Positions 1 through 64,000 of a stretch of DNA of 64,000 bases are shown here, piece by piece. The number at the start of each line of letters is the position of its first letter. Position 1 is the first letter of the stretch. Location: contig CAYYQL010000010.1 of the NCBI GenBank assembly GCA_964473825.1, forward strand, positions 14,692 through 78,691. The letters run 5' to 3'. Both the position numbers and the translations under genes were made by a program. The notes beneath the pieces are model-generated. The model made no database searches and had not been told where the DNA came from. It was given only the letters and a program-made list of their open reading frames with translations. This DNA is from an uncultured archaeon (GTDB lineage Archaea > Asgardarchaeota > Thorarchaeia > Thorarchaeales > Thorarchaeaceae).

Positions 1-1
1 C

Positions 2-838
2 TGTGATGGGAGTCTGAAGAAGACCGCTGCGGTAGCTTACCACGAGCCTGAAATCACGCGGATCGAGATCTTTGAACGGACCGTACAGAGGCTAGGCGCA
101 GTCTTTCTCGACCCTCAGTGGCGGAAAGACCATAATTGCTACATCGCTCATCTTCCTACCGTGATTGGACGAGTACTGCAAGAGCTCGGTCTACCAACGG
201 GGGACAAGACGATCCACAATCCGGAGATAGACATCTCGCTCTTCATGGAGTCTTGGGAGGCTCTCTGCGCGATCATCGAAGACTCCATTCCACAGGATGG
301 CACGGTGTTGCCGAGGGCGATATCCTGGACATTTTCGAATGCTCTAAATGCAGGGAACAAGAGCGAGGCTTACGACTTCGAGCCAATGCTCGACAAAGAG
401 GAAGTAGCATTCATCAAAAAGTTTGGAAAACTGCGGAGAAAATGCTGGAGTATAGAATGGGGCGAGCTCAAAAGACTTCGCGAATCAGATGACAGAAGGA
501 CTGCTCAGCTTGCAGTTGGCATTGCCAGAAAAATCAAGCAGAACCCAAACCGCCTAGTGATGACTATGGAAGAGATTGGTTCAAGACTAGGGGTGAAGAT
601 AGCACGGTCTCCCGGCACACTACGCCTCATGCGCAGGACTGACAGGGTGTCGATTTCGTGGTATGCACGCACGAAGACCATTGACGACATGATTAGGCTT
701 GCACTCATTGCACCTCCCAATGACGTCAAGAAGAAGGAGCTTCTCAAAAGGTATCTGGGAAAGAGGGCCGAACGGGTGTCGAAGATAAAGGATAATCTGA
801 CTAGAGAAGGAGTTAAAATTCAAAACGAGGGAATATAA
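2..838 (+). CDS. LAGLIDADG-like (DOD endonuclease-type) protein, 5' truncated by window edge
   Basis: Frame is open from base 2 (CDGSLKK...) into ORF 161..838. Two LAGLIDADG-like motif ends about 95 aa apart (..CDGSL and ALCAIIEDSIPQDGTV) with GLPTGDKT between them, as in two-domain DOD endonucleases. Confidence 0.5.
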   Translation, partial: CDGSLKKTAAVAYHEPEITRIEIFERTVQRLGAVFLDPQWRKDHNCYIAHLPTVIGRVLQELGLPTGDKTIHNPEIDISLFMESWEALCAIIEDSIPQDGTVLPRAISWTFSNALNAGNKSEAYDFEPMLDKEEVAFIKKFGKLRRKCWSIEWGELKRLRESDDRRTAQLAVGIARKIKQNPNRLVMTMEEIGSRLGVKIARSPGTLRLMRRTDRVSISWYARTKTIDDMIRLALIAPPNDVKKKELLKRYLGKRAERVSKIKDNLTREGVKIQNEGI

Positions 839-840
839 CA

Positions 841-1431
841 ATGAGTAAGATGCTGGAAAAAGATGTCACAATTCTCATGGATTTGCTAGATACGTGTGAC
901 CAGACAGGGTTGCCTCTTGAGGACCTGGAAGAAGCTCTGGAGGACCGGATTGAATCTCACGACGACCTGAAAGAACCAGGTCTGGCAAATCAGGCAATCC
1001 GGCATGCCCTAGATAACTGGCTCATTGATAAGACCATTGACTATCGTCGCAACAAGAGCGGTGAAGAGGTTGGAGCACTCATCTGGTTCTGCCGAAAACT
1101 CACACAGGACGAATCTGAGAAACTGAGGCGACTATCTGAAATCGAGAAAGAAACGATACGGATTCTGAGAGCACAGGAAACCGAGGAAGGGCTTGGAACG
1201 ATGCGGGAGAGAGATCTTCTGGAGTATCTCAGAGCCAAAGGATTCGAAACGGACTTTGCTCCGTCGATTGAGGACTATGTATCGGATTATTTCAAAACGG
1301 AAGACGGTGAGAACGTCGAGTGGATCTATCTGGTTCCCCAGTTTGAGCTGACCGAGGAATACAAGCAAGGTATGAGAGAGCTTGATGAGATGTCTTTGCA
1401 GAAGGAGCTTAGGCGCGAGCGGGAAGGGTGA
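841..1431 (+). CDS. Hypothetical protein, probable tandem winged-helix; paralog A
   Basis: 196 aa ORF; shares ALDNWLIDKTIDY, LRxQETExGLG and PxFELTE blocks with 1548..2126. Confidence 0.75.
   Translation: MSKMLEKDVTILMDLLDTCDQTGLPLEDLEEALEDRIESHDDLKEPGLANQAIRHALDNWLIDKTIDYRRNKSGEEVGALIWFCRKLTQDESEKLRRLSEIEKETIRILRAQETEEGLGTMRERDLLEYLRAKGFETDFAPSIEDYVSDYFKTEDGENVEWIYLVPQFELTEEYKQGMRELDEMSLQKELRREREG
1216..1431 (+). repeat. Copy 1 of a diverged 216-bp direct repeat (copy 2 at 5760..5975)
   Basis: Ungapped alignment with shared blocks AAAGGATTCGAAACGGACTT and GAGAACGTCGAGTGGATCTATCT; both copies end at the same TGA. Confidence 0.9.
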
Positions 1432-1547
1432 CTCAGCCCGTTGTTCAGGTCTCCATGCTTCATGCAGTAGGGTGTCCTCGCGGAAGGCACCGGAGTCACC
1501 ATTCTGATGATTCTATGGTGTTCAAATCCAAGGGAGAGGAATCAATC

Positions 1548-2126
1548 GTGAGAAGGATGTTTGATAGATTAATCTTGCTTCTTTTGGAGATACTGCGCGA
1601 GGCCGGACCTCAGGGACTGCCAGTTGAAGACGTAAGAGCCCTGCTTGAGAAGAGAATCGACTATCAAGATGCGGGTTCACCTGACCAAGTTATCGAGTAT
1701 GCCTTAGACAATTGGCTCATTGACAAGACAATCGATTATTGCCGTGACACCAGGGGCGTAGAGGTTGGAGAGTTGCGCTGGTTCTTGCGTGCACTCAGTG
1801 AAGAAGAGTCTGAGGAATTGAAGCAGTTGCCTGATATCAAGAAGCAAATCATAAGAATCCTTAGGCGTCAGGAGACCGAGCGGGGATTGGGGATGATAAG
1901 AGCCGAGGAGCTCTTGGAAAAACTGCGAAACAAAGGATTCGAAACTCAGTATGTCCCAATCGCTGATATTCGTGTTTCTGATGTCTTCAAGGCTGAAGAA
2001 GGCAAACTTGTGAAATGGATCCGCCTGATTCCCGAGTTCGAGCTCACTGAGGACTTCAAACAGACTATGAAAGAGCTTGAGGATATGTCACTAAGAAAGG
2101 ACATCCGACGCGAACGAACATATTGA
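1548..2126 (+). CDS. Hypothetical protein, paralog B of 841..1431
   Basis: Within ORF 1428..2126. GTG at 1548 follows GGGAGAGG and aligns with the N-terminus of paralog A. Confidence 0.75.
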   Translation: MRRMFDRLILLLLEILREAGPQGLPVEDVRALLEKRIDYQDAGSPDQVIEYALDNWLIDKTIDYCRDTRGVEVGELRWFLRALSEEESEELKQLPDIKKQIIRILRRQETERGLGMIRAEELLEKLRNKGFETQYVPIADIRVSDVFKAEEGKLVKWIRLIPEFELTEDFKQTMKELEDMSLRKDIRRERTY

Positions 2127-2210
2127 GTCATCCGGGCACACGCTGACCTCGTCTGTTCAACTCTAAGGGTTCCACTGAAAATCCCCGTCTTCTTCATGGA
2201 CTCAGATATA

Positions 2211-2606
2211 CTAGTAGCACTCTACTCTGACTCTTGGCACCCTCTTGAAATGCTCGTGGTTTCTCGTTAGAATCTCATAATCGCAGGCTCTTGCCGTTCC
2301 TGCAATCATGATGTCTGGAATATCAATCATCTGGCCGGTGGTGTGTAGGTAGCCGTGGACCTGCCCAGATTCCACTGCACTTCTTTCATCGAATTCAACG
2401 ATTCGCATCTTTGACAGCGCAGTTTCTACCTTCTTCTTTTCGTTCTTCATTTTCACTGCCTGAGAAACCCCTGCGTATAACTCGTACATTGTGATAGTCG
2501 ATACAAGAAGGGAAATTCCCCCTCTCTTCAACTCCTCTAGCTTCTTATAGGCTGCTTTTTCCCCTTTCATCACATCAATGATGAAAGAGGTATCAGCTAG
2601 AATCAT
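2211..2606 (-). CDS. vapC: VapC-family PIN-domain toxin
   Basis: ILADTSFII, TITMYEL, DIMIAGTA, LTRNxxHF PIN motifs; 131 aa. Confidence 0.9.
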   Translation of the reverse strand: MILADTSFIIDVMKGEKAAYKKLEELKRGGISLLVSTITMYELYAGVSQAVKMKNEKKKVETALSKMRIVEFDERSAVESGQVHGYLHTTGQMIDIPDIMIAGTARACDYEILTRNHEHFKRVPRVRVECY

Positions 2607-2940
2607 CTGATGTCTCCCAGAGTCTTTTCCTCATATCTTCCGAGAATCTCTCTCTCACTTCCCTCATAGCCTCGGTCAACTCGGCGCTTTCTTCTTCGCC
2701 CAATATGCCGAATATTGAAAATAAAGCATCGAGTGTCGGATTGCCGCCATAAATCAGGTATCGGCCTGTGACATCGACCTCAGAACCCTCTAATCTACAT
2801 TCGATTTCACTGATATGTATCCTAATCTCAACTACGAGAAACGGAGTGCTTTCGAATGAATCCTCCGGAACATACCACCCCGGTATTGCTGAATCCCTCT
2901 CGGTGGTTTCATCTGGTAATACTCGGCTACACAGAGTCAT
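2593..2940 (-). CDS. Putative antitoxin (VapB-like C-terminus, atypical N-terminus)
   Basis: Overlaps the vapC start. C-terminal LFSIFGILGEEESAELTEAMREVR resembles archaeal VapB toxin-binding helices. Confidence 0.55.
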   Translation of the reverse strand: MTLCSRVLPDETTERDSAIPGWYVPEDSFESTPFLVVEIRIHISEIECRLEGSEVDVTGRYLIYGGNPTLDALFSIFGILGEEESAELTEAMREVRERFSEDMRKRLWETSDDSS

Positions 2941-3322
2941 TTTCTTTTTCCTCGTCGTACAATTCCGTCTGCAATTTCCTTTCTATACCATCAATTTCCT
3001 TGACCTTCTCATGCAGAAACCGTGAGAGTTCTCTTACCGCGTTAAACGAGAGGTTCAAACCCACTATAAACTTTCGCTCTACGGTTCGTGGTCCATCTAC
3101 AGGATCTTCTGGCCGTATCTCTCGCTGACCATCCTTATGCTCAATCATTACTTCATTCATGGAACGGAACTTCAGTTTGTCCTTGTAGAAGTACATCCTT
3201 AAGTGGTATATATTCTGGAGCCCTCCTCTTGCGCCTGTTACGTAATACTCACGAAAATCAGGGTCATAAGAATACTCAAACCTGACTAGTTCTTTGTCCA
3301 TTTCCTCTTTCTCTTCGCTCAA
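2927..3322 (-). CDS. DUF3467-like protein
   Basis: YxYDPDFREYYVTGARGG...LRMYF...LSFNAVRELSRFL pattern; overlaps the next gene. Confidence 0.6.
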   Translation of the reverse strand: MSEEKEEMDKELVRFEYSYDPDFREYYVTGARGGLQNIYHLRMYFYKDKLKFRSMNEVMIEHKDGQREIRPEDPVDGPRTVERKFIVGLNLSFNAVRELSRFLHEKVKEIDGIERKLQTELYDEEKENDSV

Positions 3323-3839
3323 TCTTCATTCCACCATGACCATCGTACCATATGGGAGTTTCTACTCTGTGCGGCCAAAGTCGATGCTCCTTTGTGCATA
3401 ACGATACCCCCGGATCATATTAATTCCTATCGAAAGCACACCCGCAGACTAGGTCTGTCTCTAGATTAACCTTCTTCTCATCCAAGACCTCCCGATTCTT
3501 CACAGAATGGATTTCTGCAAATCGCCTGTACAGAGGGCTAGCTAGGGGGCGATCTGGTCAGTTGAGGGCGGTATATCCACAGAATATCCTAGGTTAGAAA
3601 CGGTGTCACCGCAGTTGAAGCTTATGAAGGGGTTGCTTGCTAATAACACTGAGGCCAAGTCGCGACTTCAAATCGGGGCGATTCAGCAATTTATACCTCA
3701 CCGCACCTTGCAGCATAGGATGCCTAAGAGTTGCACCGATCTGCAATGAAAAATGGCAGGAAGACTGATTCAACTTAGGACTCGATAAGTCCGCCACCCA
3801 TCCCACACAAATAAAGAAATCCGCAAATCTCAGTTCTAA

Positions 3840-4499
3840 TCACCAAGGCTCTCTTGATGGTTTTGGGTTTGCGATTCTCATTATGATCAGCCCCACCACA
3901 AGGGTGATGAATGTGGGCCCCTCATAGAAGAGCTCCCTGAGGAACAATCCTGCTAGGTAGTTAGGGATGAGCATAATCACAACGGGGAGTTGACTGATTA
4001 GCCATGTTAAGACCACTCTCATCCAGCCTGTTTGGCCCTGACAATACTCAATCAGCTCATATACGTAGACGAGGTAGAATGCCAACAAGGTTAGTGACCA
4101 TGCAAGGTTCGGCAAAGAAAGCAGGTAGAACCCCCAAGAATCTGTTCCAAACCAGAGAAACCAGAGGAAAGAAACTAGCTGCAGGTTGAAGAAGAACTCC
4201 ATGGTCGAGATATCTGTATAGCCTCGGTAAGATATTCCATACGGGGCCAGCGTGCCCAAGAGGGTCATCATCAGAAACACTGAGGTGACGTCGAGGTGTT
4301 TCGCAAACGTGGTTGGGATTCCGTGACCCTCTCTATCTCTTTGTTGAGAGATTGCTTTTTGCACGATGAAGGCGATACACACCAAGGAAACAAATGCGGT
4401 GAGGAGAATCCATTCAGATGGGAATTCTATTGGAGGCGCCTCTCTGGGCGGTACTGCCTGAAGCAGCGTTTGGTCAGTCACCATCTCAAATAACGACAT
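3840..4499 (-). CDS. Hypothetical multi-pass membrane protein
   Basis: 219 aa with about 6 hydrophobic segments; GGTGAG RBS upstream. Confidence 0.75.
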   Translation of the reverse strand: MSLFEMVTDQTLLQAVPPREAPPIEFPSEWILLTAFVSLVCIAFIVQKAISQQRDREGHGIPTTFAKHLDVTSVFLMMTLLGTLAPYGISYRGYTDISTMEFFFNLQLVSFLWFLWFGTDSWGFYLLSLPNLAWSLTLLAFYLVYVYELIEYCQGQTGWMRVVLTWLISQLPVVIMLIPNYLAGLFLRELFYEGPTFITLVVGLIIMRIANPKPSREPW

Positions 4500-4859
4500 G
4501 CCTACTCACCTTGTCGCCAAGTGACCGGCTATTCTTTAGTTTTCCGACATTTCAGACCCAACCTGTAGATTCGAGTATTCTAAGCGTCTGCGGACTATCC
4601 TGTCGAAGCCGGCTCTTGTAGCGGTATGTGCATAAATCCAAATGGCTTGTTTCTCACATGACGGCCCACATTGTTGCAGAAAACGCGAGATGGGCATTCT
4701 GTAGAGGGCTGCGGTAGTGAAATACCTCACTTTCATCTAAACAACTGTGTGCTATTGTGATGAAGCGTCGGACCCGTAAGTTCGATGAATTCTTATGCAA
4801 GGTGGGTATAAGGTCGTACGGATGAGTTGCTCATCCGGTAACTAAGGGGGTTAACATTA

Positions 4860-5702
4860 TTGACCTTGCTAAGTAAATCAACTGCATCTGCAGTCACAAT
4901 TGCACTAGCATTATCGATTGCGCAATTCGGTCTTGTTGTGAACGTTACGAATGAGTATCAGCAGACTCCTCCACCAGAGGCGATGCGCATGCCTCCCATA
5001 TCAGGAAGCGGCCTGAATGCAATGAATGAAACCCAAGGGTATCAAACATCTGATCCAGGCTTTTCGGCTCACTGGTGGAGAGGTACAATCTGTCCTTGGG
5101 CGATGGGGACCACGGACTACCTTTGCACCACAATTAGAACCCCGGATGGTCTGCTTGGCAGCCAAGAGTTCTATTATGTCTTGATCTCTTGCTTCGATGA
5201 CGCTGGTAGCTACAATCAAATCTGATTCTCAGCTTGCTATGGCCACTGGGGTCTTACGTGGAGTTGGACTACTCCCAATTGGGATGGTTCGATGCAGTAT
5301 CACTATGACGCCAGTGCAATCACTCTGTCCACAGACACCAGCTATATGTTTGAGATGTACTTGAACAACGGCTACCTCACATACAACCTTGTTGTGGGGG
5401 GATGGATAAATTGGACCAAAACAGTATATACAGGCGGTAGTGAATTCCAGCTGACGGATACCTGGCATGTTGGCATTATTCCATGGACAGGCTGGTATTC
5501 TTGTTTCACTCTCTATGAAGAGATATACGAAACCGATGCCCAGACACCAGACTTTAACTTCAGATTCCAGAGCACACAGACTGCGGGAGGTTATTGGGAT
5601 AGCTGGAATCATCTCTCTTCAGGAAACCCTCCAGCTGGCATTGGTGTGACTATTAGCACATCATATCACTATGTATGGATAACAAATCCTGATGCGTCCT
5701 GA
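4860..5702 (+). pseudogene. Secreted beta-rich protein (possibly glutamic-peptidase/neprosin-like fold) interrupted by one in-frame TGA at 5223-5225
   Basis: ORFs 4860..5225 and 5292..5702 are in the same frame with an open spacer (YNQI*FSACYGHWGLTWSW...). N-terminal signal-peptide-like segment; W/Y/T-rich throughout. Confidence 0.65.
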
Positions 5703-5722
5703 TTGTAGATGGATTCCCTAGC

Positions 5723-5764
5723 GTTTCTGGAGCCAAAGACGCTCCAGAAACCTCCTTTTCTTTT
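5723..5764 (+). terminator. Hairpin plus T-rich tract
   Basis: Perfect 11-bp stem GTTTCTGGAGC / GCTCCAGAAAC with a 7-nt loop, followed by CTCCTTTTCTTTT, 20 nt after the stop at 5702. Confidence 0.6.
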
Positions 5765-5975
5765 GGAGCATCTGAGGACGAAAGGATTCGAAACGGACTT
5801 CGCTCCGACGATAGGGGACTATGTGTCTGACTATTTCACCACGGAGGATGGCGAGAACGTCGAGTGGATCTATCTACTTCCCCAATTCGAGCTTAATGGG
5901 GACTACAAGCAAATGAACGAAGAGATCGATGAAATGTCCCTTCGGAAGGAGCTTCGACGCGAGCGAGAAGGCTGA
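5760..5975 (+). pseudogene. 3' fragment of a third copy of the 841..1431 family
   Basis: Encodes LEHLRTKGFETDFAP...RKELRREREG matching only the C-terminal third of paralog A; homology stops at the terminator-like hairpin. Confidence 0.75.
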
Positions 5976-6118
5976 GTGTAGGCCACCCCACTGAATACTC
6001 CTAAGACTGCTCTTGCTCTGATAATTGTACTGCATTCTCACTCAAGTCTGGCTGGTCATACTATACTTCTGCACGGCACGTGCTCTATTAGGGATTCTAG
6101 AAGCATCCTGGAGAATGA

Positions 6119-6340
6119 CTAGTTCTCCCACTCGACGCCGAGGAAGGTCAGGGCTCCAAGGAGCATCACAATCAGCAATCCTTCTATGATACCTATCACC
6201 CTTACTACGTTCGATATTTGTGAGAGCTGAGAGGCATCCAAGGACTCTGTAATAATGCGTATGCTCAAGACAATATCGAATGTGAAGACCAAAAAGAGGG
6301 CGAAGAACAACACAACACAGAGAAGTCTATCACGGTCCAT
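6119..6340 (-). CDS. Small two-TM membrane protein
   Basis: 73 aa, two hydrophobic helices, GGAGGTGA RBS upstream. Confidence 0.65.
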   Translation of the reverse strand: MDRDRLLCVVLFFALFLVFTFDIVLSIRIITESLDASQLSQISNVVRVIGIIEGLLIVMLLGALTFLGVEWEN

Positions 6341-6442
6341 CCTTATGTTTCACCTCCTCTGCCATATTAGGCCCCCTTGAGCTGTTTTGAATACACAGTC
6401 ATCCGTCCACTCCTACTACCCGATAGTGTCTCCAGATTGCAA

Positions 6443-7261
6443 CTAGAGTTTTCCACCGCAGTGCGGGCAGAAGGCCATTCCCCCCTCGATTCTTGCCGAG
6501 CAGAAGGGACACTTGTTTCCCGCTCTCAGAGACTCCTCCGACCTGACAACCTGAATGGAAACATCTACCGTCTTGGTTGTCCGCAGAGAGTACCCGTTGT
6601 CGAACACAACGAGCAGGGGTTCGCTCTTCGTACAGTGGTACTCGACATCTATCTCTCCCAGTTTCTCTTTGCTCCAATAGGATTTGTCTAGGTGAATAGT
6701 ATCGGGGGTTTCGTACATCTTGCTGAGTATGTGAACATTGATATCATTGCCGCTTGTGACGCGCCCGAAGACTCGGATGACATCGCCTCTGTTAACGTTC
6801 ACATCGATAGTTTCCAAATAGCCGGCGTCCACCTCGAAACTCTCACGCAAGGGCTCATCGCCTACTTCTAGTGGCGGGTGATCAACGCAGACATGCACAT
6901 CGATTGCTTTCCATCTTGATTTTGCATGCATGTTATCTAGGAAGAGATAGTACACAGTACGACAATCAGCTGTGTGGGAGTGGTCTACGCTCGACACCTT
7001 CTCCTTGCTCCAAAGAACATCCTCCGTATTGAAGTCGAGAGTCTTCTTGCCAAGAATCGGTATCTTTTCGAGAGCTCCTCCTATCAGAGGGATACGTTTG
7101 ATATCATCGGACTTGAGCAGATACGCACTGAAGTCATCACCGTCCTCTTCGGCTGCTCTGATGGTAATCTCAGTTCCTTCTCGGCAGGGTATCTCCACAT
7201 AGTCCCAGTCGCCAGCTTCAAGATTCACAGTCTTACGGAGTTCTCCACCACGTACTTTCAA
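6443..7261 (-). CDS. Tandem GOLD-like beta-sandwich protein with C-terminal zinc ribbon
   Basis: Internal repeat (YYLFLDNMHAKSRWKAIDV / LLVVFDNGYSLRTTKTVDV; WSKEK twice) and CPFC...CPHCG; AAGGAGGT RBS. Confidence 0.65.
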   Translation of the reverse strand: MKVRGGELRKTVNLEAGDWDYVEIPCREGTEITIRAAEEDGDDFSAYLLKSDDIKRIPLIGGALEKIPILGKKTLDFNTEDVLWSKEKVSSVDHSHTADCRTVYYLFLDNMHAKSRWKAIDVHVCVDHPPLEVGDEPLRESFEVDAGYLETIDVNVNRGDVIRVFGRVTSGNDINVHILSKMYETPDTIHLDKSYWSKEKLGEIDVEYHCTKSEPLLVVFDNGYSLRTTKTVDVSIQVVRSEESLRAGNKCPFCSARIEGGMAFCPHCGGKL

Positions 7262-7523
7262 CAGAATCTGACCTCCTTACCTACGAACCTAAGCGAGAGC
7301 TTTCACTAAAGTCTATCGGCAATCAGGATGTCTACCCGTATTGTAGGTTCTGAGTGTGCCTAGATGTTGTCTGCCACATTTTCTGAAGCTCAAGTCTGGC
7401 CGGTCCCGCCATCTTCTCTTAGAGCATTTTTTCCATGACGCATGCGAGAGGCTTAAATGCCTGACAATGTCGAACGGGAAGTTGCGATGGATTACGCATC
7501 CTGGATGTGCATATGCTTGAGGA

Positions 7524-8660
7524 ATGTATGAAATGCAGTTCACGCCACAAAGACTTGAACGGGTTCACCGGTCAATGGATCATGAAGGAGTAGAAGCCAT
7601 CATAGCGACGCGTCGGTCTGACGTGCAGTATATGACCGGCTACGAGAGCCCACATGACCACCTTCCGACGGGATGCCTAATTGTCAAGAATGAGAACCCC
7701 AAGCTCATAGTGTCCGAACTCCAGCGTGAGCTCCTTGTGGCCGAGTCGGTGATGGGACAAGTACTCACGTTTCAGGATGAGACCACAGAACGTTGGTACT
7801 CAACATACACTCCTCAGTTCTGGAGGCGTATTGTGCAGGCTATACGTGACTCTGGGGTAGACAAGTCGGTAATCGGCCTTCAACATGACTGGCTCACCAT
7901 AGATGAATTCGATTTGCTGAAGAGCTCCCTTCCCGGTGCTGGATTCAAGGACTATTCTCCAGCTCTATACAGGCTCAGACAGGTGAAGGATCACTCAGAG
8001 ATAGATACCATCCGCCGTGCAATCAGTGTGGCGGAGATTGGGATCAGAACCGCTCTCGAGATTGTGACCGCCGGAAAGACAGAGAGTGAGGCCTCGCTTG
8101 AGATTGAAGCAGCGATGCGTGGGGCTGGAGGTCAGCTGAGAGGCATCAGGGCTGCTGTACTCACAGGCTCACATGCGAGATATCCCTTTGCTCAACCCGG
8201 TGTCCAGCGGATCGAGGAGGACGACCTTGTGATCATTGATATCACTGTGAGCCATCTAGGTTACTTCGCAGAGATTGCGCGCACCGTCCATGCAGGATCC
8301 CCTTCTGAAGAGCAGTCTGCAGCATTCAATGGCATCTTAGGCCTGACAACAAGATTTGAGGATATTCTTGTTTCGGGAACTCCAGTGCGAGAAGTGGGCA
8401 TGGCAATCCATGACGAGTTCCAGAACTGCGGACTCTCATGGAATCTCTACAAGCCATACGGAAACTCAATCGGACTTGACCTGATCGAGCCTCCGTTTCT
8501 CATGCCAGAATCTGAAGGCACTCTCAAGGAGGGCATGGTCCTATCGCTGACTCCCATGTGTGCTGACTCTGACGAGGGGGCTGTGAAGATATCTGATATG
8601 TATCTGATCACAGAAAATGGTCCAGAGAATATGACCAATCTATCTCGTGAAACCATGTGA
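7524..8660 (+). CDS. M24 (Xaa-Pro peptidase/creatinase) fold protein with degenerate metal site
   Basis: Creatinase-type N-domain (YMTGY), RQVKDHSEI, EGMVLS, and a pita-bread C-domain; most metal ligands substituted. Confidence 0.85.
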   Translation: MYEMQFTPQRLERVHRSMDHEGVEAIIATRRSDVQYMTGYESPHDHLPTGCLIVKNENPKLIVSELQRELLVAESVMGQVLTFQDETTERWYSTYTPQFWRRIVQAIRDSGVDKSVIGLQHDWLTIDEFDLLKSSLPGAGFKDYSPALYRLRQVKDHSEIDTIRRAISVAEIGIRTALEIVTAGKTESEASLEIEAAMRGAGGQLRGIRAAVLTGSHARYPFAQPGVQRIEEDDLVIIDITVSHLGYFAEIARTVHAGSPSEEQSAAFNGILGLTTRFEDILVSGTPVREVGMAIHDEFQNCGLSWNLYKPYGNSIGLDLIEPPFLMPESEGTLKEGMVLSLTPMCADSDEGAVKISDMYLITENGPENMTNLSRETM

Positions 8661-8661
8661 C

Positions 8662-9186
8662 CTATACAGTTAGCTGCCAGGCCCTGAGTTTCTGGAACAC
8701 CTGGGCGATGATTTCCGCTCTATAGGTCTGTTTCTCCACTTCTTCACGAGAGAGTTCTCTCACCTGAGCTGCAGGGGCACCACTGTTGAGGCTTCTGGGC
8801 GGGATGACAACATTGGCGGGCACGATACTTCCGGGTGTGAGTAATACCCCTTCTCCTAGCGTGGCACCATCGAACACAACACAGCCCTCTCCGATATTGG
8901 CAGCATCTCCCAGATATACACCATGAAGCACTGAAGCACTACCGATCACAGTCTTGCTACCAATGATGGCGGGGTTATCCTCCTCATGGGCATGGATAAC
9001 AACGCTATCCTGAACACAGGTCTCTTCTCCTATTCTCACCGAAGCATAGTCGCCTCGGATGACAGCTCCAGGCCAGATGCTGGTTCTCTCACCTATTTCC
9101 ACGTCTCCGACAATGGTGGCCTGTGGACTTACGAATGCTGTTGAGTGAATACTTGGGTTCTTATCACCAAAGGGTAGTATGGGCAT
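8662..9186 (-). CDS. Gamma-carbonic-anhydrase-like left-handed beta-helix protein
   Basis: PSIHSTAFVSPQATIVGDVEIG, IRGD, VQDSVVIH, hexapeptide repeats, GAPA. Confidence 0.9.
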   Translation of the reverse strand: MPILPFGDKNPSIHSTAFVSPQATIVGDVEIGERTSIWPGAVIRGDYASVRIGEETCVQDSVVIHAHEEDNPAIIGSKTVIGSASVLHGVYLGDAANIGEGCVVFDGATLGEGVLLTPGSIVPANVVIPPRSLNSGAPAAQVRELSREEVEKQTYRAEIIAQVFQKLRAWQLTV

Positions 9187-9262
9187 TATCTGTTCCTCCG
9201 AGTGGTCTGTTGTCTAGAAGACTGTCTTCTCGGATATAAACCATCATATAATATAGCCCGAG

Positions 9263-9640
9263 CTAGAGAAATTGCTCAATGACGAACTCATAATCTTCGG
9301 GCGCCCTCAAGCCAATGATTCGATCGGTTTCAATCCGCGATTCTTTTGGTCCTGGAATGTCAAACTTGACCCTGTTTCCCTTGTGATATACCAGCACACA
9401 GGGAATTGCAGAGATACGATTGCTGGAAGCAAAATCCCGATGCTCTTGAACGTCAATCTTCAGAAAGGCAATACCATCTCTATCCGAGTACTTCGACTCC
9501 AGCTCTTCCAGTATTGGCCCCAGTGTTCGACACGGTCCGCACCAGGGAGCCCAACAATCTACAATGACCAATTCCTTAGAATCTGCAATTCTTTGAATGT
9601 CGATGGGAGCAGCGTCCTTTACCAAGTCAATCACGCTCAC
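9263..9640 (-). CDS. trxA: Thioredoxin
   Basis: DCWAPWCGPC active site, cis-Pro motif AIP. Confidence 0.9.
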   Translation of the reverse strand: MSVIDLVKDAAPIDIQRIADSKELVIVDCWAPWCGPCRTLGPILEELESKYSDRDGIAFLKIDVQEHRDFASSNRISAIPCVLVYHKGNRVKFDIPGPKESRIETDRIIGLRAPEDYEFVIEQFL

Positions 9641-9741
9641 TGGCGCCAGTATGGTCGACGCCTATGAATGTAACTAGTGTGTCAGCAGAATAAGAAAAGA
9701 GGGAGGGAACGTGGCCCTCCTAGTGTTCCACGTCTGTTCGA

Positions 9742-10107
9742 TTATGCCGTAGATTGAGCAAGCAGGTTCTCAACAAGCTCGCCGTAGACTTCTGGTGGCA
9801 TGACTCCTACGAGCTTGTCTGTCTTCTTTCCGCTTCCATCGTCGAAGACGACTCTCTGCCCATCAGTATAGACCAGAACACTTGGCACGCCTGTTATTCT
9901 ATTCTCGGCGCTAAACTGTCGGTTCTGATCAACATCCAACTTGACTGCCTTGAAGCCCTTTTCAGAGTACTTTTCATGAAGCTCTTCCATAATCGGGGTA
10001 AGCATCTTGCAGGGTTGACACCAGACTGCGTGACAGTCCACAAAGACCACCTTGTTCTCAGCGATTACTTTCTCAAGTTCGTTTGCATTGATTTCTTCTA
10101 CCATCAA
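9742..10107 (-). CDS. trxA: Thioredoxin (tandem paralog)
   Basis: WCQPC active site, GVPSV. Confidence 0.9.
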   Translation of the reverse strand: MMVEEINANELEKVIAENKVVFVDCHAVWCQPCKMLTPIMEELHEKYSEKGFKAVKLDVDQNRQFSAENRITGVPSVLVYTDGQRVVFDDGSGKKTDKLVGVMPPEVYGELVENLLAQSTA

Positions 10108-10226
10108 TCATCATCTCCCGATTCTAACGGGCGGTTGTGTAAATTTTCTGCACACCCGTTAAAAGTATTGTGATGTATCATCATCATTGGGATGGGTCCT
10201 ACTCGGGCGCAAGCCCCTTGTAAACC

Positions 10227-12902
10227 TTGATAAGAACCTCAGAAGACACTTGCTCGATTGATGTGCCAGTACTGCATTGTGCCAAATGTGGCTCAAAGCT
10301 TGATATATTCAAGAGCGGTGGTATATGGACAGTCCTCTGTCCATCGTGCAATGCAGAGATTTCCCTAGACGGCAGAAGAAACGATCTCTTTGATGCCTAC
10401 GATGCGTACACCAAGGCAATCCAGAGTGGGTCTATAGGAACACCTCAATCTGGTGACCAGACTGTGAAAACCGAGGTCTCCACCTCTCAAGCGCCCAGAA
10501 AGAGGCGGGGTAGAAGTTCATCTTCCAAGGTGCAGTCGGTGGACAAGATTCGAGAGCTTGTATCTGAAGAAGGCGTTGGATTCAACGACCTTTCCGAACA
10601 GATCCGGACACTCCTCTCCGCCGGGAGGGACTACCTGGTTGCATACAAGTATTTTCCAACGAGCGAAGCAGAATATGGCGAGGATCTCGAGGAACTCAAG
10701 ATTCCGACACGACTCAAAGAGCATCTACTATCAAAGGGCATTGCGCGGTTGTACAATTTTCAGACTGAAGCCTACAACGCCATCCAGGATGGTGAGGATG
10801 TCGTCATTGCAGCTCCAACTGCCCAAGGTAAGACGGAAGCCTTCATACTCCCAATCATCAGGCTATTGTTGCTCGGTGCTCGGGAGTCTTTTGGAAATCC
10901 TGGCGTCCGAGCGCTCTTGATTTATCCAACAAAAGCTCTGGCAAGAGACCAATATGAGAAGATCCAGAGGATGTGCGAGGAGTCCACTCTCACAGTGGGT
11001 ATCTTCGACGGAGATGTCGGACAGAATGCAAGACGCAAGATCTATGCGCGGCCTCCTGATATCCTCCTGACGAATCCGGATGTACTGCACTATCATCTGG
11101 GATGGAATCGTTCTCGGCTGATACCGATCCTTCGCACAGTACAGTATGTTGTCTTGGATGAGATTCACCTCTATACTGGTTCCATGGGTTCGAATGTCTA
11201 CTATATTCTCAGGCGTCTTGCTCTGGAGTCCGGTGAGTTTCAGAAGATTGGAGCATCTGCTACTGTTTCAAACCCCAAGGAATTTGCTGAACAGGTGTTC
11301 GATTCAGATGTCAGACTGATTGAATCGGACAGCGCCAAGCGAGGTCCAATCCACTTCATGATGTACTATCCTGGTGAGCGAAGCAAGTACAGCATGATTG
11401 TTGATATTGTTGGAATGCTCCAGAGAGGCGGTTTCAAGACTCTTGTCTTCGGTAACACTCACTCAGAGGCCGAAGTACTGAACATGCTCATCAGCGAACA
11501 GGGAATGAGATCCAGGGTCCATAGAGCAGGCCTTCCCAAGAAATACAGAAATGAAGTTGAAGAGCAGTTTCGTTCAGGCGACCTGTCGGTGATTGTATCT
11601 ACACCCACTCTTGAGCTCGGTATTGACATCGGGGACCTTGATAGCGTTGTGAGTATGATTGTATCCATCACTCGCCTGACCCAGAGGATTGGACGTGCAG
11701 GGAGACAGGGCCAAGAGAGTGTTGCTGTTCTTGCCCTCAGAGAGAACGACCCAATCTCTTCTTTCTACAGACACAAACCCGAGAAGTACTTCACGGACAT
11801 CGATGCGGCATACATGGAGTCGGATAACGAAGTTGTGGGGTACTACCAGATCATTGCTGCAGCGATGAGTGGCAAGCTGACAGCTGATACCTTCCCTCGT
11901 CAGCGCAGGATTCTTTCTCGCTTAGAAGACGAGGATATTGTTGAAGTATCGGAGGACGGAGCAGTCACTGTGATTGACCCTCAGAGAGCTCAGCGCGAGT
12001 GGCGGAGCTACTCAATTCGGGGGATAGGTGACACCGTCCAGATCAAGTCCGGAAAGAAGACACTCGGCGAACGAAACATGCCTATGGCCGCCCAGGAGTT
12101 ACACCCGGGCGCAATCTATCTGCACGGGGGCAAGAACTACAAATCGATTGAGTTTGACTACACAAAGGGACTGGGGCGTGCCACCGTTGTTCCTTACCGG
12201 GATCGGTCCATCCACACACGACCCCTGTATAGTACGATGCCACGTATCGTCGAGGTTCATGAGGAACAGGACCTCCTCGGGCTTGGAGTGATATACTGTA
12301 CGCTTGAGATGACTCAGACGGTTGACGGTTATGTGACAAAAGCGACCCGTAGTGGTAGAGTAGTTTCACGCTCCCAGCTTGATTTTCCCCTCGAGTATAG
12401 CTATCTAACTCGCGGCTTTGCCTTCAAATCTCCTGAGCCTGTAAAATCTGTTAACGAATACCTGGGAGGTTCACTCAGTCATCTAGCGGGCGATCGGATG
12501 GGTCCACCGGAGCTATATGGCGGAGCATTTCACGCATTTGAACATGTGTTGATTGAATCCAGCGATATGCTCACTGGGGGTAGCACGCGGGAGATTGGCG
12601 GTGTCTCTATGGGCGATTCGGGAATCATCTTTGTCTATGATGGTAGCCCGGGCGGCAACGGTGCTTCCAAGCTTCTCTATGGTCGCCTCCGGGAGGCCTT
12701 TGAACGTACCGAAACCATATTGGCGAAGTGTGATTGTAAGACCGTGGACGGTTGTCCTCTCTGTACTTATTCATATCAGTGCGGCAACAACAATAAACCG
12801 CTCTTTCGATATGGCGCTCTTGATGCTGTGCGGCAAGTACTGGCTGGAACAGAGACGAGTGTTGATACGAAAGCCTACAGAAGGTATGAACCACTGGTCT
12901 AG
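10227..12902 (+). CDS. SF2 DEAD/DEAH helicase with DUF1998 C-terminus (Hrq1/SftH-like) and N-terminal zinc ribbon
   Basis: APTAQGKT, PTKALARDQ, DEIH, SAT, LELGIDIG, QRIGRAGR, C-terminal CDC...GCPLC...QC; N-terminal CAKC/CPSC. Confidence 0.9.
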   Translation: MIRTSEDTCSIDVPVLHCAKCGSKLDIFKSGGIWTVLCPSCNAEISLDGRRNDLFDAYDAYTKAIQSGSIGTPQSGDQTVKTEVSTSQAPRKRRGRSSSSKVQSVDKIRELVSEEGVGFNDLSEQIRTLLSAGRDYLVAYKYFPTSEAEYGEDLEELKIPTRLKEHLLSKGIARLYNFQTEAYNAIQDGEDVVIAAPTAQGKTEAFILPIIRLLLLGARESFGNPGVRALLIYPTKALARDQYEKIQRMCEESTLTVGIFDGDVGQNARRKIYARPPDILLTNPDVLHYHLGWNRSRLIPILRTVQYVVLDEIHLYTGSMGSNVYYILRRLALESGEFQKIGASATVSNPKEFAEQVFDSDVRLIESDSAKRGPIHFMMYYPGERSKYSMIVDIVGMLQRGGFKTLVFGNTHSEAEVLNMLISEQGMRSRVHRAGLPKKYRNEVEEQFRSGDLSVIVSTPTLELGIDIGDLDSVVSMIVSITRLTQRIGRAGRQGQESVAVLALRENDPISSFYRHKPEKYFTDIDAAYMESDNEVVGYYQIIAAAMSGKLTADTFPRQRRILSRLEDEDIVEVSEDGAVTVIDPQRAQREWRSYSIRGIGDTVQIKSGKKTLGERNMPMAAQELHPGAIYLHGGKNYKSIEFDYTKGLGRATVVPYRDRSIHTRPLYSTMPRIVEVHEEQDLLGLGVIYCTLEMTQTVDGYVTKATRSGRVVSRSQLDFPLEYSYLTRGFAFKSPEPVKSVNEYLGGSLSHLAGDRMGPPELYGGAFHAFEHVLIESSDMLTGGSTREIGGVSMGDSGIIFVYDGSPGGNGASKLLYGRLREAFERTETILAKCDCKTVDGCPLCTYSYQCGNNNKPLFRYGALDAVRQVLAGTETSVDTKAYRRYEPLV

Positions 12903-12914
12903 ATATTGAGGTGA

Positions 12915-14849
12915 TTGAAGATGTTGATGATCGAACGGGGGCACTACGGTCCGGCAAGAATTGGGCACATCGAACTGAATGGAACGAAGATTCCTCTTCC
13001 TGCTCTCCTGCAGCTGGACGAAAAGACCGGTTCAGCTGGTTGTTACAGGTTTCTCGATATTTGGGGCCGAGAGTCACAGGATGCGCGCATCTATTCGCTC
13101 TCTGAGGGATTTTTCACAAAGGTAATTGACATCACTGAGACCGCCCTCTACCTCCTCCCCTCTCTGCCAGGCTCTTCGATCTTGGGTGAGGCTATGGGAC
13201 AGCATATTCTCGAGAGGCAACTGGAAATACTGAGGGACAGCGAGCTTCACCCGGATCCAGAGCGAGCGATTGTTCGCATTCCAAACCGGGTGTCCTCGAG
13301 AGTCCTATCTGAGTCAATATCGGCCTTTGAGAACCTGGGTGTGCGTGCCGCATCGTTTACTTTCGACGGAACATTTGGACCACATGACATGAGGGCAGTC
13401 TACCTTCGAAGGATTCTGCCGCTTAACTGGACCTGCCTAGCTTTGGGCAGAATTGAACCAGCACACATCCCTCTGCTCTACTATCTCGGCTTTGATGTTC
13501 TCGACACGGCATTCTCCCAGCGCGCAGCTGCTACTGATATCCGATTATGGAGGGATGGAATAGAGCGCGTGACAGAGAAACATATTGCTCCGAGGTATTG
13601 TGCCTGCAGTTTCTGCAGAGGTAAGCATCTGACTGAACTGACCAAATCGGTGCGCTACGACACCATCACAGGGCACAACCTTGAGATGTACAGAACCGTA
13701 CTCTCTGAGGCTCGTCACGGGATGGACACAGGGCATCTCAGAGCACTTGTTGAGGCCATGACGCATAGGAGCCCCTCTCTTGCATCAGCGCTACGCAGGG
13801 TTGATGCGGATCTGTACGATTTCATCGAGGAGTTCACACCGACGGCAGGAGATCAAGTCCTACCCTTGATTGGCCCCGAGAGTTACAACGCACCTGCAGT
13901 GCGTCGCTTCCGAGAACGTCTGGCTGAGCGTTACACGCCTCCGACGAGAAAGAAGATTGTCCTCCTCTTGCCCTGTTCAGCCAGGAAGCCCTATTCCGAG
14001 TCACGTTCGCATCATATCTTTGACCGCGCGATTTCGTCAGCAATCGGTGGCGCCCGCCGCGAGGTTGTTGAAACGATACTCACCTCCCCACTAGGTGTTA
14101 TTCCCCGTGAGCTTGAAAGGATATTCCCCGTGGCGAACTACGACATTCCCGTGACCGGTGACTGGGATATGGAAGAGTTGAGGCTATCAGCAGATGCTCT
14201 GGTCAATCACCTATCGAAATTCTCTGACGAAGTTGTGGTCGTGGCTCACGTTTCTGGTGGATACCGTCAGGTAGTTGCAGAGGCTGAGGACAGAGTTCAG
14301 CAGCCAATAATCTACACCGACTCTGCTGACTCTGCAACACGGCGCGATGCTCTGTCTTCATTGGAGGCCACACTCACTGATATGCGCGATGTTATCCCGC
14401 TGGAGGGGGGACCTCCTATGAAACGCGAGGAAGCCCTTCGAGCCACAGCCGATTTCCAGTTCGGCAGAGGAGCAGGCCGATTATTGATACCTGAAGATGC
14501 TGCCCTCCGCGGCAAGCTCTTTCATCTGGTAATCTGTGAACTGGATGGCTCGCAGTTGTGTTCCTTTGTCGGACAGAATGGCCTTCTATCCTTGACCTTG
14601 GAGGGAGGAGCCATTCTGAAGGAGACTGGTCGGTATTGGGTCAGATTCGACGGAAAACGCATCCGGGGTGGTTCTCTGTTTGCTGTTGGCGTATCTGATG
14701 CTGATTCGTCCATTCGGCCGGGTGATGAGGTCGTCGTAATAAACGTCGATGACGAGGTAGTGGGCGTGGGAAAGAGTGAGATGTCTGGTCGTGAGATGTG
14801 TGACTTTCATAACGGGAGAGCCATATCATTGCGGCATACTCTGGAGTGA
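12915..14849 (+). CDS. arcS: Archaeosine synthase alpha subunit (ArcS/TgtA2) with PUA domain
   Basis: TGT-like N-terminus (GPARIG, CACSFC...H), LLLPCSARKPYSESRSH, TSPLGVIPRELE, YDIPVTGDW, C-terminal PUA. Confidence 0.9.
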   Translation: MKMLMIERGHYGPARIGHIELNGTKIPLPALLQLDEKTGSAGCYRFLDIWGRESQDARIYSLSEGFFTKVIDITETALYLLPSLPGSSILGEAMGQHILERQLEILRDSELHPDPERAIVRIPNRVSSRVLSESISAFENLGVRAASFTFDGTFGPHDMRAVYLRRILPLNWTCLALGRIEPAHIPLLYYLGFDVLDTAFSQRAAATDIRLWRDGIERVTEKHIAPRYCACSFCRGKHLTELTKSVRYDTITGHNLEMYRTVLSEARHGMDTGHLRALVEAMTHRSPSLASALRRVDADLYDFIEEFTPTAGDQVLPLIGPESYNAPAVRRFRERLAERYTPPTRKKIVLLLPCSARKPYSESRSHHIFDRAISSAIGGARREVVETILTSPLGVIPRELERIFPVANYDIPVTGDWDMEELRLSADALVNHLSKFSDEVVVVAHVSGGYRQVVAEAEDRVQQPIIYTDSADSATRRDALSSLEATLTDMRDVIPLEGGPPMKREEALRATADFQFGRGAGRLLIPEDAALRGKLFHLVICELDGSQLCSFVGQNGLLSLTLEGGAILKETGRYWVRFDGKRIRGGSLFAVGVSDADSSIRPGDEVVVINVDDEVVGVGKSEMSGREMCDFHNGRAISLRHTLE

Positions 14850-15967
14850 TGATGATGTCAAGAGCACTGGCAGACATTGGACAACTGATTCGGGAGGCAA
14901 ATATACGGGCCAGGAAATCCTCGATATCTCGCAGAAGAACACGTGACCCTACAAGACCGGCTGCAAAATGGGTAGCCTCCGCACCGATCGGGCAGGCGAC
15001 GGGAACTGCTCTCTCTCTAGTTCTCTCGACACATGGTTGTTCATATGCCCTCAGCGAGGCTGGGGGGTGTACCATGTGTAGCTACCTTCTTGACGGCACG
15101 AATAGTGCGGTGTCCTCAGAACATCTCTTGTCACAGTTCGAGAAGGGCATGGACGCATTAGCAGGAGAAACAGGTCCACTCTCGGTGAAGATATACACAA
15201 GTGGCAGTTTTCTTGACGAAAGCGAGGTACCACTAGACGCCAGGAGAGCAATAGTTGAACATCTGGGCAGTGATGACCGTGTCAAAGAAGTGGTCCTTGA
15301 GTCGAGACCTGAGTTTGTTACTGAGAATGCCCTTCAGTTCATCGCTCAGACACTTGAGAACAAGCATATTGAGATTGGGATGGGTCTTGAGAGCAGCAAT
15401 GACCTCGTCAGACAGATATGCATCAACAAGGGTTTCAGCACGGAGGACTTTACGTCGGCGGTGAAGAGGGCACTGGAATTTGGAGTGGGAACCCGAGCAT
15501 ATGTCCTGGTCAAGCCCCCCTTCATGACCGAGCGAGCTGCTCTGGAGGATGCAGTCCAAACGATATCAGATGCGGCAGCTTTGGGGGTCACCACTGTGTC
15601 GATCAACCCTGTCAACATCCAGCGCTTCACACTGGTCGAGCAGCTCTGGCGGAGAGGTGACTATCGTCCACCCTGGCTCTGGACCTTGATTGAGGTACTT
15701 CGCCGGTCTCGAGAGTCACATCCTATCAGTATGAGAATCCTCTGTGATCCTGTAGCTGGGGGTAAGTCGCGTGGCACTCACAACTGCGGGAGATGTGATT
15801 CGACCATCGTCAAGGCAATCCGTGAATACTCCTTGACCCAGGATGCCCAGAGGCTTCCCAACGGAGAATGTGACTGCAAGCGTCTTTGGGAACATACCCT
15901 TCTTCATGAGGGGCCATCGATGTTTGTGCACGAGGATATCGGCCGAGGTCCTCTAGGAAATGCTTAA
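14846..15967 (+). CDS. Archaeosine biosynthesis radical SAM protein RaSEA
   Basis: GCSYALSEAGGCTMCSY, KIYTSGSFLD, ESRPEF, YRPPWLW, RGTHNCGRC; overlaps arcS. Confidence 0.9.
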   Translation: MMMMSRALADIGQLIREANIRARKSSISRRRTRDPTRPAAKWVASAPIGQATGTALSLVLSTHGCSYALSEAGGCTMCSYLLDGTNSAVSSEHLLSQFEKGMDALAGETGPLSVKIYTSGSFLDESEVPLDARRAIVEHLGSDDRVKEVVLESRPEFVTENALQFIAQTLENKHIEIGMGLESSNDLVRQICINKGFSTEDFTSAVKRALEFGVGTRAYVLVKPPFMTERAALEDAVQTISDAAALGVTTVSINPVNIQRFTLVEQLWRRGDYRPPWLWTLIEVLRRSRESHPISMRILCDPVAGGKSRGTHNCGRCDSTIVKAIREYSLTQDAQRLPNGECDCKRLWEHTLLHEGPSMFVHEDIGRGPLGNA

Positions 15968-16019
15968 AGGATTTGTCTGTGCGATGCATCTGTTCAAGAC
16001 AGTGGAGGTCTCTGATTAG

Positions 16020-16364
16020 ATGTCTGTTTATGTTACACGAGTCAGCGTATGGTTCAACAGTGAAGGTGCAGCACCCTCTCTTATCATCCAGAAACTACTG
16101 GAGCTCGGATTCACACCCATTCGCGGTGCCTATGATTTTGTCTACGAGCATTCTGAGGAGGACATGAGTGAGAAGGACATCACCACGGCAATTATCGAGA
16201 TTGCCAATGCACTTCATGCAACGCTTGCTGGGTTCAACGTCCTCTACACGCTGGATACGCATCCGATGGAAGAAGATGAGGACTATATTCCGCTGGAAGA
16301 TATAGATGCGGAGCTGGAAGCCACAAGAAAGGAGCTCCAAGAGCTCGAAAAGGAAGTATCTTAG
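16020..16364 (+). CDS. Conserved archaeal hypothetical protein
   Basis: FNSEGAAPS...LGFTPIRGAYDFVY motif; GGAGGT RBS; acidic tail. Confidence 0.75.
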   Translation: MSVYVTRVSVWFNSEGAAPSLIIQKLLELGFTPIRGAYDFVYEHSEEDMSEKDITTAIIEIANALHATLAGFNVLYTLDTHPMEEDEDYIPLEDIDAELEATRKELQELEKEVS

Positions 16365-16432
16365 TTCTTTAGGGGAAGGTGGGGGGCCGAAGTCCCCATC
16401 ACCAACCTTAGCCAAGTTCGTTGAGCAGTCTG

Positions 16433-18214
16433 CTAGTCAGAGATGACTTTGGGCTCACGTCGCTCGTATTCTCCCTCGCCTCTGACATGGACCCTAAGCT
16501 TCTTCTTATCTCCCGGATTCATTCTTGTCCAGAGCCATGTGATATTGGTACCGTCCTCAACTTGGGCCAGAGCGGGTTCCTCTTCAGGAGGCTCGACCGA
16601 AACAAATTCGAACCCTAGTGGAATCCAGTCCGTGACTTTCACATTCTCGACGGTCACTTCACCTCGATTCTCTACAACAAGAAGCACAGAGTACTCGCCG
16701 GCGCCAGCCCCTTTGTTTATGGCTTTCTTGGTTGATATACGCCGCTTCTTGTAAACAACTCCAATCTTGTGTTTGCCTTTTTCACTGCTGATCTCGGTCA
16801 CAAGCCCTGGAGGATGTATGTTGGCTCCAACTCGAACCGGACTTGGGTAATCCTTTTCGGGGCGGCTCTTCCATGCCATCACAGCATAATTGATCTTCAG
16901 ACTCTTCCCTGGTTCAAGCGCCCCAACAATCTCTTTTAGCCCTTCTATTGTGAAGGTCAGTTTGTGAGGGGTCTCAGGGTCTTGATCATCGGGTTCCATG
17001 ACGAGATTAAATGGCCCATTATACTCCTCACCGCCAATCCAGATTGTGACATGTTCCTTCTTCGGAGGCATGACATCATCAGGCAGATGATCTTCGATGA
17101 CTATCTCATTGATAGGCGCAGTACCTGTGTTCTTAACGTCAATATTGACCTCAATGGGTGTCTTATCGAAACTGCTCACCTCCGGCGGGTCAAAGGTCTT
17201 CGAATACTCAATCTCATAGACAGGAATCTGTTGTGGCTCTTTCATTATTCTGCCAAGCACTCGTTTCTCTATGACTCGCATCGGAGTATAGATGACTTCT
17301 TGGGTGCATTTTGGAGGCGACTTGCTCTCAACCTCGAAGAAAGTTGTCCATTCTAGGCCCGGCTCCATTTCTAGTGCGGGGCTGTCGTCCACCATGAGTT
17401 GTTTTTCTCCTCCCTCTTCAGGGTGGAGAAATATCTGTGCCTTGTCTAGACGAACCATGAGATTGCTCTCGTTGGAGCATTCAAGAGTGACCTTCCAACA
17501 ATTCGGTTCGGTCTCTGCTGTTTCTATTCCTGTCAGAAACTCGGTCAGACCTGTCAAATCTGGATTGAGGGACGATCTCTGTTGCCCTTCAGCGCGATAG
17601 CTGACAACAAGCTCGCCCGCATTCTTCATCTCAGAGTCTTCCACTTCTCCGATGGCTGTAATCGAGAGTCTGGCCTTTTCACCCGGATCAACCTTAATAT
17701 CTTTCCAGAAGACTTGCTTGGTTCCCTCGTCGTACTCCGCGCTTCCTTTCTCTGAGACTTGAACCGTAACCTGACTCAGTTCGTTCGGAATTGTCTTGTT
17801 CACGATTATGTTATCGATGACTCCATTGCTGTTGTTCTTCACTGTAAGAAGAATCTCAACCAGGTTCTTCTTACCGAATGCATACGCCCAGTGTGGGTCT
17901 TCAGTGTGCACTTCCGAACATGTATTGAAAATCTCATTCACCACCAACAGTGGTGCATCTATGTCGACGGCATAGTTGTATTCCCATTCAGCTGCGGCAT
18001 CGATCTCTCCGGCAACAAGGTCTTCATCATCAATGTCTGTTCCGCTCGTTGAATCTGCAAGGTGTACCCTCACGTTCCAGATTCTATTCTTCTCCGAGAC
18101 GTTCTTGACACTGAGGACTGAAGATACCTCCGCCTTTTCCAGTTCATTGAACTGGCCTGTCTGGCACTTCTCGTTCTCTTCGAGGTCGATTACGATTGTC
18201 TTATGACTATTCAA
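16433..18214 (-). CDS. Acidic cytosolic multi-beta-sandwich protein (DUF11-like / adaptin mu-homology-like)
   Basis: 593 aa, no signal peptide or TM; repeated V(K/E)N-G-x-I-x-N/E-I-x-V-x-D-x-(I/L)P...W...PGE units. Confidence 0.65.
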   Translation of the reverse strand: MNSHKTIVIDLEENEKCQTGQFNELEKAEVSSVLSVKNVSEKNRIWNVRVHLADSTSGTDIDDEDLVAGEIDAAAEWEYNYAVDIDAPLLVVNEIFNTCSEVHTEDPHWAYAFGKKNLVEILLTVKNNSNGVIDNIIVNKTIPNELSQVTVQVSEKGSAEYDEGTKQVFWKDIKVDPGEKARLSITAIGEVEDSEMKNAGELVVSYRAEGQQRSSLNPDLTGLTEFLTGIETAETEPNCWKVTLECSNESNLMVRLDKAQIFLHPEEGGEKQLMVDDSPALEMEPGLEWTTFFEVESKSPPKCTQEVIYTPMRVIEKRVLGRIMKEPQQIPVYEIEYSKTFDPPEVSSFDKTPIEVNIDVKNTGTAPINEIVIEDHLPDDVMPPKKEHVTIWIGGEEYNGPFNLVMEPDDQDPETPHKLTFTIEGLKEIVGALEPGKSLKINYAVMAWKSRPEKDYPSPVRVGANIHPPGLVTEISSEKGKHKIGVVYKKRRISTKKAINKGAGAGEYSVLLVVENRGEVTVENVKVTDWIPLGFEFVSVEPPEEEPALAQVEDGTNITWLWTRMNPGDKKKLRVHVRGEGEYERREPKVISD

Positions 18215-18274
18215 CGTGTCCTCACCAACTTGGCTTCTCTAGGCTCTTGGCTACGAATAGGCAACGGAAGGATA

Positions 18275-18973
18275 TTAGCTTACTTCGTATCTGAACTCAT
18301 TCCCTGCGGCCCATTGCGTTTCGATAGTCTGGTTGTCTTCCATCACAAGGGGTGTAACACCCTGTGCGAATTGGTCGAGATATTTCGCAAACTTCTGGGG
18401 CTGGTCATCTGAGACCCATCTCATGGGTATTCCCAGTTTTGGTTTGGCATCGATACAGAGTCCCACTGCATCCTTGACTGGAAAGACACCATCTCCACCG
18501 ATTGGCACAATGATAATGTCAACCTCAAACTGCCCAAACGGCCCTCTAACCTTTGAGTCTCCAAGATAGGCCACTCTCATCTTGCCTATCTCCAGATAGA
18601 GGCCGAGGTTCTCCATGGGTTCTCCTGTTTCAGGATGATCTCTCTTCAGAGAGTAAGGTATCACTCTCAGACCGGGAATCTTGTAGGGCTCCTCTGCTTT
18701 GAGGACATGAAGAAGCCACGGTTTTCCACCCTGCTGCTTCACTACTTCGATTGTGGACTCGTTGCCCAGTATCCATGCCTTAGAGTTTGTTGCCACTTCA
18801 GTTGCGTTCCCCAGGGCATCTATTGCCTCATTAGTCGCGATGATGACCTTAGATTCGGTGTCAACGGGCGTGACGGCCTCTCCCTGCCATATTCCCGGAT
18901 TGAGCAGGACCGACATCTCATCTGATTCTAATCTGAATGATGTTTTTCCTAGATAGGTAATCCTGAGCACCAA
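18275..18973 (-). CDS. Metallo-beta-lactamase fold protein (UPF0173-like) with degenerate metal motif
   Basis: ITYLGKTSFRL, YLGDS, DIIIVPIGG, KPKLGIPM scaffold; THxHxDH replaced by TNEAIDA. Confidence 0.75.
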   Translation of the reverse strand: MVLRITYLGKTSFRLESDEMSVLLNPGIWQGEAVTPVDTESKVIIATNEAIDALGNATEVATNSKAWILGNESTIEVVKQQGGKPWLLHVLKAEEPYKIPGLRVIPYSLKRDHPETGEPMENLGLYLEIGKMRVAYLGDSKVRGPFGQFEVDIIIVPIGGDGVFPVKDAVGLCIDAKPKLGIPMRWVSDDQPQKFAKYLDQFAQGVTPLVMEDNQTIETQWAAGNEFRYEVS

Positions 18974-19206
18974 ATCACATCCATCCTAGAGTACCGATTC
19001 ACAAGTAGCCCGAGCACATGCGGCTGAGTACCTGATGCTTGTCCTTACTTAAAAGGAAATTGGGCACCGGTTGGCTTGTTGGAGATACTTGTGGACTCTG
19101 GTGGAAGACTCGTCCTTGCCGAGTGCTATGTTTTTATGAATCAGTCGATGACATAACCATGACCACCAGCCAGCTGCCAATGTAGTGAACAAGGACAAGG
19201 GGCACC

Positions 19207-20499
19207 ATGCTCGAACGAATCCTAACGAAGAAATTCAGGGACTCGCTTAAGGCGACCTTTATGGATATCCAGCAACAGCAGGACATCCGTGATGAGAAGG
19301 AGTTCGCAAAAGACGAGGCGCGCATTAAGGAGCAGTTGTTAGACACTGTAGAGCCCTTCTCTCAAGATGTTGTCTTCGACAAGGATTTCCTTGTTGGGGC
19401 TGTGGACGGATCCGGGAGTGACGGTCTTACTCTACTTGACGATGTGAGGGTACATCTTTTCAGCACAGCCTGCGTCATCCTCAATACCGGCACCACGTCT
19501 GGTAATCTCTTCACTCCTCTTGACGGTGATGAGATAGAAGAATGCCTGGGCACTAGCCAGCCGCATCTTGAAACCTTCTGGTATACTGGGGTCAAGGACG
19601 ATGCACGGACGAAGATGGCTGAATACATCGAGTACATTTCTTCAGTTTCCGATCCGGTCAAGCTTGTCCTGCCTTTCTTTCGAGACTTCACTCGTGGTGC
19701 GATTGATTCTTGGAGCGACCTCAAGAATTCCAAGTATGCCAAGTACCTTTCTCGACTGGAGGGCATCCGGAGCCTGATATCCAGGGCGAATCTGACCAAC
19801 AGCACCGTGCATGACCAATTGCGAACTGTTTCCGAATACGCAGCTGCTCGGAAGATTCTTGACAGCCGACTGTGTCCAAAGTACCTGTTGCTCGATGGCG
19901 CCATGTCGGTCTTCATGCATTACGCCCGGAAATATCCGTCGATGCCGAGCGGGTTTTTACTCAGAGAGATGTGTGCACGGGCACGAAAAGAAGGAGTGAT
20001 TCTCTGTGCAGTGAGCAAGACCCACACGATACCCTTTGCGCACAGGATTGCTCAGATGGCCGAAGATGTATTTGGTGGAAGTAGCAAGTGGTTCTGTCAT
20101 CTTCCCGGCAGTGAAGACCCCGGAGGTGGCCTTCACATTACACAGTCGCGCACGTACATTCCCCCGATGCTAGCTGTTCCGTATCTCTTTAGCTTCTCTC
20201 GCGACAACCGTCCCTCGCGGATAGACTTCGATAGGATCTGGTGGTTAGAAAACATATTTGTTGAGAATGACCCCATAGCCACTCGAGAGAACGAGAAGTC
20301 GTTGTTCAGAGAGATAGAGTTCATGTCAAGAGATGCTAGATGGTATGGGTATCCTGTTCCCCTTGCTGTCGCTCACGAGCAGTGCAAGTTGAGTTATCAG
20401 GATGTCCGCCTGGCCAGAGAGATATGCTGGGACGTGAGGCGGGAGATGGGTATGGACGAACGGAGAATGGAACCTCCTCGAACTGATTTCAATCTGTGA
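19207..20499 (+). CDS. nurA: NurA 5'-3' nuclease
   Basis: GAVDGS, LLDG, GYPVPLAVAH motifs; first gene of the herA-mre11-rad50 run. Confidence 0.85.
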   Translation: MLERILTKKFRDSLKATFMDIQQQQDIRDEKEFAKDEARIKEQLLDTVEPFSQDVVFDKDFLVGAVDGSGSDGLTLLDDVRVHLFSTACVILNTGTTSGNLFTPLDGDEIEECLGTSQPHLETFWYTGVKDDARTKMAEYIEYISSVSDPVKLVLPFFRDFTRGAIDSWSDLKNSKYAKYLSRLEGIRSLISRANLTNSTVHDQLRTVSEYAAARKILDSRLCPKYLLLDGAMSVFMHYARKYPSMPSGFLLREMCARARKEGVILCAVSKTHTIPFAHRIAQMAEDVFGGSSKWFCHLPGSEDPGGGLHITQSRTYIPPMLAVPYLFSFSRDNRPSRIDFDRIWWLENIFVENDPIATRENEKSLFREIEFMSRDARWYGYPVPLAVAHEQCKLSYQDVRLAREICWDVRREMGMDERRMEPPRTDFNL

Positions 20500-20511
20500 G
20501 TATGATTCATA

Positions 20512-22278
20512 ATGACATTAGACAAAGAAAAACTCGGGAAGCTCTACGGGCGCGCTGGAGTCGGCGACCAGAACATGCTGGGCCTTATGGGTCGTAATCA
20601 GGACATCAGCGTTGGAGAGATTTTCATGATATACTCCGAGCGCGAGGGCCATGAACGGGTCTTCTTCTTCAGAGTATTGGGGCTTCAGAACTACTTGCGA
20701 CAGGTTGATGATATTGGTCGCGTTGCCAGTACCTTGATGGTCGAAGGTGACTCATATCTGTCGGGCATTGATAGGAACAAGCTGCTTTCAATCGATGGCA
20801 AGATGTTGGGTTATGCCGAACGAGGCCATGGCGGGGATTGGGCCTTCCGCCCTCCCAGACGCCTTCCTGATCACCTTGCAGAGGTCTATAGGCCGGTACC
20901 CGGAACCTCCGATGAGACGGTTCGTGACATGCTAACGAGCCAGACAGGCGGCGAGGTATTTGTTGGTGACTTACAGGTTGGAGAAGACACTCTGGATGTT
21001 CCTGTACACATTCCTGCTAAGTACCTGCCTATGCACGTGGGTATCTTCGGCGCCACCGGGTCGGGTAAGAGCAACTTGATGCTGGTTCTCATCAAGTCTA
21101 TCATAGATAACAATCTGGACCGACTGTCCGGAGAGTCGGCTGGACGATTCAACATCTCAGCATTCTGTATCGATCCTCATGACGAGTTCGCTCAGGGCGT
21201 CGACAAACATGGCATCCAAGACATTGTGGAATCCATGGATGCAAAGACGCGTCAGGAAGTGCTGGGCGATTTCTACTACCTGACCACACATCTTCAGGCG
21301 GCTCCCCGAGAAGTGAGGCGTTACGGGAAGGAACTGCGTATCTTGTGGGAGGAGATCAAGCCGCAGGACCTCTATTCCATTATGGACTTCACAGGACAGA
21401 TGTATGCATTCATCGATATGATATACTCACGAGCCAGGGATGATTGGATTGCAGAGATCCTCGATATGGATGAAGATCCTGATGGCACACCAAAGGGTAC
21501 TCTTCGTGCTGTCCAGAGACGTCTTCGTTTTGTTGATCGTTCTCCTCTCTTCATACGTAGCGGGAGTTCTGTATTGGGTGATATTTACGAGTCGATGGAG
21601 ACCGGTAGAATCCTTGTGGTCAACACGAGTCTGATGAGCGACATGGAGCAGTTCCTACTTACCACTGTTGTTACGCGAACGCTGTCAGACCTACGGAAGG
21701 CTCTGAAGAGCAGCGGCAATCTGGGCGATTTCGATGCACAGGCCGGAATGAGACTGCCAGGTTCCTTCTTCAAGAGAGTTCGAGAGCGGGCGCGAGCATT
21801 CTACGGTTTTGGTGGTACCAGCGACTCTGCCTCGGTTAAGGACCCACGAAGTCTTCCTGTACTCTTGGTCACGGTCGAAGAGGCCCCTTCGATACTGAAT
21901 CCTCAACTCATGCGCGGACAGTCAGTCTTCAAGGACATATCACGACAGGGAAGAAAGTTCAACATCGGGCTCCTCGTCATTAGCCAGCAGGTAAGCGTCT
22001 TGGACAATGTCATCCTGAGTCAGATGAATACAGAGATAAATCTCCGACTGGGCAATGAACGAGAAATCAAGTCATGCATCGAGAATGCCAGTGTCAATAT
22101 ATCTGGATTTCAGAATGAGTTCAGGGTCATGTCTCGGGGGGAGGCTCTAGTGACGGCATCGTATCGCGAGTTACCCCTCCCAGTTAAGATTCCACTATTT
22201 GATGATTTGTTTGAGGAGGACAAGCCACGTTACAAGGGCAAGGTGTCCAGTACAGCTGCTGAGAAACACGTCTTATGA
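20512..22278 (+). CDS. herA: HerA helicase/ATPase
   Basis: HAS-barrel N-terminus, HVGIFGATGSGKS, IDPHDEF, VEEAP, RQGRKF, ISQ. Confidence 0.9.
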   Translation: MTLDKEKLGKLYGRAGVGDQNMLGLMGRNQDISVGEIFMIYSEREGHERVFFFRVLGLQNYLRQVDDIGRVASTLMVEGDSYLSGIDRNKLLSIDGKMLGYAERGHGGDWAFRPPRRLPDHLAEVYRPVPGTSDETVRDMLTSQTGGEVFVGDLQVGEDTLDVPVHIPAKYLPMHVGIFGATGSGKSNLMLVLIKSIIDNNLDRLSGESAGRFNISAFCIDPHDEFAQGVDKHGIQDIVESMDAKTRQEVLGDFYYLTTHLQAAPREVRRYGKELRILWEEIKPQDLYSIMDFTGQMYAFIDMIYSRARDDWIAEILDMDEDPDGTPKGTLRAVQRRLRFVDRSPLFIRSGSSVLGDIYESMETGRILVVNTSLMSDMEQFLLTTVVTRTLSDLRKALKSSGNLGDFDAQAGMRLPGSFFKRVRERARAFYGFGGTSDSASVKDPRSLPVLLVTVEEAPSILNPQLMRGQSVFKDISRQGRKFNIGLLVISQQVSVLDNVILSQMNTEINLRLGNEREIKSCIENASVNISGFQNEFRVMSRGEALVTASYRELPLPVKIPLFDDLFEEDKPRYKGKVSSTAAEKHVL

Positions 22279-22286
22279 GATGATGA

Positions 22287-23600
22287 ATGATGTCTGCTAG
22301 AATCGCACATCTATCGGATACGCATCTTGGGGCAAGACCCCGGGAGGGTATCAAGCAGAACGTGTGGGCTGTGGAGCTGAGGGTTCGCCTCTTGGAAGAC
22401 GACTTCTACCAGCGGTTTCAGGAGGTCTTCGATAGGATTGCAGCTCTTGACCCACCTGTCGACCTGGTGGTTCACTCTGGAGACCTCTATGACTCTCCTT
22501 GGGAGGGCAATCCCTCTCAGCCCCCTGTGGTTGCCCAAGAGACCGCCCTCACAGTACTGAAGGGTTTCATAGAGACGACGGGCATTCCTGTGCTGATTAT
22601 TGAGGGAAATCACGGGCTCTATCGTACTCTGGATGTTTCTCTCTTGGACTCTCTGAACATATCGATTGAGAAGATGAATGTAGCCACCCAAGTAGACCTC
22701 AAGCGGGCTCTTTCTGCAGGGAAGCCGCTCAAGTTCTCGTATGATAAACTCGATGTATTCTGTTTCCCATTCATAGAACAGTCTGTTCTCGAATCAGCAA
22801 ATCTGGTCGCCGATTTCAATGATTGGATCACAACGTATCAGAAGCCTGACAGCAAACGGCCGTCTGTGGCGGTGGCTCACGGAATGGATCTAGATCAGAG
22901 CCTGTTTGGTGGGATATTCAGTATGAACTATGACTATATCGCTCTGGGCCACGATCATCACCTACACAAGCATTCAGATAAGGCGTGGTATGCTGGTTCA
23001 CCAGAGCGATGGCGATTCGATGAGGTCCGTCATGAGAAGGGCTTCCTAGAGGTCGATATTGAGCACGGAAAGACGCCCGAGGTCACCAAGCACATTCTCG
23101 AGTATACCCGACCTGTGTTGAACAAGGTGATAGAGATCGAGGTTGACGATACGGTCCAGAGCGTCTTGGCAAAGATACAGGACCTCTTCGCAGAGGAGAG
23201 TCTGCGAGCGGATTGGAACCCGAGTACTGCTGCACGAGTGAGGCTTGTCTTCAGTGGGGACTCGCCACGATTCAGCGGACTTGACCTAACAGTGGCCATG
23301 GAGGGAATGAGGGTTGATGTCTTATCTCCTGACTCCGATTACAACATCTCTCAGCTCGTATGGTCGATTAAGCAGAGGGACCTCATTCATGATCCTGCGG
23401 CCTATCCCGAGATTGAGTCCGAATATCTCATCGAGGACCCCCAGAAAGACTTTCAGTCCTATCTGGACACCCTGAAGATTGGCGAGGAGTATGACTCTGA
23501 CCTTCTGACAAAGGTGGCTGTGAGGGCACTTGAGTTTGCAGTGGGACGGGATGAGGGTAATTTCACGATTGATACACTCTCGAAGGAGGGCTCTGACTGA
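22287..23600 (+). CDS. mre11: Mre11/SbcD nuclease
   Basis: HLSDTHLG, HSGDLYD, GNH, AHG, YIALGHDH, YAGSPE. Confidence 0.9.
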   Translation: MMSARIAHLSDTHLGARPREGIKQNVWAVELRVRLLEDDFYQRFQEVFDRIAALDPPVDLVVHSGDLYDSPWEGNPSQPPVVAQETALTVLKGFIETTGIPVLIIEGNHGLYRTLDVSLLDSLNISIEKMNVATQVDLKRALSAGKPLKFSYDKLDVFCFPFIEQSVLESANLVADFNDWITTYQKPDSKRPSVAVAHGMDLDQSLFGGIFSMNYDYIALGHDHHLHKHSDKAWYAGSPERWRFDEVRHEKGFLEVDIEHGKTPEVTKHILEYTRPVLNKVIEIEVDDTVQSVLAKIQDLFAEESLRADWNPSTAARVRLVFSGDSPRFSGLDLTVAMEGMRVDVLSPDSDYNISQLVWSIKQRDLIHDPAAYPEIESEYLIEDPQKDFQSYLDTLKIGEEYDSDLLTKVAVRALEFAVGRDEGNFTIDTLSKEGSD

Positions 23601-25684
23601 AGATTCTGCGAGTATCCCTGAAGAACTTCAAACCTTTCCGTGACTTGGAGCTCCCTCCGCAGGGCGACTTACCAGACGGTCTGATTCTCGTTCGGGGACC
23701 GAATTCTACAGGCAAATCGTCTCTCTTTGAGGGGATACTCTGGGGTCTCTGGGGACCAAATGCAGTTGACCCCACAAATGAAGAACTCATCAGTTTCGCA
23801 TCTTCATTCTGCAATGCTGTCGTTGTCTTCGAAGTCGATGGGATACGATACAAGATTGACCGTTCATATGACCCCGCACAGGGCACATCTGCAGTACTCT
23901 ATGTGGGGAAGAAGGATCTATGGAAGAAGATTGCGGACAAGGCCACATCGGTTGAAAGAAGCCTAGAAGACATTCTCAACTTGCAGCTGAATCAGGCACT
24001 GAATACACTCCTTGTCAGACAAGGGGAGGTCGCAAAGATTGCCACTGCGTCCGCATCAGACTTGAGAGAGCTTCTTGTCAAGGTGTACAATATCGAGCTT
24101 CTCGATCAGATGTCCAAGCATCTTGACTACTTCGAGAATGACCTCTCAGCACGGATTCGCAGTCTGCAAGATGACTATCAGAAACCCGACCGGATTCTTG
24201 AGAAGATAGAGGGACTCAAGGAGAGGCTTGAAGAGCACAAGGAAAGGATGAAGGAAACTGAGGAATCTATGGAAGAGCTCGGGAAGCTGGTGGAGAGGGC
24301 TCCAGACGAAGAGATTCTCTCTGATATAGAGAACCTGTCGAAGACTGTAGAGCAGCACCGACGTGACTATGATCGTGCTCTCAGAGAGATGGAACGGGAG
24401 TTCGATGGGACTGGCCTGTCGAGTACCGATGAAGATGAGATCGAGGGGAGAATCGAGTACTTGGAGTTGGAGCGAGACCGTCTGAAGGAGTTGAGGGACA
24501 CCCTTGAGTCTGATATGTCTGCTATCAACCAGAAGATTGGTAGTATCCAAGGAATGATTGCAGATCTTAAGGAGAAGATTGCTCTCTTGAAGCGCCCCTC
24601 AGCTTCTGGTGATGACTCCGTATGTCCCACATGCTCAAAACCTCTCACTTCGGAAGAGCGCGACTCCCTGCTGGATGAATACAACACCCGAATCGCGAGC
24701 GGAACAGCTGATATTGAGCGTCTGAAGATCCAAAGGGACGAGAAACAGAAACGCATGAAAAAGTCTGATGATCGATTGGCAAAGGTCATTCGAACACTGG
24801 ATACTATCGAACGGATTACTGACAGAAAGGCGCAGGTTGACTCCACCAAGTTCAAGCTCGAAGAACAAGAGATGAAGCTGAAAGAAACGATAAGCGGGTT
24901 AGAGGTCGAAGATTTGGACTTACTGATAGAATCCTTTGATGCGGATGACCTCTCTGACTTGAAGCGGAAGGTAGCAGTTCTGAGAACAAAAATCGATTCT
25001 CTTGTGCGGGAACAGAATCTGATTCAAGGTAACCTGCAGAAAGACACAGAAGAGATTGCTAATCTGGAACAAGAAGTCACCCGAATGAGGGAACTTGGCG
25101 CCCAGATCGAGTCATATCAGATGCTCGAAGAACATGCCAAGTATGTTCGACGAAAACTGGTCAGAGGGTTTGTTTCGGACTGGGTCTTCCAGAAGCGCCT
25201 CATTGGTATCATCCGCACGGCCACCAATCAATATGTCCGCGCCTTCACGAACAACCAATATTCCTCAGTGGACCTTGAGCCTACACCTGCAAGGGGCCGT
25301 TCCGGTGCCGGCCTGCAACTCCTGATTCGGGATGAACGTGACAATGCCACCAAGAAGACCTCTCAGCTCAGTTTCGGCGACAGGACCGCCATAAGTCTAG
25401 GGCTTCGTCTGGGTATCAGTCGTACCATGAGTGGTATCCGCCCGCTGAAGGACACACCAATGACAGCTCCACGAGTACGGTCTGTGCTTCTGGATGAACC
25501 TCTCGGCGGCCTGGATCGGAATCGAAGGCTATCTGTTGTCAGGACCCTTGTGAATGACCAGAGTTTCGAACAGATATTCCTGATCACACACACTGACGTA
25601 CAGGGATGGGAGGGAGTCCCAGTGATTGATATTGCCAAGAGCGGCGCTTCCAGTACTGCTACTCTGCAGATGAGCCCTGAGTGA
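23597..25684 (+). CDS. rad50: Rad50/SbcC ATPase (probable CTG start at 23597)
   Basis: KILRVSLKNFKPF upstream of the listed ORF, GPNSTGKSS, VRQGE, coiled coil with CPTC hook, LSFGD, LLDEP, LITH. Confidence 0.9.
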   Translation: MKILRVSLKNFKPFRDLELPPQGDLPDGLILVRGPNSTGKSSLFEGILWGLWGPNAVDPTNEELISFASSFCNAVVVFEVDGIRYKIDRSYDPAQGTSAVLYVGKKDLWKKIADKATSVERSLEDILNLQLNQALNTLLVRQGEVAKIATASASDLRELLVKVYNIELLDQMSKHLDYFENDLSARIRSLQDDYQKPDRILEKIEGLKERLEEHKERMKETEESMEELGKLVERAPDEEILSDIENLSKTVEQHRRDYDRALREMEREFDGTGLSSTDEDEIEGRIEYLELERDRLKELRDTLESDMSAINQKIGSIQGMIADLKEKIALLKRPSASGDDSVCPTCSKPLTSEERDSLLDEYNTRIASGTADIERLKIQRDEKQKRMKKSDDRLAKVIRTLDTIERITDRKAQVDSTKFKLEEQEMKLKETISGLEVEDLDLLIESFDADDLSDLKRKVAVLRTKIDSLVREQNLIQGNLQKDTEEIANLEQEVTRMRELGAQIESYQMLEEHAKYVRRKLVRGFVSDWVFQKRLIGIIRTATNQYVRAFTNNQYSSVDLEPTPARGRSGAGLQLLIRDERDNATKKTSQLSFGDRTAISLGLRLGISRTMSGIRPLKDTPMTAPRVRSVLLDEPLGGLDRNRRLSVVRTLVNDQSFEQIFLITHTDVQGWEGVPVIDIAKSGASSTATLQMSPE

Positions 25685-25712
25685 GTCTTCCGGATTGAAG
25701 ACAAGTATATGA

Positions 25713-27347
25713 GTGACTTCTACATCCTGCCACCCTATGGACTCTCGTCGCATCGGCAAGCGATTCCTTCGCTTCGTCTTCGAGTACTGGATACTTGCAG
25801 TTGTGCTGATCATCGCGGCCTTCGTTTGGTCCATGGTGTTTGATGCTGCAGTAGCTGACTACTTCAGTACGAACAACTGGAATACAAGGGCTGTATGGAG
25901 AGGCGACGGAGTGTATGAGATATTTGGCTATACTGTTCAGTATCAACTCGAGGGTTACAGCGACTACTCATTCTTTTACGTTCATTGGGGTCACAATATG
26001 CTGAAAGGCGTGATGCCGTACTGCGATGAATTCGGACATCTTCTTCGTGACGGTATTCTCAACAAGAATGGTCTTTACATATTTCCGCCTTTCACTGCTT
26101 ATCTGTACGGCCTGGGAACAGCTCTTCCCTTTGGAGACCTCGGTATCGCCTATCTCATCGTATCTCTTGGATACCTGACAGTGTTTCCGGTATATGGCCT
26201 AGCAAGAGAGTTCTCTGGGAATCGGCACGTTGGTGAGATTGCAGCCCTGACTTACTTGCTTAACCCGATGATTCTGTATCATATAGTATTCTCTTGGTTC
26301 AATCCTGCACCCTTCATCTTTTTCTTTATGAGTGGCTTCTACTTCTTGGTCCGTGGCAAACGGCACCTTGGAACACTCTCGATTGTAGTAGCCGCGTTGT
26401 TTAAGCAGACCGCGTGGTTCTTGGGAATTCCTCTTGTGGTCTATCTACTTCTCAGAGCGAGACCTGTTGTGTCTGAAACCTCCTCTGACACAGACACGGA
26501 AAGTCGTAAGATTGGTGATCTTCTGGTCAACGGCTTTCGAAAGGCTGTGAGCTATGTGGATCCCCGAGGATTTGCAATGAGCACAATCATGGTTCTTTCC
26601 TTTGTTCTCGCCGCGATGTTTCCGTTCTTGTTGGCACAGGAACACACACTACTCTTCATGAGCTTGGCTGCTGGAGGGTATCCCCTCGATTCTTTCACTG
26701 AAGTACCTAGTTACACCAGTCCGATGCGTCTGCAGGTCCTCCCGGTTGTTGCTGGATTGCCGGAGGTCGCTCAAATCATGGATATGCTTGTGTACAACAA
26801 GTTCCTGTTATTAATTGGCACAGTTGTCTTTGCCGGTGTTATGCTTATGGAACCCAAGAGGTATGGTGACGAAAGACGATTCTTAAGACGGCTGCTGTAT
26901 TTTGCAATGCTGTTGATGCTCTGGGTGAATCTAACTGGTCCTCGCGGTGTATACAAATACTACTTCACCCTGTTTGCACCCTTCTTTTCGATATTCTCAT
27001 CGCGACGGATGATAGAGAGCGATAGCTCGGGAACGGGCCCATCTCTCTCAATGCTGGTGTTGCCCTTTCTGCTGACTGCTGCAATTCTTCTTCCGAGTCG
27101 GACTGTTTATCTCTTCGCCGTTTTTCTTATATTCGTGGGGTTTGTGTTGTCAGAGCAGGTCGGTCGGTTTTGTAGGATTGTGACAGTGCCAGTCCGTTAC
27201 TTGTCCGGCGTCATCAGCAATCATACTCAACACAGATTTCAGTTCTTGCGGAGCAGATGGCGAGGTTTTGTGAAATGGTTATATCACAATGACTCGGTAG
27301 CAAATGGCAGGACCCCACAGAATGCGCCGAAAGAGATGGCTGTCTAG
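25713..27347 (+). CDS. GT-C glycosyltransferase (GT87/PIG-M-like), paralog 1
   Basis: Multi-pass membrane protein; EGYSDY loop after TM1, IFPP, YLLNP, FKQ, RGVYKYY. Confidence 0.7.
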   Translation: MTSTSCHPMDSRRIGKRFLRFVFEYWILAVVLIIAAFVWSMVFDAAVADYFSTNNWNTRAVWRGDGVYEIFGYTVQYQLEGYSDYSFFYVHWGHNMLKGVMPYCDEFGHLLRDGILNKNGLYIFPPFTAYLYGLGTALPFGDLGIAYLIVSLGYLTVFPVYGLAREFSGNRHVGEIAALTYLLNPMILYHIVFSWFNPAPFIFFFMSGFYFLVRGKRHLGTLSIVVAALFKQTAWFLGIPLVVYLLLRARPVVSETSSDTDTESRKIGDLLVNGFRKAVSYVDPRGFAMSTIMVLSFVLAAMFPFLLAQEHTLLFMSLAAGGYPLDSFTEVPSYTSPMRLQVLPVVAGLPEVAQIMDMLVYNKFLLLIGTVVFAGVMLMEPKRYGDERRFLRRLLYFAMLLMLWVNLTGPRGVYKYYFTLFAPFFSIFSSRRMIESDSSGTGPSLSMLVLPFLLTAAILLPSRTVYLFAVFLIFVGFVLSEQVGRFCRIVTVPVRYLSGVISNHTQHRFQFLRSRWRGFVKWLYHNDSVANGRTPQNAPKEMAV

Positions 27348-27357
27348 AAAAGGGTAG

Positions 27358-28833
27358 ATGGGAAGAATGGAGCTGGTCCAGAAAGCAAGAGAACGACTGC
27401 GGGAGTACTGGTTACTCCTCTTTGTTCTCGTCGTGGGATGTATAGTCTGGTGGATCGTCTTCGACAGTGCATGCTCCACCTTTGGAGGTATCCGCCCCTA
27501 TCAGGCTGTTTGGAATGGTGCCGGAGAGTTTCCGATCTTCGGTTATACAATCAAGTACAATTTTGAGGGATGGGCGGACTATGACTACTACTACATTAGC
27601 TGGGCCGATCAGTTCCTCGATGGTTATCTTCCCTATACGGATGCTTTCAACCACCCGATTATAGATGGCACGGAGTATCACACTCCCTACTTCTTTCCTC
27701 CGCTCTATGTCTACCTCTGCGCGTTCGGAAGGTTGCTTCCCGTTCAACCCTGCGGTATTGGGCTGGTCATCACAGTCTTTGGCTTCCTGACAGCGTTTCC
27801 TATATACGGTATTGCTGAGTATCTATCCTCGAATCGCCGGGTGGCGGCCATATCAGTTGCCACCTACTTGTTGAACCCGCTCACGCTTTACTATGTTGCA
27901 TTCGAGTGGCTGAACCCTGCTCCCTTTGTCTTCTTCTCCCTGCTCGGTTTCTTCCTGTTGATGCGAAAGAAACGGATTCCGGGGGTCTTGGCCATTGTCA
28001 TGGCCGCTCTCTTGAAGCAGACTGCTTTTTTCTTCGGGCTTCCTCTGGTCGCCTATATCTTGAAGCGTGCTCCAGAAGAATCACCCCTACAGGACGAGAC
28101 GTATGACGGGCGACCTCCAGGTGATGAACTGGATCTTGTGGGGTTTGGGAAGATAGCGCTTATGGTGATTGTCTTTGTCGGAGCAGTCTCTCTTCCTTAT
28201 CTCCCGGATATCGGCAACTACTTTGAGTACATCTTCCAGCGTGCCGGAGCTACTCTCCTCCAAGACCTCACAGTCGTGCCGGCAAGTAACAGTCCAATCA
28301 CACTGGCCGTTCCTTTCATAGCCCTAGAATTTCCTCCGTGGTTCATCCAGGGCATCAATCTGGTATCTTACTACTCGGTAGGTCTTGTGGCTGGTGTGAT
28401 TCCTCTTCTCGCCTTGATGATGTTGAAAGAGAAGGATGACAGAACCCTAAGAGAATACTGGAGAACCATCTTCTATCTGACGCTCTTGCTGGTTCTATGG
28501 TTGCATATCTGGTCTCCCAGAGGTATCTACAAGTACTACACTGTGGCAATACTTCCATTCATCACTATACTGTCCTCCTCACGTATGTGCTCAGCGCGAA
28601 CGGAGCCTGTTTCAATATCCCCCAGTATGGTGATCTTACCAATTGGTTGGAGTTTCTTAATTGTCCTCGCTGACCGTAACATCTACATCATCTATTTGGT
28701 CCTTACACTACTGCTCTATCTTCTGTATAGAGTGGGAATTGGAAGGATCGTTTCCCGCTTACGAAGTGTGTTCTCACAACGGGTCATGTTGGTGCGTAGA
28801 GGGCTTGAAAGGCAGTCGGCTCTAGGTGGTTAG
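27358..28833 (+). CDS. GT-C glycosyltransferase (GT87/PIG-M-like), paralog 2
   Basis: EGWADY, YFFPPL, YLLNP, LKQ, RGIYKYY; colinear with paralog 1. Confidence 0.7.
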   Translation: MGRMELVQKARERLREYWLLLFVLVVGCIVWWIVFDSACSTFGGIRPYQAVWNGAGEFPIFGYTIKYNFEGWADYDYYYISWADQFLDGYLPYTDAFNHPIIDGTEYHTPYFFPPLYVYLCAFGRLLPVQPCGIGLVITVFGFLTAFPIYGIAEYLSSNRRVAAISVATYLLNPLTLYYVAFEWLNPAPFVFFSLLGFFLLMRKKRIPGVLAIVMAALLKQTAFFFGLPLVAYILKRAPEESPLQDETYDGRPPGDELDLVGFGKIALMVIVFVGAVSLPYLPDIGNYFEYIFQRAGATLLQDLTVVPASNSPITLAVPFIALEFPPWFIQGINLVSYYSVGLVAGVIPLLALMMLKEKDDRTLREYWRTIFYLTLLLVLWLHIWSPRGIYKYYTVAILPFITILSSSRMCSARTEPVSISPSMVILPIGWSFLIVLADRNIYIIYLVLTLLLYLLYRVGIGRIVSRLRSVFSQRVMLVRRGLERQSALGG

Positions 28834-30027
28834 TGTTCGGAGTTCATCCCTTTTCCCATCGAGCCTTTTTTCGAGCCTCTCCAGACGCGCTTCAAGTTTC
28901 TTGGATTGCTCCTCGTAGGTTTCTCTGGATATGGCTCCCGATTCATGTCTCTGAGCGACGTGATCTCGAAGCTGTGTCACCGACTTGACTTCTTTCTCAA
29001 GGGCCGATATATCCCCCTCTAGATCAGCCACGATGTTCTCCTCTTCTGTCTTGAATTGTTTCGCAGGAATGATGAGACCGAGCTGATCTTGTGTCTTCTC
29101 TGCAAAGCTCTGGAATTGTTCCCGAAGGCGCGCGATGCTGGTGTCAGTGCCATCTATCTTCTCTTCGAGCCCTCTGATGTCTTTCTGGAGGTCGAAGACC
29201 GCATTGACCAGTCTCTTCATGGTCTTGTCTAGCTCTCCCTGAACGACCTCAGCAGTTTCTGAGTCCTCTCCCGCTTCGGTGGAACCAGATCTCTTCTCTT
29301 TCTCCTTCATCAGTCGTTCATCTCCACAGAGCCATCTGAATGCACTAAGCGCGAATTTTCTATTTCCGTCGCCCTTCATCCCTCCTCCTCGTCTGAACAC
29401 CTCATAGCTGCCCACGCAGACTACTCTGCCCTTCCCCTTCTCTGCAACTGCAATCACAGGTTGAGCTGGGGGATCTGCGGTAGCCGATGTAGTTCCCACA
29501 ACTTTGGCCTTCCCTGATGTTTTCAATGTGCAGGCTGATGGAAGCAATAGACTGTCAACTCCCTCGGTAATGGGGTGGCCCTCAAAATCGGCAATGATTG
29601 GCATTGTGGGTAAGCCTGCATTCATTCGTTCATCTTTGACTGCTGTATTCTCGAACGTGATTCCAAAATTCTCCGAAAGCCTACTCAAGTTGTTCATGAG
29701 TCCCTTATCTCCGCCAGAGAGAGCCAGTAACATGAGACCCCCGCCGCCTTCGACATACGCCTTGAGCGCACCAATCTCATTGGCCCGTAGTTTCGAGCTG
29801 TTGGGGCAGCCAAAGACTATAGCGTCAGCATTCTCTATCTTGTTCTTGAGAATCATGAACTCAGTGTAGGCTTCCACATCATAGTCGTTGTCCTCCAGGA
29901 GGTGTGCCAACTCAGAGTAAGTTGAATCGATTTTCCCTCTTTCATTCTGCGTTTGGTCGAAAAATACTTGCTTTCTTCGGCTCACTGAAGGCCCACCTGA
30001 TGCAATCGTCGATTCATGGTGTGTCAA
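28822..30027 (-). CDS. GIFT (GldG/IFT52-like, GATase-like fold) domain plus coiled coil and C-terminal helical hairpin
   Basis: VFFDQ..E, AIVFGCP, EIGALKAYVEGGGGLML, NFGITF, HPITEGV, GKGRVV, N...AFRWL. Start may be the GTG at 29985. Confidence 0.75.
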   Translation of the reverse strand: MTHHESTIASGGPSVSRRKQVFFDQTQNERGKIDSTYSELAHLLEDNDYDVEAYTEFMILKNKIENADAIVFGCPNSSKLRANEIGALKAYVEGGGGLMLLALSGGDKGLMNNLSRLSENFGITFENTAVKDERMNAGLPTMPIIADFEGHPITEGVDSLLLPSACTLKTSGKAKVVGTTSATADPPAQPVIAVAEKGKGRVVCVGSYEVFRRGGGMKGDGNRKFALSAFRWLCGDERLMKEKEKRSGSTEAGEDSETAEVVQGELDKTMKRLVNAVFDLQKDIRGLEEKIDGTDTSIARLREQFQSFAEKTQDQLGLIIPAKQFKTEEENIVADLEGDISALEKEVKSVTQLRDHVAQRHESGAISRETYEEQSKKLEARLERLEKRLDGKRDELRTLTT

Positions 30028-30099
30028 ATGATTAATGAGACTTCCGCAGATATTATCGAGGCGCAGTCTTTATGTTGAGTCCATGATATTCAAGAGCCC

Positions 30100-30528
30100 A
30101 TGAACAACTCTGAAGATTGTATATTCTGCAAGATAGTTAGAGGAGAGATTCCCTCTTCTAAGATATTCGAGGATGAAATCTGCATGGCTTTCATGGATGT
30201 GTTCCCCGTTAGAGAGGGACACTCTCTGTTGATACCCAAGGAGCATTATCAAAACCTTCTTGATGTTGAAAAAGACGTAGCGGCTCACCTAGCCAGAAGA
30301 CTGGTGGATTTGACACGTAAGGTGAACAAGGTGATAGAACCGGATGGGATTCTGACTTCTGCCGCGAACGGGAAAGGCGCAGGTCAGGAGATACCCCATC
30401 TCCACTTCCACGTGATTCCCCGTAATCACGGCGATGATTTTGGATTCCGTTTCCCTGAGGGCTACAGAAGCGAGATGGCTGATCGTGATCGCCTTGATAA
30501 AATCGCGTCAGAGATCAATAAGGCCTAG
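30100..30528 (+). CDS. HIT family hydrolase
   Basis: DCIFCKI, GHSLLIPKEH, HLHFHVIPR. Confidence 0.95.
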   Translation: MNNSEDCIFCKIVRGEIPSSKIFEDEICMAFMDVFPVREGHSLLIPKEHYQNLLDVEKDVAAHLARRLVDLTRKVNKVIEPDGILTSAANGKGAGQEIPHLHFHVIPRNHGDDFGFRFPEGYRSEMADRDRLDKIASEINKA

Positions 30529-30550
30529 ACGCCCAGCCTTGACATAGGTC

Positions 30551-30985
30551 TTAGATATCCAGAAGATTGAGTCCTGTCGCCTTGTCCTTGTCTCGGTAGA
30601 TGTCCCCCTCTAGTTCAATAATAACAACTTCAATCGTGACCGAGACCACACATCCTTTCATGAGGTGGCCCCCATGACACTTGCCTTGCTCGTCCGCCAC
30701 CACCATATGTGCGTGTACTGCCACTTCATCATTTCTTAATCGCGCGATGTTTCCAACGCAAGAGACAACCTCTAGGTCTTCATCGATTGAGAAATCCCGA
30801 TACTCACCGGTGTGTCTGTCGAAGTAGCCTAGTGTTGCTTGTTTGATGGCTCCTATCAGGCTTATCTGTCCGCTTCTAATCCCATGTTCATCTGCCAATG
30901 CCTCAATGGATTCGAGGATGTCCTCTCCGGGCATAAGGCGTGCGACTATTGTCCTTGCAGAATCTGTAACAGTTGATTTGACCAT
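30551..30985 (-). CDS. PPC/DUF296 domain protein
   Basis: RLMPGEDI, EVVSCVGNI, HAH, GGHL. Confidence 0.9.
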   Translation of the reverse strand: MVKSTVTDSARTIVARLMPGEDILESIEALADEHGIRSGQISLIGAIKQATLGYFDRHTGEYRDFSIDEDLEVVSCVGNIARLRNDEVAVHAHMVVADEQGKCHGGHLMKGCVVSVTIEVVIIELEGDIYRDKDKATGLNLLDI

Positions 30986-31034
30986 ATGACCACTACCTCA
31001 TTCCTTGTCTTCTTGTCCTCTCTCAGGATAGGAA

Positions 31035-33902
31035 GTGCTTATCAAGGCTACCTCCTCCACGAAAGACAGTGGGGTCTCATTTCGAATGACCGAAGACAAT
31101 CAGCCTTCTCTTGAAGACTACATGAGCTCTTCAGAACCTGAGAGTCAAGATAGGACAAGCCCTACAACTCGCGCAGGAAAAGACATACCTGCTCAGTCTG
31201 AGACCACCTCTGCAGCGGGGCGGTCCACAAGATCTCGTGCAACAATAGTCGACCTAGAGGACAGCCTCGAAGAAGAAGGTGTTGTTGATGAAGAGGAGTC
31301 TGCGGGGGAGTACGTCATTGGTGAACGTGATGTGCCACAAAATCTTCCCCCCTCCTTTTTACTATCAGTGGACTATGATGGACAGAAGGCGAAGGCCATT
31401 GCGCGGCTCTATCGCCCGGAAACGAAGGAGTTGTTCTTCTGGTTCGATGACACAGGTCACAAACCCTACTGCCTGACAGATTTTCCGCCGCAAGTTGCCC
31501 GGCAGAAAGCAGGAAGACACCCCGGCTTCTCTCAAACCGAAACGGTCGAGCTTCGGGACTTGCTTAGAGACAAGGAAGTTACTATGACCAAGGTTCTTGC
31601 AGAAGATCCTCTAAGCATCGGTGGTCGCCAAGGATCAATCAGGGAGTTGCTCAGCGAGAGAGTATCAACTGGTGACCCTTCCAATCCTTATGAGGAAGTG
31701 AGTCACGCTTGGGAGGCCAACATAAGATATCGCAATACGTACACCTACGACCGAGAGATTGTAGCCGGGCTGATGTACAAGGTTGAAGATGGACACCTCG
31801 TTCCATGTCCTCCAAAGCTGGACAAAGAAACGCTTGATGAGTTCAAAGAAACCCTCGATCCAGATGAAGGACTAGACCGAATAATCTCTACTTATGCGCC
31901 TATGTTCTTCACAGAGGTTCCGGATGTGAAACGGCTTGCCTTAGACATCGAGGTATACTCACCCGTGAAGAATCGTATTCCTGATGCGTCTACGGCTCCG
32001 TATCCTGTCACTGCAGTTGGGCTATCAGACAATGACGGCTTCAACAAGTGCTTTGTTCTTGAGCGGAAAGGTCAGGAGATGGGCCAGAAGACATCTGATT
32101 ATCCTGAAGAACTGGAACTCGTCTTCTATACAGATGAGAGAGAGATGATTCTTGAGGTCTTCAAACTAGTTGACCAGTATCCCATCGTTCTCACCTTTGT
32201 TGGAGATGCATTCGACCTGAACTATCTCTATCATCGTGCCAAGAAGATTGGTATAGATATCCAGACACAGTGTCCAATATACTTGGGTCGTGAGGTTGCG
32301 CTTCTCAAGAGAGGTATTCACGTTGACCTTTACCGGTTTCTGAAGAACCCCTCTGTGCGAATCTATGCTCTCTCGGGGGCATATGAACGAAACAATCTGG
32401 AATCCATCGCTCAGGGGATACTGGGAATTGGAAAGCTTGAATTGAGTACTGAGATTTCCGACTTACCCTATTACGAACTAGCACACTATTGCTGGCTCGA
32501 TGCCAATATCACACTCCGAATTACAACTTTCAAGAACAACCTGCTCTTTCGCCTCATTGTGCTGCTCATGCGTATCTCACGACTCTCTATGGAGGATGTG
32601 ACCCGACAGGGAATATCTTCATGGATTCAATCCCTGTTCAGACAGGAGCATCGGTCACGAAAGGCACTCATTCCCAAGCGTGACGACATCGAGTCGATGA
32701 AACCGTCTGAGGCTCATACTGAGGCGATGATAAAAGACAAGAGCTTCAAGGGTGCCATCGTGATTGAACCAGTTGCTGGTGTTCATTTCAATGCCACAGT
32801 TCTGGACTTTGCAAGTCTGTATCCCACCATCATGAAGCGGCACAACATAAGCTATGAGACCGTTGACTGCCCACACGAGAGCTGCCGGACTGCAACCGAT
32901 AATCGTGTGCCTGAAACCGATCACTGGACTTGCAAGAAACGCACTGGGATGATCAGCGAAACGATAGGTTTCTTCAGAGATACCAGAGTGCGCTGGTTCA
33001 AGAGGAAGAGCAAGGACGGCTCCTTGGATGAGAGAACACGGGACTGGTACTCAGTTGTGGAGAAAGCACTAAAGGTCTTCGTCAACGCGGCCTACGGGGT
33101 CACAGGGGCTCAGCATTTCGAGCTCTTCTGTATGCCCGCTGCCGAGAGCGTGACAGCATATGGGCGACACGCAATCATCAGAACGAAAGAGAAAGCAGAG
33201 TCCATGGGTGTTCGGGTTCTCTATGGCGACACCGACTCTGTGTTTCTGGACAATCCGACCCTTGAACAACAAGCTGAGCTTGTCAAATGGTCCCAAGATG
33301 AACTGGGTATAGACCTCGAGGTGGAGAAGACCTACAAATATGTTGCACTCTCCGATCGAAAGAAGAACTACATCGGCGTCTATGACTCGGGTTATGTTGA
33401 AGTCAAGGGTCTCAGTGGAAAGAAACGTAACACTCCCGACTTTGTGCAAGACGCCTTCAGAGAGATGCTCGATGTTTTGAGCCGTGTTGACAACAGAGAG
33501 GGATTCAAAGCAGCAAAAGACGAGATTCGTGAGATCGTCAATGTTGTTCTTGATAGGCTTGAAGGGAAGACTGAACCGTATAGTCCCGAAGACCTAGCCT
33601 TCCGGGTTCAGATGACCAAGGAGATAGCACAATATGGTAAGACGACACCACAGCATGTCCGTGCTGCAATCCAGCTTCGTGATGCAGGCTATGAGGTACC
33701 GTCGGGAACTATTGTTGAATATATTAAGACTAAAGGTCCCGAGGGCGTCCTTCCCGTTGAATTGGCCGAGGAGGGGACCTATTTCATTGACAAGGACAAG
33801 TACATCGACACTCTGAGGTCAGTATTCGGTCAGGTTTTGGATTCTGTTGGTATCGACTTCGAGGAACTCATGGGATTCACCACACTTGACCAGTTCTTTT
33901 AG
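31035..33902 (+). CDS. polB: Family B DNA polymerase (B1-like), no intein
   Basis: Exonuclease DIE, FDLNYL, YCWLD; polymerase DFASLYP, KVFVNAAYG, YGDTDS, KKNY. Start may be ATG 31086. Confidence 0.95.
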   Translation: MLIKATSSTKDSGVSFRMTEDNQPSLEDYMSSSEPESQDRTSPTTRAGKDIPAQSETTSAAGRSTRSRATIVDLEDSLEEEGVVDEEESAGEYVIGERDVPQNLPPSFLLSVDYDGQKAKAIARLYRPETKELFFWFDDTGHKPYCLTDFPPQVARQKAGRHPGFSQTETVELRDLLRDKEVTMTKVLAEDPLSIGGRQGSIRELLSERVSTGDPSNPYEEVSHAWEANIRYRNTYTYDREIVAGLMYKVEDGHLVPCPPKLDKETLDEFKETLDPDEGLDRIISTYAPMFFTEVPDVKRLALDIEVYSPVKNRIPDASTAPYPVTAVGLSDNDGFNKCFVLERKGQEMGQKTSDYPEELELVFYTDEREMILEVFKLVDQYPIVLTFVGDAFDLNYLYHRAKKIGIDIQTQCPIYLGREVALLKRGIHVDLYRFLKNPSVRIYALSGAYERNNLESIAQGILGIGKLELSTEISDLPYYELAHYCWLDANITLRITTFKNNLLFRLIVLLMRISRLSMEDVTRQGISSWIQSLFRQEHRSRKALIPKRDDIESMKPSEAHTEAMIKDKSFKGAIVIEPVAGVHFNATVLDFASLYPTIMKRHNISYETVDCPHESCRTATDNRVPETDHWTCKKRTGMISETIGFFRDTRVRWFKRKSKDGSLDERTRDWYSVVEKALKVFVNAAYGVTGAQHFELFCMPAAESVTAYGRHAIIRTKEKAESMGVRVLYGDTDSVFLDNPTLEQQAELVKWSQDELGIDLEVEKTYKYVALSDRKKNYIGVYDSGYVEVKGLSGKKRNTPDFVQDAFREMLDVLSRVDNREGFKAAKDEIREIVNVVLDRLEGKTEPYSPEDLAFRVQMTKEIAQYGKTTPQHVRAAIQLRDAGYEVPSGTIVEYIKTKGPEGVLPVELAEEGTYFIDKDKYIDTLRSVFGQVLDSVGIDFEELMGFTTLDQFF

Positions 33903-34004
33903 CCTTCTTGAGCCTCTCTTTCTCGAACTAGTCCGACTAAGAAATTCTTATAGCCCACTCCAGACCTTGTGACAATCTGAGCCATAACCGAATGTGATAT
34001 TCCG

Positions 34005-35057
34005 GTGCCCGGGGATTCAAAGATGAAGATGAACTACAGAGAATTCTTGATGAGTGATTTGCTCGTCGTGTTTCGACCTGAAGATGTAGAGATGGAAGCC
34101 AAGGAGTTCATGTCCACGTTCGCCTCTTATATGCAGGGAGCGGGGCTTGTGGGCAAGCGCCCAGATGGACATACGATATATCCAAGTAGGACTGCACCCG
34201 TCGATGAGGAGCATTCCAAGTTCTTCGACGACTGGGTCACTCTTGCGGATGCTCTCGAACTGAATTCCGCTTTGAGCATGGACTTCTACACAGATGCTTG
34301 GTTCGGTCGTGACCCGAAATATCAGACTGTCAATGCACGGGGGAACGCAATGAGCCACCAGATTTGCCCTAACCGGGAGGAGTTCTGGCAGTATGGCGCA
34401 GAGATTGTGAAGGAGATGGGATCATATCCAATCAATGAGGTTCTCTTATTCGGCACCGGTTTCATTAGAGACCAGTTCTGCTTCTGTGACCGCTGCAGGA
34501 AAGAATTTGCGCCCATGGTAAATCAGGAACCTGAGCGTCTGAGCTATCAGTATATCATTGAGAATCCTGACTATCACAAGAAGTGGCACAGCTGGAGAAC
34601 AGACAAAGTAATGCAGGGCGTCATATACTTGCAGGACGCTGCAAGAGATGCCGATGAGATGGTTGGAAGAGAGAACCCCCTGAGGATTACCGTTGAGATT
34701 CTGATGGATCCTGAAACCGGACTTGCAGAAGGAGGGAAGAACGAGTATGGCTATGACTATTCGCGAATCAACGAGATTACGGGTAACCTGCTAATCAACC
34801 TCTATCCTTGGTCACCACTTCTTCCCGGCAAAGGGAGTAAGGAGTACTCGGAGCTCGTTGAGTCTTTGTATTTCGTTAAAGAGTTCGAGCGCCGCGGAGG
34901 ACATGTCTCACTATTCCGATGGGGAGTCACTGAGATGGGCCAGGTGCGGGAGATGAAGGCAATTGCGCAAGATGCAGGTATTAGCCGACTCATTACAAGC
35001 TTCCACTATCCGGCGGATTACTCAGCACGTCGTGAAGCTGCAATAGGCAACTATTGA
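34005..35057 (+). CDS. Glycoside-hydrolase-like TIM barrel protein with Cys cluster
   Basis: ICPN, FCFCDRCRKEF, WHSWR pattern seen in GH42/GHL-like proteins. Confidence 0.55.
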   Translation: MPGDSKMKMNYREFLMSDLLVVFRPEDVEMEAKEFMSTFASYMQGAGLVGKRPDGHTIYPSRTAPVDEEHSKFFDDWVTLADALELNSALSMDFYTDAWFGRDPKYQTVNARGNAMSHQICPNREEFWQYGAEIVKEMGSYPINEVLLFGTGFIRDQFCFCDRCRKEFAPMVNQEPERLSYQYIIENPDYHKKWHSWRTDKVMQGVIYLQDAARDADEMVGRENPLRITVEILMDPETGLAEGGKNEYGYDYSRINEITGNLLINLYPWSPLLPGKGSKEYSELVESLYFVKEFERRGGHVSLFRWGVTEMGQVREMKAIAQDAGISRLITSFHYPADYSARREAAIGNY

Positions 35058-35929
35058 GAAGCTCCGCAGTATGGGCATCTCCCTGTCCCCCTCTCTATGG
35101 TTCGCCCGCAAGAGAAACAGAAAGAGGGTCGTGATTGTTCACCCTCCATTTCCTCGTTGAATGGGCTCAACTCACCTTGGGTAAATAGTGCTCCTAACCC
35201 CTCAACTGATTCATCGGTGTTCAGGTTGCAGCCACCGAATGAGCCACTCCCACTTCTTCCATGATCCTTGAATCGGCGTCTATCCAAAGGAACCTCTTTG
35301 AATGGTTCTCTTTCTCGACTAGGGTGCCTGGATGCTGCTCGTGCTGATTCTTGCCTATCCCGCCCATCGCGATAATGACTCTCACTTGATGACTCTCTCC
35401 GGTCGCGGTCTTGAAGTGCGCGGTCCAGAGTATCGAAATCGCGCCTGTAATCATCGGAGCCAAATCCTGTGTCGATGGCTGGTCTATTCACCGAACGCCC
35501 GTTAACGTCATAATTCCACTGACTGCCTGTCGGACTGAATCCTTTTGATGCGTCCATGAACATGGAGTGGGAACCACTCTTCAGCTGCTCGTAATCCTCC
35601 TTGGTCAGGCTTAGCACCTCAAGAGCGCGATCCCGCTCTGCACAACGTTTTGAGAGGGGACAACAATATGCTAGGCTTCCATGACATAGCGATGCCATGG
35701 CCCTCTCTTGGCTTGACTTAAAAATAGGCGTTATTCTCTTTCTTCCAAGGACAAGCGAGTCGCCGTTTGCCCTGAGTTCGGCGTATCCACTTTGGGCTAG
35801 AGCCTCCACAAGCTCTCTTGCAGGATAGGCTTTTCCCTCGATTACTACGAATCCTTCTGTCCTATCGAGTCTAACTGGTCGTTCACTGTCTCGCTCTTCG
35901 CGGTAGGAATCGTATTTCGTAATGGCCAC
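35051..35929 (-). CDS. Hypothetical protein: methanogenesis-marker-9-like Cys motif, charged linker, C-terminal zinc ribbon
   Basis: CHGSLAYCCPLSKRCAERD...YEQLK; CFSC...CPYCG. Confidence 0.65.
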   Translation of the reverse strand: MAITKYDSYREERDSERPVRLDRTEGFVVIEGKAYPARELVEALAQSGYAELRANGDSLVLGRKRITPIFKSSQERAMASLCHGSLAYCCPLSKRCAERDRALEVLSLTKEDYEQLKSGSHSMFMDASKGFSPTGSQWNYDVNGRSVNRPAIDTGFGSDDYRRDFDTLDRALQDRDRRESSSESHYRDGRDRQESARAASRHPSREREPFKEVPLDRRRFKDHGRSGSGSFGGCNLNTDESVEGLGALFTQGELSPFNEEMEGEQSRPSFCFSCGRTIERGTGRCPYCGASQ

Positions 35930-36092
35930 CTCAGAGTGAAATGCAGATGAAACCAGGCATTATGGAAATACAACTCCGAGTATTACGCCAGTAATTCTCA
36001 CGTGATGGGGCCTGGGCAGACAAGACTTTCGCAAACTATATCTTCTGTAACTCCAATCTACTTGATATCCGGTCAATTAGGAGAGATAGAAA

Positions 36093-36476
36093 ATGGGTGC
36101 GAAAGCTGAAGGTGCTGCACAAGGATATACTCTACTAGGAGCAATAGTGCTTGTTGTATTTGCTTTACTCCAGCTGCTGATTCCAGGAGTCAACGCGGCT
36201 CTGGGTGGTAGTTTCGATGGGGTCATCAATACTGTTCTTGGTATTCTTTTACTGCTTATGGCATTGCTGGGAATAGACGCATGTGGATTCATCTACTGGA
36301 AAATCAGACGGAGCGGAGCTCTACTTGCTCTCTTTGGATTCCTCTCCATTGTCATAGTTGGCAGAGGGCTTAATTTTGACATCTTGTCTTGGCTTCAGAA
36401 TATCGGCATGCTAGCAGGCCTCATGTTCCTCATCGCAGGTCTTCTTATAATGACGAGAAGCAGTCCGCGTGGGTGA
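36093..36476 (+). CDS. Small Gly-rich four-TM membrane protein
   Basis: 127 aa, four hydrophobic segments, AGGAG RBS. Confidence 0.75.
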   Translation: MGAKAEGAAQGYTLLGAIVLVVFALLQLLIPGVNAALGGSFDGVINTVLGILLLLMALLGIDACGFIYWKIRRSGALLALFGFLSIVIVGRGLNFDILSWLQNIGMLAGLMFLIAGLLIMTRSSPRG

Positions 36477-36859
36477 TTCCGGTTAACAGCTCAGAGGAAG
36501 ATGCTCTTCGCATCGGTGAAGTCATGGTTCTGACGGGGGGAGGCATTGACCTAGTAATCGGTGCGCTCTTCTTCCTCAATTTCGGGGTATTCGTCAGCTT
36601 CGGTATTCCATATGTCGATCTGAGCGTAATCTTTCTCGGTCTGGGATCCATCCTGCAGGGCTTGGTCCTCGTGATTCTCTCTGCGCTTGTTCTCTGGACA
36701 CGAGGCAGCATCCACCTGGATTTCATCCGATCGACCAGAGCTTGGCAGTTTCTTCTTATCATTGGCCTCATAATGATGCTCTTTGGTGGTCACATCGGCG
36801 CAATACTCATAGTTCTCGGAGCGGTTCTGCAGAGTCGTATCTATCATCCGCCTGAATAG
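36473..36859 (+). CDS. Small Gly-rich four-TM membrane protein (paralog of 38456..38791)
   Basis: GTG overlaps the previous TGA; IGEVMVLTGG...FGGHIGAILIVLGAVL. Confidence 0.75.
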   Translation: MIPVNSSEEDALRIGEVMVLTGGGIDLVIGALFFLNFGVFVSFGIPYVDLSVIFLGLGSILQGLVLVILSALVLWTRGSIHLDFIRSTRAWQFLLIIGLIMMLFGGHIGAILIVLGAVLQSRIYHPPE

Positions 36860-36986
36860 ACTGTACACTGTCCGATTCAAATGGATCACCGTCTGTAGGC
36901 TATAGGGTTGTTTAGGTGGCCGGCATAGCAAATTAGATAACACAGGTTCTATCTGGCAGCGCGTGTCGATTCCGTGGATTGTGTAG

Positions 36987-38342
36987 ATGATGGACGAAAA
37001 GGACTTCGATCTTTTGGAAGAATTGGGCTTCAGGGATATTGGTCCAGATAAGATGACGAATGATTACTGGAAGAAACGTGGTGCCGATACTCTGGCAATC
37101 ACTACTCAAGCACGTGACATATACGGATGTCTGGATCATACTAGGGGTGAGGGGCTGGATCTCTATGACATAGAGGGCACAAAGTACCTTGACATGACCG
37201 GCGGGGTGGCGGTTCGTGCACTTGGCCTCCGGTACAAGCCCTTCATGGATTTCGAGATACGGGTCAACGATGTCATCAAGGAACTGCCAGGTATGGACTT
37301 TGATGCCATCCCTCAGACTCTATTGGCCGAGAAGATTATCTCATTAATCGCTGGTAATGGCAGGAGACGGGTGACGTTCACAACATCTGGCAGCCGGGCC
37401 GTAGAGGGCTGTATGAAGTCGGCCATGGACTTGAGTAACAAGAACCGGTTCATTGGGTTTCGCCCCGCTTTTCATGGACGAACTGGATACGCGCTCGCCG
37501 TTACAGCATCCAATTCCAAGCACAAAGTAGGCTATCCTCAGGGGGTCGACGTGATTCGTGTATTCTACCCTTACTGCTATCGTTGCCCCTATGGACAGAA
37601 TGTTGAGGACTGCAACATCGAATGTGTGGAGGCTCTGCGCTACGCCCTCCAAGTTGAGGGTAATGACATTGCAGCGACAGTAATGGAGCCATTATGTGGT
37701 GAGGGTGGGTTGATTGTACCACCGAAGAAGGCAGTACAGGGCATCCATGAGGTCACAAAAGACATTGGTGCATACTTGATATCGGATGAGGTACAGGCCG
37801 GAATGGGTCGAACAGGGAAATGGTGTGCCATTGAGCACTTCGACATAACGCCCGACTACGTGGCACTTGCGAAGGCATTGGGCGGTGGCTATCCTCTAGG
37901 TGCCTCTATTGGCCCAGCTCCTATGTTCACAGGACCTGCTCGTCACTCTGAGACCTTCTCTGCTGAACCGAAGATGTCTCTCATCGCGCTGTGGCATCTG
38001 AAACACATAGAAGATGGAGGATATCTCGAGAGAAATGTTGAGATGGGCAACTACCTAATGCAACGCCTGAACGAACTGAAGGAGAAACATGAAGTCATTG
38101 GCGATGTTCGAGGGATGGGCCTTATGGTAGGAATCGAGCTTGTCAAAGATCCGAAGACGAAGGAGAAGGCCATTGATTATCGAAATAGGCTGGTGAAGAA
38201 TCTGGTCCAGAAACAGAAGCTATGGGTTCTCGGTTCGGGCCAGAACTGTATTCGATTCACTCCGAGCTACGTAATAACGAAAGAGCAGATTGATGACATG
38301 GCAGAACGCCTTGACAACGCTCTCTCAACAACTGATCTTTGA
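36987..38342 (+). CDS. Class III PLP aminotransferase (GABA/ornithine aminotransferase-like)
   Basis: YLDMTGG, FHGRT, EPLCGEGG, DEVQAGMGRTG, AKALGGG, DVRGMGLM. Confidence 0.95.
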   Translation: MMDEKDFDLLEELGFRDIGPDKMTNDYWKKRGADTLAITTQARDIYGCLDHTRGEGLDLYDIEGTKYLDMTGGVAVRALGLRYKPFMDFEIRVNDVIKELPGMDFDAIPQTLLAEKIISLIAGNGRRRVTFTTSGSRAVEGCMKSAMDLSNKNRFIGFRPAFHGRTGYALAVTASNSKHKVGYPQGVDVIRVFYPYCYRCPYGQNVEDCNIECVEALRYALQVEGNDIAATVMEPLCGEGGLIVPPKKAVQGIHEVTKDIGAYLISDEVQAGMGRTGKWCAIEHFDITPDYVALAKALGGGYPLGASIGPAPMFTGPARHSETFSAEPKMSLIALWHLKHIEDGGYLERNVEMGNYLMQRLNELKEKHEVIGDVRGMGLMVGIELVKDPKTKEKAIDYRNRLVKNLVQKQKLWVLGSGQNCIRFTPSYVITKEQIDDMAERLDNALSTTDL

Positions 38343-38400
38343 AAGGAGAAGACCTTCGACGGTTAGCTAGAACTCCTATCTGACCCCGAGGGACATGGAA

Positions 38401-38445
38401 AAAGAAAGAGTGTCCATACCATAAGCATATCTCAATGGTATGGAC
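38401..38445 (-). terminator. Hairpin between convergent genes with T-tract on minus strand
   Basis: GTCCATACCAT (38412-38422) / ATGGTATGGAC (38435-38445) perfect stem, preceded on + by an A-rich run. Confidence 0.6.
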
Positions 38446-38455
38446 CAGTACTTCT

Positions 38456-38791
38456 CTATAGCAGCATCAGGATGGCGCCAACAATCACTAGGATTCCTGG
38501 CAGACCGCCTCCGAAGACGTAGAGGAGGATTCCCAGAATCAACATGATTATCCAATTCTTCTCCAACTTCAGAGCAGGTATGTTGATCACTCCACTTGTT
38601 GTCAAGACAACAAGAGAGAGTATGATGAGGATTATTCCGGTGATCAGACCACCAAGAAGACCCCCTATACCCAGACCTGGAAGGAGAGCAAAACCCATTC
38701 CCAATATCTGCAGAATCCCATATAGCAGACCAAGGAGTCCGCCTATGAGGCACAACAGCTCACCAATCTTCGTAGTTTGACTCTTTACCAT
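38456..38791 (-). CDS. Small Gly-rich four-TM membrane protein
   Basis: ATG 38791 after GGAGTGA; IGELLCLIGG...FGGGLPGILVIVGAIL. Confidence 0.8.
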   Translation of the reverse strand: MVKSQTTKIGELLCLIGGLLGLLYGILQILGMGFALLPGLGIGGLLGGLITGIILIILSLVVLTTSGVINIPALKLEKNWIIMLILGILLYVFGGGLPGILVIVGAILMLL

Positions 38792-38997
38792 TATATTCAC
38801 TCCGCTCTCGAGAGCATAGTTATTGAAGGGCGCTAGGATATAACTATAATGCACTCTTTTGAATGCAGATTTAGACAATTGCCGTATTTGCAAGAGTTGT
38901 TCTGTGGGATGTAACCTTCGATTCCATCCATAGTGCGGCTAGATTAATAACTGCGTGCAGTTATTTGGCCTCTGTCTACCACGGAGATTGACATTCA

Positions 38998-40344
38998 TTG
39001 GATATATCGTCGGACTCCTCCTGTGGAGAGGACTCATCGAGTGAACATGATGGGCTATTGGAGATTGAAGGTGATATCGATCCGAAGAAAGAGATTCCTG
39101 ATGGTTCACGTATTCTGGTTATCAGTAATGACCAGTCGTACCTGACTCATGGGATACACAAATTTCCTGCCAAGTTCTTCCCGGAGTTACCTCGATACTT
39201 GATCAGGATGTATTCTCATCGGATGGATTCTGTACTCGATCCCATGTGCGGCAGTGGAACGGTTGTGTTGGAGGCTATGCTTAGCCAGAGGAGAGCAATT
39301 GGTATAGATATTGATCCGATTGCCCGTCTCGTCACACGCGTCAAGACCACGCCTCTGAATCCGGATACGCTTGTGTTGGCAACAGAGCGTCTGAGCCAAG
39401 AATTGAATGCCCGATTTGCTTCGGGTCATCAGCCGCCAATACCAGAATTCCATTATCGTGATTCTTGGTTTCAGTCTCACGTGTTACGAGAACTGGGCAT
39501 CATCTTAGAATGTATCAGAGACCGTGAGCTATGGGCTGAGGGTATTGAAACACGCGAACAGGATAGGTTGTTCAACTTCTTTCGAGTAATGTTCTCCTCC
39601 ATCGTGCGTGGCGTGTCAAATGCCGATCCTCACTGTACGCGAACCGTCATTCGCAAGAACAATATCCGCAACATACGTTCTGGAGAAACATTGCAGGAGT
39701 TCTCTGAAGTCCTGGAGGCACAGATCGATGCAATGAGTGAGTTCTGGACACTCTATAATGAGGTTGCCCCTCCCTCACCGAGTCTGCCACGAAGCACAGC
39801 AACAGAAACGGGCTTGGAGGCACAGTCTATCGACCTTGCTATCACCTCGCCGCCCTACATCAATGCAGTAGACTATCCACGAACGCACCAGCTAGAGATG
39901 TACTGGTTAGACATGGTTCCGGATGGTCCTCTCTCTCAGATGAAACGGAAGTACATAGGGACAGAAACAGTCTACAAAGAGGACTACAAGAATCTCCATG
40001 TTTCTGGTCTGGATTCGCTTGACCGACTGCTCGAGTCCATCTTCAAGGTCGACCCCAGACGATCCTATATCGTATACAAGTTCTTCAAAGATATGGAGGA
40101 GCAATTCTTTGAGATGCGTCGAGTCTTGAGGTCTGATGCGCGCTATTGCGTTGTGATTGGCAACAATGTCATCCGTGGCCATGAGATTCCTTCTCAAGAT
40201 ATCCTCTCCGAAATAGCGGTTAGACATGTGGGGTTCGAGCTGGAGAAGCGCTTCTTCTCTGGTCTCATCAGACATTTCATCAGGATCCCTCGTCCTGAGA
40301 GAATGAACGGCGAATGGGTGTTGGTGTTCAGAAAGCCGTCCTAG
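38998..40344 (+). CDS. DNA amino-methyltransferase (probably N4-cytosine), no adjacent restriction endonuclease
   Basis: HKFPAKF, LDPMCGSGT (motif I), TSPPY (motif IV). Confidence 0.9.
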   Translation: MDISSDSSCGEDSSSEHDGLLEIEGDIDPKKEIPDGSRILVISNDQSYLTHGIHKFPAKFFPELPRYLIRMYSHRMDSVLDPMCGSGTVVLEAMLSQRRAIGIDIDPIARLVTRVKTTPLNPDTLVLATERLSQELNARFASGHQPPIPEFHYRDSWFQSHVLRELGIILECIRDRELWAEGIETREQDRLFNFFRVMFSSIVRGVSNADPHCTRTVIRKNNIRNIRSGETLQEFSEVLEAQIDAMSEFWTLYNEVAPPSPSLPRSTATETGLEAQSIDLAITSPPYINAVDYPRTHQLEMYWLDMVPDGPLSQMKRKYIGTETVYKEDYKNLHVSGLDSLDRLLESIFKVDPRRSYIVYKFFKDMEEQFFEMRRVLRSDARYCVVIGNNVIRGHEIPSQDILSEIAVRHVGFELEKRFFSGLIRHFIRIPRPERMNGEWVLVFRKPS

Positions 40345-40442
40345 TTCCCGAGAAGCAATCCTTAAGTGGAAACACGTAAGGTCATGCACAACATAACTAA
40401 GGAGGTCTACTATAGACATGGCAACAATTCAATGGAGGAATC

Positions 40443-40676
40443 GTGTTTGCCCGTCGCTCATTCTTGTCACTACCTCCCTCCGCCAAATTCCTGTACGTGC
40501 TGCTTAAGCGCGAGCGACGTATGTCGCGGCAGGATTTGATCAGCACAACCTACCTGCCTCCCCGAACGGTCAACTATGGTCTGAGCCGATTGAAGGATCT
40601 GGGTCTGGTCAAGGAAAAGGAGCATGCTGAAGACGGAAGGATGGCAGTATATGAGCTCACGGAAACGCCTTTCTAG
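40443..40676 (+). CDS. Small winged-helix (MarR-like) protein
   Basis: LPPSAKFLY, LPPRTVNYGLSRL, DGR; GGAGGA RBS. Confidence 0.85.
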   Translation: MFARRSFLSLPPSAKFLYVLLKRERRMSRQDLISTTYLPPRTVNYGLSRLKDLGLVKEKEHAEDGRMAVYELTETPF

Positions 40677-40769
40677 CCCACAACCAAGGTCAGAGACACG
40701 AGCGATAAGCCAAAAGCCTCATAATCTGTTAACTCCCGACTTGACTAGTCCCAATGCGAGGATGCAGTA

Positions 40770-42125
40770 ATGAAGTTCTATGAAGATGCAGGTGTGCACC
40801 CTATTGGTGCCAAAAGGACTCACTACACCATCGAACTGAGTCCAGACAATGTCGGCGAAACGGTGGTTCTCTTCGGCTGGGTTCATATTCTCCGTGATAA
40901 GGGTGGAATCAAGTTTCTCATCCTCAGAGATGAACGCGGTCTGATTCAGGTCACCATTCCTAAGAAGAAAGTCACCTCTGAGGTATTCGAGGTCTCTGAC
41001 AGCCTTGGCGCGGAGTACGCCGTCGAGGTCATCGGGGAAGTAGTTTCAACGAAGCACACAGAGTCTGGCATAGAGATCATTCCTAGTTCGCTCAAGGTGA
41101 TCAATACATCGGAACGACTGCCAATTGATGTTGTCGAGGACAAAGTGGATATCGACCTTGATACAAGGCTGAACTATAGAATTCTTGACCTGCGGAAACC
41201 TCGCGTCAATGCAGTGTTCAGAGTGCAGCATAGTCTTGCAAGATTCTCCCGAGAATACCTTGAGAGAGATGGATTTGTGGAGATTCATACGCCAAAAATA
41301 GTGGCCGAGTCCACAGAGGGAGGTGCGAACCTCTTCGAGATCAAGTATTTCGACAGACCGGCCTATCTGGCACAAAGCCCACAGTTCTACAAACAGCTCA
41401 TGCTCCTCGCTGGCTTTGGCAAGGTCTTTGAGATTGGCCCCGTCTTCCGAGCAGAGAAACACAATACACGCCGTCATGTCAACGAATACACATCATTCGA
41501 CTTGGAGATGGCATGGATCAGCAGTGTAGAAGACATCATGGAAGTGGAAGAGAAGATGCTTCATTATGCCTTCCAGAAGACCGCTGAAACGGCATCCACC
41601 GAACTGGAACTACTCGGGGTGCAGCTAGAAGTGCCCTCTCTTCCTTTCAAACGAATCAAGTACTCGGAGGCAATCGATATCCTTCGGGATGAGGGGAAAG
41701 AGATAACCCTTGAAGACGATCTCGATCCTGAGAGCGAGAGGATTCTTGGTGAAGTTTTTCCGGAGAGATTCGGGACCAACATGGTCTTCATCACACAGTA
41801 TCCTCTGGAACTACGTCCCGCCTATACAATGCCAAGTATGACGGATGAGGGCATGACTGAGAGCTTCGATTTGACCTACAAGGGAATGGAGATCACAACA
41901 GGTGGTCAACGGATACATCTCTATGACTTGCTTGTGGAACGCTTCAAGGCCAAGGGGTTCAATCCGGATCATTTCACCTTCTATCTCGAACCCTTCAAAT
42001 TCGGTGCTCCTCCACACGGAGGATTTGGCCTTGGTCTCGAGAGACTAACAATGCAGCTGTTGGGCATCGAGAATATCCGAGAGGCAACACTTCTTCCGAG
42101 AGATCGAGATCGGCTCATGCCATAG
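40770..42125 (+). CDS. aspS: Archaeal-type aspartate-tRNA ligase (probably non-discriminating)
   Basis: OB-fold GWV, LAQSPQFYKQ, FRAE, GGQR, PPHGGFGLGLER. Confidence 0.95.
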   Translation: MKFYEDAGVHPIGAKRTHYTIELSPDNVGETVVLFGWVHILRDKGGIKFLILRDERGLIQVTIPKKKVTSEVFEVSDSLGAEYAVEVIGEVVSTKHTESGIEIIPSSLKVINTSERLPIDVVEDKVDIDLDTRLNYRILDLRKPRVNAVFRVQHSLARFSREYLERDGFVEIHTPKIVAESTEGGANLFEIKYFDRPAYLAQSPQFYKQLMLLAGFGKVFEIGPVFRAEKHNTRRHVNEYTSFDLEMAWISSVEDIMEVEEKMLHYAFQKTAETASTELELLGVQLEVPSLPFKRIKYSEAIDILRDEGKEITLEDDLDPESERILGEVFPERFGTNMVFITQYPLELRPAYTMPSMTDEGMTESFDLTYKGMEITTGGQRIHLYDLLVERFKAKGFNPDHFTFYLEPFKFGAPPHGGFGLGLERLTMQLLGIENIREATLLPRDRDRLMP

Positions 42126-42221
42126 CGGTCAGCCGAACAAAGAATGGCTCCATTGGCTTTCTTACGGCATCAGACAGATCGCCAAGACAACTTAGTCCGC
42201 GTTTTGGCCCCTCAGCCGAGA

Positions 42222-42917
42222 CTAGGTGATGGAATGGAGATGGGCTCTTCCGCGTCTACCTACTAGCTTCACGATTCCTATCTTTCTGAGAGTGTACGTC
42301 ATTTTCCTTGCCAGCGCAGGTGGCCGCTTGATTTGCTCTGCGAGTTCAGCATTGGTGAACGGACTCGTCAGGTCTTCTGGGATGAGTTTCAGTAAGTCTG
42401 ATGGGCTCTCAAACAACTGACTATCCACTACTTCCACTAGATTAGTATCAACGATACTCCAACCTCTGCGTCTCCAACTTCCATGCCCGTCCTGCCTGCG
42501 AGTCTCCTCTGCCCTGACCTGCAGGACATCAATACTGAAACGAGCATGTTCAATGAGTCTGGGAAGGTAGACCATCTCATAGAAGACGTCGTGGAAACTC
42601 TCCTTCTTGGGTGAGAGACGCTTCTCAATTACTTCTGATCCATCTGGTGTTTCTTTCACTATGTACTTCTCTGATATCACAGGATAGACCAGGCGCACTC
42701 TGTGTCTGGTGAGAAGATCCCGGAGTTTCGCTTTGATCGCTGAGAAACTTGTGGTCTGTATCTCGATTAAGAGATCATCTCGTACGATATCGATTACATA
42801 ACCATCTACCTCGAACTCAACACAATCGCCAGGTTCTGTATACCACTCCTTCAGTCCGGCATGGAGTGAGCGCTCTTGTAGCGTTCCGATATGCGGGCTC
42901 GAGGGATTTTTCGCCAT
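42222..42917 (-). CDS. PD-(D/E)xK-like protein with C-terminal winged helix
   Basis: ERSLHAGLK, GYVIDI, IEIQT; C-terminal FTNAELAE...KMTYTL. Confidence 0.65.
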   Translation of the reverse strand: MAKNPSSPHIGTLQERSLHAGLKEWYTEPGDCVEFEVDGYVIDIVRDDLLIEIQTTSFSAIKAKLRDLLTRHRVRLVYPVISEKYIVKETPDGSEVIEKRLSPKKESFHDVFYEMVYLPRLIEHARFSIDVLQVRAEETRRQDGHGSWRRRGWSIVDTNLVEVVDSQLFESPSDLLKLIPEDLTSPFTNAELAEQIKRPPALARKMTYTLRKIGIVKLVGRRGRAHLHSIT

Positions 42918-43042
42918 ATTACTGCACTCGCTGTACACAATCTCCAGCTTTCCACTTGGGATGAACAGGCCAATAGTCGGGGTGAAAAAAGACACGGCCG
43001 AGGATTCAGCCCACGGCCTATTCTAGATGGCGGATATCGCTT

Positions 43043-43207
43043 CTATTCCTTCAGCGTCAAGTCGTCACCGCAACAAGTGAAACTACAGCCGCACTGGTCC
43101 TCGTCGTTGCAGCACTCCGTACACTCGCTGAGGATTTTGATTTCAAGTCCACAGGTCTCGCATGCATAGACCTGTCCTTTTTTCATATCATGACAATGTA
43201 GTGACAT
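43043..43207 (-). CDS. Small Cys-rich desulforedoxin-like metal-binding protein (54 aa)
   Basis: MKKGQVYACETCG...CCGDDL; GGAGAGG RBS. Confidence 0.75.
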   Translation of the reverse strand: MSLHCHDMKKGQVYACETCGLEIKILSECTECCNDEDQCGCSFTCCGDDLTLKE

Positions 43208-43383
43208 TTCTTCAACCTCTCCACAATTTCGTGTCTTCCCGATATGTTTTGTACATATGTTCTTTGTGCTATCTCGAAGCGTTGTGCTTGGGTTGGTGCT
43301 CAATAATACTCCCTCTTAAAGGAGGCTGCTTCCAACTCACTCTAGTATAGAGTCGACCGTATAAACGCGAGGTAGCAATAGAG

Positions 43384-44142
43384 ATGGATGATCATGTTGA
43401 ATCTGAGCTCTACGCGTCGATAGCCACGCTGGATCAGTTCAAGAAGATGTTCGACATGGGCGCTGTGGATGTTCGTTCCTACGAGCGCGAATCAGAGGCT
43501 CTTGTCATGGATATCCGAGAGAATCTTGATAGATTGCGTCGGATGGGCAGAGATGTAACCGGATTCTTTGAGAGTGAGGGCATTGTTTCCCGTTTTCCCG
43601 AAGCCGCAGGAGTGCTTCGAATTCTACCACAACAGTCTGCTGCTTCCATGCAGGGGATGACGTCGGATGAATACTATGACTACATTGGTCTGGCGGTGCT
43701 TGACGTTGCAACTGAGAACGCAACAAAGGGTCTTATGGGTTTGGCAGAGCTGATTGTGGACGTTGTACGACGAACCCCCGAACTCAAATCCGTCAGCTAT
43801 AATGATGTGATAGAGGCAGTGGATCGAGTTGCAGAGCACGGTCTCATTCCAGGAATTCGAACACTAAGCGGAGGCGTCAAAGTTGTTGAATTGAGGCCTT
43901 TGGAACTTCGGCAAGACCAGGCTGATGTCATCAATCTCGCAGCGTCCAAAGGATTTGTTTCTATTGAGGAAGTAATCATGAAGCTGAAATGGTCTGAAGA
44001 CCACGCTCGAACCGTCCTCTCAAGCCTTGTGGAGGCAGGCATGGCTGTGGCCGACATCCGATTCAGCACGGGGGGAAGATACTACTTTCCCGGCCTAAGA
44101 TCAAGGACAGATGTTGACTCGAATGGCAAGCATAACCGCTAG
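43384..44142 (+). CDS. Fusion of Vps28-N-terminal-like helical hairpin and Vps22/36 (EAP30) tandem winged helix
   Basis: N-terminal SELYASIATLDQ...SYE...FPEA; C-terminal DEYY..IG...VSYNDV...PLEL..DQ...GFVS...LKWS...G.A..D...YYFPGL. Confidence 0.85.
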   Translation: MDDHVESELYASIATLDQFKKMFDMGAVDVRSYERESEALVMDIRENLDRLRRMGRDVTGFFESEGIVSRFPEAAGVLRILPQQSAASMQGMTSDEYYDYIGLAVLDVATENATKGLMGLAELIVDVVRRTPELKSVSYNDVIEAVDRVAEHGLIPGIRTLSGGVKVVELRPLELRQDQADVINLAASKGFVSIEEVIMKLKWSEDHARTVLSSLVEAGMAVADIRFSTGGRYYFPGLRSRTDVDSNGKHNR

Positions 44143-44146
44143 CCTG

Positions 44147-44851
44147 TCATACGACCAGCACAACAGCGCCGCGTTCCTTGTCTACCCATCTCGCATAACC
44201 ACGTTCTACAAGCAGTTCCATGATACGGCGAAGGTCGCCCTCCGGGAGGCGTCCGAAACCTTCTCTACCCTGTTGGATGACAATCGACTTAACATCAAGA
44301 TGCATCAAGCCCGTTTCAAGTGCCCAACGGTAGATATGGTCAGCCCAGTCCTCCAAAGGTCGCCAGTAGACCCGAAGCTGACGCTTCTCATCTCCGATCC
44401 ACTGTGCTATGTTCTTTTCTACAAGGGTATCTCCAAGGATCTCAAACGCATCAGCCTTACCGACAATCCCGCTAAACGGACTCTCGGTTATGAAAGTCGT
44501 AATCGATATGACGTGAAGCTTCTGGCTCTCCATCCATGTGAGTATGAAGTCTGTCCAATCTCGTGCCCAGAGTTGTATGCCCTCTTCGTAATCTGGAACC
44601 TGATACATCCACTCCGCCTCTTCGGCATTCCCCCAGCGCGGCTGGATCTCCTCGGCTTCAATTGCAGTCTCTCGTGATACAGCAGCCTCTTCTTCGGACT
44701 CTGTGACGGTCACAGCTTCTTTTACACTGACTTCGGGTACGTGTTGATCCGTAGAAGTCTTGGTCACGATTTGCTCTTCTGACTCTTCTTCCGACTCGCG
44801 CTTCTTCTCGACGTTCTTCTCCTTCTCTTTTGATCTCTCACGAACATTCAT
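44147..44851 (-). CDS. vps25: ESCRT-II Vps25-like protein with acidic N-terminal extension
   Basis: W..WTDFIL, VYWRPLEDWADHIYRWALETG, LVERGYARW match Vps25 winged-helix motifs. Confidence 0.85.
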   Translation of the reverse strand: MNVRERSKEKEKNVEKKRESEEESEEQIVTKTSTDQHVPEVSVKEAVTVTESEEEAAVSRETAIEAEEIQPRWGNAEEAEWMYQVPDYEEGIQLWARDWTDFILTWMESQKLHVISITTFITESPFSGIVGKADAFEILGDTLVEKNIAQWIGDEKRQLRVYWRPLEDWADHIYRWALETGLMHLDVKSIVIQQGREGFGRLPEGDLRRIMELLVERGYARWVDKERGAVVLVV

Positions 44852-44854
44852 CAG

Positions 44855-46063
44855 CTACGAGCCCTCCGCCCAGTCTATATATCGCTTGACATCTTCGGGC
44901 GACGTTGCAGGTCTGATATTCTCGATAGCTGATAAGAAGTCATAGCGCTCAACAGGTCTCAAGTCGAATATTTCCGACTCTTCATCCAAACGTCCACTTG
45001 TTTGAAGTTCTCGAATCGGCTCCATTGCCGCCTCTCGGCACACAACACTGATGTCCCGTCCACTGTATCCCTCTGTCAGGTCAGCCAACTCCGCGAAGTC
45101 TACGCTGGGGGCTATCTCTATCTCCTCCATATGAATATTGAATATCTTCTTTCGAGCCTCGCCACCTGGCAATGGCACATGGATTCTTTTCTCAAATCTT
45201 GACCGCAGAGCAAAGTCGAGCTCCCAAGGAAGGTTTGTGGCTCCGATCACTGTGATTCTCTCGTCCTCGCGACTACCAAGGCCCTGTAACTCGGTCAGCA
45301 GCTGCGTCTTCAGACGCCTTTCACCTCCAACATCATCACCGGACCTGGAAACTCCTATAGAATCGAGCTCATCGATGAATATTATAGCGGGTGGATGCTT
45401 TCGTGCCAGTTCGAAGAGAGTCATTACCAGTCGTTCTGATTCGCCGAGCCACTTGCTTACTATATTGCCGGCTGACACATTGAAGAATGTCGCGTCAATC
45501 TCTGAGGCCACGGCCTTTGCTATGAGTGTTTTACCACATCCCGCAGGACCATAAAGCAAGATGCCTCTCCAGGGTTGTCTCGCCTTTCCACGGAAAAGCT
45601 CGGGATGCTTCATGGGCGCAAGAATCGCGTCATCAATTGCCTGCTTTGCATCCTCGAGATCTGCGACCTCTGACATTCTAACATCTGGGCGCTCCGAAAC
45701 TATTGTATCTTCTATCATATCTCGCAGTCTGACGGTATCCTCGTCAATCTCTTTCTCTTCGGCAGAGACTTGAGCAGGCACTGGCTCTTCTCTCTCAAGG
45801 GGGTCTGGTGGTGTTTCGAGTCCATGGACAGGTCCTGACTTCTTCTTGATGCCGGAGAGATACCGGACCCTGTCAACGCACTCTTGTGCTCTCTTGAGAT
45901 AGTGTTTCCTGATAGAGGGCAATGCTGCCGAGTTTGACAGTTTAATCAGCACCTTGCTGGCCTTTAGATAATACTGGCAGGCCTCCTTTCCCATCCCTCT
46001 CTTGTCTAGGTCTATAGCCTTGTCAAGTAGCGCTTTGAGACCCTGATCTATTCTATCCACCAT
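44855..46063 (-). CDS. vps4: Vps4 AAA ATPase with MIT domain
   Basis: MIT (AIDLDKRG...Y...RAQE), PWRGILLYGPAGCGKT, SKWLGESE, FIDELD, GATNLPWELD, TEGYSG. Confidence 0.93.
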   Translation of the reverse strand: MVDRIDQGLKALLDKAIDLDKRGMGKEACQYYLKASKVLIKLSNSAALPSIRKHYLKRAQECVDRVRYLSGIKKKSGPVHGLETPPDPLEREEPVPAQVSAEEKEIDEDTVRLRDMIEDTIVSERPDVRMSEVADLEDAKQAIDDAILAPMKHPELFRGKARQPWRGILLYGPAGCGKTLIAKAVASEIDATFFNVSAGNIVSKWLGESERLVMTLFELARKHPPAIIFIDELDSIGVSRSGDDVGGERRLKTQLLTELQGLGSREDERITVIGATNLPWELDFALRSRFEKRIHVPLPGGEARKKIFNIHMEEIEIAPSVDFAELADLTEGYSGRDISVVCREAAMEPIRELQTSGRLDEESEIFDLRPVERYDFLSAIENIRPATSPEDVKRYIDWAEGS

Positions 46064-46223
46064 TGAACCTCACTCGCGATTAGATGTCTTCCGTTAAGAA
46101 CTTCAGTATTTCCCATTCACCATCTGGCTCATATGTCGAAGTGGTTACTCGTTCTACGAAGGTTTAAACGGTCTACATTCATTGCATCTATGTACAGCAA
46201 TAAGATTGACGAGGGAGTGACTC

Positions 46224-46838
46224 TTGGGTCCAATTCGAAAGGCTTTCAGATGGGGCAAAAAACGCCCAGATGTCGGTGAAGTTTCAAGTCAGCTTCGGGT
46301 TCTGTCAAAACAGCTGGCGCGAGAACGCAACAAACTCGAGAAAGAAGCTCGTGATACTAGGGCTCGAGCTGTACGTGCCAGGAAGGAGGGCAGGATTGAC
46401 GCGTACAAGACCTATGCCGCTGAGATGGTCCGGTTCCGACGCTTCGCTCTCTCTGTGGACAAGTCCCGTCTTCAAATCCTGAAGATCTTGGCCTATATCA
46501 CTCGAGCGCAGACCACAGCCAAGGCTAATGTTGCACTGGAGAAAGTCGCTGACATCCTGGGGCTCTTAGGTGACACCACGGACACACTGAAGGTCGTGGA
46601 GAATGTGGATGAGATTGGTCGTCGGTTGGAGCAGTTTGAGATAGAGTCCAGCATGTCGACAGAAGCCCTCGACACGACTGAGATTGGTGAAGTCACTTCA
46701 GAAGAGCTCGCTACGGCCATGGCCGAGATAGATGCAGAAGCGGGTGCATCCACATCTCGCGCGAAAAAGGCTCCTATGACAGAATCTGAAGAACTAGAGG
46801 CTGAGATCAAATCACTGGAACAAGAACTAGGTGTCTAG
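46224..46838 (+). CDS. ESCRT-III Vps2/24/46-like (Snf7 family) subunit
   Basis: Basic N-half (EG..DAYKTYAAEMVRFR), acidic C-half, C-terminal MIM1-like ELEAEIKSL. Confidence 0.88.
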   Translation: MGPIRKAFRWGKKRPDVGEVSSQLRVLSKQLARERNKLEKEARDTRARAVRARKEGRIDAYKTYAAEMVRFRRFALSVDKSRLQILKILAYITRAQTTAKANVALEKVADILGLLGDTTDTLKVVENVDEIGRRLEQFEIESSMSTEALDTTEIGEVTSEELATAMAEIDAEAGASTSRAKKAPMTESEELEAEIKSLEQELGV

Positions 46839-46839
46839 C

Positions 46840-48390
46840 TCACCAGGAAGAATCAGATCTCTGCTTCATGGCCTCATACATTTCTTTCCGAGTTCTGTAG
46901 GAGTCGAGCATTAGACTCCTGTATCTTCTCACGAAATCTTCAGGGACAAGCCGTCGATTCCTAAATAGGTCCACGGTTCGCGAAACTGCCTGCTGCAAGT
47001 CTCTGGCATCTCTTTTGAGGTGCTGTATCTGGGGGTCGGCACCTCCGAGTCGGTCTTCACGTCCGAGAGATGCTCGAGAGAGGACGTCCTCAAGGTGGTC
47101 GGTGAAATGCTGAGCTCCATACTTGTCCATGGTGCCATAGCCTGCTGCAGGGCGTTTCTGATAGTGATATCTCTCATTCATAGTGAGGTTTTCTGCGCGT
47201 TTCCGATTGCCTGAAGACAAGAGTGAATACACAAGTTCTTCTATCTTGAGACGTACGTCACTGATATTGAAACTCGACTGTTCAATGCGCCTCACCCGCT
47301 GCATATCCGTCTGCATGTATCTATCGAACTTCTTTGCTATCTCTAGATAGTCTGGAAGAACCTCCTCGGTCTGCTCGTCACAGGATATCTTTAGGTCTCC
47401 CTGTTTCATCTTGAGAACGAGGCGCTTTCTGATCCTCCCGTCCTCCTCCATGGAGTTGAGATAGACGAGGGGGAAATCGAAGAGGACTTCCATCTTCTTT
47501 CGAAAAGTTCCCACTTCGGCTATGAACACAATTCTCTTGTTCGTTATATAGAGTGTCCCCGTTGCCTTGTCGTGCTTAAGGAAATCGCTACCTGTAACTC
47601 GAATCTCGGGCAATGCGCAGACAGGGAGTTCATTGACAGACAGTTCAGCGTGTTCGTAGAATCCCGCAAATTCCTTACGATAGTAGTCAAGGCCCTCAAG
47701 CTGGGTTGTCGATTCGTCTAGTCGAACAACGCAGTCATCCAACGCATCATCAACACCAGACTTGAAATGCTCTCCCAGTTCTCCAATTCGGTTTGCAACA
47801 CCCTCAATAAACGGAAACTGATCGGGGGTCCAGCCATTGGGGTCGATTATTCCCTTGGTCTCGGCAGCCATCTGACGTCCGACCATATCTGCTTGGTTGA
47901 CAACTCTCTTTTTCACGGCCAATGCTTCATCTTGGATTCTCTCGATATTGTCTTCAATCCAGTGATAATGGAGAAAATTGGCCATTCTCAATGAAACCAG
48001 TAGCCTCTTCGAGGCAGTAAGCTTGCTGTTGAACTCCCTCAACTTGAGATGACCATACTGGAGTGACATAATGGACTCTCGCAGCTTCTTTCCAAGGTTC
48101 CTTCTCTTGTCAGCTATAGCGACTATCTTGGAGGAGTGACATCGGGGGCAGATCTCTTCTATTCTTTTCCCAATGCTCAGTTCTTCACACTCGCATTCGG
48201 GGCACTTTTCGAAGGGCCCCCCGGCCTCTGGAGTTCCTAGAGTATGATGGCACTCTGAACAGACATAGTACTCCGTGGTCTTACTCTCAAGACAATCCAG
48301 ACAGAAGTTCTCGCCGCAGTCTTCGCACATGTGAGTTGCCGTGATTCTCTCGCAAACTCTGCATTTTCTGTGGGAGCTGCCTACCTTCAA
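46840..48390 (-). CDS. Multi-domain protein: FYVE/B-box-like Zn fingers, helical region, GRAM/GLUE-like PH domain, Vps23-like steadiness box
   Basis: Six CxxC pairs; GTLYITNKRIVF; C-terminal AVSRTVDLFRNRRLVPEDFVRRYRSL. Confidence 0.7.
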   Translation of the reverse strand: MKVGSSHRKCRVCERITATHMCEDCGENFCLDCLESKTTEYYVCSECHHTLGTPEAGGPFEKCPECECEELSIGKRIEEICPRCHSSKIVAIADKRRNLGKKLRESIMSLQYGHLKLREFNSKLTASKRLLVSLRMANFLHYHWIEDNIERIQDEALAVKKRVVNQADMVGRQMAAETKGIIDPNGWTPDQFPFIEGVANRIGELGEHFKSGVDDALDDCVVRLDESTTQLEGLDYYRKEFAGFYEHAELSVNELPVCALPEIRVTGSDFLKHDKATGTLYITNKRIVFIAEVGTFRKKMEVLFDFPLVYLNSMEEDGRIRKRLVLKMKQGDLKISCDEQTEEVLPDYLEIAKKFDRYMQTDMQRVRRIEQSSFNISDVRLKIEELVYSLLSSGNRKRAENLTMNERYHYQKRPAAGYGTMDKYGAQHFTDHLEDVLSRASLGREDRLGGADPQIQHLKRDARDLQQAVSRTVDLFRNRRLVPEDFVRRYRSLMLDSYRTRKEMYEAMKQRSDSSW

Positions 48391-48567
48391 CTGACTGCCT
48401 CCGCTGGTCTTGTACTAGTGTCCACTATAGCTCACAATAACCTGAGTATTATCATGACAATACTCGTGCGCATGTTGAATCAGCGCAGTTGTCGCTCATT
48501 CGCGGTGTGTTGCGTCTTCAAAGGAGTTATATCAATAACAGCGGGCTGAGCTCTGACGGATGCATCC

Positions 48568-49953
48568 ATGGAAGACCTTGCGCAAGCTGCTATTGAGGGT
48601 GCCCTCAACAACGGGGCGTCGTTTGCCGATGTTCGTATCGAGAATACTGTGACCACAGTCATTGAGATCTCTGATGGCATAACAAGAAAGGCCCTTGCAT
48701 CGCGACTGAAGGGGGCAGGAATACGAGCTTTTGTTGACGGCGCATGGGCGTTCGCCCAGGCCACCAATCTCACTGCGAAGAGTCTGAGAGAAACAGGTGA
48801 GTCGGTGGCGCGGCTGGCAATGGCAACCACGGACCATGTTGCAGACCGCTTTACCATTGATGGGCCTACTTTCACGGACCGAGTCACACTTAACGTTCGT
48901 AAGCCCTTTGAAGACATTCCAATAGAGGATAAGATGGACTTTGTGAAGCGGATTGACAAACAAGCCCTAGACTTTGACAATCGGATTGTAAACTCACGAA
49001 CAATCTATGGTGATTTGTCTTCGAGCATCTTTGTGGCCAACTCCTTAGGAACTAGTGTACATTTCGAGAATTCTCTTCCTCGGATAGTATCTGCACCGAC
49101 AGCAAAGGAGGGAAGCAATCGGCAACGAGCTCATAAATCGGTCGGGATTCGTGGCGGGTATGAGGCAATGGAGAGTGAGGCCGCTCAAACGGTTGGAACA
49201 CGCGCCGCAAGACAGGTGATTGACCTTCTTTCATCCGTTGCAGCAAAGGGCGATACCTACGATGTCGTTTTGGACCCCGTCTTGAATGGTGTTATGGTGC
49301 ACGAAGCCTTTGGACATGCAACCGAGGCCGACAAGTGGCCCGCACATACCACGGTCCTTGAGGATAAGGTGGGCAAGCCTGTGGGGCCAGAGCACCTGAA
49401 TCTGACTGATGACCCCACCTTGAAAGGAGAGCGGGGATCTTTTGAATATGATTGGGAAGGAACCAAGAGCGGGAAACGCTTGTTGGTCAAGAACGGAGTT
49501 CTGAACGAGCTGTTGCACAGTCTTGAGACCGCCTCCCGGTTGGACATGGAACCAAACGGAGCAGCGAGGTCACAGTCGTTTATGCATGAACCCATTCCCC
49601 GTATGAGCAATACATTCATGGAACCAGGTGACTGGGATGTTGACGAACTTATCACTGACACAGGAGAAGGCATTCTTCTCTGCAGTTTCAACTACGGGTA
49701 TACAAGTCCCTCAAAAGGGCAGTTCATGTTTCAGGCGAGTCATGGTCATCTTATAGAAGATGGAGAGATAGGACAGATGGTGCGCGATGTATCCTTGGCG
49801 GGTCAGATACTAGATGTACTCTCGAAGGTTGACGCGGTAGGAAATGACTTCCAGATGGATGCTGGAACCTGCATCAAATCGGGTCAATCAGTGCCTAATA
49901 TGAGCGGTGGTCCTCATGCGAGAATACGCGGAATGCCTGTTGGGGGTTTGTAG
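48568..49953 (+). CDS. tldD: TldD metalloprotease
   Basis: HEAFGH, DDPT, YDWEG, PIPRMSNTF, GTC.K.GQ.VP...GGPH. Confidence 0.95.
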   Translation: MEDLAQAAIEGALNNGASFADVRIENTVTTVIEISDGITRKALASRLKGAGIRAFVDGAWAFAQATNLTAKSLRETGESVARLAMATTDHVADRFTIDGPTFTDRVTLNVRKPFEDIPIEDKMDFVKRIDKQALDFDNRIVNSRTIYGDLSSSIFVANSLGTSVHFENSLPRIVSAPTAKEGSNRQRAHKSVGIRGGYEAMESEAAQTVGTRAARQVIDLLSSVAAKGDTYDVVLDPVLNGVMVHEAFGHATEADKWPAHTTVLEDKVGKPVGPEHLNLTDDPTLKGERGSFEYDWEGTKSGKRLLVKNGVLNELLHSLETASRLDMEPNGAARSQSFMHEPIPRMSNTFMEPGDWDVDELITDTGEGILLCSFNYGYTSPSKGQFMFQASHGHLIEDGEIGQMVRDVSLAGQILDVLSKVDAVGNDFQMDAGTCIKSGQSVPNMSGGPHARIRGMPVGGL

Positions 49954-49954
49954 T

Positions 49955-51304
49955 TTGAGGGAGGAGCTCCTTGCCATCGGCAATCATGCTGTGAAATGTG
50001 CAGAGAAAATCGGTGTAGACCAAGTCGAGGTCTATGCTGCCTTTTCGAAATCATTTTTCATTGACGTGGAGAACAACGCTGTCAAAGCTGCATCTAGAAA
50101 CACTGATGGGGGCTGCGGGGTTAGATCTGTCATTGATAATGCGATTGGGTTTGCATATGTCACAACGCTTCAAGAGGAGGACATAGCAGAGGCAGTTGAA
50201 CGGTCCGTCGCACTGGCTCGTGCATCCGTACCTGATCCGGATTTTGTCAGCCTTCCATCCGGTGGCTCAGAATATCCCAGCATCAGAGGCCTCTTCGATC
50301 CAGAGATGGAATCTATATCCTCGGAGGAATCAGCAGAGATTATTCTTGCAGCAGTCGATTCGGCCCTTGATGTCCTTACTGGAGAGAAGGTCGCTGTGGA
50401 GGCACAGCTGAATTTGTCTGTCAGTGAACGGGCTATCGTGAACTCACTTGGAGTGTCAGGCTCAGCAAAGACCTCCTTCGGCTTACTATACCTGTCGCCG
50501 ACAATCAAACATTCAGGCGAACAGACATCAAGCTACGAGTACCAAATATCACGAGCGGTTAGAGACCTGAACCCCCAAGAAGTGGGAACAATATCTGCAC
50601 AGAAAGCAATAAGGAATCTGCGAGCTCAGACAATCGAAGGCGGAGATATGCCAATCCTGCTGGATCCTTTTGCCGTAAGCGTAATCATTGGTAGCGGCTT
50701 CTCAGGCGCCGTCAACGCTGAAGAGGTACAATATGGACGCTCCTATATCAGCGATGCCTTGGGGGAACAGATAGCCTCCGATTCTTTGTCTATCGTGGAC
50801 AACTCTCTCCTCACCGGTGGCATAGGATCGCGGCCGTTCGACGCAGAGGGATTTCCGTCTTCTCGTACTTCGGTTCTCGAATCGGGGGTTCTCAAGAGTC
50901 TGCTTCACAATTCATATACTGCCAACAAGGAAAATGTTGAGAATACCGGAAATGCTAGCCGTTCGTCATATTCAGGTCTGCCATCAATCTCTACATCGAA
51001 TCTTATCGTCGAGCCGGGAAGCGGAAATCAGGAGGACCTGATCACAGAGATTGACCGAGGAATCCTATGCCGTCGAACTGGAGACCAGCCGAACATGGCA
51101 ACCGGAGATCTCAGTGCGATGATCATGGAGGGTTTCTACATAGAACACGGCGAAGTTAAGCATGCACTCAAGAATACGCTGTTTGGAATCAACATGCTCG
51201 ACCTTCTCAAGAGAGTCAACGTTGTCGGAGAAGACACAAGAGTGACTGTGGGTGCAATCACCCCCTCCCTCCTCGTAGAGTCGGCGAGAGTCACCTCTGG
51301 TTAG
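49955..51304 (+). CDS. pmbA: PmbA/TldE modulator
   Basis: SRPFDAEG, NTGNA, GDLS, TPSL; TTG right after the tldD stop; no HExxxH. Confidence 0.9.
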   Translation: MREELLAIGNHAVKCAEKIGVDQVEVYAAFSKSFFIDVENNAVKAASRNTDGGCGVRSVIDNAIGFAYVTTLQEEDIAEAVERSVALARASVPDPDFVSLPSGGSEYPSIRGLFDPEMESISSEESAEIILAAVDSALDVLTGEKVAVEAQLNLSVSERAIVNSLGVSGSAKTSFGLLYLSPTIKHSGEQTSSYEYQISRAVRDLNPQEVGTISAQKAIRNLRAQTIEGGDMPILLDPFAVSVIIGSGFSGAVNAEEVQYGRSYISDALGEQIASDSLSIVDNSLLTGGIGSRPFDAEGFPSSRTSVLESGVLKSLLHNSYTANKENVENTGNASRSSYSGLPSISTSNLIVEPGSGNQEDLITEIDRGILCRRTGDQPNMATGDLSAMIMEGFYIEHGEVKHALKNTLFGINMLDLLKRVNVVGEDTRVTVGAITPSLLVESARVTSG

Positions 51305-51305
51305 T

Positions 51306-53216
51306 TCACATTCTGTTGACAACAGGGATACCCAAGAGTTCCAAGCAGTTCGCTATAGTGGTCCTGAATGCCCGAACCAATGCTATCCTTGCATGTTTCA
51401 AATCATCTTCCGCCTTCAAGACCGGACAATTGTCATAGAACCTGCTGAACAGAGTCGCAAGTTCGTAGCAGTATGTGGTCAAACGATTCGAGTTGAAACT
51501 AGTCCCCCACGCATTTTTTGTGAGGCCACTCACGACCTCCAGTATCTCTTCTGGAAAACGTGAGATGGCTTTGATAAGAGCAAACTCGTGCTCCGAGTCC
51601 AATAAAGAAAGGTTTGCATCAAGGCCTTTGTCCTCAGTCTTCTCTAGAATCCTCTTTGCTCTCGCATGCGAGTATTGGAGGTATGGAGCTGCATCGCCAT
51701 TGAAGTCTAAGGCCTCTTCCCAGCGGAAGGTTATCTTCCTGTCTGGTGAGGCGCTAAGCATGAAGTATCGGAGGGCCCCAGTGGCAACTTGGGAGGCAAC
51801 CTGATTCAGGAACTCCTCTTCTGCATCCGGATTCCGCTTTGCTACTTCCTCTCTTGCAAGCTCTTGCGCCTGGTCAAGAACATCATCAGTCGTGTACCCC
51901 AGCCATGTGCCCTTCCTTCCAGAGAAGTCTTCGTCCTCGAGCCCTACGAATTCGTAGGCTATGTGGTGGGAGTTCTTGCTCTGTTCGTGATATCCCATTA
52001 TATCTAGCAATGCATAGATGAGTCTCTGTGGGTGAGCCTGCCCCGAGCCGATGACATTGAAGACCACATTGAACTTGCCCAAGTCTCTCTTCTCACCGTC
52101 AAGAGATGTTCGGTAGACGGTGATCCCATCGGGTTGCTTCTCAAAGGGTCGGTATCGAAACGGATCATCTACAATGCCGAACTTCCACATCTGAAAGGCA
52201 ACATCAGCTCCTGTGTATGTTCTAGTCCCATCAGACCTGAACAATACCTTTGATGGGTCCTTCATGTCCTTGAACTCCTCGATAGTATCAAGTCTAGCAA
52301 CAATACACCCTTTCTTCTCCCCCTCTGTTACCCTCTCTACATTCTCACAGTCGAGCATCATATCGCGTGCTCTGGTGAGCAAGCCACTGTGGGCAATGGA
52401 GCTCTCCCAGACCTGATAGTCGTGATAGATGCCTAACCTGTATGCAGTCTGGTTCTGTGCCTTCAAGCACTTGGTCACCATCTTGCTGCTAGTTTCGGAC
52501 TCTATCGAGTCCAGTTGCTCAAGACGCCTCGTCACCTCTCGAATCTTGGCTTCAACCTCTTTGTCATTCTCAAACTGCTTCTGTACATCTACATAGAGCC
52601 CTCCCAAGTAGTGATCATACTTCTCATCCGTTTCCTTATCATCCATCTGCATGAGTTTCCATGTCAGCTGGGCAATCTGAAGACCCAAGTCGTTGACGTA
52701 GTCAATCAGAACTGTATCATATCCCACCCAGGCCAAAATGTTTCTTAGAGTATGGCCAATGATTGCATTCCGTGAATGCCCAATGTGCCAGGGTTTCGAG
52801 GGGTTGACTGCGGGCGATTCGATAAGAGCCCTCTCTCCGGTATAGGAGTCTGTCCTGCCATATTCTGCTCCCAAGTCTGCTATTACTGGGAGCACGAATG
52901 CTGCAATCTCGGCCCGCTGGAGGAATATGTTGATGTATGGACCTTTGGCCTCCACTCTGTCGATGAGTCTCTCCCGTTCGCCAACATCTTTCAGAGACTC
53001 TGCAATCTCTGCAGCAATCACAGCTGGGTTCTGCCGTCTAGTCTTTGCGAGTTCAAAAGCAACAGTGCATGCCAAGTCCCCAAGTGTGGCATCTGGTGGC
53101 GTTTCAAGGTACTCAATGATTCTCTCCCGACCGACGGAACTTGCGTCTGCTAGGATATCACTTATCCTGTCTTGTATCACTCTCCACGGATCTCTGGTTG
53201 AGTGGCTTTCATTCAT
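51306..53216 (-). CDS. argS: Arginine-tRNA ligase
   Basis: GDLA, GPYINI, NPSKPWHIGHSRN, FSGRKG, PYLQYSHAR, FY..CPVL, LLGI...RM. Confidence 0.95.
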   Translation of the reverse strand: MNESHSTRDPWRVIQDRISDILADASSVGRERIIEYLETPPDATLGDLACTVAFELAKTRRQNPAVIAAEIAESLKDVGERERLIDRVEAKGPYINIFLQRAEIAAFVLPVIADLGAEYGRTDSYTGERALIESPAVNPSKPWHIGHSRNAIIGHTLRNILAWVGYDTVLIDYVNDLGLQIAQLTWKLMQMDDKETDEKYDHYLGGLYVDVQKQFENDKEVEAKIREVTRRLEQLDSIESETSSKMVTKCLKAQNQTAYRLGIYHDYQVWESSIAHSGLLTRARDMMLDCENVERVTEGEKKGCIVARLDTIEEFKDMKDPSKVLFRSDGTRTYTGADVAFQMWKFGIVDDPFRYRPFEKQPDGITVYRTSLDGEKRDLGKFNVVFNVIGSGQAHPQRLIYALLDIMGYHEQSKNSHHIAYEFVGLEDEDFSGRKGTWLGYTTDDVLDQAQELAREEVAKRNPDAEEEFLNQVASQVATGALRYFMLSASPDRKITFRWEEALDFNGDAAPYLQYSHARAKRILEKTEDKGLDANLSLLDSEHEFALIKAISRFPEEILEVVSGLTKNAWGTSFNSNRLTTYCYELATLFSRFYDNCPVLKAEDDLKHARIALVRAFRTTIANCLELLGIPVVNRM

Positions 53217-53369
53217 TCCGCTGGATGCCTCGCTCTCAAGCAGTCATATTCATGTGATAAATCAAGCGCTCTGAGAGCACAGGGGCTCTGAAGCATCATA
53301 CGCGTCAAGCTTCTTGTTCGAAAACAAAAATGAACGCGCGTTGATTGTAGCAAAACGGTATCGAATCAC

Positions 53370-53465
53370 GTGGAAAAGTGAAGTTACATAATTGTAAAAA
53401 ATATGAAATAAATAGTATTGATTTTGAAAGAAATGTGCAAAGAGTTATTTACGTTTGTTATGAGT
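53370..53465. promoter_or_regulatory. AT-rich divergent promoter region between argS and tfb
   Basis: About 95 bp of A/T runs (ATAATTGTAAAAAATATGAAATAAATAGTATTGATTTTG) in a roughly 50% GC context. Confidence 0.5.
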
Positions 53466-53563
53466 GCAATGATGTTGGTTCTTTTCGAGAACCGTTCCCT
53501 ATACGCCCCGCGTCATCGTTGTGTTCTTCATGCGCCTTGAAGGACACGTAGCATAGGTTTCCC

Positions 53564-54574
53564 TTGACAGCTCTCACGGCAGGTTCTGACATCAGGACTT
53601 GTATGGAGATGATCGGACTGGCCAGCAAACAATTGAAGACCCGGAAAACCAAGGAGCAAAGCCTAAACGCGGCCAACTATATCTGTTCAGCCTGTAGTTC
53701 TACCGAAGTATTCATCGATAGTACTCGGGGAGAGATTATCTGTTCTAATTGCGGACTCGTTCTCTCAGACCACTCGATAGATATGGGTCCAGAATGGCGA
53801 GCATTCACTGCCGAAGAGAAGAACTCTCGCCAACGTGTGGGTGGTCCTGTCGACTGGACCAAGTTTGACCAAGGCCTTACAACCGTCATTGGTCGGCAGA
53901 ATGTTGATGCATCAGGACGAAGACTGAGCTCAACCAGAAGAGCACAGATTCACAGGCTACGAAAATGGCAGATACGCACTAAGGTACACTCCTCAGATAA
54001 ACGAAACCTTGCAGTTGCAATGACAGAACTCCACCGAATCAGCTCACAGCTCAGTATTCCCTACTCGATTCGTGAGACTTCGGCAGTCATCTACCGAAAG
54101 GCCCTCAGAAAGCGGCTCACTCGCGGGCGAACCATTCTCGGAATGATTGCTGCATCTCTCTATCTTGCCTGCCGTGTACACACTGTACCACGGCCACTGG
54201 AGGAGATCTGCGATCAGATTCATATCACACGCAAAGAGTTGTCTCTGTGCGTACGCCTTATACTCAGATATCTGAATCTGAAGATTCCACACAGCAGTCC
54301 CGTTGATTTCGTTCACCGCTTTGGCACCGAACTGAATCTGCCAGGTAGTGCGAAGAAGAAGGCGATAGACATCCTTCATGATGCGAAGAGGGAACGTCTC
54401 ACTATTGGCAAGGACCCGAAGGGAATGGCGGCTGCTGCAATCTACGTGGCAAGCATTCTCACCGGCTCCCGGCGAACCCAGCTGGAGATTGCCAAGACTG
54501 CTCGAGTCACTGAGGTTACTGTTCGTAACCGGTACAAGGAGATGGTCGAGAAACTAAACATCTCTACAACATGA
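53564..54574 (+). CDS. tfb: Transcription initiation factor IIB
   Basis: CSAC/CSNC ribbon, GPEWRAF, RLRKWQ, two cyclin repeats, GKDP, VTEVTVRNRYKE. Confidence 0.95.
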   Translation: MTALTAGSDIRTCMEMIGLASKQLKTRKTKEQSLNAANYICSACSSTEVFIDSTRGEIICSNCGLVLSDHSIDMGPEWRAFTAEEKNSRQRVGGPVDWTKFDQGLTTVIGRQNVDASGRRLSSTRRAQIHRLRKWQIRTKVHSSDKRNLAVAMTELHRISSQLSIPYSIRETSAVIYRKALRKRLTRGRTILGMIAASLYLACRVHTVPRPLEEICDQIHITRKELSLCVRLILRYLNLKIPHSSPVDFVHRFGTELNLPGSAKKKAIDILHDAKRERLTIGKDPKGMAAAAIYVASILTGSRRTQLEIAKTARVTEVTVRNRYKEMVEKLNISTT

Positions 54575-54625
54575 CCGGTTCCGCTGCTGTTTCAACTCCT
54601 CGCCGAGAATTGGGGTTCTAATGAT

Positions 54626-54660
54626 GGGCAGGGAATTTCCTGTCCCTCTGCTTCTTTCTC
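54626..54660 (+). terminator. Hairpin plus pyrimidine tract after tfb
   Basis: GGGCAGG / CCTGTCC stem followed by CTCTGCTTCTTTCTC. Confidence 0.4.
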
Positions 54661-54743
54661 AAGAACCAGATTGGAGTCGAGGAAGCTCGACCAGCTGCAT
54701 CGCGAATATGCTTATTTTGCCATGGGAGAAGCACGGATGAGGA

Positions 54744-55595
54744 GTGCGATTCAAGATGGTCGAACGTCGCTCAATTCTAGGAATGTGGCTGATTGAGAGA
54801 GGAACCGGCCGAAATCTCGTAGCACGAGCGTACGATGGCATTGACATTGACATGGATCTTATTGCTCCCTTCTTGTCTGCAACACACACCTTCATCGACA
54901 AGGCGTCTAATGAGACTCTCAAGACAATAGACACCGAGAATAGTAGATACGTCTGGGAAGCGAGTGAGCATATTCTCTTTGTCATGGTGATCTCAAAGGC
55001 AGCACGAATCGGTCATATGAGGTTCATGCTTGACTACGCGTTGAATGAGTTTGTGAACAACTTCATCCCTCAAGAGCGAGGAATCAGCAACGTACTAAAG
55101 GAGTGGCATGGTGATCCAACTGCATTCAAGGAATTCGGCCTCTTTTTGGACGAACTTGTCGGTCAGTATGAAGAGACTGACGAATGTCTGCTGGCAGGCA
55201 AATCAATGGACTGCCTTGAGGTCTATAACCATCTCTTTCGTGAGATTATGAAGATAGACATGAAGAAGAAAACAAAGCGAGAAATCGCTACCATCATCCG
55301 CAACAGAATCGAACCTCTCACTGAGAGATACATGTTTCTTGAATCCGTACCTATCGATGACTGTGGAATCGAGGTACTAGAGATAGATGTTTCGAGAGGT
55401 GATATCCCTTACCGAAGCTTGCGGACTGCTCTGGAAGATCTCCTCCGGATCACTGCCGAAGAGGTACAAGAAAAGGCCGGTGTGAACAACTATCGCCAAA
55501 TGGTATTTGACCATCTGATGCCGTACGTCAAGCGCGATATCCAGAGGCTCCAGACATACGCAATCCTCGATGATGTGGTTCGATATCTCTTCTAG
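54744..55595 (+). CDS. Longin-like N-terminal domain plus helical C-terminal domain
   Basis: ILGMWLIERGTGRNL, DLIAPFLSA..TF, LKTI, ILFVMV, F..F...LD longin pattern. Confidence 0.7.
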   Translation: MRFKMVERRSILGMWLIERGTGRNLVARAYDGIDIDMDLIAPFLSATHTFIDKASNETLKTIDTENSRYVWEASEHILFVMVISKAARIGHMRFMLDYALNEFVNNFIPQERGISNVLKEWHGDPTAFKEFGLFLDELVGQYEETDECLLAGKSMDCLEVYNHLFREIMKIDMKKKTKREIATIIRNRIEPLTERYMFLESVPIDDCGIEVLEIDVSRGDIPYRSLRTALEDLLRITAEEVQEKAGVNNYRQMVFDHLMPYVKRDIQRLQTYAILDDVVRYLF

Positions 55596-56941
55596 GAGAT
55601 ACTCAGTGTAAGCACCTGTCGCTGAACTATTTGTCCCCACTTTCGTTCGGGAAGCAGGTCTCTGTTTGGTCTTATCATGTATGGTGTGTTTCTGTTGGGA
55701 TCACTCTTGAATACCCCACCCGGTAGCATCTTGTGTATCCGGAAGGGTGTTTCTGACAACATCAGGTCAAGATCGATTCTTACTCTTCCGGTCTTGCTAT
55801 TGATCACAGGTATAGTCATCGCAACCTTCCCATCGTGTCTCAGGATGGCCGCCAACGACTTCAGCGAGTCTCGATACAACCCTGTGAGGTCTTTAGTCAA
55901 GGCTCTGGCCTCTGGTTCTGCTGGCCGATTCTCGTAAAGTGGACCAAGGTAGGGCTCAAATGCGATCGCATCCACCTTCTCCGCGACCAGGTGTTCGCTA
56001 TCTCGTGCATCGCCATGGAGGACTCTGAAATCAAGGTATTCTTCAAGCTCCCTTCCGAGCCACTTGAGATTCGCAGCTGTTCCCTGAACCGCATTAGCAT
56101 CAAGGTCGATGCCCACACACCGCATCCCCAAGAGTGCTGCTTCCATGAGAAGAGTTCCTGTTCCGCAGAATGGGTCAAGTACTGTGTCCCCTCGTCTAGC
56201 GCCAGCAAGCGTGATGAGGCTCCTACACAATTTCGGACTTGTACTAATCTCGGTTGACTTGAAAGGACGCGACTCATCACGATATCTCTGGAGCATTGAG
56301 TCATAGACTGCCACAGATTTTGCAATGTAGAGCGCAATGTGTGTGAACGACGCAAGGATCTCTGCATTGGGTGGACGTAATAGGCCGTGTCTGGCAATTG
56401 TCTGAGGCCAGAGTGCCGTGTTTGGTCTGTCCTCCTTTCGTCTGTCGGGTTCATCATAGGCAACATATGCTGCTCTCTTGGCTCCTTTGTCACGCAGCGC
56501 CTTCTTTATCCCTTCATCCATGCCCAATGTAAATTGTTTGAGATGTACTGGTGTATTCTTGTCAGCAGGATAGGTACTGACTCCGAAATGTATTGATTGG
56601 CCTTTAGCTCTTGACCAGACCTCTTTTGTCCAAGGACATCGGAGGAGCTTTCCTCTTGTCTTCTGGTCGAAGTTTCCCTTCTTCGGAAAGGCACTGACAA
56701 CAAGCCCCTTGTCTACTGTTTTGACCAGGCGCCCAGTCTTATAGCACCCACCTAGAAACGATTGTAGGTCCACGATTGCCTCATCATCCATCACGGTGTC
56801 TACATCTGCTACTACAGAGTTTCTGGAATAGTCAACCACAGAGATTGTTATCCCTCGGGTCTCAAAGTAGGCTATCAACTCGGCAATGGACAGGAGCCAA
56901 TTCTTTCCTAGGACGAGGACTAATGTATTCATTCTATTCAC
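55592..56941 (-). CDS. Trm11/TrmG10-like tRNA methyltransferase
   Basis: LSIAEL, RD..RP, SPKLCRSLI, VLDPFCGTGT, EPYLG. Confidence 0.8.
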   Translation of the reverse strand: MNRMNTLVLVLGKNWLLSIAELIAYFETRGITISVVDYSRNSVVADVDTVMDDEAIVDLQSFLGGCYKTGRLVKTVDKGLVVSAFPKKGNFDQKTRGKLLRCPWTKEVWSRAKGQSIHFGVSTYPADKNTPVHLKQFTLGMDEGIKKALRDKGAKRAAYVAYDEPDRRKEDRPNTALWPQTIARHGLLRPPNAEILASFTHIALYIAKSVAVYDSMLQRYRDESRPFKSTEISTSPKLCRSLITLAGARRGDTVLDPFCGTGTLLMEAALLGMRCVGIDLDANAVQGTAANLKWLGRELEEYLDFRVLHGDARDSEHLVAEKVDAIAFEPYLGPLYENRPAEPEARALTKDLTGLYRDSLKSLAAILRHDGKVAMTIPVINSKTGRVRIDLDLMLSETPFRIHKMLPGGVFKSDPNRNTPYMIRPNRDLLPERKWGQIVQRQVLTLSIS

Positions 56942-57783
56942 TTCTCCAGCTCTTCCAACAGGTACTTGGCATATAGCGCTCCTCTGACGGGTTCTGGGGT
57001 TTCAGAGATGATTGTTGCATCATAGCCGAGTTCATTGAGCAGCTCGATCAAGGGCAGGATGTCAGGCCCCCATTTTGAACCAAGCGGTCTGTGAGCTTTC
57101 TCCCCCGCGTTGGTGAATGTGATGCCGCTGACATGGAAGTGCAAATTCTTTGCGAATGTATCACCTAAGGCGTCTTCAAAAATACCAAGCACTCTCGCAT
57201 AGCTATCTCTATCATTGATTTCTCCCCTTGTTCGCGCATAGAGATGTGCCCAGTCGATTGTAGGAATGCAACCATCAGTACCACTACACAGTCTGATGAT
57301 TTCTCCAGGCGACCCAAATGCATTCTTCTTTCCTGCAATCTCCGGTGCTAGAATCGCACCCTTCCCCAAATGGCCCGCCTCTTCCCAGATCTCCAAGATT
57401 GCCTTGCTGATGAGCTCAAAGGCCTCCTCTGGCGTATGACCAACATAGCCACCAGGATGAAAGACTATCCGTTTCACGTTCATGAGTGGAGCAAAGTGAA
57501 GCGCCTTGACTAAGCGTTTCTTCGACCTCTCTCTGATCTCTTCTTTGTTGGACGCTAGACTGATGTAGTAGGGAGCATGCATGCTCATGGATACATCTGT
57601 CGCTCTTGCAAGTTTCCCAATCTCTTCGGCCTTGTCTTCCTTCAGACGCAAGCCGTAGGTTGCAGCATACTCCAACGCATCCAGTTTCAGACTCTTCAGC
57701 ATCTCGAATACTCTCTCTAGACTTCCTTTTGCATCAGAGGGATACCCAGATGGTCCAAACTGAAGGCATCCCAGAGAGATCAT
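56938..57783 (-). CDS. nfo: Archaeal endonuclease IV (AP endonuclease)
   Basis: FGPSG, HAPYYISL, VFHPG, EIAGK, IDWAH, HFHVSG, GEKAH, ISE; ATG overlaps the upstream TGA. Confidence 0.88.
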   Translation of the reverse strand: MISLGCLQFGPSGYPSDAKGSLERVFEMLKSLKLDALEYAATYGLRLKEDKAEEIGKLARATDVSMSMHAPYYISLASNKEEIRERSKKRLVKALHFAPLMNVKRIVFHPGGYVGHTPEEAFELISKAILEIWEEAGHLGKGAILAPEIAGKKNAFGSPGEIIRLCSGTDGCIPTIDWAHLYARTRGEINDRDSYARVLGIFEDALGDTFAKNLHFHVSGITFTNAGEKAHRPLGSKWGPDILPLIELLNELGYDATIISETPEPVRGALYAKYLLEELEK

Positions 57784-58286
57784 TCCTCCATTGTGAACTC
57801 CCATTGACAATAACTGCCCTCGGGATGTTCATCCGGCGGACAGTAGACACACTCTGTCTTGATTCTGGGGTCGATGGTGGCAGCGAACTCCTCATATTCG
57901 ATCGTGCCAACAGGCTTGCAGGGAAAGTCCGGGAGTCCCTTGCGGTTCCTTGCAACCTGTACTCTGCAGCTCTTCATACGAAAGATCAGAGTTTGATCAT
58001 CTTTCCATTCGGTCTCTTGGTCATTAAGTACTGCGTAGACTCGGCAGCCAAGGGCCTTTTCCAGAGCTGGTAACCCACCGTTCTCAGGAATATCAAACTC
58101 GCGCATAATCCTCTTCGCCTCTATAGGGGAGAAGATCCTCCAGGCTGCCATATCCATCTCCATTGCGGTCTCCATTCCGAACTTCTCTTCAAGAGAAAGG
58201 AAATAGGCCCCATCCATGGCTTGCCAGGCCTTGGCATAGACTTCAATGAGTGTTAGCAGGTCTTCTCTCGATAGGTCTTCCAGCAA
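57780..58286 (-). CDS. DUF6125-like protein
   Basis: W.AMDG.YF, CRVQ.AR.RKGLPDFPCK, CVYCPPD.HP...C.W.F; TTG start 58286. Confidence 0.8.
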   Translation of the reverse strand: MLEDLSREDLLTLIEVYAKAWQAMDGAYFLSLEEKFGMETAMEMDMAAWRIFSPIEAKRIMREFDIPENGGLPALEKALGCRVYAVLNDQETEWKDDQTLIFRMKSCRVQVARNRKGLPDFPCKPVGTIEYEEFAATIDPRIKTECVYCPPDEHPEGSYCQWEFTMEE

Positions 58287-58398
58287 CTGATTCGCTCTCC
58301 ATTCTCTCCACCGACTTGGCGGGATTTGAGTGTTAGGCTTCTTTTCGTAACTCTTTAATGACTCTCGGTCCCGCATTCGCTCAAGAATGTGATGTATA

Positions 58399-59325
58399 AT
58401 GTCAAACAAGGAAAAAGTCTCTCAGTCACGCAGAGTTGACCCTCTGGCGTTCCTATCAATCATTCGCCTACAGAACTGTTTCATTGGGGGCCTCACCGTC
58501 ATCGCCGGTATTGCGATGGCATACCGGATGAATCCTGTTGGGACTCTGACCGAGTATGTTCCCGTGTTTGTCTATGCATACATCACATATTTCTTGGTGG
58601 CTGCAGGCGGCAATGTTGTCAATGACATATTTGACATCGAGGTTGACAAGATCAATCGCCCCCATCGTGCTCTCCCCAGTGGCAGGATGAGTATCAGACA
58701 GGCTTGGGCATATGTTCTATTCCTGAGTATTGTTGGTGTTCTTTTTGCATGGCTAAACGGCCCTCTCGGAGCTCTTCTGGTCATAATATTCTTGGTTGTT
58801 GGTTACGCCTACGCCGCCAAGGTCAAGACCTTAGGTATCGCTGGCAACTTCATGGTGGCATTCTCTTTTGCTTTTGGTGTCATCTATGGCTCATTCGTCT
58901 ATGGTGAGATAATCGGAAGCATTTCGATTCCGATTCCATCATGGCTCTTTTTCATCACCGCATTCATGATATTGCAGGCTCGCGAGACTATCAAGGGCGC
59001 TGAGGACGTGGAGGGTGACAGACTAAGAGATGTCCGCACTATTGCCCGCGTCTACGGGTATAATGCGGCTGCTGCTGTTCAAGCCATCTTCAATTTCATC
59101 GGTGTCGTCTGCTACCTTCTGATTTGGATTCTGGGATATGCGAGCTGGGATCTGTGGGTGTTGATGCTTCTTGGGTCAGGCATCGTTCTGGGTGCGGGAA
59201 TTGCTCCATTGCTCGGCCCTCAAGATGAGAGGCGACTTCTGATCGGTAGCACCCTGGACAAAATCGGTGCACTGGTTGGGCTAATCGCTTTCGTTGTGAT
59301 TCCTCTGTATGGGGTCTTGTTGTAA
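58399..59325 (+). CDS. UbiA-family digeranylgeranylglyceryl phosphate synthase
   Basis: IIRLQNC, NDIFDIEVDKINRPHRALPSG, RETIKGAEDVEGD. Confidence 0.9.
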   Translation: MSNKEKVSQSRRVDPLAFLSIIRLQNCFIGGLTVIAGIAMAYRMNPVGTLTEYVPVFVYAYITYFLVAAGGNVVNDIFDIEVDKINRPHRALPSGRMSIRQAWAYVLFLSIVGVLFAWLNGPLGALLVIIFLVVGYAYAAKVKTLGIAGNFMVAFSFAFGVIYGSFVYGEIIGSISIPIPSWLFFITAFMILQARETIKGAEDVEGDRLRDVRTIARVYGYNAAAAVQAIFNFIGVVCYLLIWILGYASWDLWVLMLLGSGIVLGAGIAPLLGPQDERRLLIGSTLDKIGALVGLIAFVVIPLYGVLL

Positions 59326-59328
59326 GAT

Positions 59329-60132
59329 CTAATGTGCTTGCCAGAATGTCCAGATGAGAACGGCGATACAAGCAGATGAAACAACGAATGCCCATCCGGT
59401 CGATGTATCGTGAGCTTCTCTTATCCCAAACACGAGAAGCAGCCCAACCCAGAAGAAAGATGCAGTCGTCATGTAATCTATAGTTAACCAAACCCCCGAC
59501 TCGTAGATTGACATCACAATGCCATCCCAAGAACTCGCGGCAGTGATATTGTACGCGGGCAAGTAAAAGATGACCACCAGAAGTGCAACCAGACGGAACA
59601 GTATCACGGGAACCATACTGTATCCGACGATCGACATTGTCTTGCCCTTGTTCCCTGTGCCCCCGGTTACCTTGAAGGCCAAGTGGGCGAACATTGTTCC
59701 GACAAGTAGATACACCATGCCTAACAGTATGTTGGGCAAGATGCTGACGAGTGTCGTACTGTAGAATGCTCCTGAATAATCGCTTCCCAACACACCAACA
59801 TCCGTCAGAGTCCCGTTGATGTTAACTCTAACATAGAACTTGGATGAGATTGCCAAGAACAGACCCGCCATAATCAGGGCGTTCATGACGATGATCAACA
59901 ACGGTCCCCCACCGTCGGGTCTTCGTCCTATATCCCGATAGGTCGCCGCAGGATTTCGCACTACACCCCAGAATCTGTCCAGAACCCCCAACGCTCGGAC
60001 CTCTGGTCTTTCGGGCCTTTTCAGAATCGGTAAGACGCGCTCGAGAGTTTCTTCTGCAATGGTTTCATTGCATACCGGGCAGACTATCGCATCTGCTGGT
60101 ACGGGACTGTCGCAGAACTCACAGCGGCGCAA
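59329..60132 (-). CDS. Yip1-family membrane protein with N-terminal zinc ribbon
   Basis: CEFC...CPVC; VVRNPAATY, GGPL, GYSMVP, five TM segments. Confidence 0.8.
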   Translation of the reverse strand: MRRCEFCDSPVPADAIVCPVCNETIAEETLERVLPILKRPERPEVRALGVLDRFWGVVRNPAATYRDIGRRPDGGGPLLIIVMNALIMAGLFLAISSKFYVRVNINGTLTDVGVLGSDYSGAFYSTTLVSILPNILLGMVYLLVGTMFAHLAFKVTGGTGNKGKTMSIVGYSMVPVILFRLVALLVVIFYLPAYNITAASSWDGIVMSIYESGVWLTIDYMTTASFFWVGLLLVFGIREAHDTSTGWAFVVSSACIAVLIWTFWQAH

Positions 60133-60236
60133 TTGACATTCAATCCTTTGGGATTAGTGACCCACAGGCCATCTCTTCGCAACTTCACTATTTAAGGGAT
60201 TTCTGCTTGTCGCGCCCCGTAGAGAAGGTCCCCTAC

Positions 60237-60875
60237 CTACCACAAACCAAAGTTCTCAAAGATAGGAGTCTTGTGAATGACCAAGTATGGAATGAGCATA
60301 TCCCAGAAACCCTGAATCACATTCAGAGATATGGTGATAGTCAGAATGCCTGTGACGTCGTTGTAACCGAACAGGATTGGAACCAAGACGAGGTTCATCG
60401 GGATCATCAGAGCAAGTCTTGCTACTATAGCCACAACTGAGAACGAAGCATAGAACATTGGTCGTGCAAGTTCCTCCCCCTCCTCGGATTTGGTGAACAA
60501 TCGAACCGCAAGCCATGGTACTACGAGCATCGGTAATGTGGCTATCAGCTTGAAGATTGGACCGATCAGAGTCGGGTCAAAGAAGAACAGGCCTACCGTT
60601 CCGGCTCCCGTTGCAACGAGTCCAACATAAGGCCCTCCGAGCAGGAAAGCTGCAATCCAGAACAGCGAAACGGGGTCAATCAAGGCAATGCCCCAGGGCA
60701 AACGTGGAAGGAATGAGGCCATGGGAGCTGCTGCCACAGACAAAGACGCCAGAACAGCTGCCGTCACGATCTGGAGAACCCGTTGATCTCCATCAACTGG
60801 TTCATCAAGAACGAATGAATCTCTCTGATTCTCTCTTGAGGTTTCAGTTATCTCTTCACTGCTAGCGGTAGACAT
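60237..60875 (-). CDS. ECF transporter S-component-like membrane protein
   Basis: AVLASLS, IDPVS...AFLLGGP..G, six TM segments. Confidence 0.65.
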   Translation of the reverse strand: MSTASSEEITETSRENQRDSFVLDEPVDGDQRVLQIVTAAVLASLSVAAAPMASFLPRLPWGIALIDPVSLFWIAAFLLGGPYVGLVATGAGTVGLFFFDPTLIGPIFKLIATLPMLVVPWLAVRLFTKSEEGEELARPMFYASFSVVAIVARLALMIPMNLVLVPILFGYNDVTGILTITISLNVIQGFWDMLIPYLVIHKTPIFENFGLW

Positions 60876-60926
60876 GTTTTCATCATCAACAGAACACCCT
60901 TATGAACGTTACTCATTATGAATAAA

Positions 60927-61412
60927 CTACCCATTTGAGAGTAACCCCCGCTTATCGACGGTGTTGAGCATTTGTTCTCGTGGCGTCTTGGGGTCATTAC
61001 GGTCTCTACGGATCTGTGTCCGCGTGAGCATCTTAAGAAGCCTCCGCGTGGGTTCTAGCAAGCTGGGCTCAATTCTCCATTCTGCCCAATCGAGGCCGCT
61101 TGAGAGCGAAGTCCTGCTCATAATCAGTCGTGATGAGACCAGTTCGTTGAGACCATGGAGCATCGTACCGATAGTAACTGCTCCTATGATTTTTCTCAAT
61201 TGACGTGCTGCACGGAGAAGTTCTGCAGTGCTGACCCATCCCCCATCCTGAATAAGAACGCGAAGAATCTTTGATCTCACTGGATCTGACTCAAGTGCCC
61301 CTTTGAGCGGGGCAAGATTGATGGATTGCAGGCGTCTGTCCGACTGGTCCGCCCGTGTCCAGGGTCTGGCCTCTGCTTCATCTTCGAAGTTGCGGAAGTC
61401 CATGCTCGTCAC
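60927..61412 (-). CDS. Winged-helix protein
   Basis: DPVRSKILRVL...WVSTAELL...W.I. Confidence 0.6.
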   Translation of the reverse strand: MTSMDFRNFEDEAEARPWTRADQSDRRLQSINLAPLKGALESDPVRSKILRVLIQDGGWVSTAELLRAARQLRKIIGAVTIGTMLHGLNELVSSRLIMSRTSLSSGLDWAEWRIEPSLLEPTRRLLKMLTRTQIRRDRNDPKTPREQMLNTVDKRGLLSNG

Positions 61413-61471
61413 TATACTATCTGTGTATTGCTCAAGATTTGAAGGGTAGTATTATACGCTGAGCATGGCGA

Positions 61472-61500
61472 TTGTGCATGCCTTTGCACAACCCTTATTT
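61472..61500 (+). promoter_or_regulatory. Palindromic operator candidate TTGTGCA-N6-TGCACAA next to a TATA-like box
   Basis: Perfect 7-bp inverted repeat 61472-61491, then TTATTT about 30 nt upstream of ATG 61527. Confidence 0.55.
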
Positions 61501-61526
61501 CAGAGGTGTGTGCATGTTATCTCACC

Positions 61527-61904
61527 ATGACGCCTCGCGATCCTTTAGACAATCTCTTCTCAAAGAGGTTTGACAAGCCCTCTGATCTTCTATGTTGTGC
61601 TTTTGGCCTGCGAGACAGCGAGATTGACACGTACTTTGCCCTGATCTCCGGTGAGAAGACAGTCGAAGAGATTGCCCAGATGATCGATAGAGATCGGACA
61701 ACAGTACAGCGAGTCCTGAAGAAGTTGCACAAGAAGGGTCTTGTCAAACGCAAGAGGGAGACCTTCGACCGAGGCGGCTATTACTATGTCTATAACGCAA
61801 TCTCCACCAGAACAGTCAGGAGGAGAATCCTAAAGCAGCTTGACGAGTGGTATTCGAAGACCAGAAAGTTCTTGTTGGCTCAGTGGCCCGAACCACCATA
61901 CTAA
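61527..61904 (+). CDS. TrmB/COG3355-like winged-helix transcriptional regulator
   Basis: LLCCAFGL..SEI.TYFAL, RDRTTVQR.L, GGYYYVY. Confidence 0.85.
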   Translation: MTPRDPLDNLFSKRFDKPSDLLCCAFGLRDSEIDTYFALISGEKTVEEIAQMIDRDRTTVQRVLKKLHKKGLVKRKRETFDRGGYYYVYNAISTRTVRRRILKQLDEWYSKTRKFLLAQWPEPPY

Positions 61905-61928
61905 AGCATAGCTTCTGGAGGACACTCA

Positions 61929-62498
61929 ATGAGCACATTCCCGCTGAAACGAAACACAGCAGTTATCACAACTCTCGCAATGATATCCGCCCTCGGTGTC
62001 ATTGCTCGTATCTTTCTGAGATTCACAATCATCCCCAACCTGTTGGAACTAACGCCAGGATTCATGTTCTCTGAATTAGGGGGAGTTGTTGGTGGTGTGT
62101 ATGGAGGTATCTTGGTTGGAGCTATTGTTGGACTAAGCGGTGCTATGTTTGGAGGAGAATTCCCGCTTCTGCCCTTACTTGGCAACATTGCACTCGGACT
62201 AGGGACTGGCATTGCTATTCATATACAATCGGATCGCAACAGCAGATCATATGCTGCAATTGCAATACTTGGTGGCGGGCTGATTGGCGGCTTTCTTCCA
62301 ACTCTCGGGGTCAGCCTCTGGCTATTCTATCCCATCGAGGCGGCCATGTTTGGGGCTCTGCTCGACGGAGCTCAAGCAACTCTCTGGGCTGCTGTGGCTG
62401 TTGTAGTAGAGCGAATTGCGATTCGTCCTATTGCCGGCTCGTACCTCTACCAAAACCTTCATGCGGAAGACCAGACCCTTGAGAATGTGAGTGGGTAA
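61929..62498 (+). CDS. ECF transporter S-component-like membrane protein
   Basis: AMISALG, ELTPG, GGVYGGILVG; six TM segments; GGAGG RBS. Confidence 0.7.
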   Translation: MSTFPLKRNTAVITTLAMISALGVIARIFLRFTIIPNLLELTPGFMFSELGGVVGGVYGGILVGAIVGLSGAMFGGEFPLLPLLGNIALGLGTGIAIHIQSDRNSRSYAAIAILGGGLIGGFLPTLGVSLWLFYPIEAAMFGALLDGAQATLWAAVAVVVERIAIRPIAGSYLYQNLHAEDQTLENVSG

Positions 62499-62500
62499 GA

Positions 62501-63151
62501 ATGCCTGAGAAGACGGTTTCGATTGATATGCGAAAGGACTTGTTTGGAGCCAATGAGGACGCAGCGGCCTTAAATGCGGATGAATTCAGGCGGTATGGTG
62601 TCAGGTCCATTGACATAATGGGCTCTGTCGGGACTGGAAAGACCCAGCTCATCGAGGCCCTTTGCGAGAGGCTTTCAGGGAAATACCGGATACTGATGGT
62701 TGCGGGAGATCTCGCAACAAGAATAGATGCTGATCGTGTCGCTTCTCATGGTGTTGATACTGTTCAGATCAATACAGGCACTGCGTGTCATCTGGATGCA
62801 AGAATGGTGCGAGTTGCCCTGAAGGCGACTGATCTATCGAACTATGACTTGGTGTTCATCGAGAACGTGGGCAATCTGATCTGCCCGGCTGGATATCCGC
62901 TGGGTGTTGACAAGAAGATAGTCGTGGTGAGTATCACAGAAGGGCCATATATGATTCGAAAGCACCCCTTGACCATCAAACGTTCGGACATGGTGGTCAT
63001 CAACAAGACCGACCTTGCCGAGGCATTGTCTTTTGATGTGAATGCTCTTACTAAAGATATCCGCGAAGTCGATGCAAATCTGCCTGTCCTACAAGTCAGT
63101 GCCCGCACTGGTGAAGGCATTGATGCACTCATCAAAGAACTAGAGCTCTAG
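62501..63151 (+). CDS. hypB: Hydrogenase nickel incorporation GTPase HypB
   Basis: GSVGTGKT, CHLDA, ENVGNLICPA, NKTD, SARTGEG. Confidence 0.95.
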   Translation: MPEKTVSIDMRKDLFGANEDAAALNADEFRRYGVRSIDIMGSVGTGKTQLIEALCERLSGKYRILMVAGDLATRIDADRVASHGVDTVQINTGTACHLDARMVRVALKATDLSNYDLVFIENVGNLICPAGYPLGVDKKIVVVSITEGPYMIRKHPLTIKRSDMVVINKTDLAEALSFDVNALTKDIREVDANLPVLQVSARTGEGIDALIKELEL

Positions 63152-63834
63152 GAACTCGCCTCTTTGCTCAACATCACTCTCAGGCTTTCCTTTACCCCCT
63201 TCATATGTCCTGCACCAAGGACCGCCACGATATTGCCTCCAACATCATTGAGGATTGTCTTCAGAGCATTAGCAACATATCTGTCTCGTTGTCCTATCAG
63301 TGCATCGGCAAGATTGGGGAATTCCTTTGTGAACTGCTTCACTATCTCCTCCACTTGACTCTCGTCTCTTAGCATGGCCAATAATGCATCGACTCCCTGA
63401 GACTCGGCATCATCCTCTGTGGAAGGAATGGCCTGAAAGAACGCATAGACTTCATCCAGAGGGACCTTCATGAATGCCTGCATCGTTTCCTGAATTGGCC
63501 TATCAACCAGGGCTATTTTGGCTCCGAGTTCTCGCCCCTCTTCTATTGCTGCCAGCATCTCTGCGCCTGCATCTGACCCTGTCATATCCCCCAAGTTCTT
63601 CTCCAATCTCGCTATCTGATAGAATAGGTTTTGGATCACATCCCCAGAGGGCGAGAGAACTTCTATCTCCTCTTGTTCATTGCCCCGCTGAAGAAGCTCA
63701 TAGCGTTGCCGGTCAAGCTCCACAGCAACAACTTCCGGTTTGTTTTGACGAATGATTCTCCGTACCCTTTCAACGCTCTCACTATCAGTATGAACAACTG
63801 GGACGAAGACAATTCTATCGAGTTCCGAGGTCAC
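63148..63834 (-). CDS. TraB/PrgY-family protein (soluble domain only)
   Basis: VH...S, VAVELD..R, GAEM, LVDRPI, RDRYVA, VAVLGAGHMKG. Confidence 0.9.
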   Translation of the reverse strand: MTSELDRIVFVPVVHTDSESVERVRRIIRQNKPEVVAVELDRQRYELLQRGNEQEEIEVLSPSGDVIQNLFYQIARLEKNLGDMTGSDAGAEMLAAIEEGRELGAKIALVDRPIQETMQAFMKVPLDEVYAFFQAIPSTEDDAESQGVDALLAMLRDESQVEEIVKQFTKEFPNLADALIGQRDRYVANALKTILNDVGGNIVAVLGAGHMKGVKESLRVMLSKEASS

Positions 63835-64000
63835 TGGTAATCATAGTGATTGGTTGATAGCCACCTTTTACTTGTTGTGGACTTGCGTGGTAAACGTTCT
63901 TTCTCAGGAACGTAGCGAATCCTTTGTCTGTTCAGATTCTTGACAAGTACAAACATTTTTCTCTGTGGAAACGTTTACTGCGAGTGAGATGTCACCCGTG

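Follow-up and report, generated by a model that had tools for sequence, protein, structure and literature searches.

A Vps28N-Vps22 fusion and a zinc/PH steadiness-box protein in the ESCRT gene cluster of a thorarchaeon

The ESCRT cluster and its conservation

The genome that carries the ESCRT cluster described here is that of a thorarchaeon. Five contiguous genes make up the cluster within the window, the whole 64-kb stretch of DNA that was analysed:

43384..44142, + strand: Vps28N-Vps22 fusion, the Thorarchaeia (Thor) form of Vps22 (252 aa; ortholog of ThorAB25_09030)
44147..44851, - strand: Vps25 (ESCRT-II) with an acidic N-terminal extension (234 aa; PF05871, E 2e-11)
44855..46063, - strand: Vps4 AAA ATPase (402 aa; Pfam MIT, AAA, lid and Vps4_C)
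46224..46838, + strand: ESCRT-IIIA of the Vps2/24/46 class (204 aa; Pfam Snf7, 5e-8)
46840..48390, - strand: Znr_CC_PH_SB protein, referred to as the Zn/PH protein (516 aa; asCOG cog.011556, ortholog of ThorAB25_08990 'SB')

All five open reading frames are genuine, and the positions, strands and domains given in the original prediction agree with the ORF check and with the Pfam, profile and fold matches. The genes are separated, in order, by 4, 3, 160 and 1 bp. The Snf7 protein resembles CHMP2A/CHMP1B, which places it in the Vps2/24/46 class. Named matches of the cluster proteins in homology searches were nearly all from Thorarchaeota, and the adjoining Vps22, Vps25, Vps4, ESCRT-IIIA and SB genes are orthologous to ThorAB25_08990-09030. 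The gene order was identical in six of the seven Thor loci compared, and the expected linkage of the Zn/PH gene to ESCRT genes in relatives was borne out, the Zn/PH and fusion genes lying less than 6 kb apart in 62/62 Thor genomes that have both on one contig. In G099, a deep-branching Thor genome, the two are found on separate large contigs. The cluster is flanked by AspRS, TldD/PmbA and ArgRS genes of equal synteny.

This five-gene cluster is standard for Thorarchaeia and already published, and as a locus it brings nothing new. The novelty that had been suggested for it did not survive, as earlier papers describe the two protein architectures and the locus and state that Thorarchaeota have no ubiquitin (PMC9192718; PMC10936438). 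A literature search found no explicit description of the wiring discussed below, in which the hairpin of the Zn/PH protein pairs with the Vps28N-Vps22 fusion.

The two hairpin proteins and their modelled contact

The fusion protein is composed of two parts:

43384..43623, + strand: Vps28 N-terminal helical hairpin, steadiness-box type (residues 1-80)
43672..44103, + strand: Vps22/SNF8 tandem winged-helix core (residues ~97-240; human SNF8, E 1.5e-19)

Residues 1-80 were matched by the profile of the free Asgard Vps28 N-terminus with an E of 4e-17, and the family of fusion hairpins matches yeast Vps28 (E 1.4e-4) with Y10 of the fusion aligned to Y44 of yeast Vps28, so the Vps28-like assignment made earlier holds; PF03997 by itself misses the hairpin in this genome. 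Pfam places EAP30 at residues 89-224 (E 6e-14). The product has no PH domain and its best match is SNF8/Vps22, and the winged-helix chain has no GLUE domain of the Vps36 kind, a split PH with NZF fingers. The fusion junction is discernible in the alignment, the native Vps22 N-terminal helices are absent, and no C-terminal four-helix bundle of Vps28 was found in the fusion protein or the genome. A profile search found the fusion in 0/38 non-Thor genomes (17 of which also seeded the Vps22-N profile); there Vps28 is a separate gene, and in some 20 loci it lies upstream of Vps22. A Vps28 hairpin on every Asgard Vps22 was thus rejected, and the restriction of the fusion to Thorarchaeia is what this analysis adds. 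By comparison with other Asgards, the Thor fusion unites two genes that are neighbours elsewhere and has lost Vps28-C and the Vps22 N-region.

It could be argued that the Vps28N segment is the vestige of an accidental deletion-fusion and that the gene order is inherited housekeeping synteny, as fusions of adjacent genes occur easily and the flanking genes are as syntenic as the ESCRT genes. We consider this highly improbable, as the fusion is retained by both Thor families and residues 8-20 and many positions of the hairpin show conservation of 90% or more (n = 121 sequences).

The Zn/PH protein has the Znr_CC_PH_SB architecture of N-terminal zinc sites, then a coiled coil, a PH domain and a C-terminal steadiness box:

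48139..48366, - strand: zinc cluster of six CxxC pairs, B-box/FYVE/RING-like
47650..48117, - strand: long helical bundle or coiled coil (residues 92-247)
47317..47643, - strand: GRAM/PH-fold domain (residues 250-358), its two loop tips (residues 294-299 and 318-323) basic-hydrophobic and conserved
46846..47034, - strand: Vps23-type steadiness-box hairpin (residues 453-515), the second helix forming the modelled interface

A single-sequence fold of the 516-aa protein was unusable (pLDDT 39); the AlphaFold model has a pLDDT of 83. Fold searches with the whole model were filled by PH matches and barely covered the zinc and helical parts. The 12 cysteines (six CxxC, three zinc sites) are invariant in 19 diverse family members. 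The basic phosphoinositide motif of FYVE domains, R(R/K)HHCR, is absent, and the equivalent segment is neutral or acidic in all members compared. A RING, B-box, PHD or FYVE identity was not adopted for the cluster, as the matches were all weak and mutually inconsistent. Profile searches of the helical region against the PDB returned generic coiled coils only, so a BAR or other fold is not assignable, and an ESM Atlas feature search with residues 1-250 gave no match. The PH domain, which is uninterrupted and on its own gene in the AlphaFold model, has a weak bPH/GRAM match in Pfam (residues 274-318) and resembles the MTMR2 GRAM-PH domain (Z 12.7, rmsd 2.7 A, 107 residues) and the GLUE domain (Z 10.5). 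It is net neutral (18 K/R, 18 D/E), and its basic/hydrophobic loop-tip motifs are conserved in all Asgard members compared.

The genome has no clear Vps23-type hairpin other than the C-terminal one of the Zn/PH protein. This hairpin superimposes on yeast Vps23 with Z 9.5-9.7 (rmsd 2.4-2.9 A, 64-66 residues) and on CdvA, its best structural match, with Z 10.2, values that are weak on their own for short helical pieces. The Asgard Vps23-SB profile matches Znr_CC_PH_SB members, G099 included, at E 1e-5 to 1e-9; a Thor-only hairpin profile matches yeast Vps23 weakly (E 0.12), and one Vps23 match of the hairpin is partly due to UEV-Vps23 rows within the alignment. The family profile and the fold matches uphold the Vps23-like assignment.

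The original prediction had proposed that the two hairpins pair. The complex model scored 0.79 as compared to 0.01 for the best of three controls, none of them a cognate-like hairpin; in the benchmark for this score, the mark was attained by 58 of 80 solved pairs and by 2 of the 110 mismatched ones. Between runs, at least 95% of contacts are shared, with a partner pLDDT of at least 80. Y10, A11, A14 and T15 of the fusion and Y490, M494 and Y498 of the Zn/PH hairpin form the modelled core, and in each hairpin conservation is higher at the interface than elsewhere (0.86 vs 0.70 and 0.77 vs 0.59). The predicted interface appears in the model, although the score may reflect memory because the like Vps23-Vps28 headpiece is already solved (2F66, 2P22); the model demonstrates likeness to the ESCRT-I headpiece and not binding by this copy. 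The predicted contact is supported by modelling and by the gene-loss patterns. Two-hybrid data of Hatano et al. (2022, PMC9192718) include an SB-protein/Vps28 pattern for Thor and Loki and an SB-Vps22 pattern in Loki.

Alternatively, the hairpins may not pair, in which case Vps28N would serve Vps22 homo-dimerisation or another partner, such as a 770-aa Vps22 paralog, and the Zn/PH protein would oligomerise like CdvA and recruit ESCRT-III directly. The match to CdvA fits such roles, as does the position of the Zn/PH gene in non-Thor Asgards, where it adjoins ESCRT-IIIA/B and not Vps28. Hatano et al. also reported that Thor Vps22 interacts with itself, and suggested contacts of ESCRT-I/II with ESCRT-III that bypass Vps25. 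Additionally, the cross-linked dimer surface of Heimdall Vps22 lies in the N-region that the fusion has lost, which makes a replacement surface for dimerisation plausible. We regard this alternative as unlikely, as the heterologous pair models at high confidence with a conserved interface and the fusion keeps the Vps28 signature at the yeast Y44 position; the roles it assigns are also compatible with hairpin pairing.

Ubiquitin loss and a possible route to ESCRT recruitment

No ubiquitin, E2, UEV, RING or Vps28-C was found genome-wide in this 95.7% complete genome. The lack of ubiquitin, E1/E2/E3, UEV and Vps20/32/60 genes claimed for the 64-kb window stands; for Vps20/32/60 it does not extend to the genome, as an ESCRT-IIIB of this type is encoded on another contig (C4:90412-90891). 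The locus is thus not a complete pathway, as this ESCRT-IIIB is the partner of Vps25 in published two-hybrid data; a IIIA-IIIB contact is published as well. The second Vps22-type protein of 770 aa could alter the architecture as well.

The lack of ubiquitin and UEV is lineage-wide. Ubiquitin was found in 0/72 Thor genomes as compared to 217/229 other Asgards, E2 in none of the 72 over the cut-off (positive controls 4/4) and Vps28-C in none of the 72 over the threshold (controls 4/5), and the UEV part of UEV-Vps23 was unmatched in the 72 in a profile search with controls. Nineteen weak Thor matches to the UEV-Vps23 alignment were rejected, as they covered the Pro-rich/coiled-coil part or the Zn/PH hairpin alone and never UEV. 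The Zn/PH protein was matched in 148/229 non-Thor genomes (a few matches being partial), nearly all from ubiquitin-positive families, and was rejected as a Thor-specific substitute for ubiquitin recognition; being ancestral and present beside ubiquitin in most Asgards, the adaptor did not arise as its replacement.

Recruitment could still be driven by a tag other than ubiquitin, with the zinc cluster reading a SAMP/MoaD-type modifier or cargo tail and the PH domain binding protein, not lipid. The genome encodes a ThiF/UbaA-type enzyme beside a ThiS/SAMP-fold gene, a JAB protease and three further SAMP-like genes whose products end in GG, the zinc-cluster profile matches are RING/B-box proteins, and mammalian GLUE-type PH domains, which bind ubiquitin, are among the PH fold matches (2hth, 2dx5). 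However, the SAMP/ThiF genes are unlinked to the ESCRT cluster and are ordinary archaeal sulfur-carrier genes, the zinc-cluster matches are generic cysteine patterns, and the PH loop tips are conserved Asgard-wide, as a membrane face would be. There is thus little probability that a tag of this kind is used.

Judged from gene content, Thorarchaeia are shown to have lost ubiquitin, E2, UEV-Vps23 and Vps28-C, with the Vps28 N-hairpin joined directly to the Vps22 winged helices. The Thor cluster is probably a reduced ancestral Asgard ESCRT with a membrane- or protein-cued working order and no ubiquitin. The Zn/PH protein would dock on the membrane through its basic, hydrophobic-tipped PH loops, lipid binding being predicted. 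Its Vps23-type hairpin would then pair with the Vps28N hairpin in the manner of the ESCRT-I headpiece, possibly with a 2:1 stoichiometry like that of Odin Vps23/Vps28. The covalent Vps28N-Vps22 link may replace the bridge from Vps28C to ESCRT-II, so Vps22 would be recruited directly. By analogy with eukaryotes Vps25 would join, after which ESCRT-IIIB and ESCRT-IIIA would polymerise and be remodelled by Vps4. Membrane or protein cues would choose the site instead of ubiquitin.

It is conceivable, and we put it forward tentatively, that in ancestral Asgards Vps28 could take either of two interchangeable Vps23-type heads, UEV-Vps23 where cargo was ubiquitinated and Znr_CC_PH_SB where the cue came from the membrane, and that Thorarchaeia kept only the second, tied to ESCRT-II through a fusion of neighbouring genes in which Vps28-C and the Vps22 N-region were lost together. 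No statement of this combination was found in the literature. If true, this would leave Thorarchaeia with a minimal ubiquitin-free pathway of six proteins spanning ESCRT-I/II/III, and would point to a contact between Vps28C and the Vps22 N-region as the pre-Vps36 bridge in other Asgards; such a contact in Odin or Heimdall proteins is predicted from the Thor fusion. The fusion also hints at a way into ESCRT that needs no ubiquitin and that most Asgards may retain beside the ubiquitin route.

Comparison with known ESCRT systems

The study by Hatano et al. (2022, PMC9192718) used the Thor orthologs ThorAB25_08990 'SB', _09020 (Vps25) and _09030 (Vps22) in two-hybrid assays (Supplementary Data 1), stated that Thorarchaeota are without ubiquitin, and proposed that, towards Vps28, the steadiness-box protein of Thor/Loki acts in the place of Vps23. 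No Asgard Vps22-Vps25 contact is given in its text. Two questions were left open, namely how Asgard ESCRT-I is linked to ESCRT-II without Vps36 and what triggers ESCRT in the ubiquitin-less Thorarchaeia; the Thor-restricted fusion bears on both, a refinement of use to specialists. The AB_25 cluster, whose orthologous genes carry consecutive locus tags, shares with ours the N-terminal zinc motifs, the Vps28-like start of Vps22 and the absence of ubiquitin. It is from another Thor genome, and the text of Hatano et al. is silent on the Vps28 hairpin of Thor Vps22 and on this hairpin as the SB partner.

Makarova et al. (2024; main text and Table S3 of PMC10936438) named the Znr_CC_PH_SB family (cog.011556), showed that Thor Vps22 carries the Vps28 hairpin, and proposed that Znr_CC_PH_SB is an ESCRT-I component associated with the membrane via its PH domain by analogy with the Vps36 GLUE domain. 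The SB-fused Vps22 is their cog.002769 (KXH75178.1, residues 1-70, HHpred 99% to PF03997), and the proteins of both groups are identical in architecture to those of this locus. Their SB fusion is stated for Asgard Vps22 generally, whereas our profiles for Vps28N-type hairpins found the hairpin on Thor Vps22 only; any SB likeness of other Vps22 N-regions would be far more remote.

The eukaryotic ESCRT-I headpiece (Vps23/Vps28/Vps37; 2F66, 2P22, 6VME) has homologous Vps23- and Vps28-type hairpins, and eukaryotic ESCRT with its Vps28C-Vps36 GLUE bridge likewise has PH plus zinc modules and Vps22/Vps25 winged helices. The Thor set differs in being without UEV, Vps37, Vps28-C and Vps36, in having the PH and zinc domains on the Vps23-type chain, and in having a covalent link from I to II. 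Other Asgards have an operon of UEV-Vps23, Vps28, (a small Vps28C-like gene) and Vps22, often converging on Vps25-Vps4, with the Znr_CC_PH_SB gene separate. The Odin/Heimdall operon is the source of the parts fused in Thor; unlike Thor, it keeps ubiquitin binding, Vps28-C and the native Vps22 N-region. In the Heimdall UEV-Vps23-Vps28 fusion (for operon and fusion, PMC9192718; 10.1101/2023.07.25.550441), Vps28 is joined upstream to Vps23 and not downstream to Vps22, which shows that ESCRT-I modules have been repeatedly re-fused in Asgards.

The ESCRT gene cluster and the Vps28N-Vps22 fusion

The five ORFs of the cluster were confirmed, with intergenic gaps of 4, 3, 160, and 1 bp, in a genome of 3.27 Mb and 95.7% completeness. 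The original prediction described their anatomy correctly:

43384-44142 (+), Vps28N-Vps22 fusion of 252 aa (Pfam EAP30, residues 89-224)
44147-44851 (-), Vps25 (Pfam ESCRT-II/Vps25)
44855-46063 (-), Vps4 (Pfam MIT-AAA-Vps4_C)
46224-46838 (+), ESCRT-IIIA, resembling CHMP2A/CHMP1B (Pfam Snf7)
46840-48390 (-), Zn/PH protein of 516 aa, Znr_CC_PH_SB (weak Pfam PH/GRAM signals)

Homolog searches with the fusion and the Zn/PH protein returned Thorarchaeota proteins (48-93% identity). The two genes lie on one contig in 62 of the 69 Thorarchaeia (Thor) genomes with coordinates for both, always within 6 kb, and gene order is identical in six of the seven loci read. They are separated in the deep-branching Thor genome G099, each on its own large contig, and there the Zn/PH gene adjoins ESCRT-IIIA and IIIB, an arrangement shared with several non-Thor lineages. 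A small Cys-rich ORF (43043-43303, -) and a 257-aa ORF (42222-42995, -) between AspRS and the cluster were not found in the Thor loci compared and are therefore not part of it.

In the fusion, a Vps28 N-terminal hairpin occupies residues 1-80 (E 4e-17 against a profile of free-standing Asgard Vps28) and is followed by the Vps22 winged-helix pair at residues ~97-240 (E 1.5e-19 to SNF8); the alignment shows the junction clearly. The family also matches yeast Vps28 (E 1.4e-4), with Y10 aligned to yeast Y44. The fusion is found in both Thor families; a Vps22 bearing the hairpin occurs in 0 of 38 non-Thor genomes, and 34 of these retain the native Vps22 N-region. In ~20 non-Thor loci a separate Vps28 gene, itself preceded by UEV-Vps23, lies immediately upstream of Vps22. 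By this comparison, the fusion would have arisen by the joining of neighboring genes with loss of Vps28-C and the Vps22 N-region. Several Asgards carry a small free-standing Vps28C-like gene (95-102 aa) between Vps28 and Vps22 (L059:8840-9127, L082:919-1215, and loci L062, L065, L066, and L071), noted by Makarova et al. 2024 (PMC10936438); it is absent from the Thor locus.

Other features were observed in the window:

19207-25684 (+), HerA, Mre11-like, and Rad50 genes, preceded by a probable NurA; L059 has a similar block after Vps22
28822-30027 (-), IFT52 GIFT-domain protein (E 1e-15)
35051-35929 (-), uncharacterized Cys-rich protein whose C-terminus forms a zinc ribbon; a homolog (46% identity over 110 aa) adjoins the UEV-Vps23 operon of L072, L059 and L069 hold look-alikes, and the gene may be a remnant of the ancestral neighborhood
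54744-55595 (+), weak longin-domain match
59329-60132 (-), zinc-ribbon and Yip1 membrane protein; in L062, another Asgard, a homolog (28% identity) lies beside E1 within the ubiquitin cluster, and a look-alike does likewise in L059

The Zn/PH protein

A structure model of the 516-aa protein, built on 120 sequences (pLDDT 83), contains a zinc cluster and the following:

residues 92-247, three long helices
residues 250-358, PH fold, followed by a helix and a disordered linker
residues 453-515, terminal hairpin

The zinc cluster has six invariant CxxC pairs; its matches are weak and mixed (B-box/RING/FYVE), and the basic pocket of FYVE domains was looked for in it and not found. In fold searches the PH fold matched the MTMR2 GRAM-PH (Z 12.7) and EAP45 GLUE (Z 10.5) domains. 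Across Asgard lineages, two of its loop tips keep a hydrophobic residue amid basic ones, which fits a putative membrane face. The hairpin matched CdvA (Z 10.2) and yeast Vps23 (Z 9.5-9.7), and an Asgard UEV-Vps23 steadiness-box profile matches the C-termini of family members (E 1e-5 to 1e-9). Proteins of Chloroflexota and Bathyarchaeota match the helical bundle and PH module (residues 76-363) in structure (best TM 0.73 by target), and one cluster of them bears GRAM/Vps36 Pfam hits.

Ubiquitin and unlinked ESCRT genes

The lack of ubiquitin genes noted for the window extends to the class: searches for ubiquitin found it in none of 72 Thorarchaeia and in 217 of 229 other Asgards. With positive controls run, the 72 Thor genomes gave no E2 match over the cut-off, no UEV, and no Vps28-C; RING fingers were found in two controls and not in three Thor genomes. 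Profiles from other Asgards give the same absences for this genome. The Thor genomes are kin and the counts are not independent, and the pattern is one evolutionary event. The Zn/PH protein is not linked to the loss of ubiquitin: 219 of the 301 Asgard genomes match it, some of them in families where nearly every genome has ubiquitin. In one Thor genome a 148-aa frame (G123:C42:5464-5637) gives a weak E2/UBC-fold match that falls under the cut-off.

ThiF, SAMP/MoaD-type, and JAB genes are retained in the genome. A ThiF/UbaA gene is divergent from a SAMP/ThiS-fold gene, and three more SAMP-like genes that end in GG are also present, along with a prokaryotic JAB protease:

C66:3573-4741; C19:28839; C23:24494; C39:18177; C17:12846, ThiF/UbaA, SAMP-like, and JAB set

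The window does lack a Vps20/32/60-type gene, but this absence means nothing since an ESCRT-IIIB is encoded on contig C4 (90412-90891; L001:1387-2112; E 1.5e-11 to Heimdall ESCRT-IIIB), adjoining an inositol-monophosphatase-like gene. In most Thor genomes the Vps22 alignment matches twice. A 770-aa protein (C4:133462-135774, L117:5463-7772; also L068:6462-8879) has a coiled coil and an Ig-like domain upstream of a near-complete C-terminal EAP30/Vps22 region; its gene adjoins that of an Arf-like GTPase, and it is a possible Vps36-like partner of Vps22.

Proposed hairpin pairing and published Asgard ESCRT systems

The original prediction held that the Zn/PH hairpin pairs with the Vps28-like hairpin of the fusion. 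A complex model of fusion residues 1-85 with Zn/PH residues 445-516 scored 0.79, a mark reached by 58 of 80 solved pairs and 2 of 110 mismatched pairs, and of the three controls the best scored 0.01; runs share at least 95% of contacts and partner pLDDT is at least 80. In the model, Vps28N helix 1 (Y10, A11, A14, T15) lies against the second helix of the Vps23-type hairpin (V487, Y490, R491, M494, Y498), and these positions are more conserved than the remainder of either hairpin. A passing score denotes likeness, not proof of binding by this copy, and may reflect memory because the eukaryotic Vps23-Vps28 headpiece is already solved. An independent argument comes by elimination, as Vps28N is conserved in a lineage without UEV-Vps23 and the genome has no clear Vps23-type hairpin besides that of the Zn/PH protein. 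The proposed wiring is likely.

The presumed novelty of the locus did not hold; it has already been published, together with both architectures and the setting without ubiquitin. Makarova et al. 2024 (PMC10936438) matched Thor Vps22 residues 1-70 to the Vps28 N-terminal box (99%, HHpred) and considered Znr_CC_PH_SB a likely component of ESCRT-I, ancestral and associated with membranes. Hatano et al. 2022 (PMC9192718) describe Thorarchaeota as lacking ubiquitin, and the proteins they tested include ThorAB25_08990 (SB), _09030 (Vps22), and _09020 (Vps25). They report that Vps22 of Thor interacts with itself, that Vps25 contacts ESCRT-IIIB, and that SB contacts Vps22 in Loki, and they state that a free-standing steadiness-box protein of Loki and Thor may interact with Vps28. 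Because excerpts of their sequence list contain no Thor Vps28 and none was found in the class, the Thor Vps28-like partner meant is probably the fusion. The literature searched yielded no statement of hairpin pairing or of Thor-restriction of the fusion, and what is left beyond the published work is a modest, testable refinement.

Follow-up and report, generated by a model that had tools for sequence, protein, structure and literature searches.

The fusion of a Vps28 N-terminal domain to the winged helices of Vps22 was published in 2024. Makarova et al. (PMC10936438) described Asgard Vps22 (cog.002769), in general wording, as fused to a steadiness box, and an entry in their Table S3 assigns residues 1-70 of the Thorarchaeota Vps22 KXH75178.1 to the VPS28 N-terminal domain (HHpred, 99%). 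As far as that entry describes it, this protein has the same architecture as the one studied here, with a Vps28-type N-domain preceding the Vps22 winged helices. The table also lists a remote Vps28 match (2J9U, 84%) in another Thorarchaeota protein, and its text was found to mention neither the loss of a separate Vps28 nor a repeated origin of the fusion. In the two-hybrid work of Hatano et al. (2022; PMC9192718), the Thorarchaeota proteins ThorAB25_09030 ("Vps22") and ThorAB25_08990 ("SB") are orthologues of our fusion protein and of its neighbour P0317, and are encoded in the same gene cluster. ThorAB25_09030, for which self-interaction was reported, is treated as a plain Vps22 in the passages describing it, and its Vps28 head goes unremarked there.

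In the eukaryotic ESCRT-I headpiece (2f6m, 2caz, 6vme), the head of Vps28 has the same fold as that of the fusion and contacts a Vps23-type steadiness box, a contact that is modelled in the present case. Eukaryotic Vps28 then continues into a four-helix C-terminal domain that binds Vps36, whereas the fusion continues into Vps22 winged helices; this pair resembles that of eukaryotic Vps22/SNF8 (3cuq, 1u5t), in which it follows an N-terminal helical domain that is replaced in the fusion. Hatano et al. report that a full Vps36 is absent from Asgard archaea. They also describe a UEV-Vps23-Vps28 fusion in Heimdallarchaeia (HeimAB125_14070), which likewise joined neighbouring genes of the vps23-vps28-vps22 array, but which lies within ESCRT-I and keeps the Vps28 C-terminal domain (Vps28-C), while the Thorarchaeota fusion crosses the boundary between ESCRT-I and ESCRT-II and has lost it.

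The window, a 64,000-nt stretch of contig CAYYQL010000010.1 from a member of the Thorarchaeaceae, contains the fusion gene within a cluster of ESCRT genes:

43384..44142, + strand: Vps28N-Vps22 fusion gene (P0001), 252 aa
43393..43626, + strand: Vps28 N-terminal domain of the fusion (aa 4-81), from profile, fold and hhalign matches; helices 3-24 and 30-53 form the steadiness-box hairpin, and 58-80 the three short Vps28-type helices
43627..43662, + strand: variable linker and fusion junction (aa 82-93), with pLDDT under 50 at 81-87
43663..44097, + strand: Vps22-type tandem winged-helix pair (aa 94-238), from profile and structure model
44147..44851, - strand: vps25 (ESCRT-II), convergent with the fusion gene, Pfam PF05871 E 2e-11
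44855..46063, - strand: vps4, with MIT, AAA and Vps4_C Pfam domains
46224..46838, + strand: ESCRT-III (Snf7 family), Pfam PF03357 E 5e-8
46840..48390, - strand: Znr_CC_PH_SB (P0317), 516 aa, with Zn-ribbon, coiled-coil, PH and steadiness-box parts; proposed partner
46855..47037, - strand: Vps23-type steadiness box of P0317 (aa 452-512), the modelled head-binding site

This five-gene cluster was kept in all 16 family loci compared (16/16), and vps25 adjoins the fusion gene in every fusion locus examined. In the sister family, Znr_CC_PH_SB is encoded elsewhere in the genome, on a different contig from the fusion. On the other side of the fusion gene, two minus-strand genes (42222-43303), encoding a 257-aa protein with weak HTH matches and a Cys-rich protein of 86 aa, separate it from aspS, unlike the arrangement in many family genomes, where aspS directly precedes the fusion gene.

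A Vps28 head on Vps22 winged helices

The first-pass annotation of this DNA had recognized in the open reading frame a Vps28 N-terminal domain (aa 1-80) followed by an ESCRT-II Vps22/36 winged-helix pair. The C-terminal half was matched by Pfam EAP30 (E 6e-14) across residues 89-224, but only through profile positions 82-218, and since the match begins at position 82, the N-terminal helical part of EAP30 is missing from the fusion. A family profile searched against the PDB matched human SNF8 (3cuq_A) at E 1.9e-20 and VPS36 (3cuq_B) at E 0.81, indicating that the winged helices are those of Vps22; SNF8 was the top PDB match of the fusion in both sequence and fold searches. The "Vps22/36" label is therefore narrowed to Vps22. 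The structure model of the 252-aa protein showed a linker of low confidence at residues 81-87 followed by two winged helices, and no PH domain, be it of the Vps36 GLUE or split-PH kind, was present in that model.

The head was more elusive. Pfam VPS28 scored the fusion protein alone only weakly (E 0.22; E 1e-4 for the sister-family orthologue), and the same profile run against the whole genome missed the fusion altogether, returning one weak unrelated match (E 0.28), such that Asgard-built profiles were needed to detect the Vps28 head in the genome. A profile of the Vps28 N-terminal domain (Vps28-N) from 19 Asgard proteins had a single significant match in the genome, the fusion open reading frame (E 6e-16). 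In the reverse direction, the family profile searched against 1.8 billion proteins matched three full Asgard Vps28 proteins through residues 4-87 (E 2e-10 to 1e-8), two of which are named as Odinarchaeia and Jordarchaeales.

Foldseek searches with the full-length model matched the winged helices only, and for this reason the head was folded alone. It was predicted with a pLDDT of 90 as a long hairpin followed by three short helices. All ten top Foldseek matches of this model were Vps28 chains (TM 0.63-0.81), though every E-value exceeded 0.1, and VIA-align placed it on 6vme_E (Z 11.7, rmsd 2.0, 80 aligned residues), then on 2caz_E (Z 9.3), with the next match at 7.8. These structural Vps28 matches are chains of ESCRT-I headpieces. 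Because Z-scores of this size fall within the chance range for helical folds, the identity of the head is carried mainly by the sequence evidence.

The sub-threshold Pfam score of the single protein and the Foldseek E-values of so small a helical domain could suggest a generic helical hairpin at the N-terminus, or a Vps22 N-domain that has diverged there; an assembly error could also have created the junction. All of these are highly improbable and are refuted by the following results. The hhalign comparison gave a probability of 99.5% for the fusion head against Asgard Vps28-N (37% identity, 78 columns) versus 0.4% against the normal Asgard Vps22 N-domain, and the 80-residue structural alignment includes the extra helices specific to Vps28. 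The reading frame runs uninterrupted over the junction, which a contig assembled independently from a second sample in the same study also spans without a gap, differing by 9 substitutions. Of the 76 other family genomes, 67 encode the full-length fusion, which excludes a misassembly; the single genome from the sister family encodes it too. Homologues share 60-90% identity with it along almost its entire length, and the majority of those with names are from Ca. Thorarchaeota.

We thus confirmed that the protein consists of a Vps28 N-terminal domain and a Vps22 winged-helix pair, and that it lacks both Vps28-C and the N-domain usual for Vps22, as the first-pass annotation had stated. Profiles of Vps28-C had no match in the open reading frame, where the corresponding stretch is a winged helix in the model, and EAP30 positions 1-81 were unmatched. 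Profile searches of both halves, superposition on the ESCRT-I structures and the presence of the fusion in other genomes all bear out the domain assignment that the annotation had proposed.

Lineage range and the fate of the parent genes

The published wording extends to Asgard archaea as a whole, whereas the unfused Vps22 proteins that we found outside the fusion lineages carry a normal EAP30 N-domain. Searches of Vps22 from Baldr-, Sif-, Hod/Heimdall- and Odinarchaeia with unfused genes detected no Vps28 head, and EAP30 matched these proteins from its first positions. Vps28 and Vps22 were encoded by separate genes at 17 loci belonging to other Asgard families. The Vps28N-Vps22 fusion therefore looks like a trait of particular lineages rather than of Asgard Vps22 in general. 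One further candidate, family f24, combined weak Vps28 and Vps22 scores, but its two genes turned out to be separate.

Profile searches of the 96%-complete genome that contains the window detected no second Vps28-N, no significant Vps28-C and, using the Asgard Vps22-N profile, no normal Vps22 N-domain. Vps28-C-like scores on three contigs (C29, C37 and C38) were weak (E 0.02-0.13). Across the genomes of the family, the Vps28 profile mostly gave a single match each, with E no better than 1e-17; five genomes with two matches were checked, and in these the fusion head was accompanied by a weak match in a protein of ~1000 aa. The fusion thus looks to have replaced both parent genes in Thorarchaeales.

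Of the 17 loci with separate genes, 15 have vps28 in the same orientation as vps22 and at most 450 bp upstream of it, several times within 25 bp, and because of this proximity the fusion was probably made by deletion. The simplest history would be one in-frame deletion, in the ancestor of Thorarchaeales, within an ancestrally tandem vps28-vps22 pair. Such a deletion would have taken Vps28-C together with the Vps22 N-terminal helical domain, leaving one protein to do both jobs.

Two Asgard families have free-standing Vps28-C genes (95-98 aa) between a full vps28 and vps22 (L058:4340-4624 and L064:3370-3663), and four other loci have gaps of 300-450 bp that may contain such genes as well. Elsewhere, a 156-aa open reading frame (L074:4473-4940, minus strand, genome G297) carries Vps28-N and lacks Vps28-C; Vps22 was not found in that genome, which is 82% complete.

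Recurrence in Odinarchaeia and Ranarchaeia

The same two domains also occur together in one protein from Ca. Odinarchaeia (P0130, 299 aa; L043:8001-8900, GCA_054383955.1) and in another from Ca. Ranarchaeia (P0128, 315 aa, with a long linker; L040:3136-4083, GCA_054386775.1). The Odinarchaeia fusion directly follows a UEV-Vps23 gene, in a locus that includes ubiquitin and a RING gene, and fills the slot of vps28 plus vps22. The Ranarchaeia fusion resides in a cluster resembling that of Thorarchaeales, comprising vps25, vps4, ESCRT-III and Znr_CC_PH_SB. More Vps22 sequence is retained at both junctions than at the Thorarchaeales one, and the Odinarchaeia protein keeps an Odin-type motif ahead of the first winged helix. 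Further fusions of either type were searched for and not found.

In phylogenetic trees, the Odinarchaeia fusion was nested among unfused genes, including those of Odin/Jord-type loci, in a clade with full support. Joining it to the Thorarchaeales clade was rejected (p-AU 0.033 for the winged helices, 0.018 for both domains), as was a single origin of all fusions (p-AU 0.028 and 0.003, respectively). The grouping of Thorarchaeales with Ranarchaeia was not rejected (p-AU 0.33 and 0.25), and the Ranarchaeia branch is long. The best reading of these sequence comparisons, which draw on a single Odinarchaeia protein present on two or three contigs, on short alignments and on taxa of our own choice, is that the fusion arose at least twice, with the Odinarchaeia copy apparently independent of that of Thorarchaeales.

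A candidate partner and the proposed ESCRT chain

The fifth gene of the cluster encodes a candidate partner for the Vps28 head. The C-terminal steadiness-box hairpin of P0317 is conserved across the family and resembles the C-terminal part of yeast Vps23 (E 0.03-0.05), and the Ranarchaeia orthologue of Znr_CC_PH_SB matches Pfam Vps23_core (E 9e-4). Modelling two copies of this steadiness box with one head gave a score of 0.82, compared with 0.29 for the best control; this mark was attained by 58 of the 80 solved complexes and by 2 of the 110 mismatched pairs in the calibration, outside which our own alignments and the 2:1 design fall. At least 97% of contacts were shared between model runs, and the partner had a pLDDT of 84 or more; confident contacts came from only one of the two steadiness-box copies. 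The closest predicted contacts involve A11, A14 and T15 of the head, all three invariant in the family alignment, with F486, Y490, M494 and Y498 of the steadiness box, where contact residues are 90-100% conserved. Since a Vps23-C:Vps28-N complex has been solved (2f6m), the passing score may reflect likeness to the headpiece rather than binding of this particular pair. Within these bounds, the modelling supports an interaction between the head and the Znr_CC_PH_SB steadiness box.

This putative partner carries Zn ribbons and a PH domain in place of the ubiquitin-binding UEV domain of the eukaryotic headpiece. A search for E2/UEV proteins that was positive in two control Asgard genomes found none in this genome and none in three further Thorarchaeales genomes, and no ubiquitin was found in this genome either, in agreement with Hatano et al. 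(PMC9192718).

In the reading that we favour, to which we assign a probability of about two in three, the fusion is the Vps22 of Thorarchaeales, made by in-frame deletion, whose head pairs with the Znr_CC_PH_SB steadiness box and whose winged helices pair with Vps25, covalently linking ESCRT-I to ESCRT-II, which is the likely role of the protein. Znr_CC_PH_SB would sit at the membrane through its PH domain; the head would pair with its steadiness box, as modelled, mirroring the Vps28-N/Vps23-C pairing of the ESCRT-I headpiece; the winged helices would bind Vps25, which would recruit ESCRT-III and then Vps4, the membrane placement, the Vps25 binding and this order being taken from eukaryotic ESCRT-II. 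With the two complexes covalently linked in this scheme, Vps28-C would not be needed. Several points weigh against it: other steadiness-box-like hairpins in the genome could be the partner, the Znr_CC_PH_SB gene of the sister family is unlinked to the fusion, and the relevant text of Hatano et al. has the steadiness-box protein binding "Vps28" in Thorarchaeota, yet the Thorarchaeota set there lists no Vps28. The first-pass annotation had proposed that the fusion replaces the non-covalent bridge between ESCRT-I and ESCRT-II. This proposal fits every result obtained, including the lack of a separate Vps28, the loss of Vps28-C and the modelled steadiness-box contact, and we retain it at the level of interpretation; the contact replaced would not be the eukaryotic one between Vps28-C and the Vps36 zinc finger, as Asgard archaea have no full Vps36 (PMC9192718).

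The self-interaction of the orthologous Thorarchaeota Vps22 in the two-hybrid assay could instead indicate that the head is a dimerisation module that replaces the Vps22 N-domain, pairing two fusions, or a fusion and the 770-aa EAP30 paralogue encoded in this genome, into an ESCRT-II stalk without any tether to ESCRT-I. One dimer surface of Heimdall Vps22 reported in the same source maps to residues 41-47, a region lost from the fusion. A second surface given there, at winged-helix residues 160-167, could explain self-binding without the head; the head, moreover, retains the conserved Vps28 motif, which packs against a Vps23-type steadiness box in the model. We regard dimerisation as an unlikely account of the head, although the two roles are not mutually exclusive.

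It is similarly improbable that the head serves as a hub for several steadiness-box adaptors, rather than mainly for Znr_CC_PH_SB, and anchors ESCRT-II to membranes without ubiquitin; such adaptors might include a UPF0182 membrane protein with a steadiness-box-like insertion and a protein with a similar tail encoded beside an Arf-like GTPase. Hairpins resembling steadiness boxes or CdvA do occur in this genome on contigs C5 (1003 aa; UPF0182 E 2e-19, CdvA E 0.03) and C4 (210 aa; CdvA E 0.03), five family genomes have a similar match in a ~1000-aa protein, and the genome yielded neither E2/UEV nor ubiquitin. But these hairpins match weakly, and their genes lie apart from the ESCRT cluster, with which only Znr_CC_PH_SB stays linked.

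The 1003-aa UPF0182-family membrane protein (L077:1621-4632, minus strand) has its steadiness-box/CdvA-like hairpin at about residues 270-330, and is a possible membrane anchor for ESCRT. A second ESCRT-II-related cluster (L078:3389-8775, contig C4) encodes the 770-aa protein, which ends in EAP30 and is divergent from a 400-aa gene, together with the Arf-like GTPase and the 210-aa protein with a steadiness-box-like tail.

Since the fusion itself is published, the value of the present analysis is in the corrected range and the recurrence; together with the apparent loss of a separate Vps28 and a named partner, these are modest additions. They bear on how ESCRT-I recruits ESCRT-II in Asgard archaea, which lack the Vps36 zinc finger bound by eukaryotic Vps28-C: the joint deletion of Vps28-C and Vps22-N in a natural fusion points to these domains as the ancestral bridge. 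For Thorarchaeales, Znr_CC_PH_SB offers a testable ESCRT-II partner in a lineage without ubiquitin. A broader reading, to which we give slightly less than an even chance, is that Vps28-N became joined to the Vps22 winged helices, and Vps28-C was lost, on two or three occasions in Asgard archaea (in Thorarchaeales, in one Odinarchaeia lineage with ubiquitin and UEV-Vps23, and in Ranarchaeia), and that the Thorarchaeota chain of Znr_CC_PH_SB, fusion protein, Vps25, ESCRT-III and Vps4 is a minimal, ubiquitin-free one. If this is true, the sole essential job of Vps28-C and Vps22-N in Asgard archaea would be to connect ESCRT-I to ESCRT-II.
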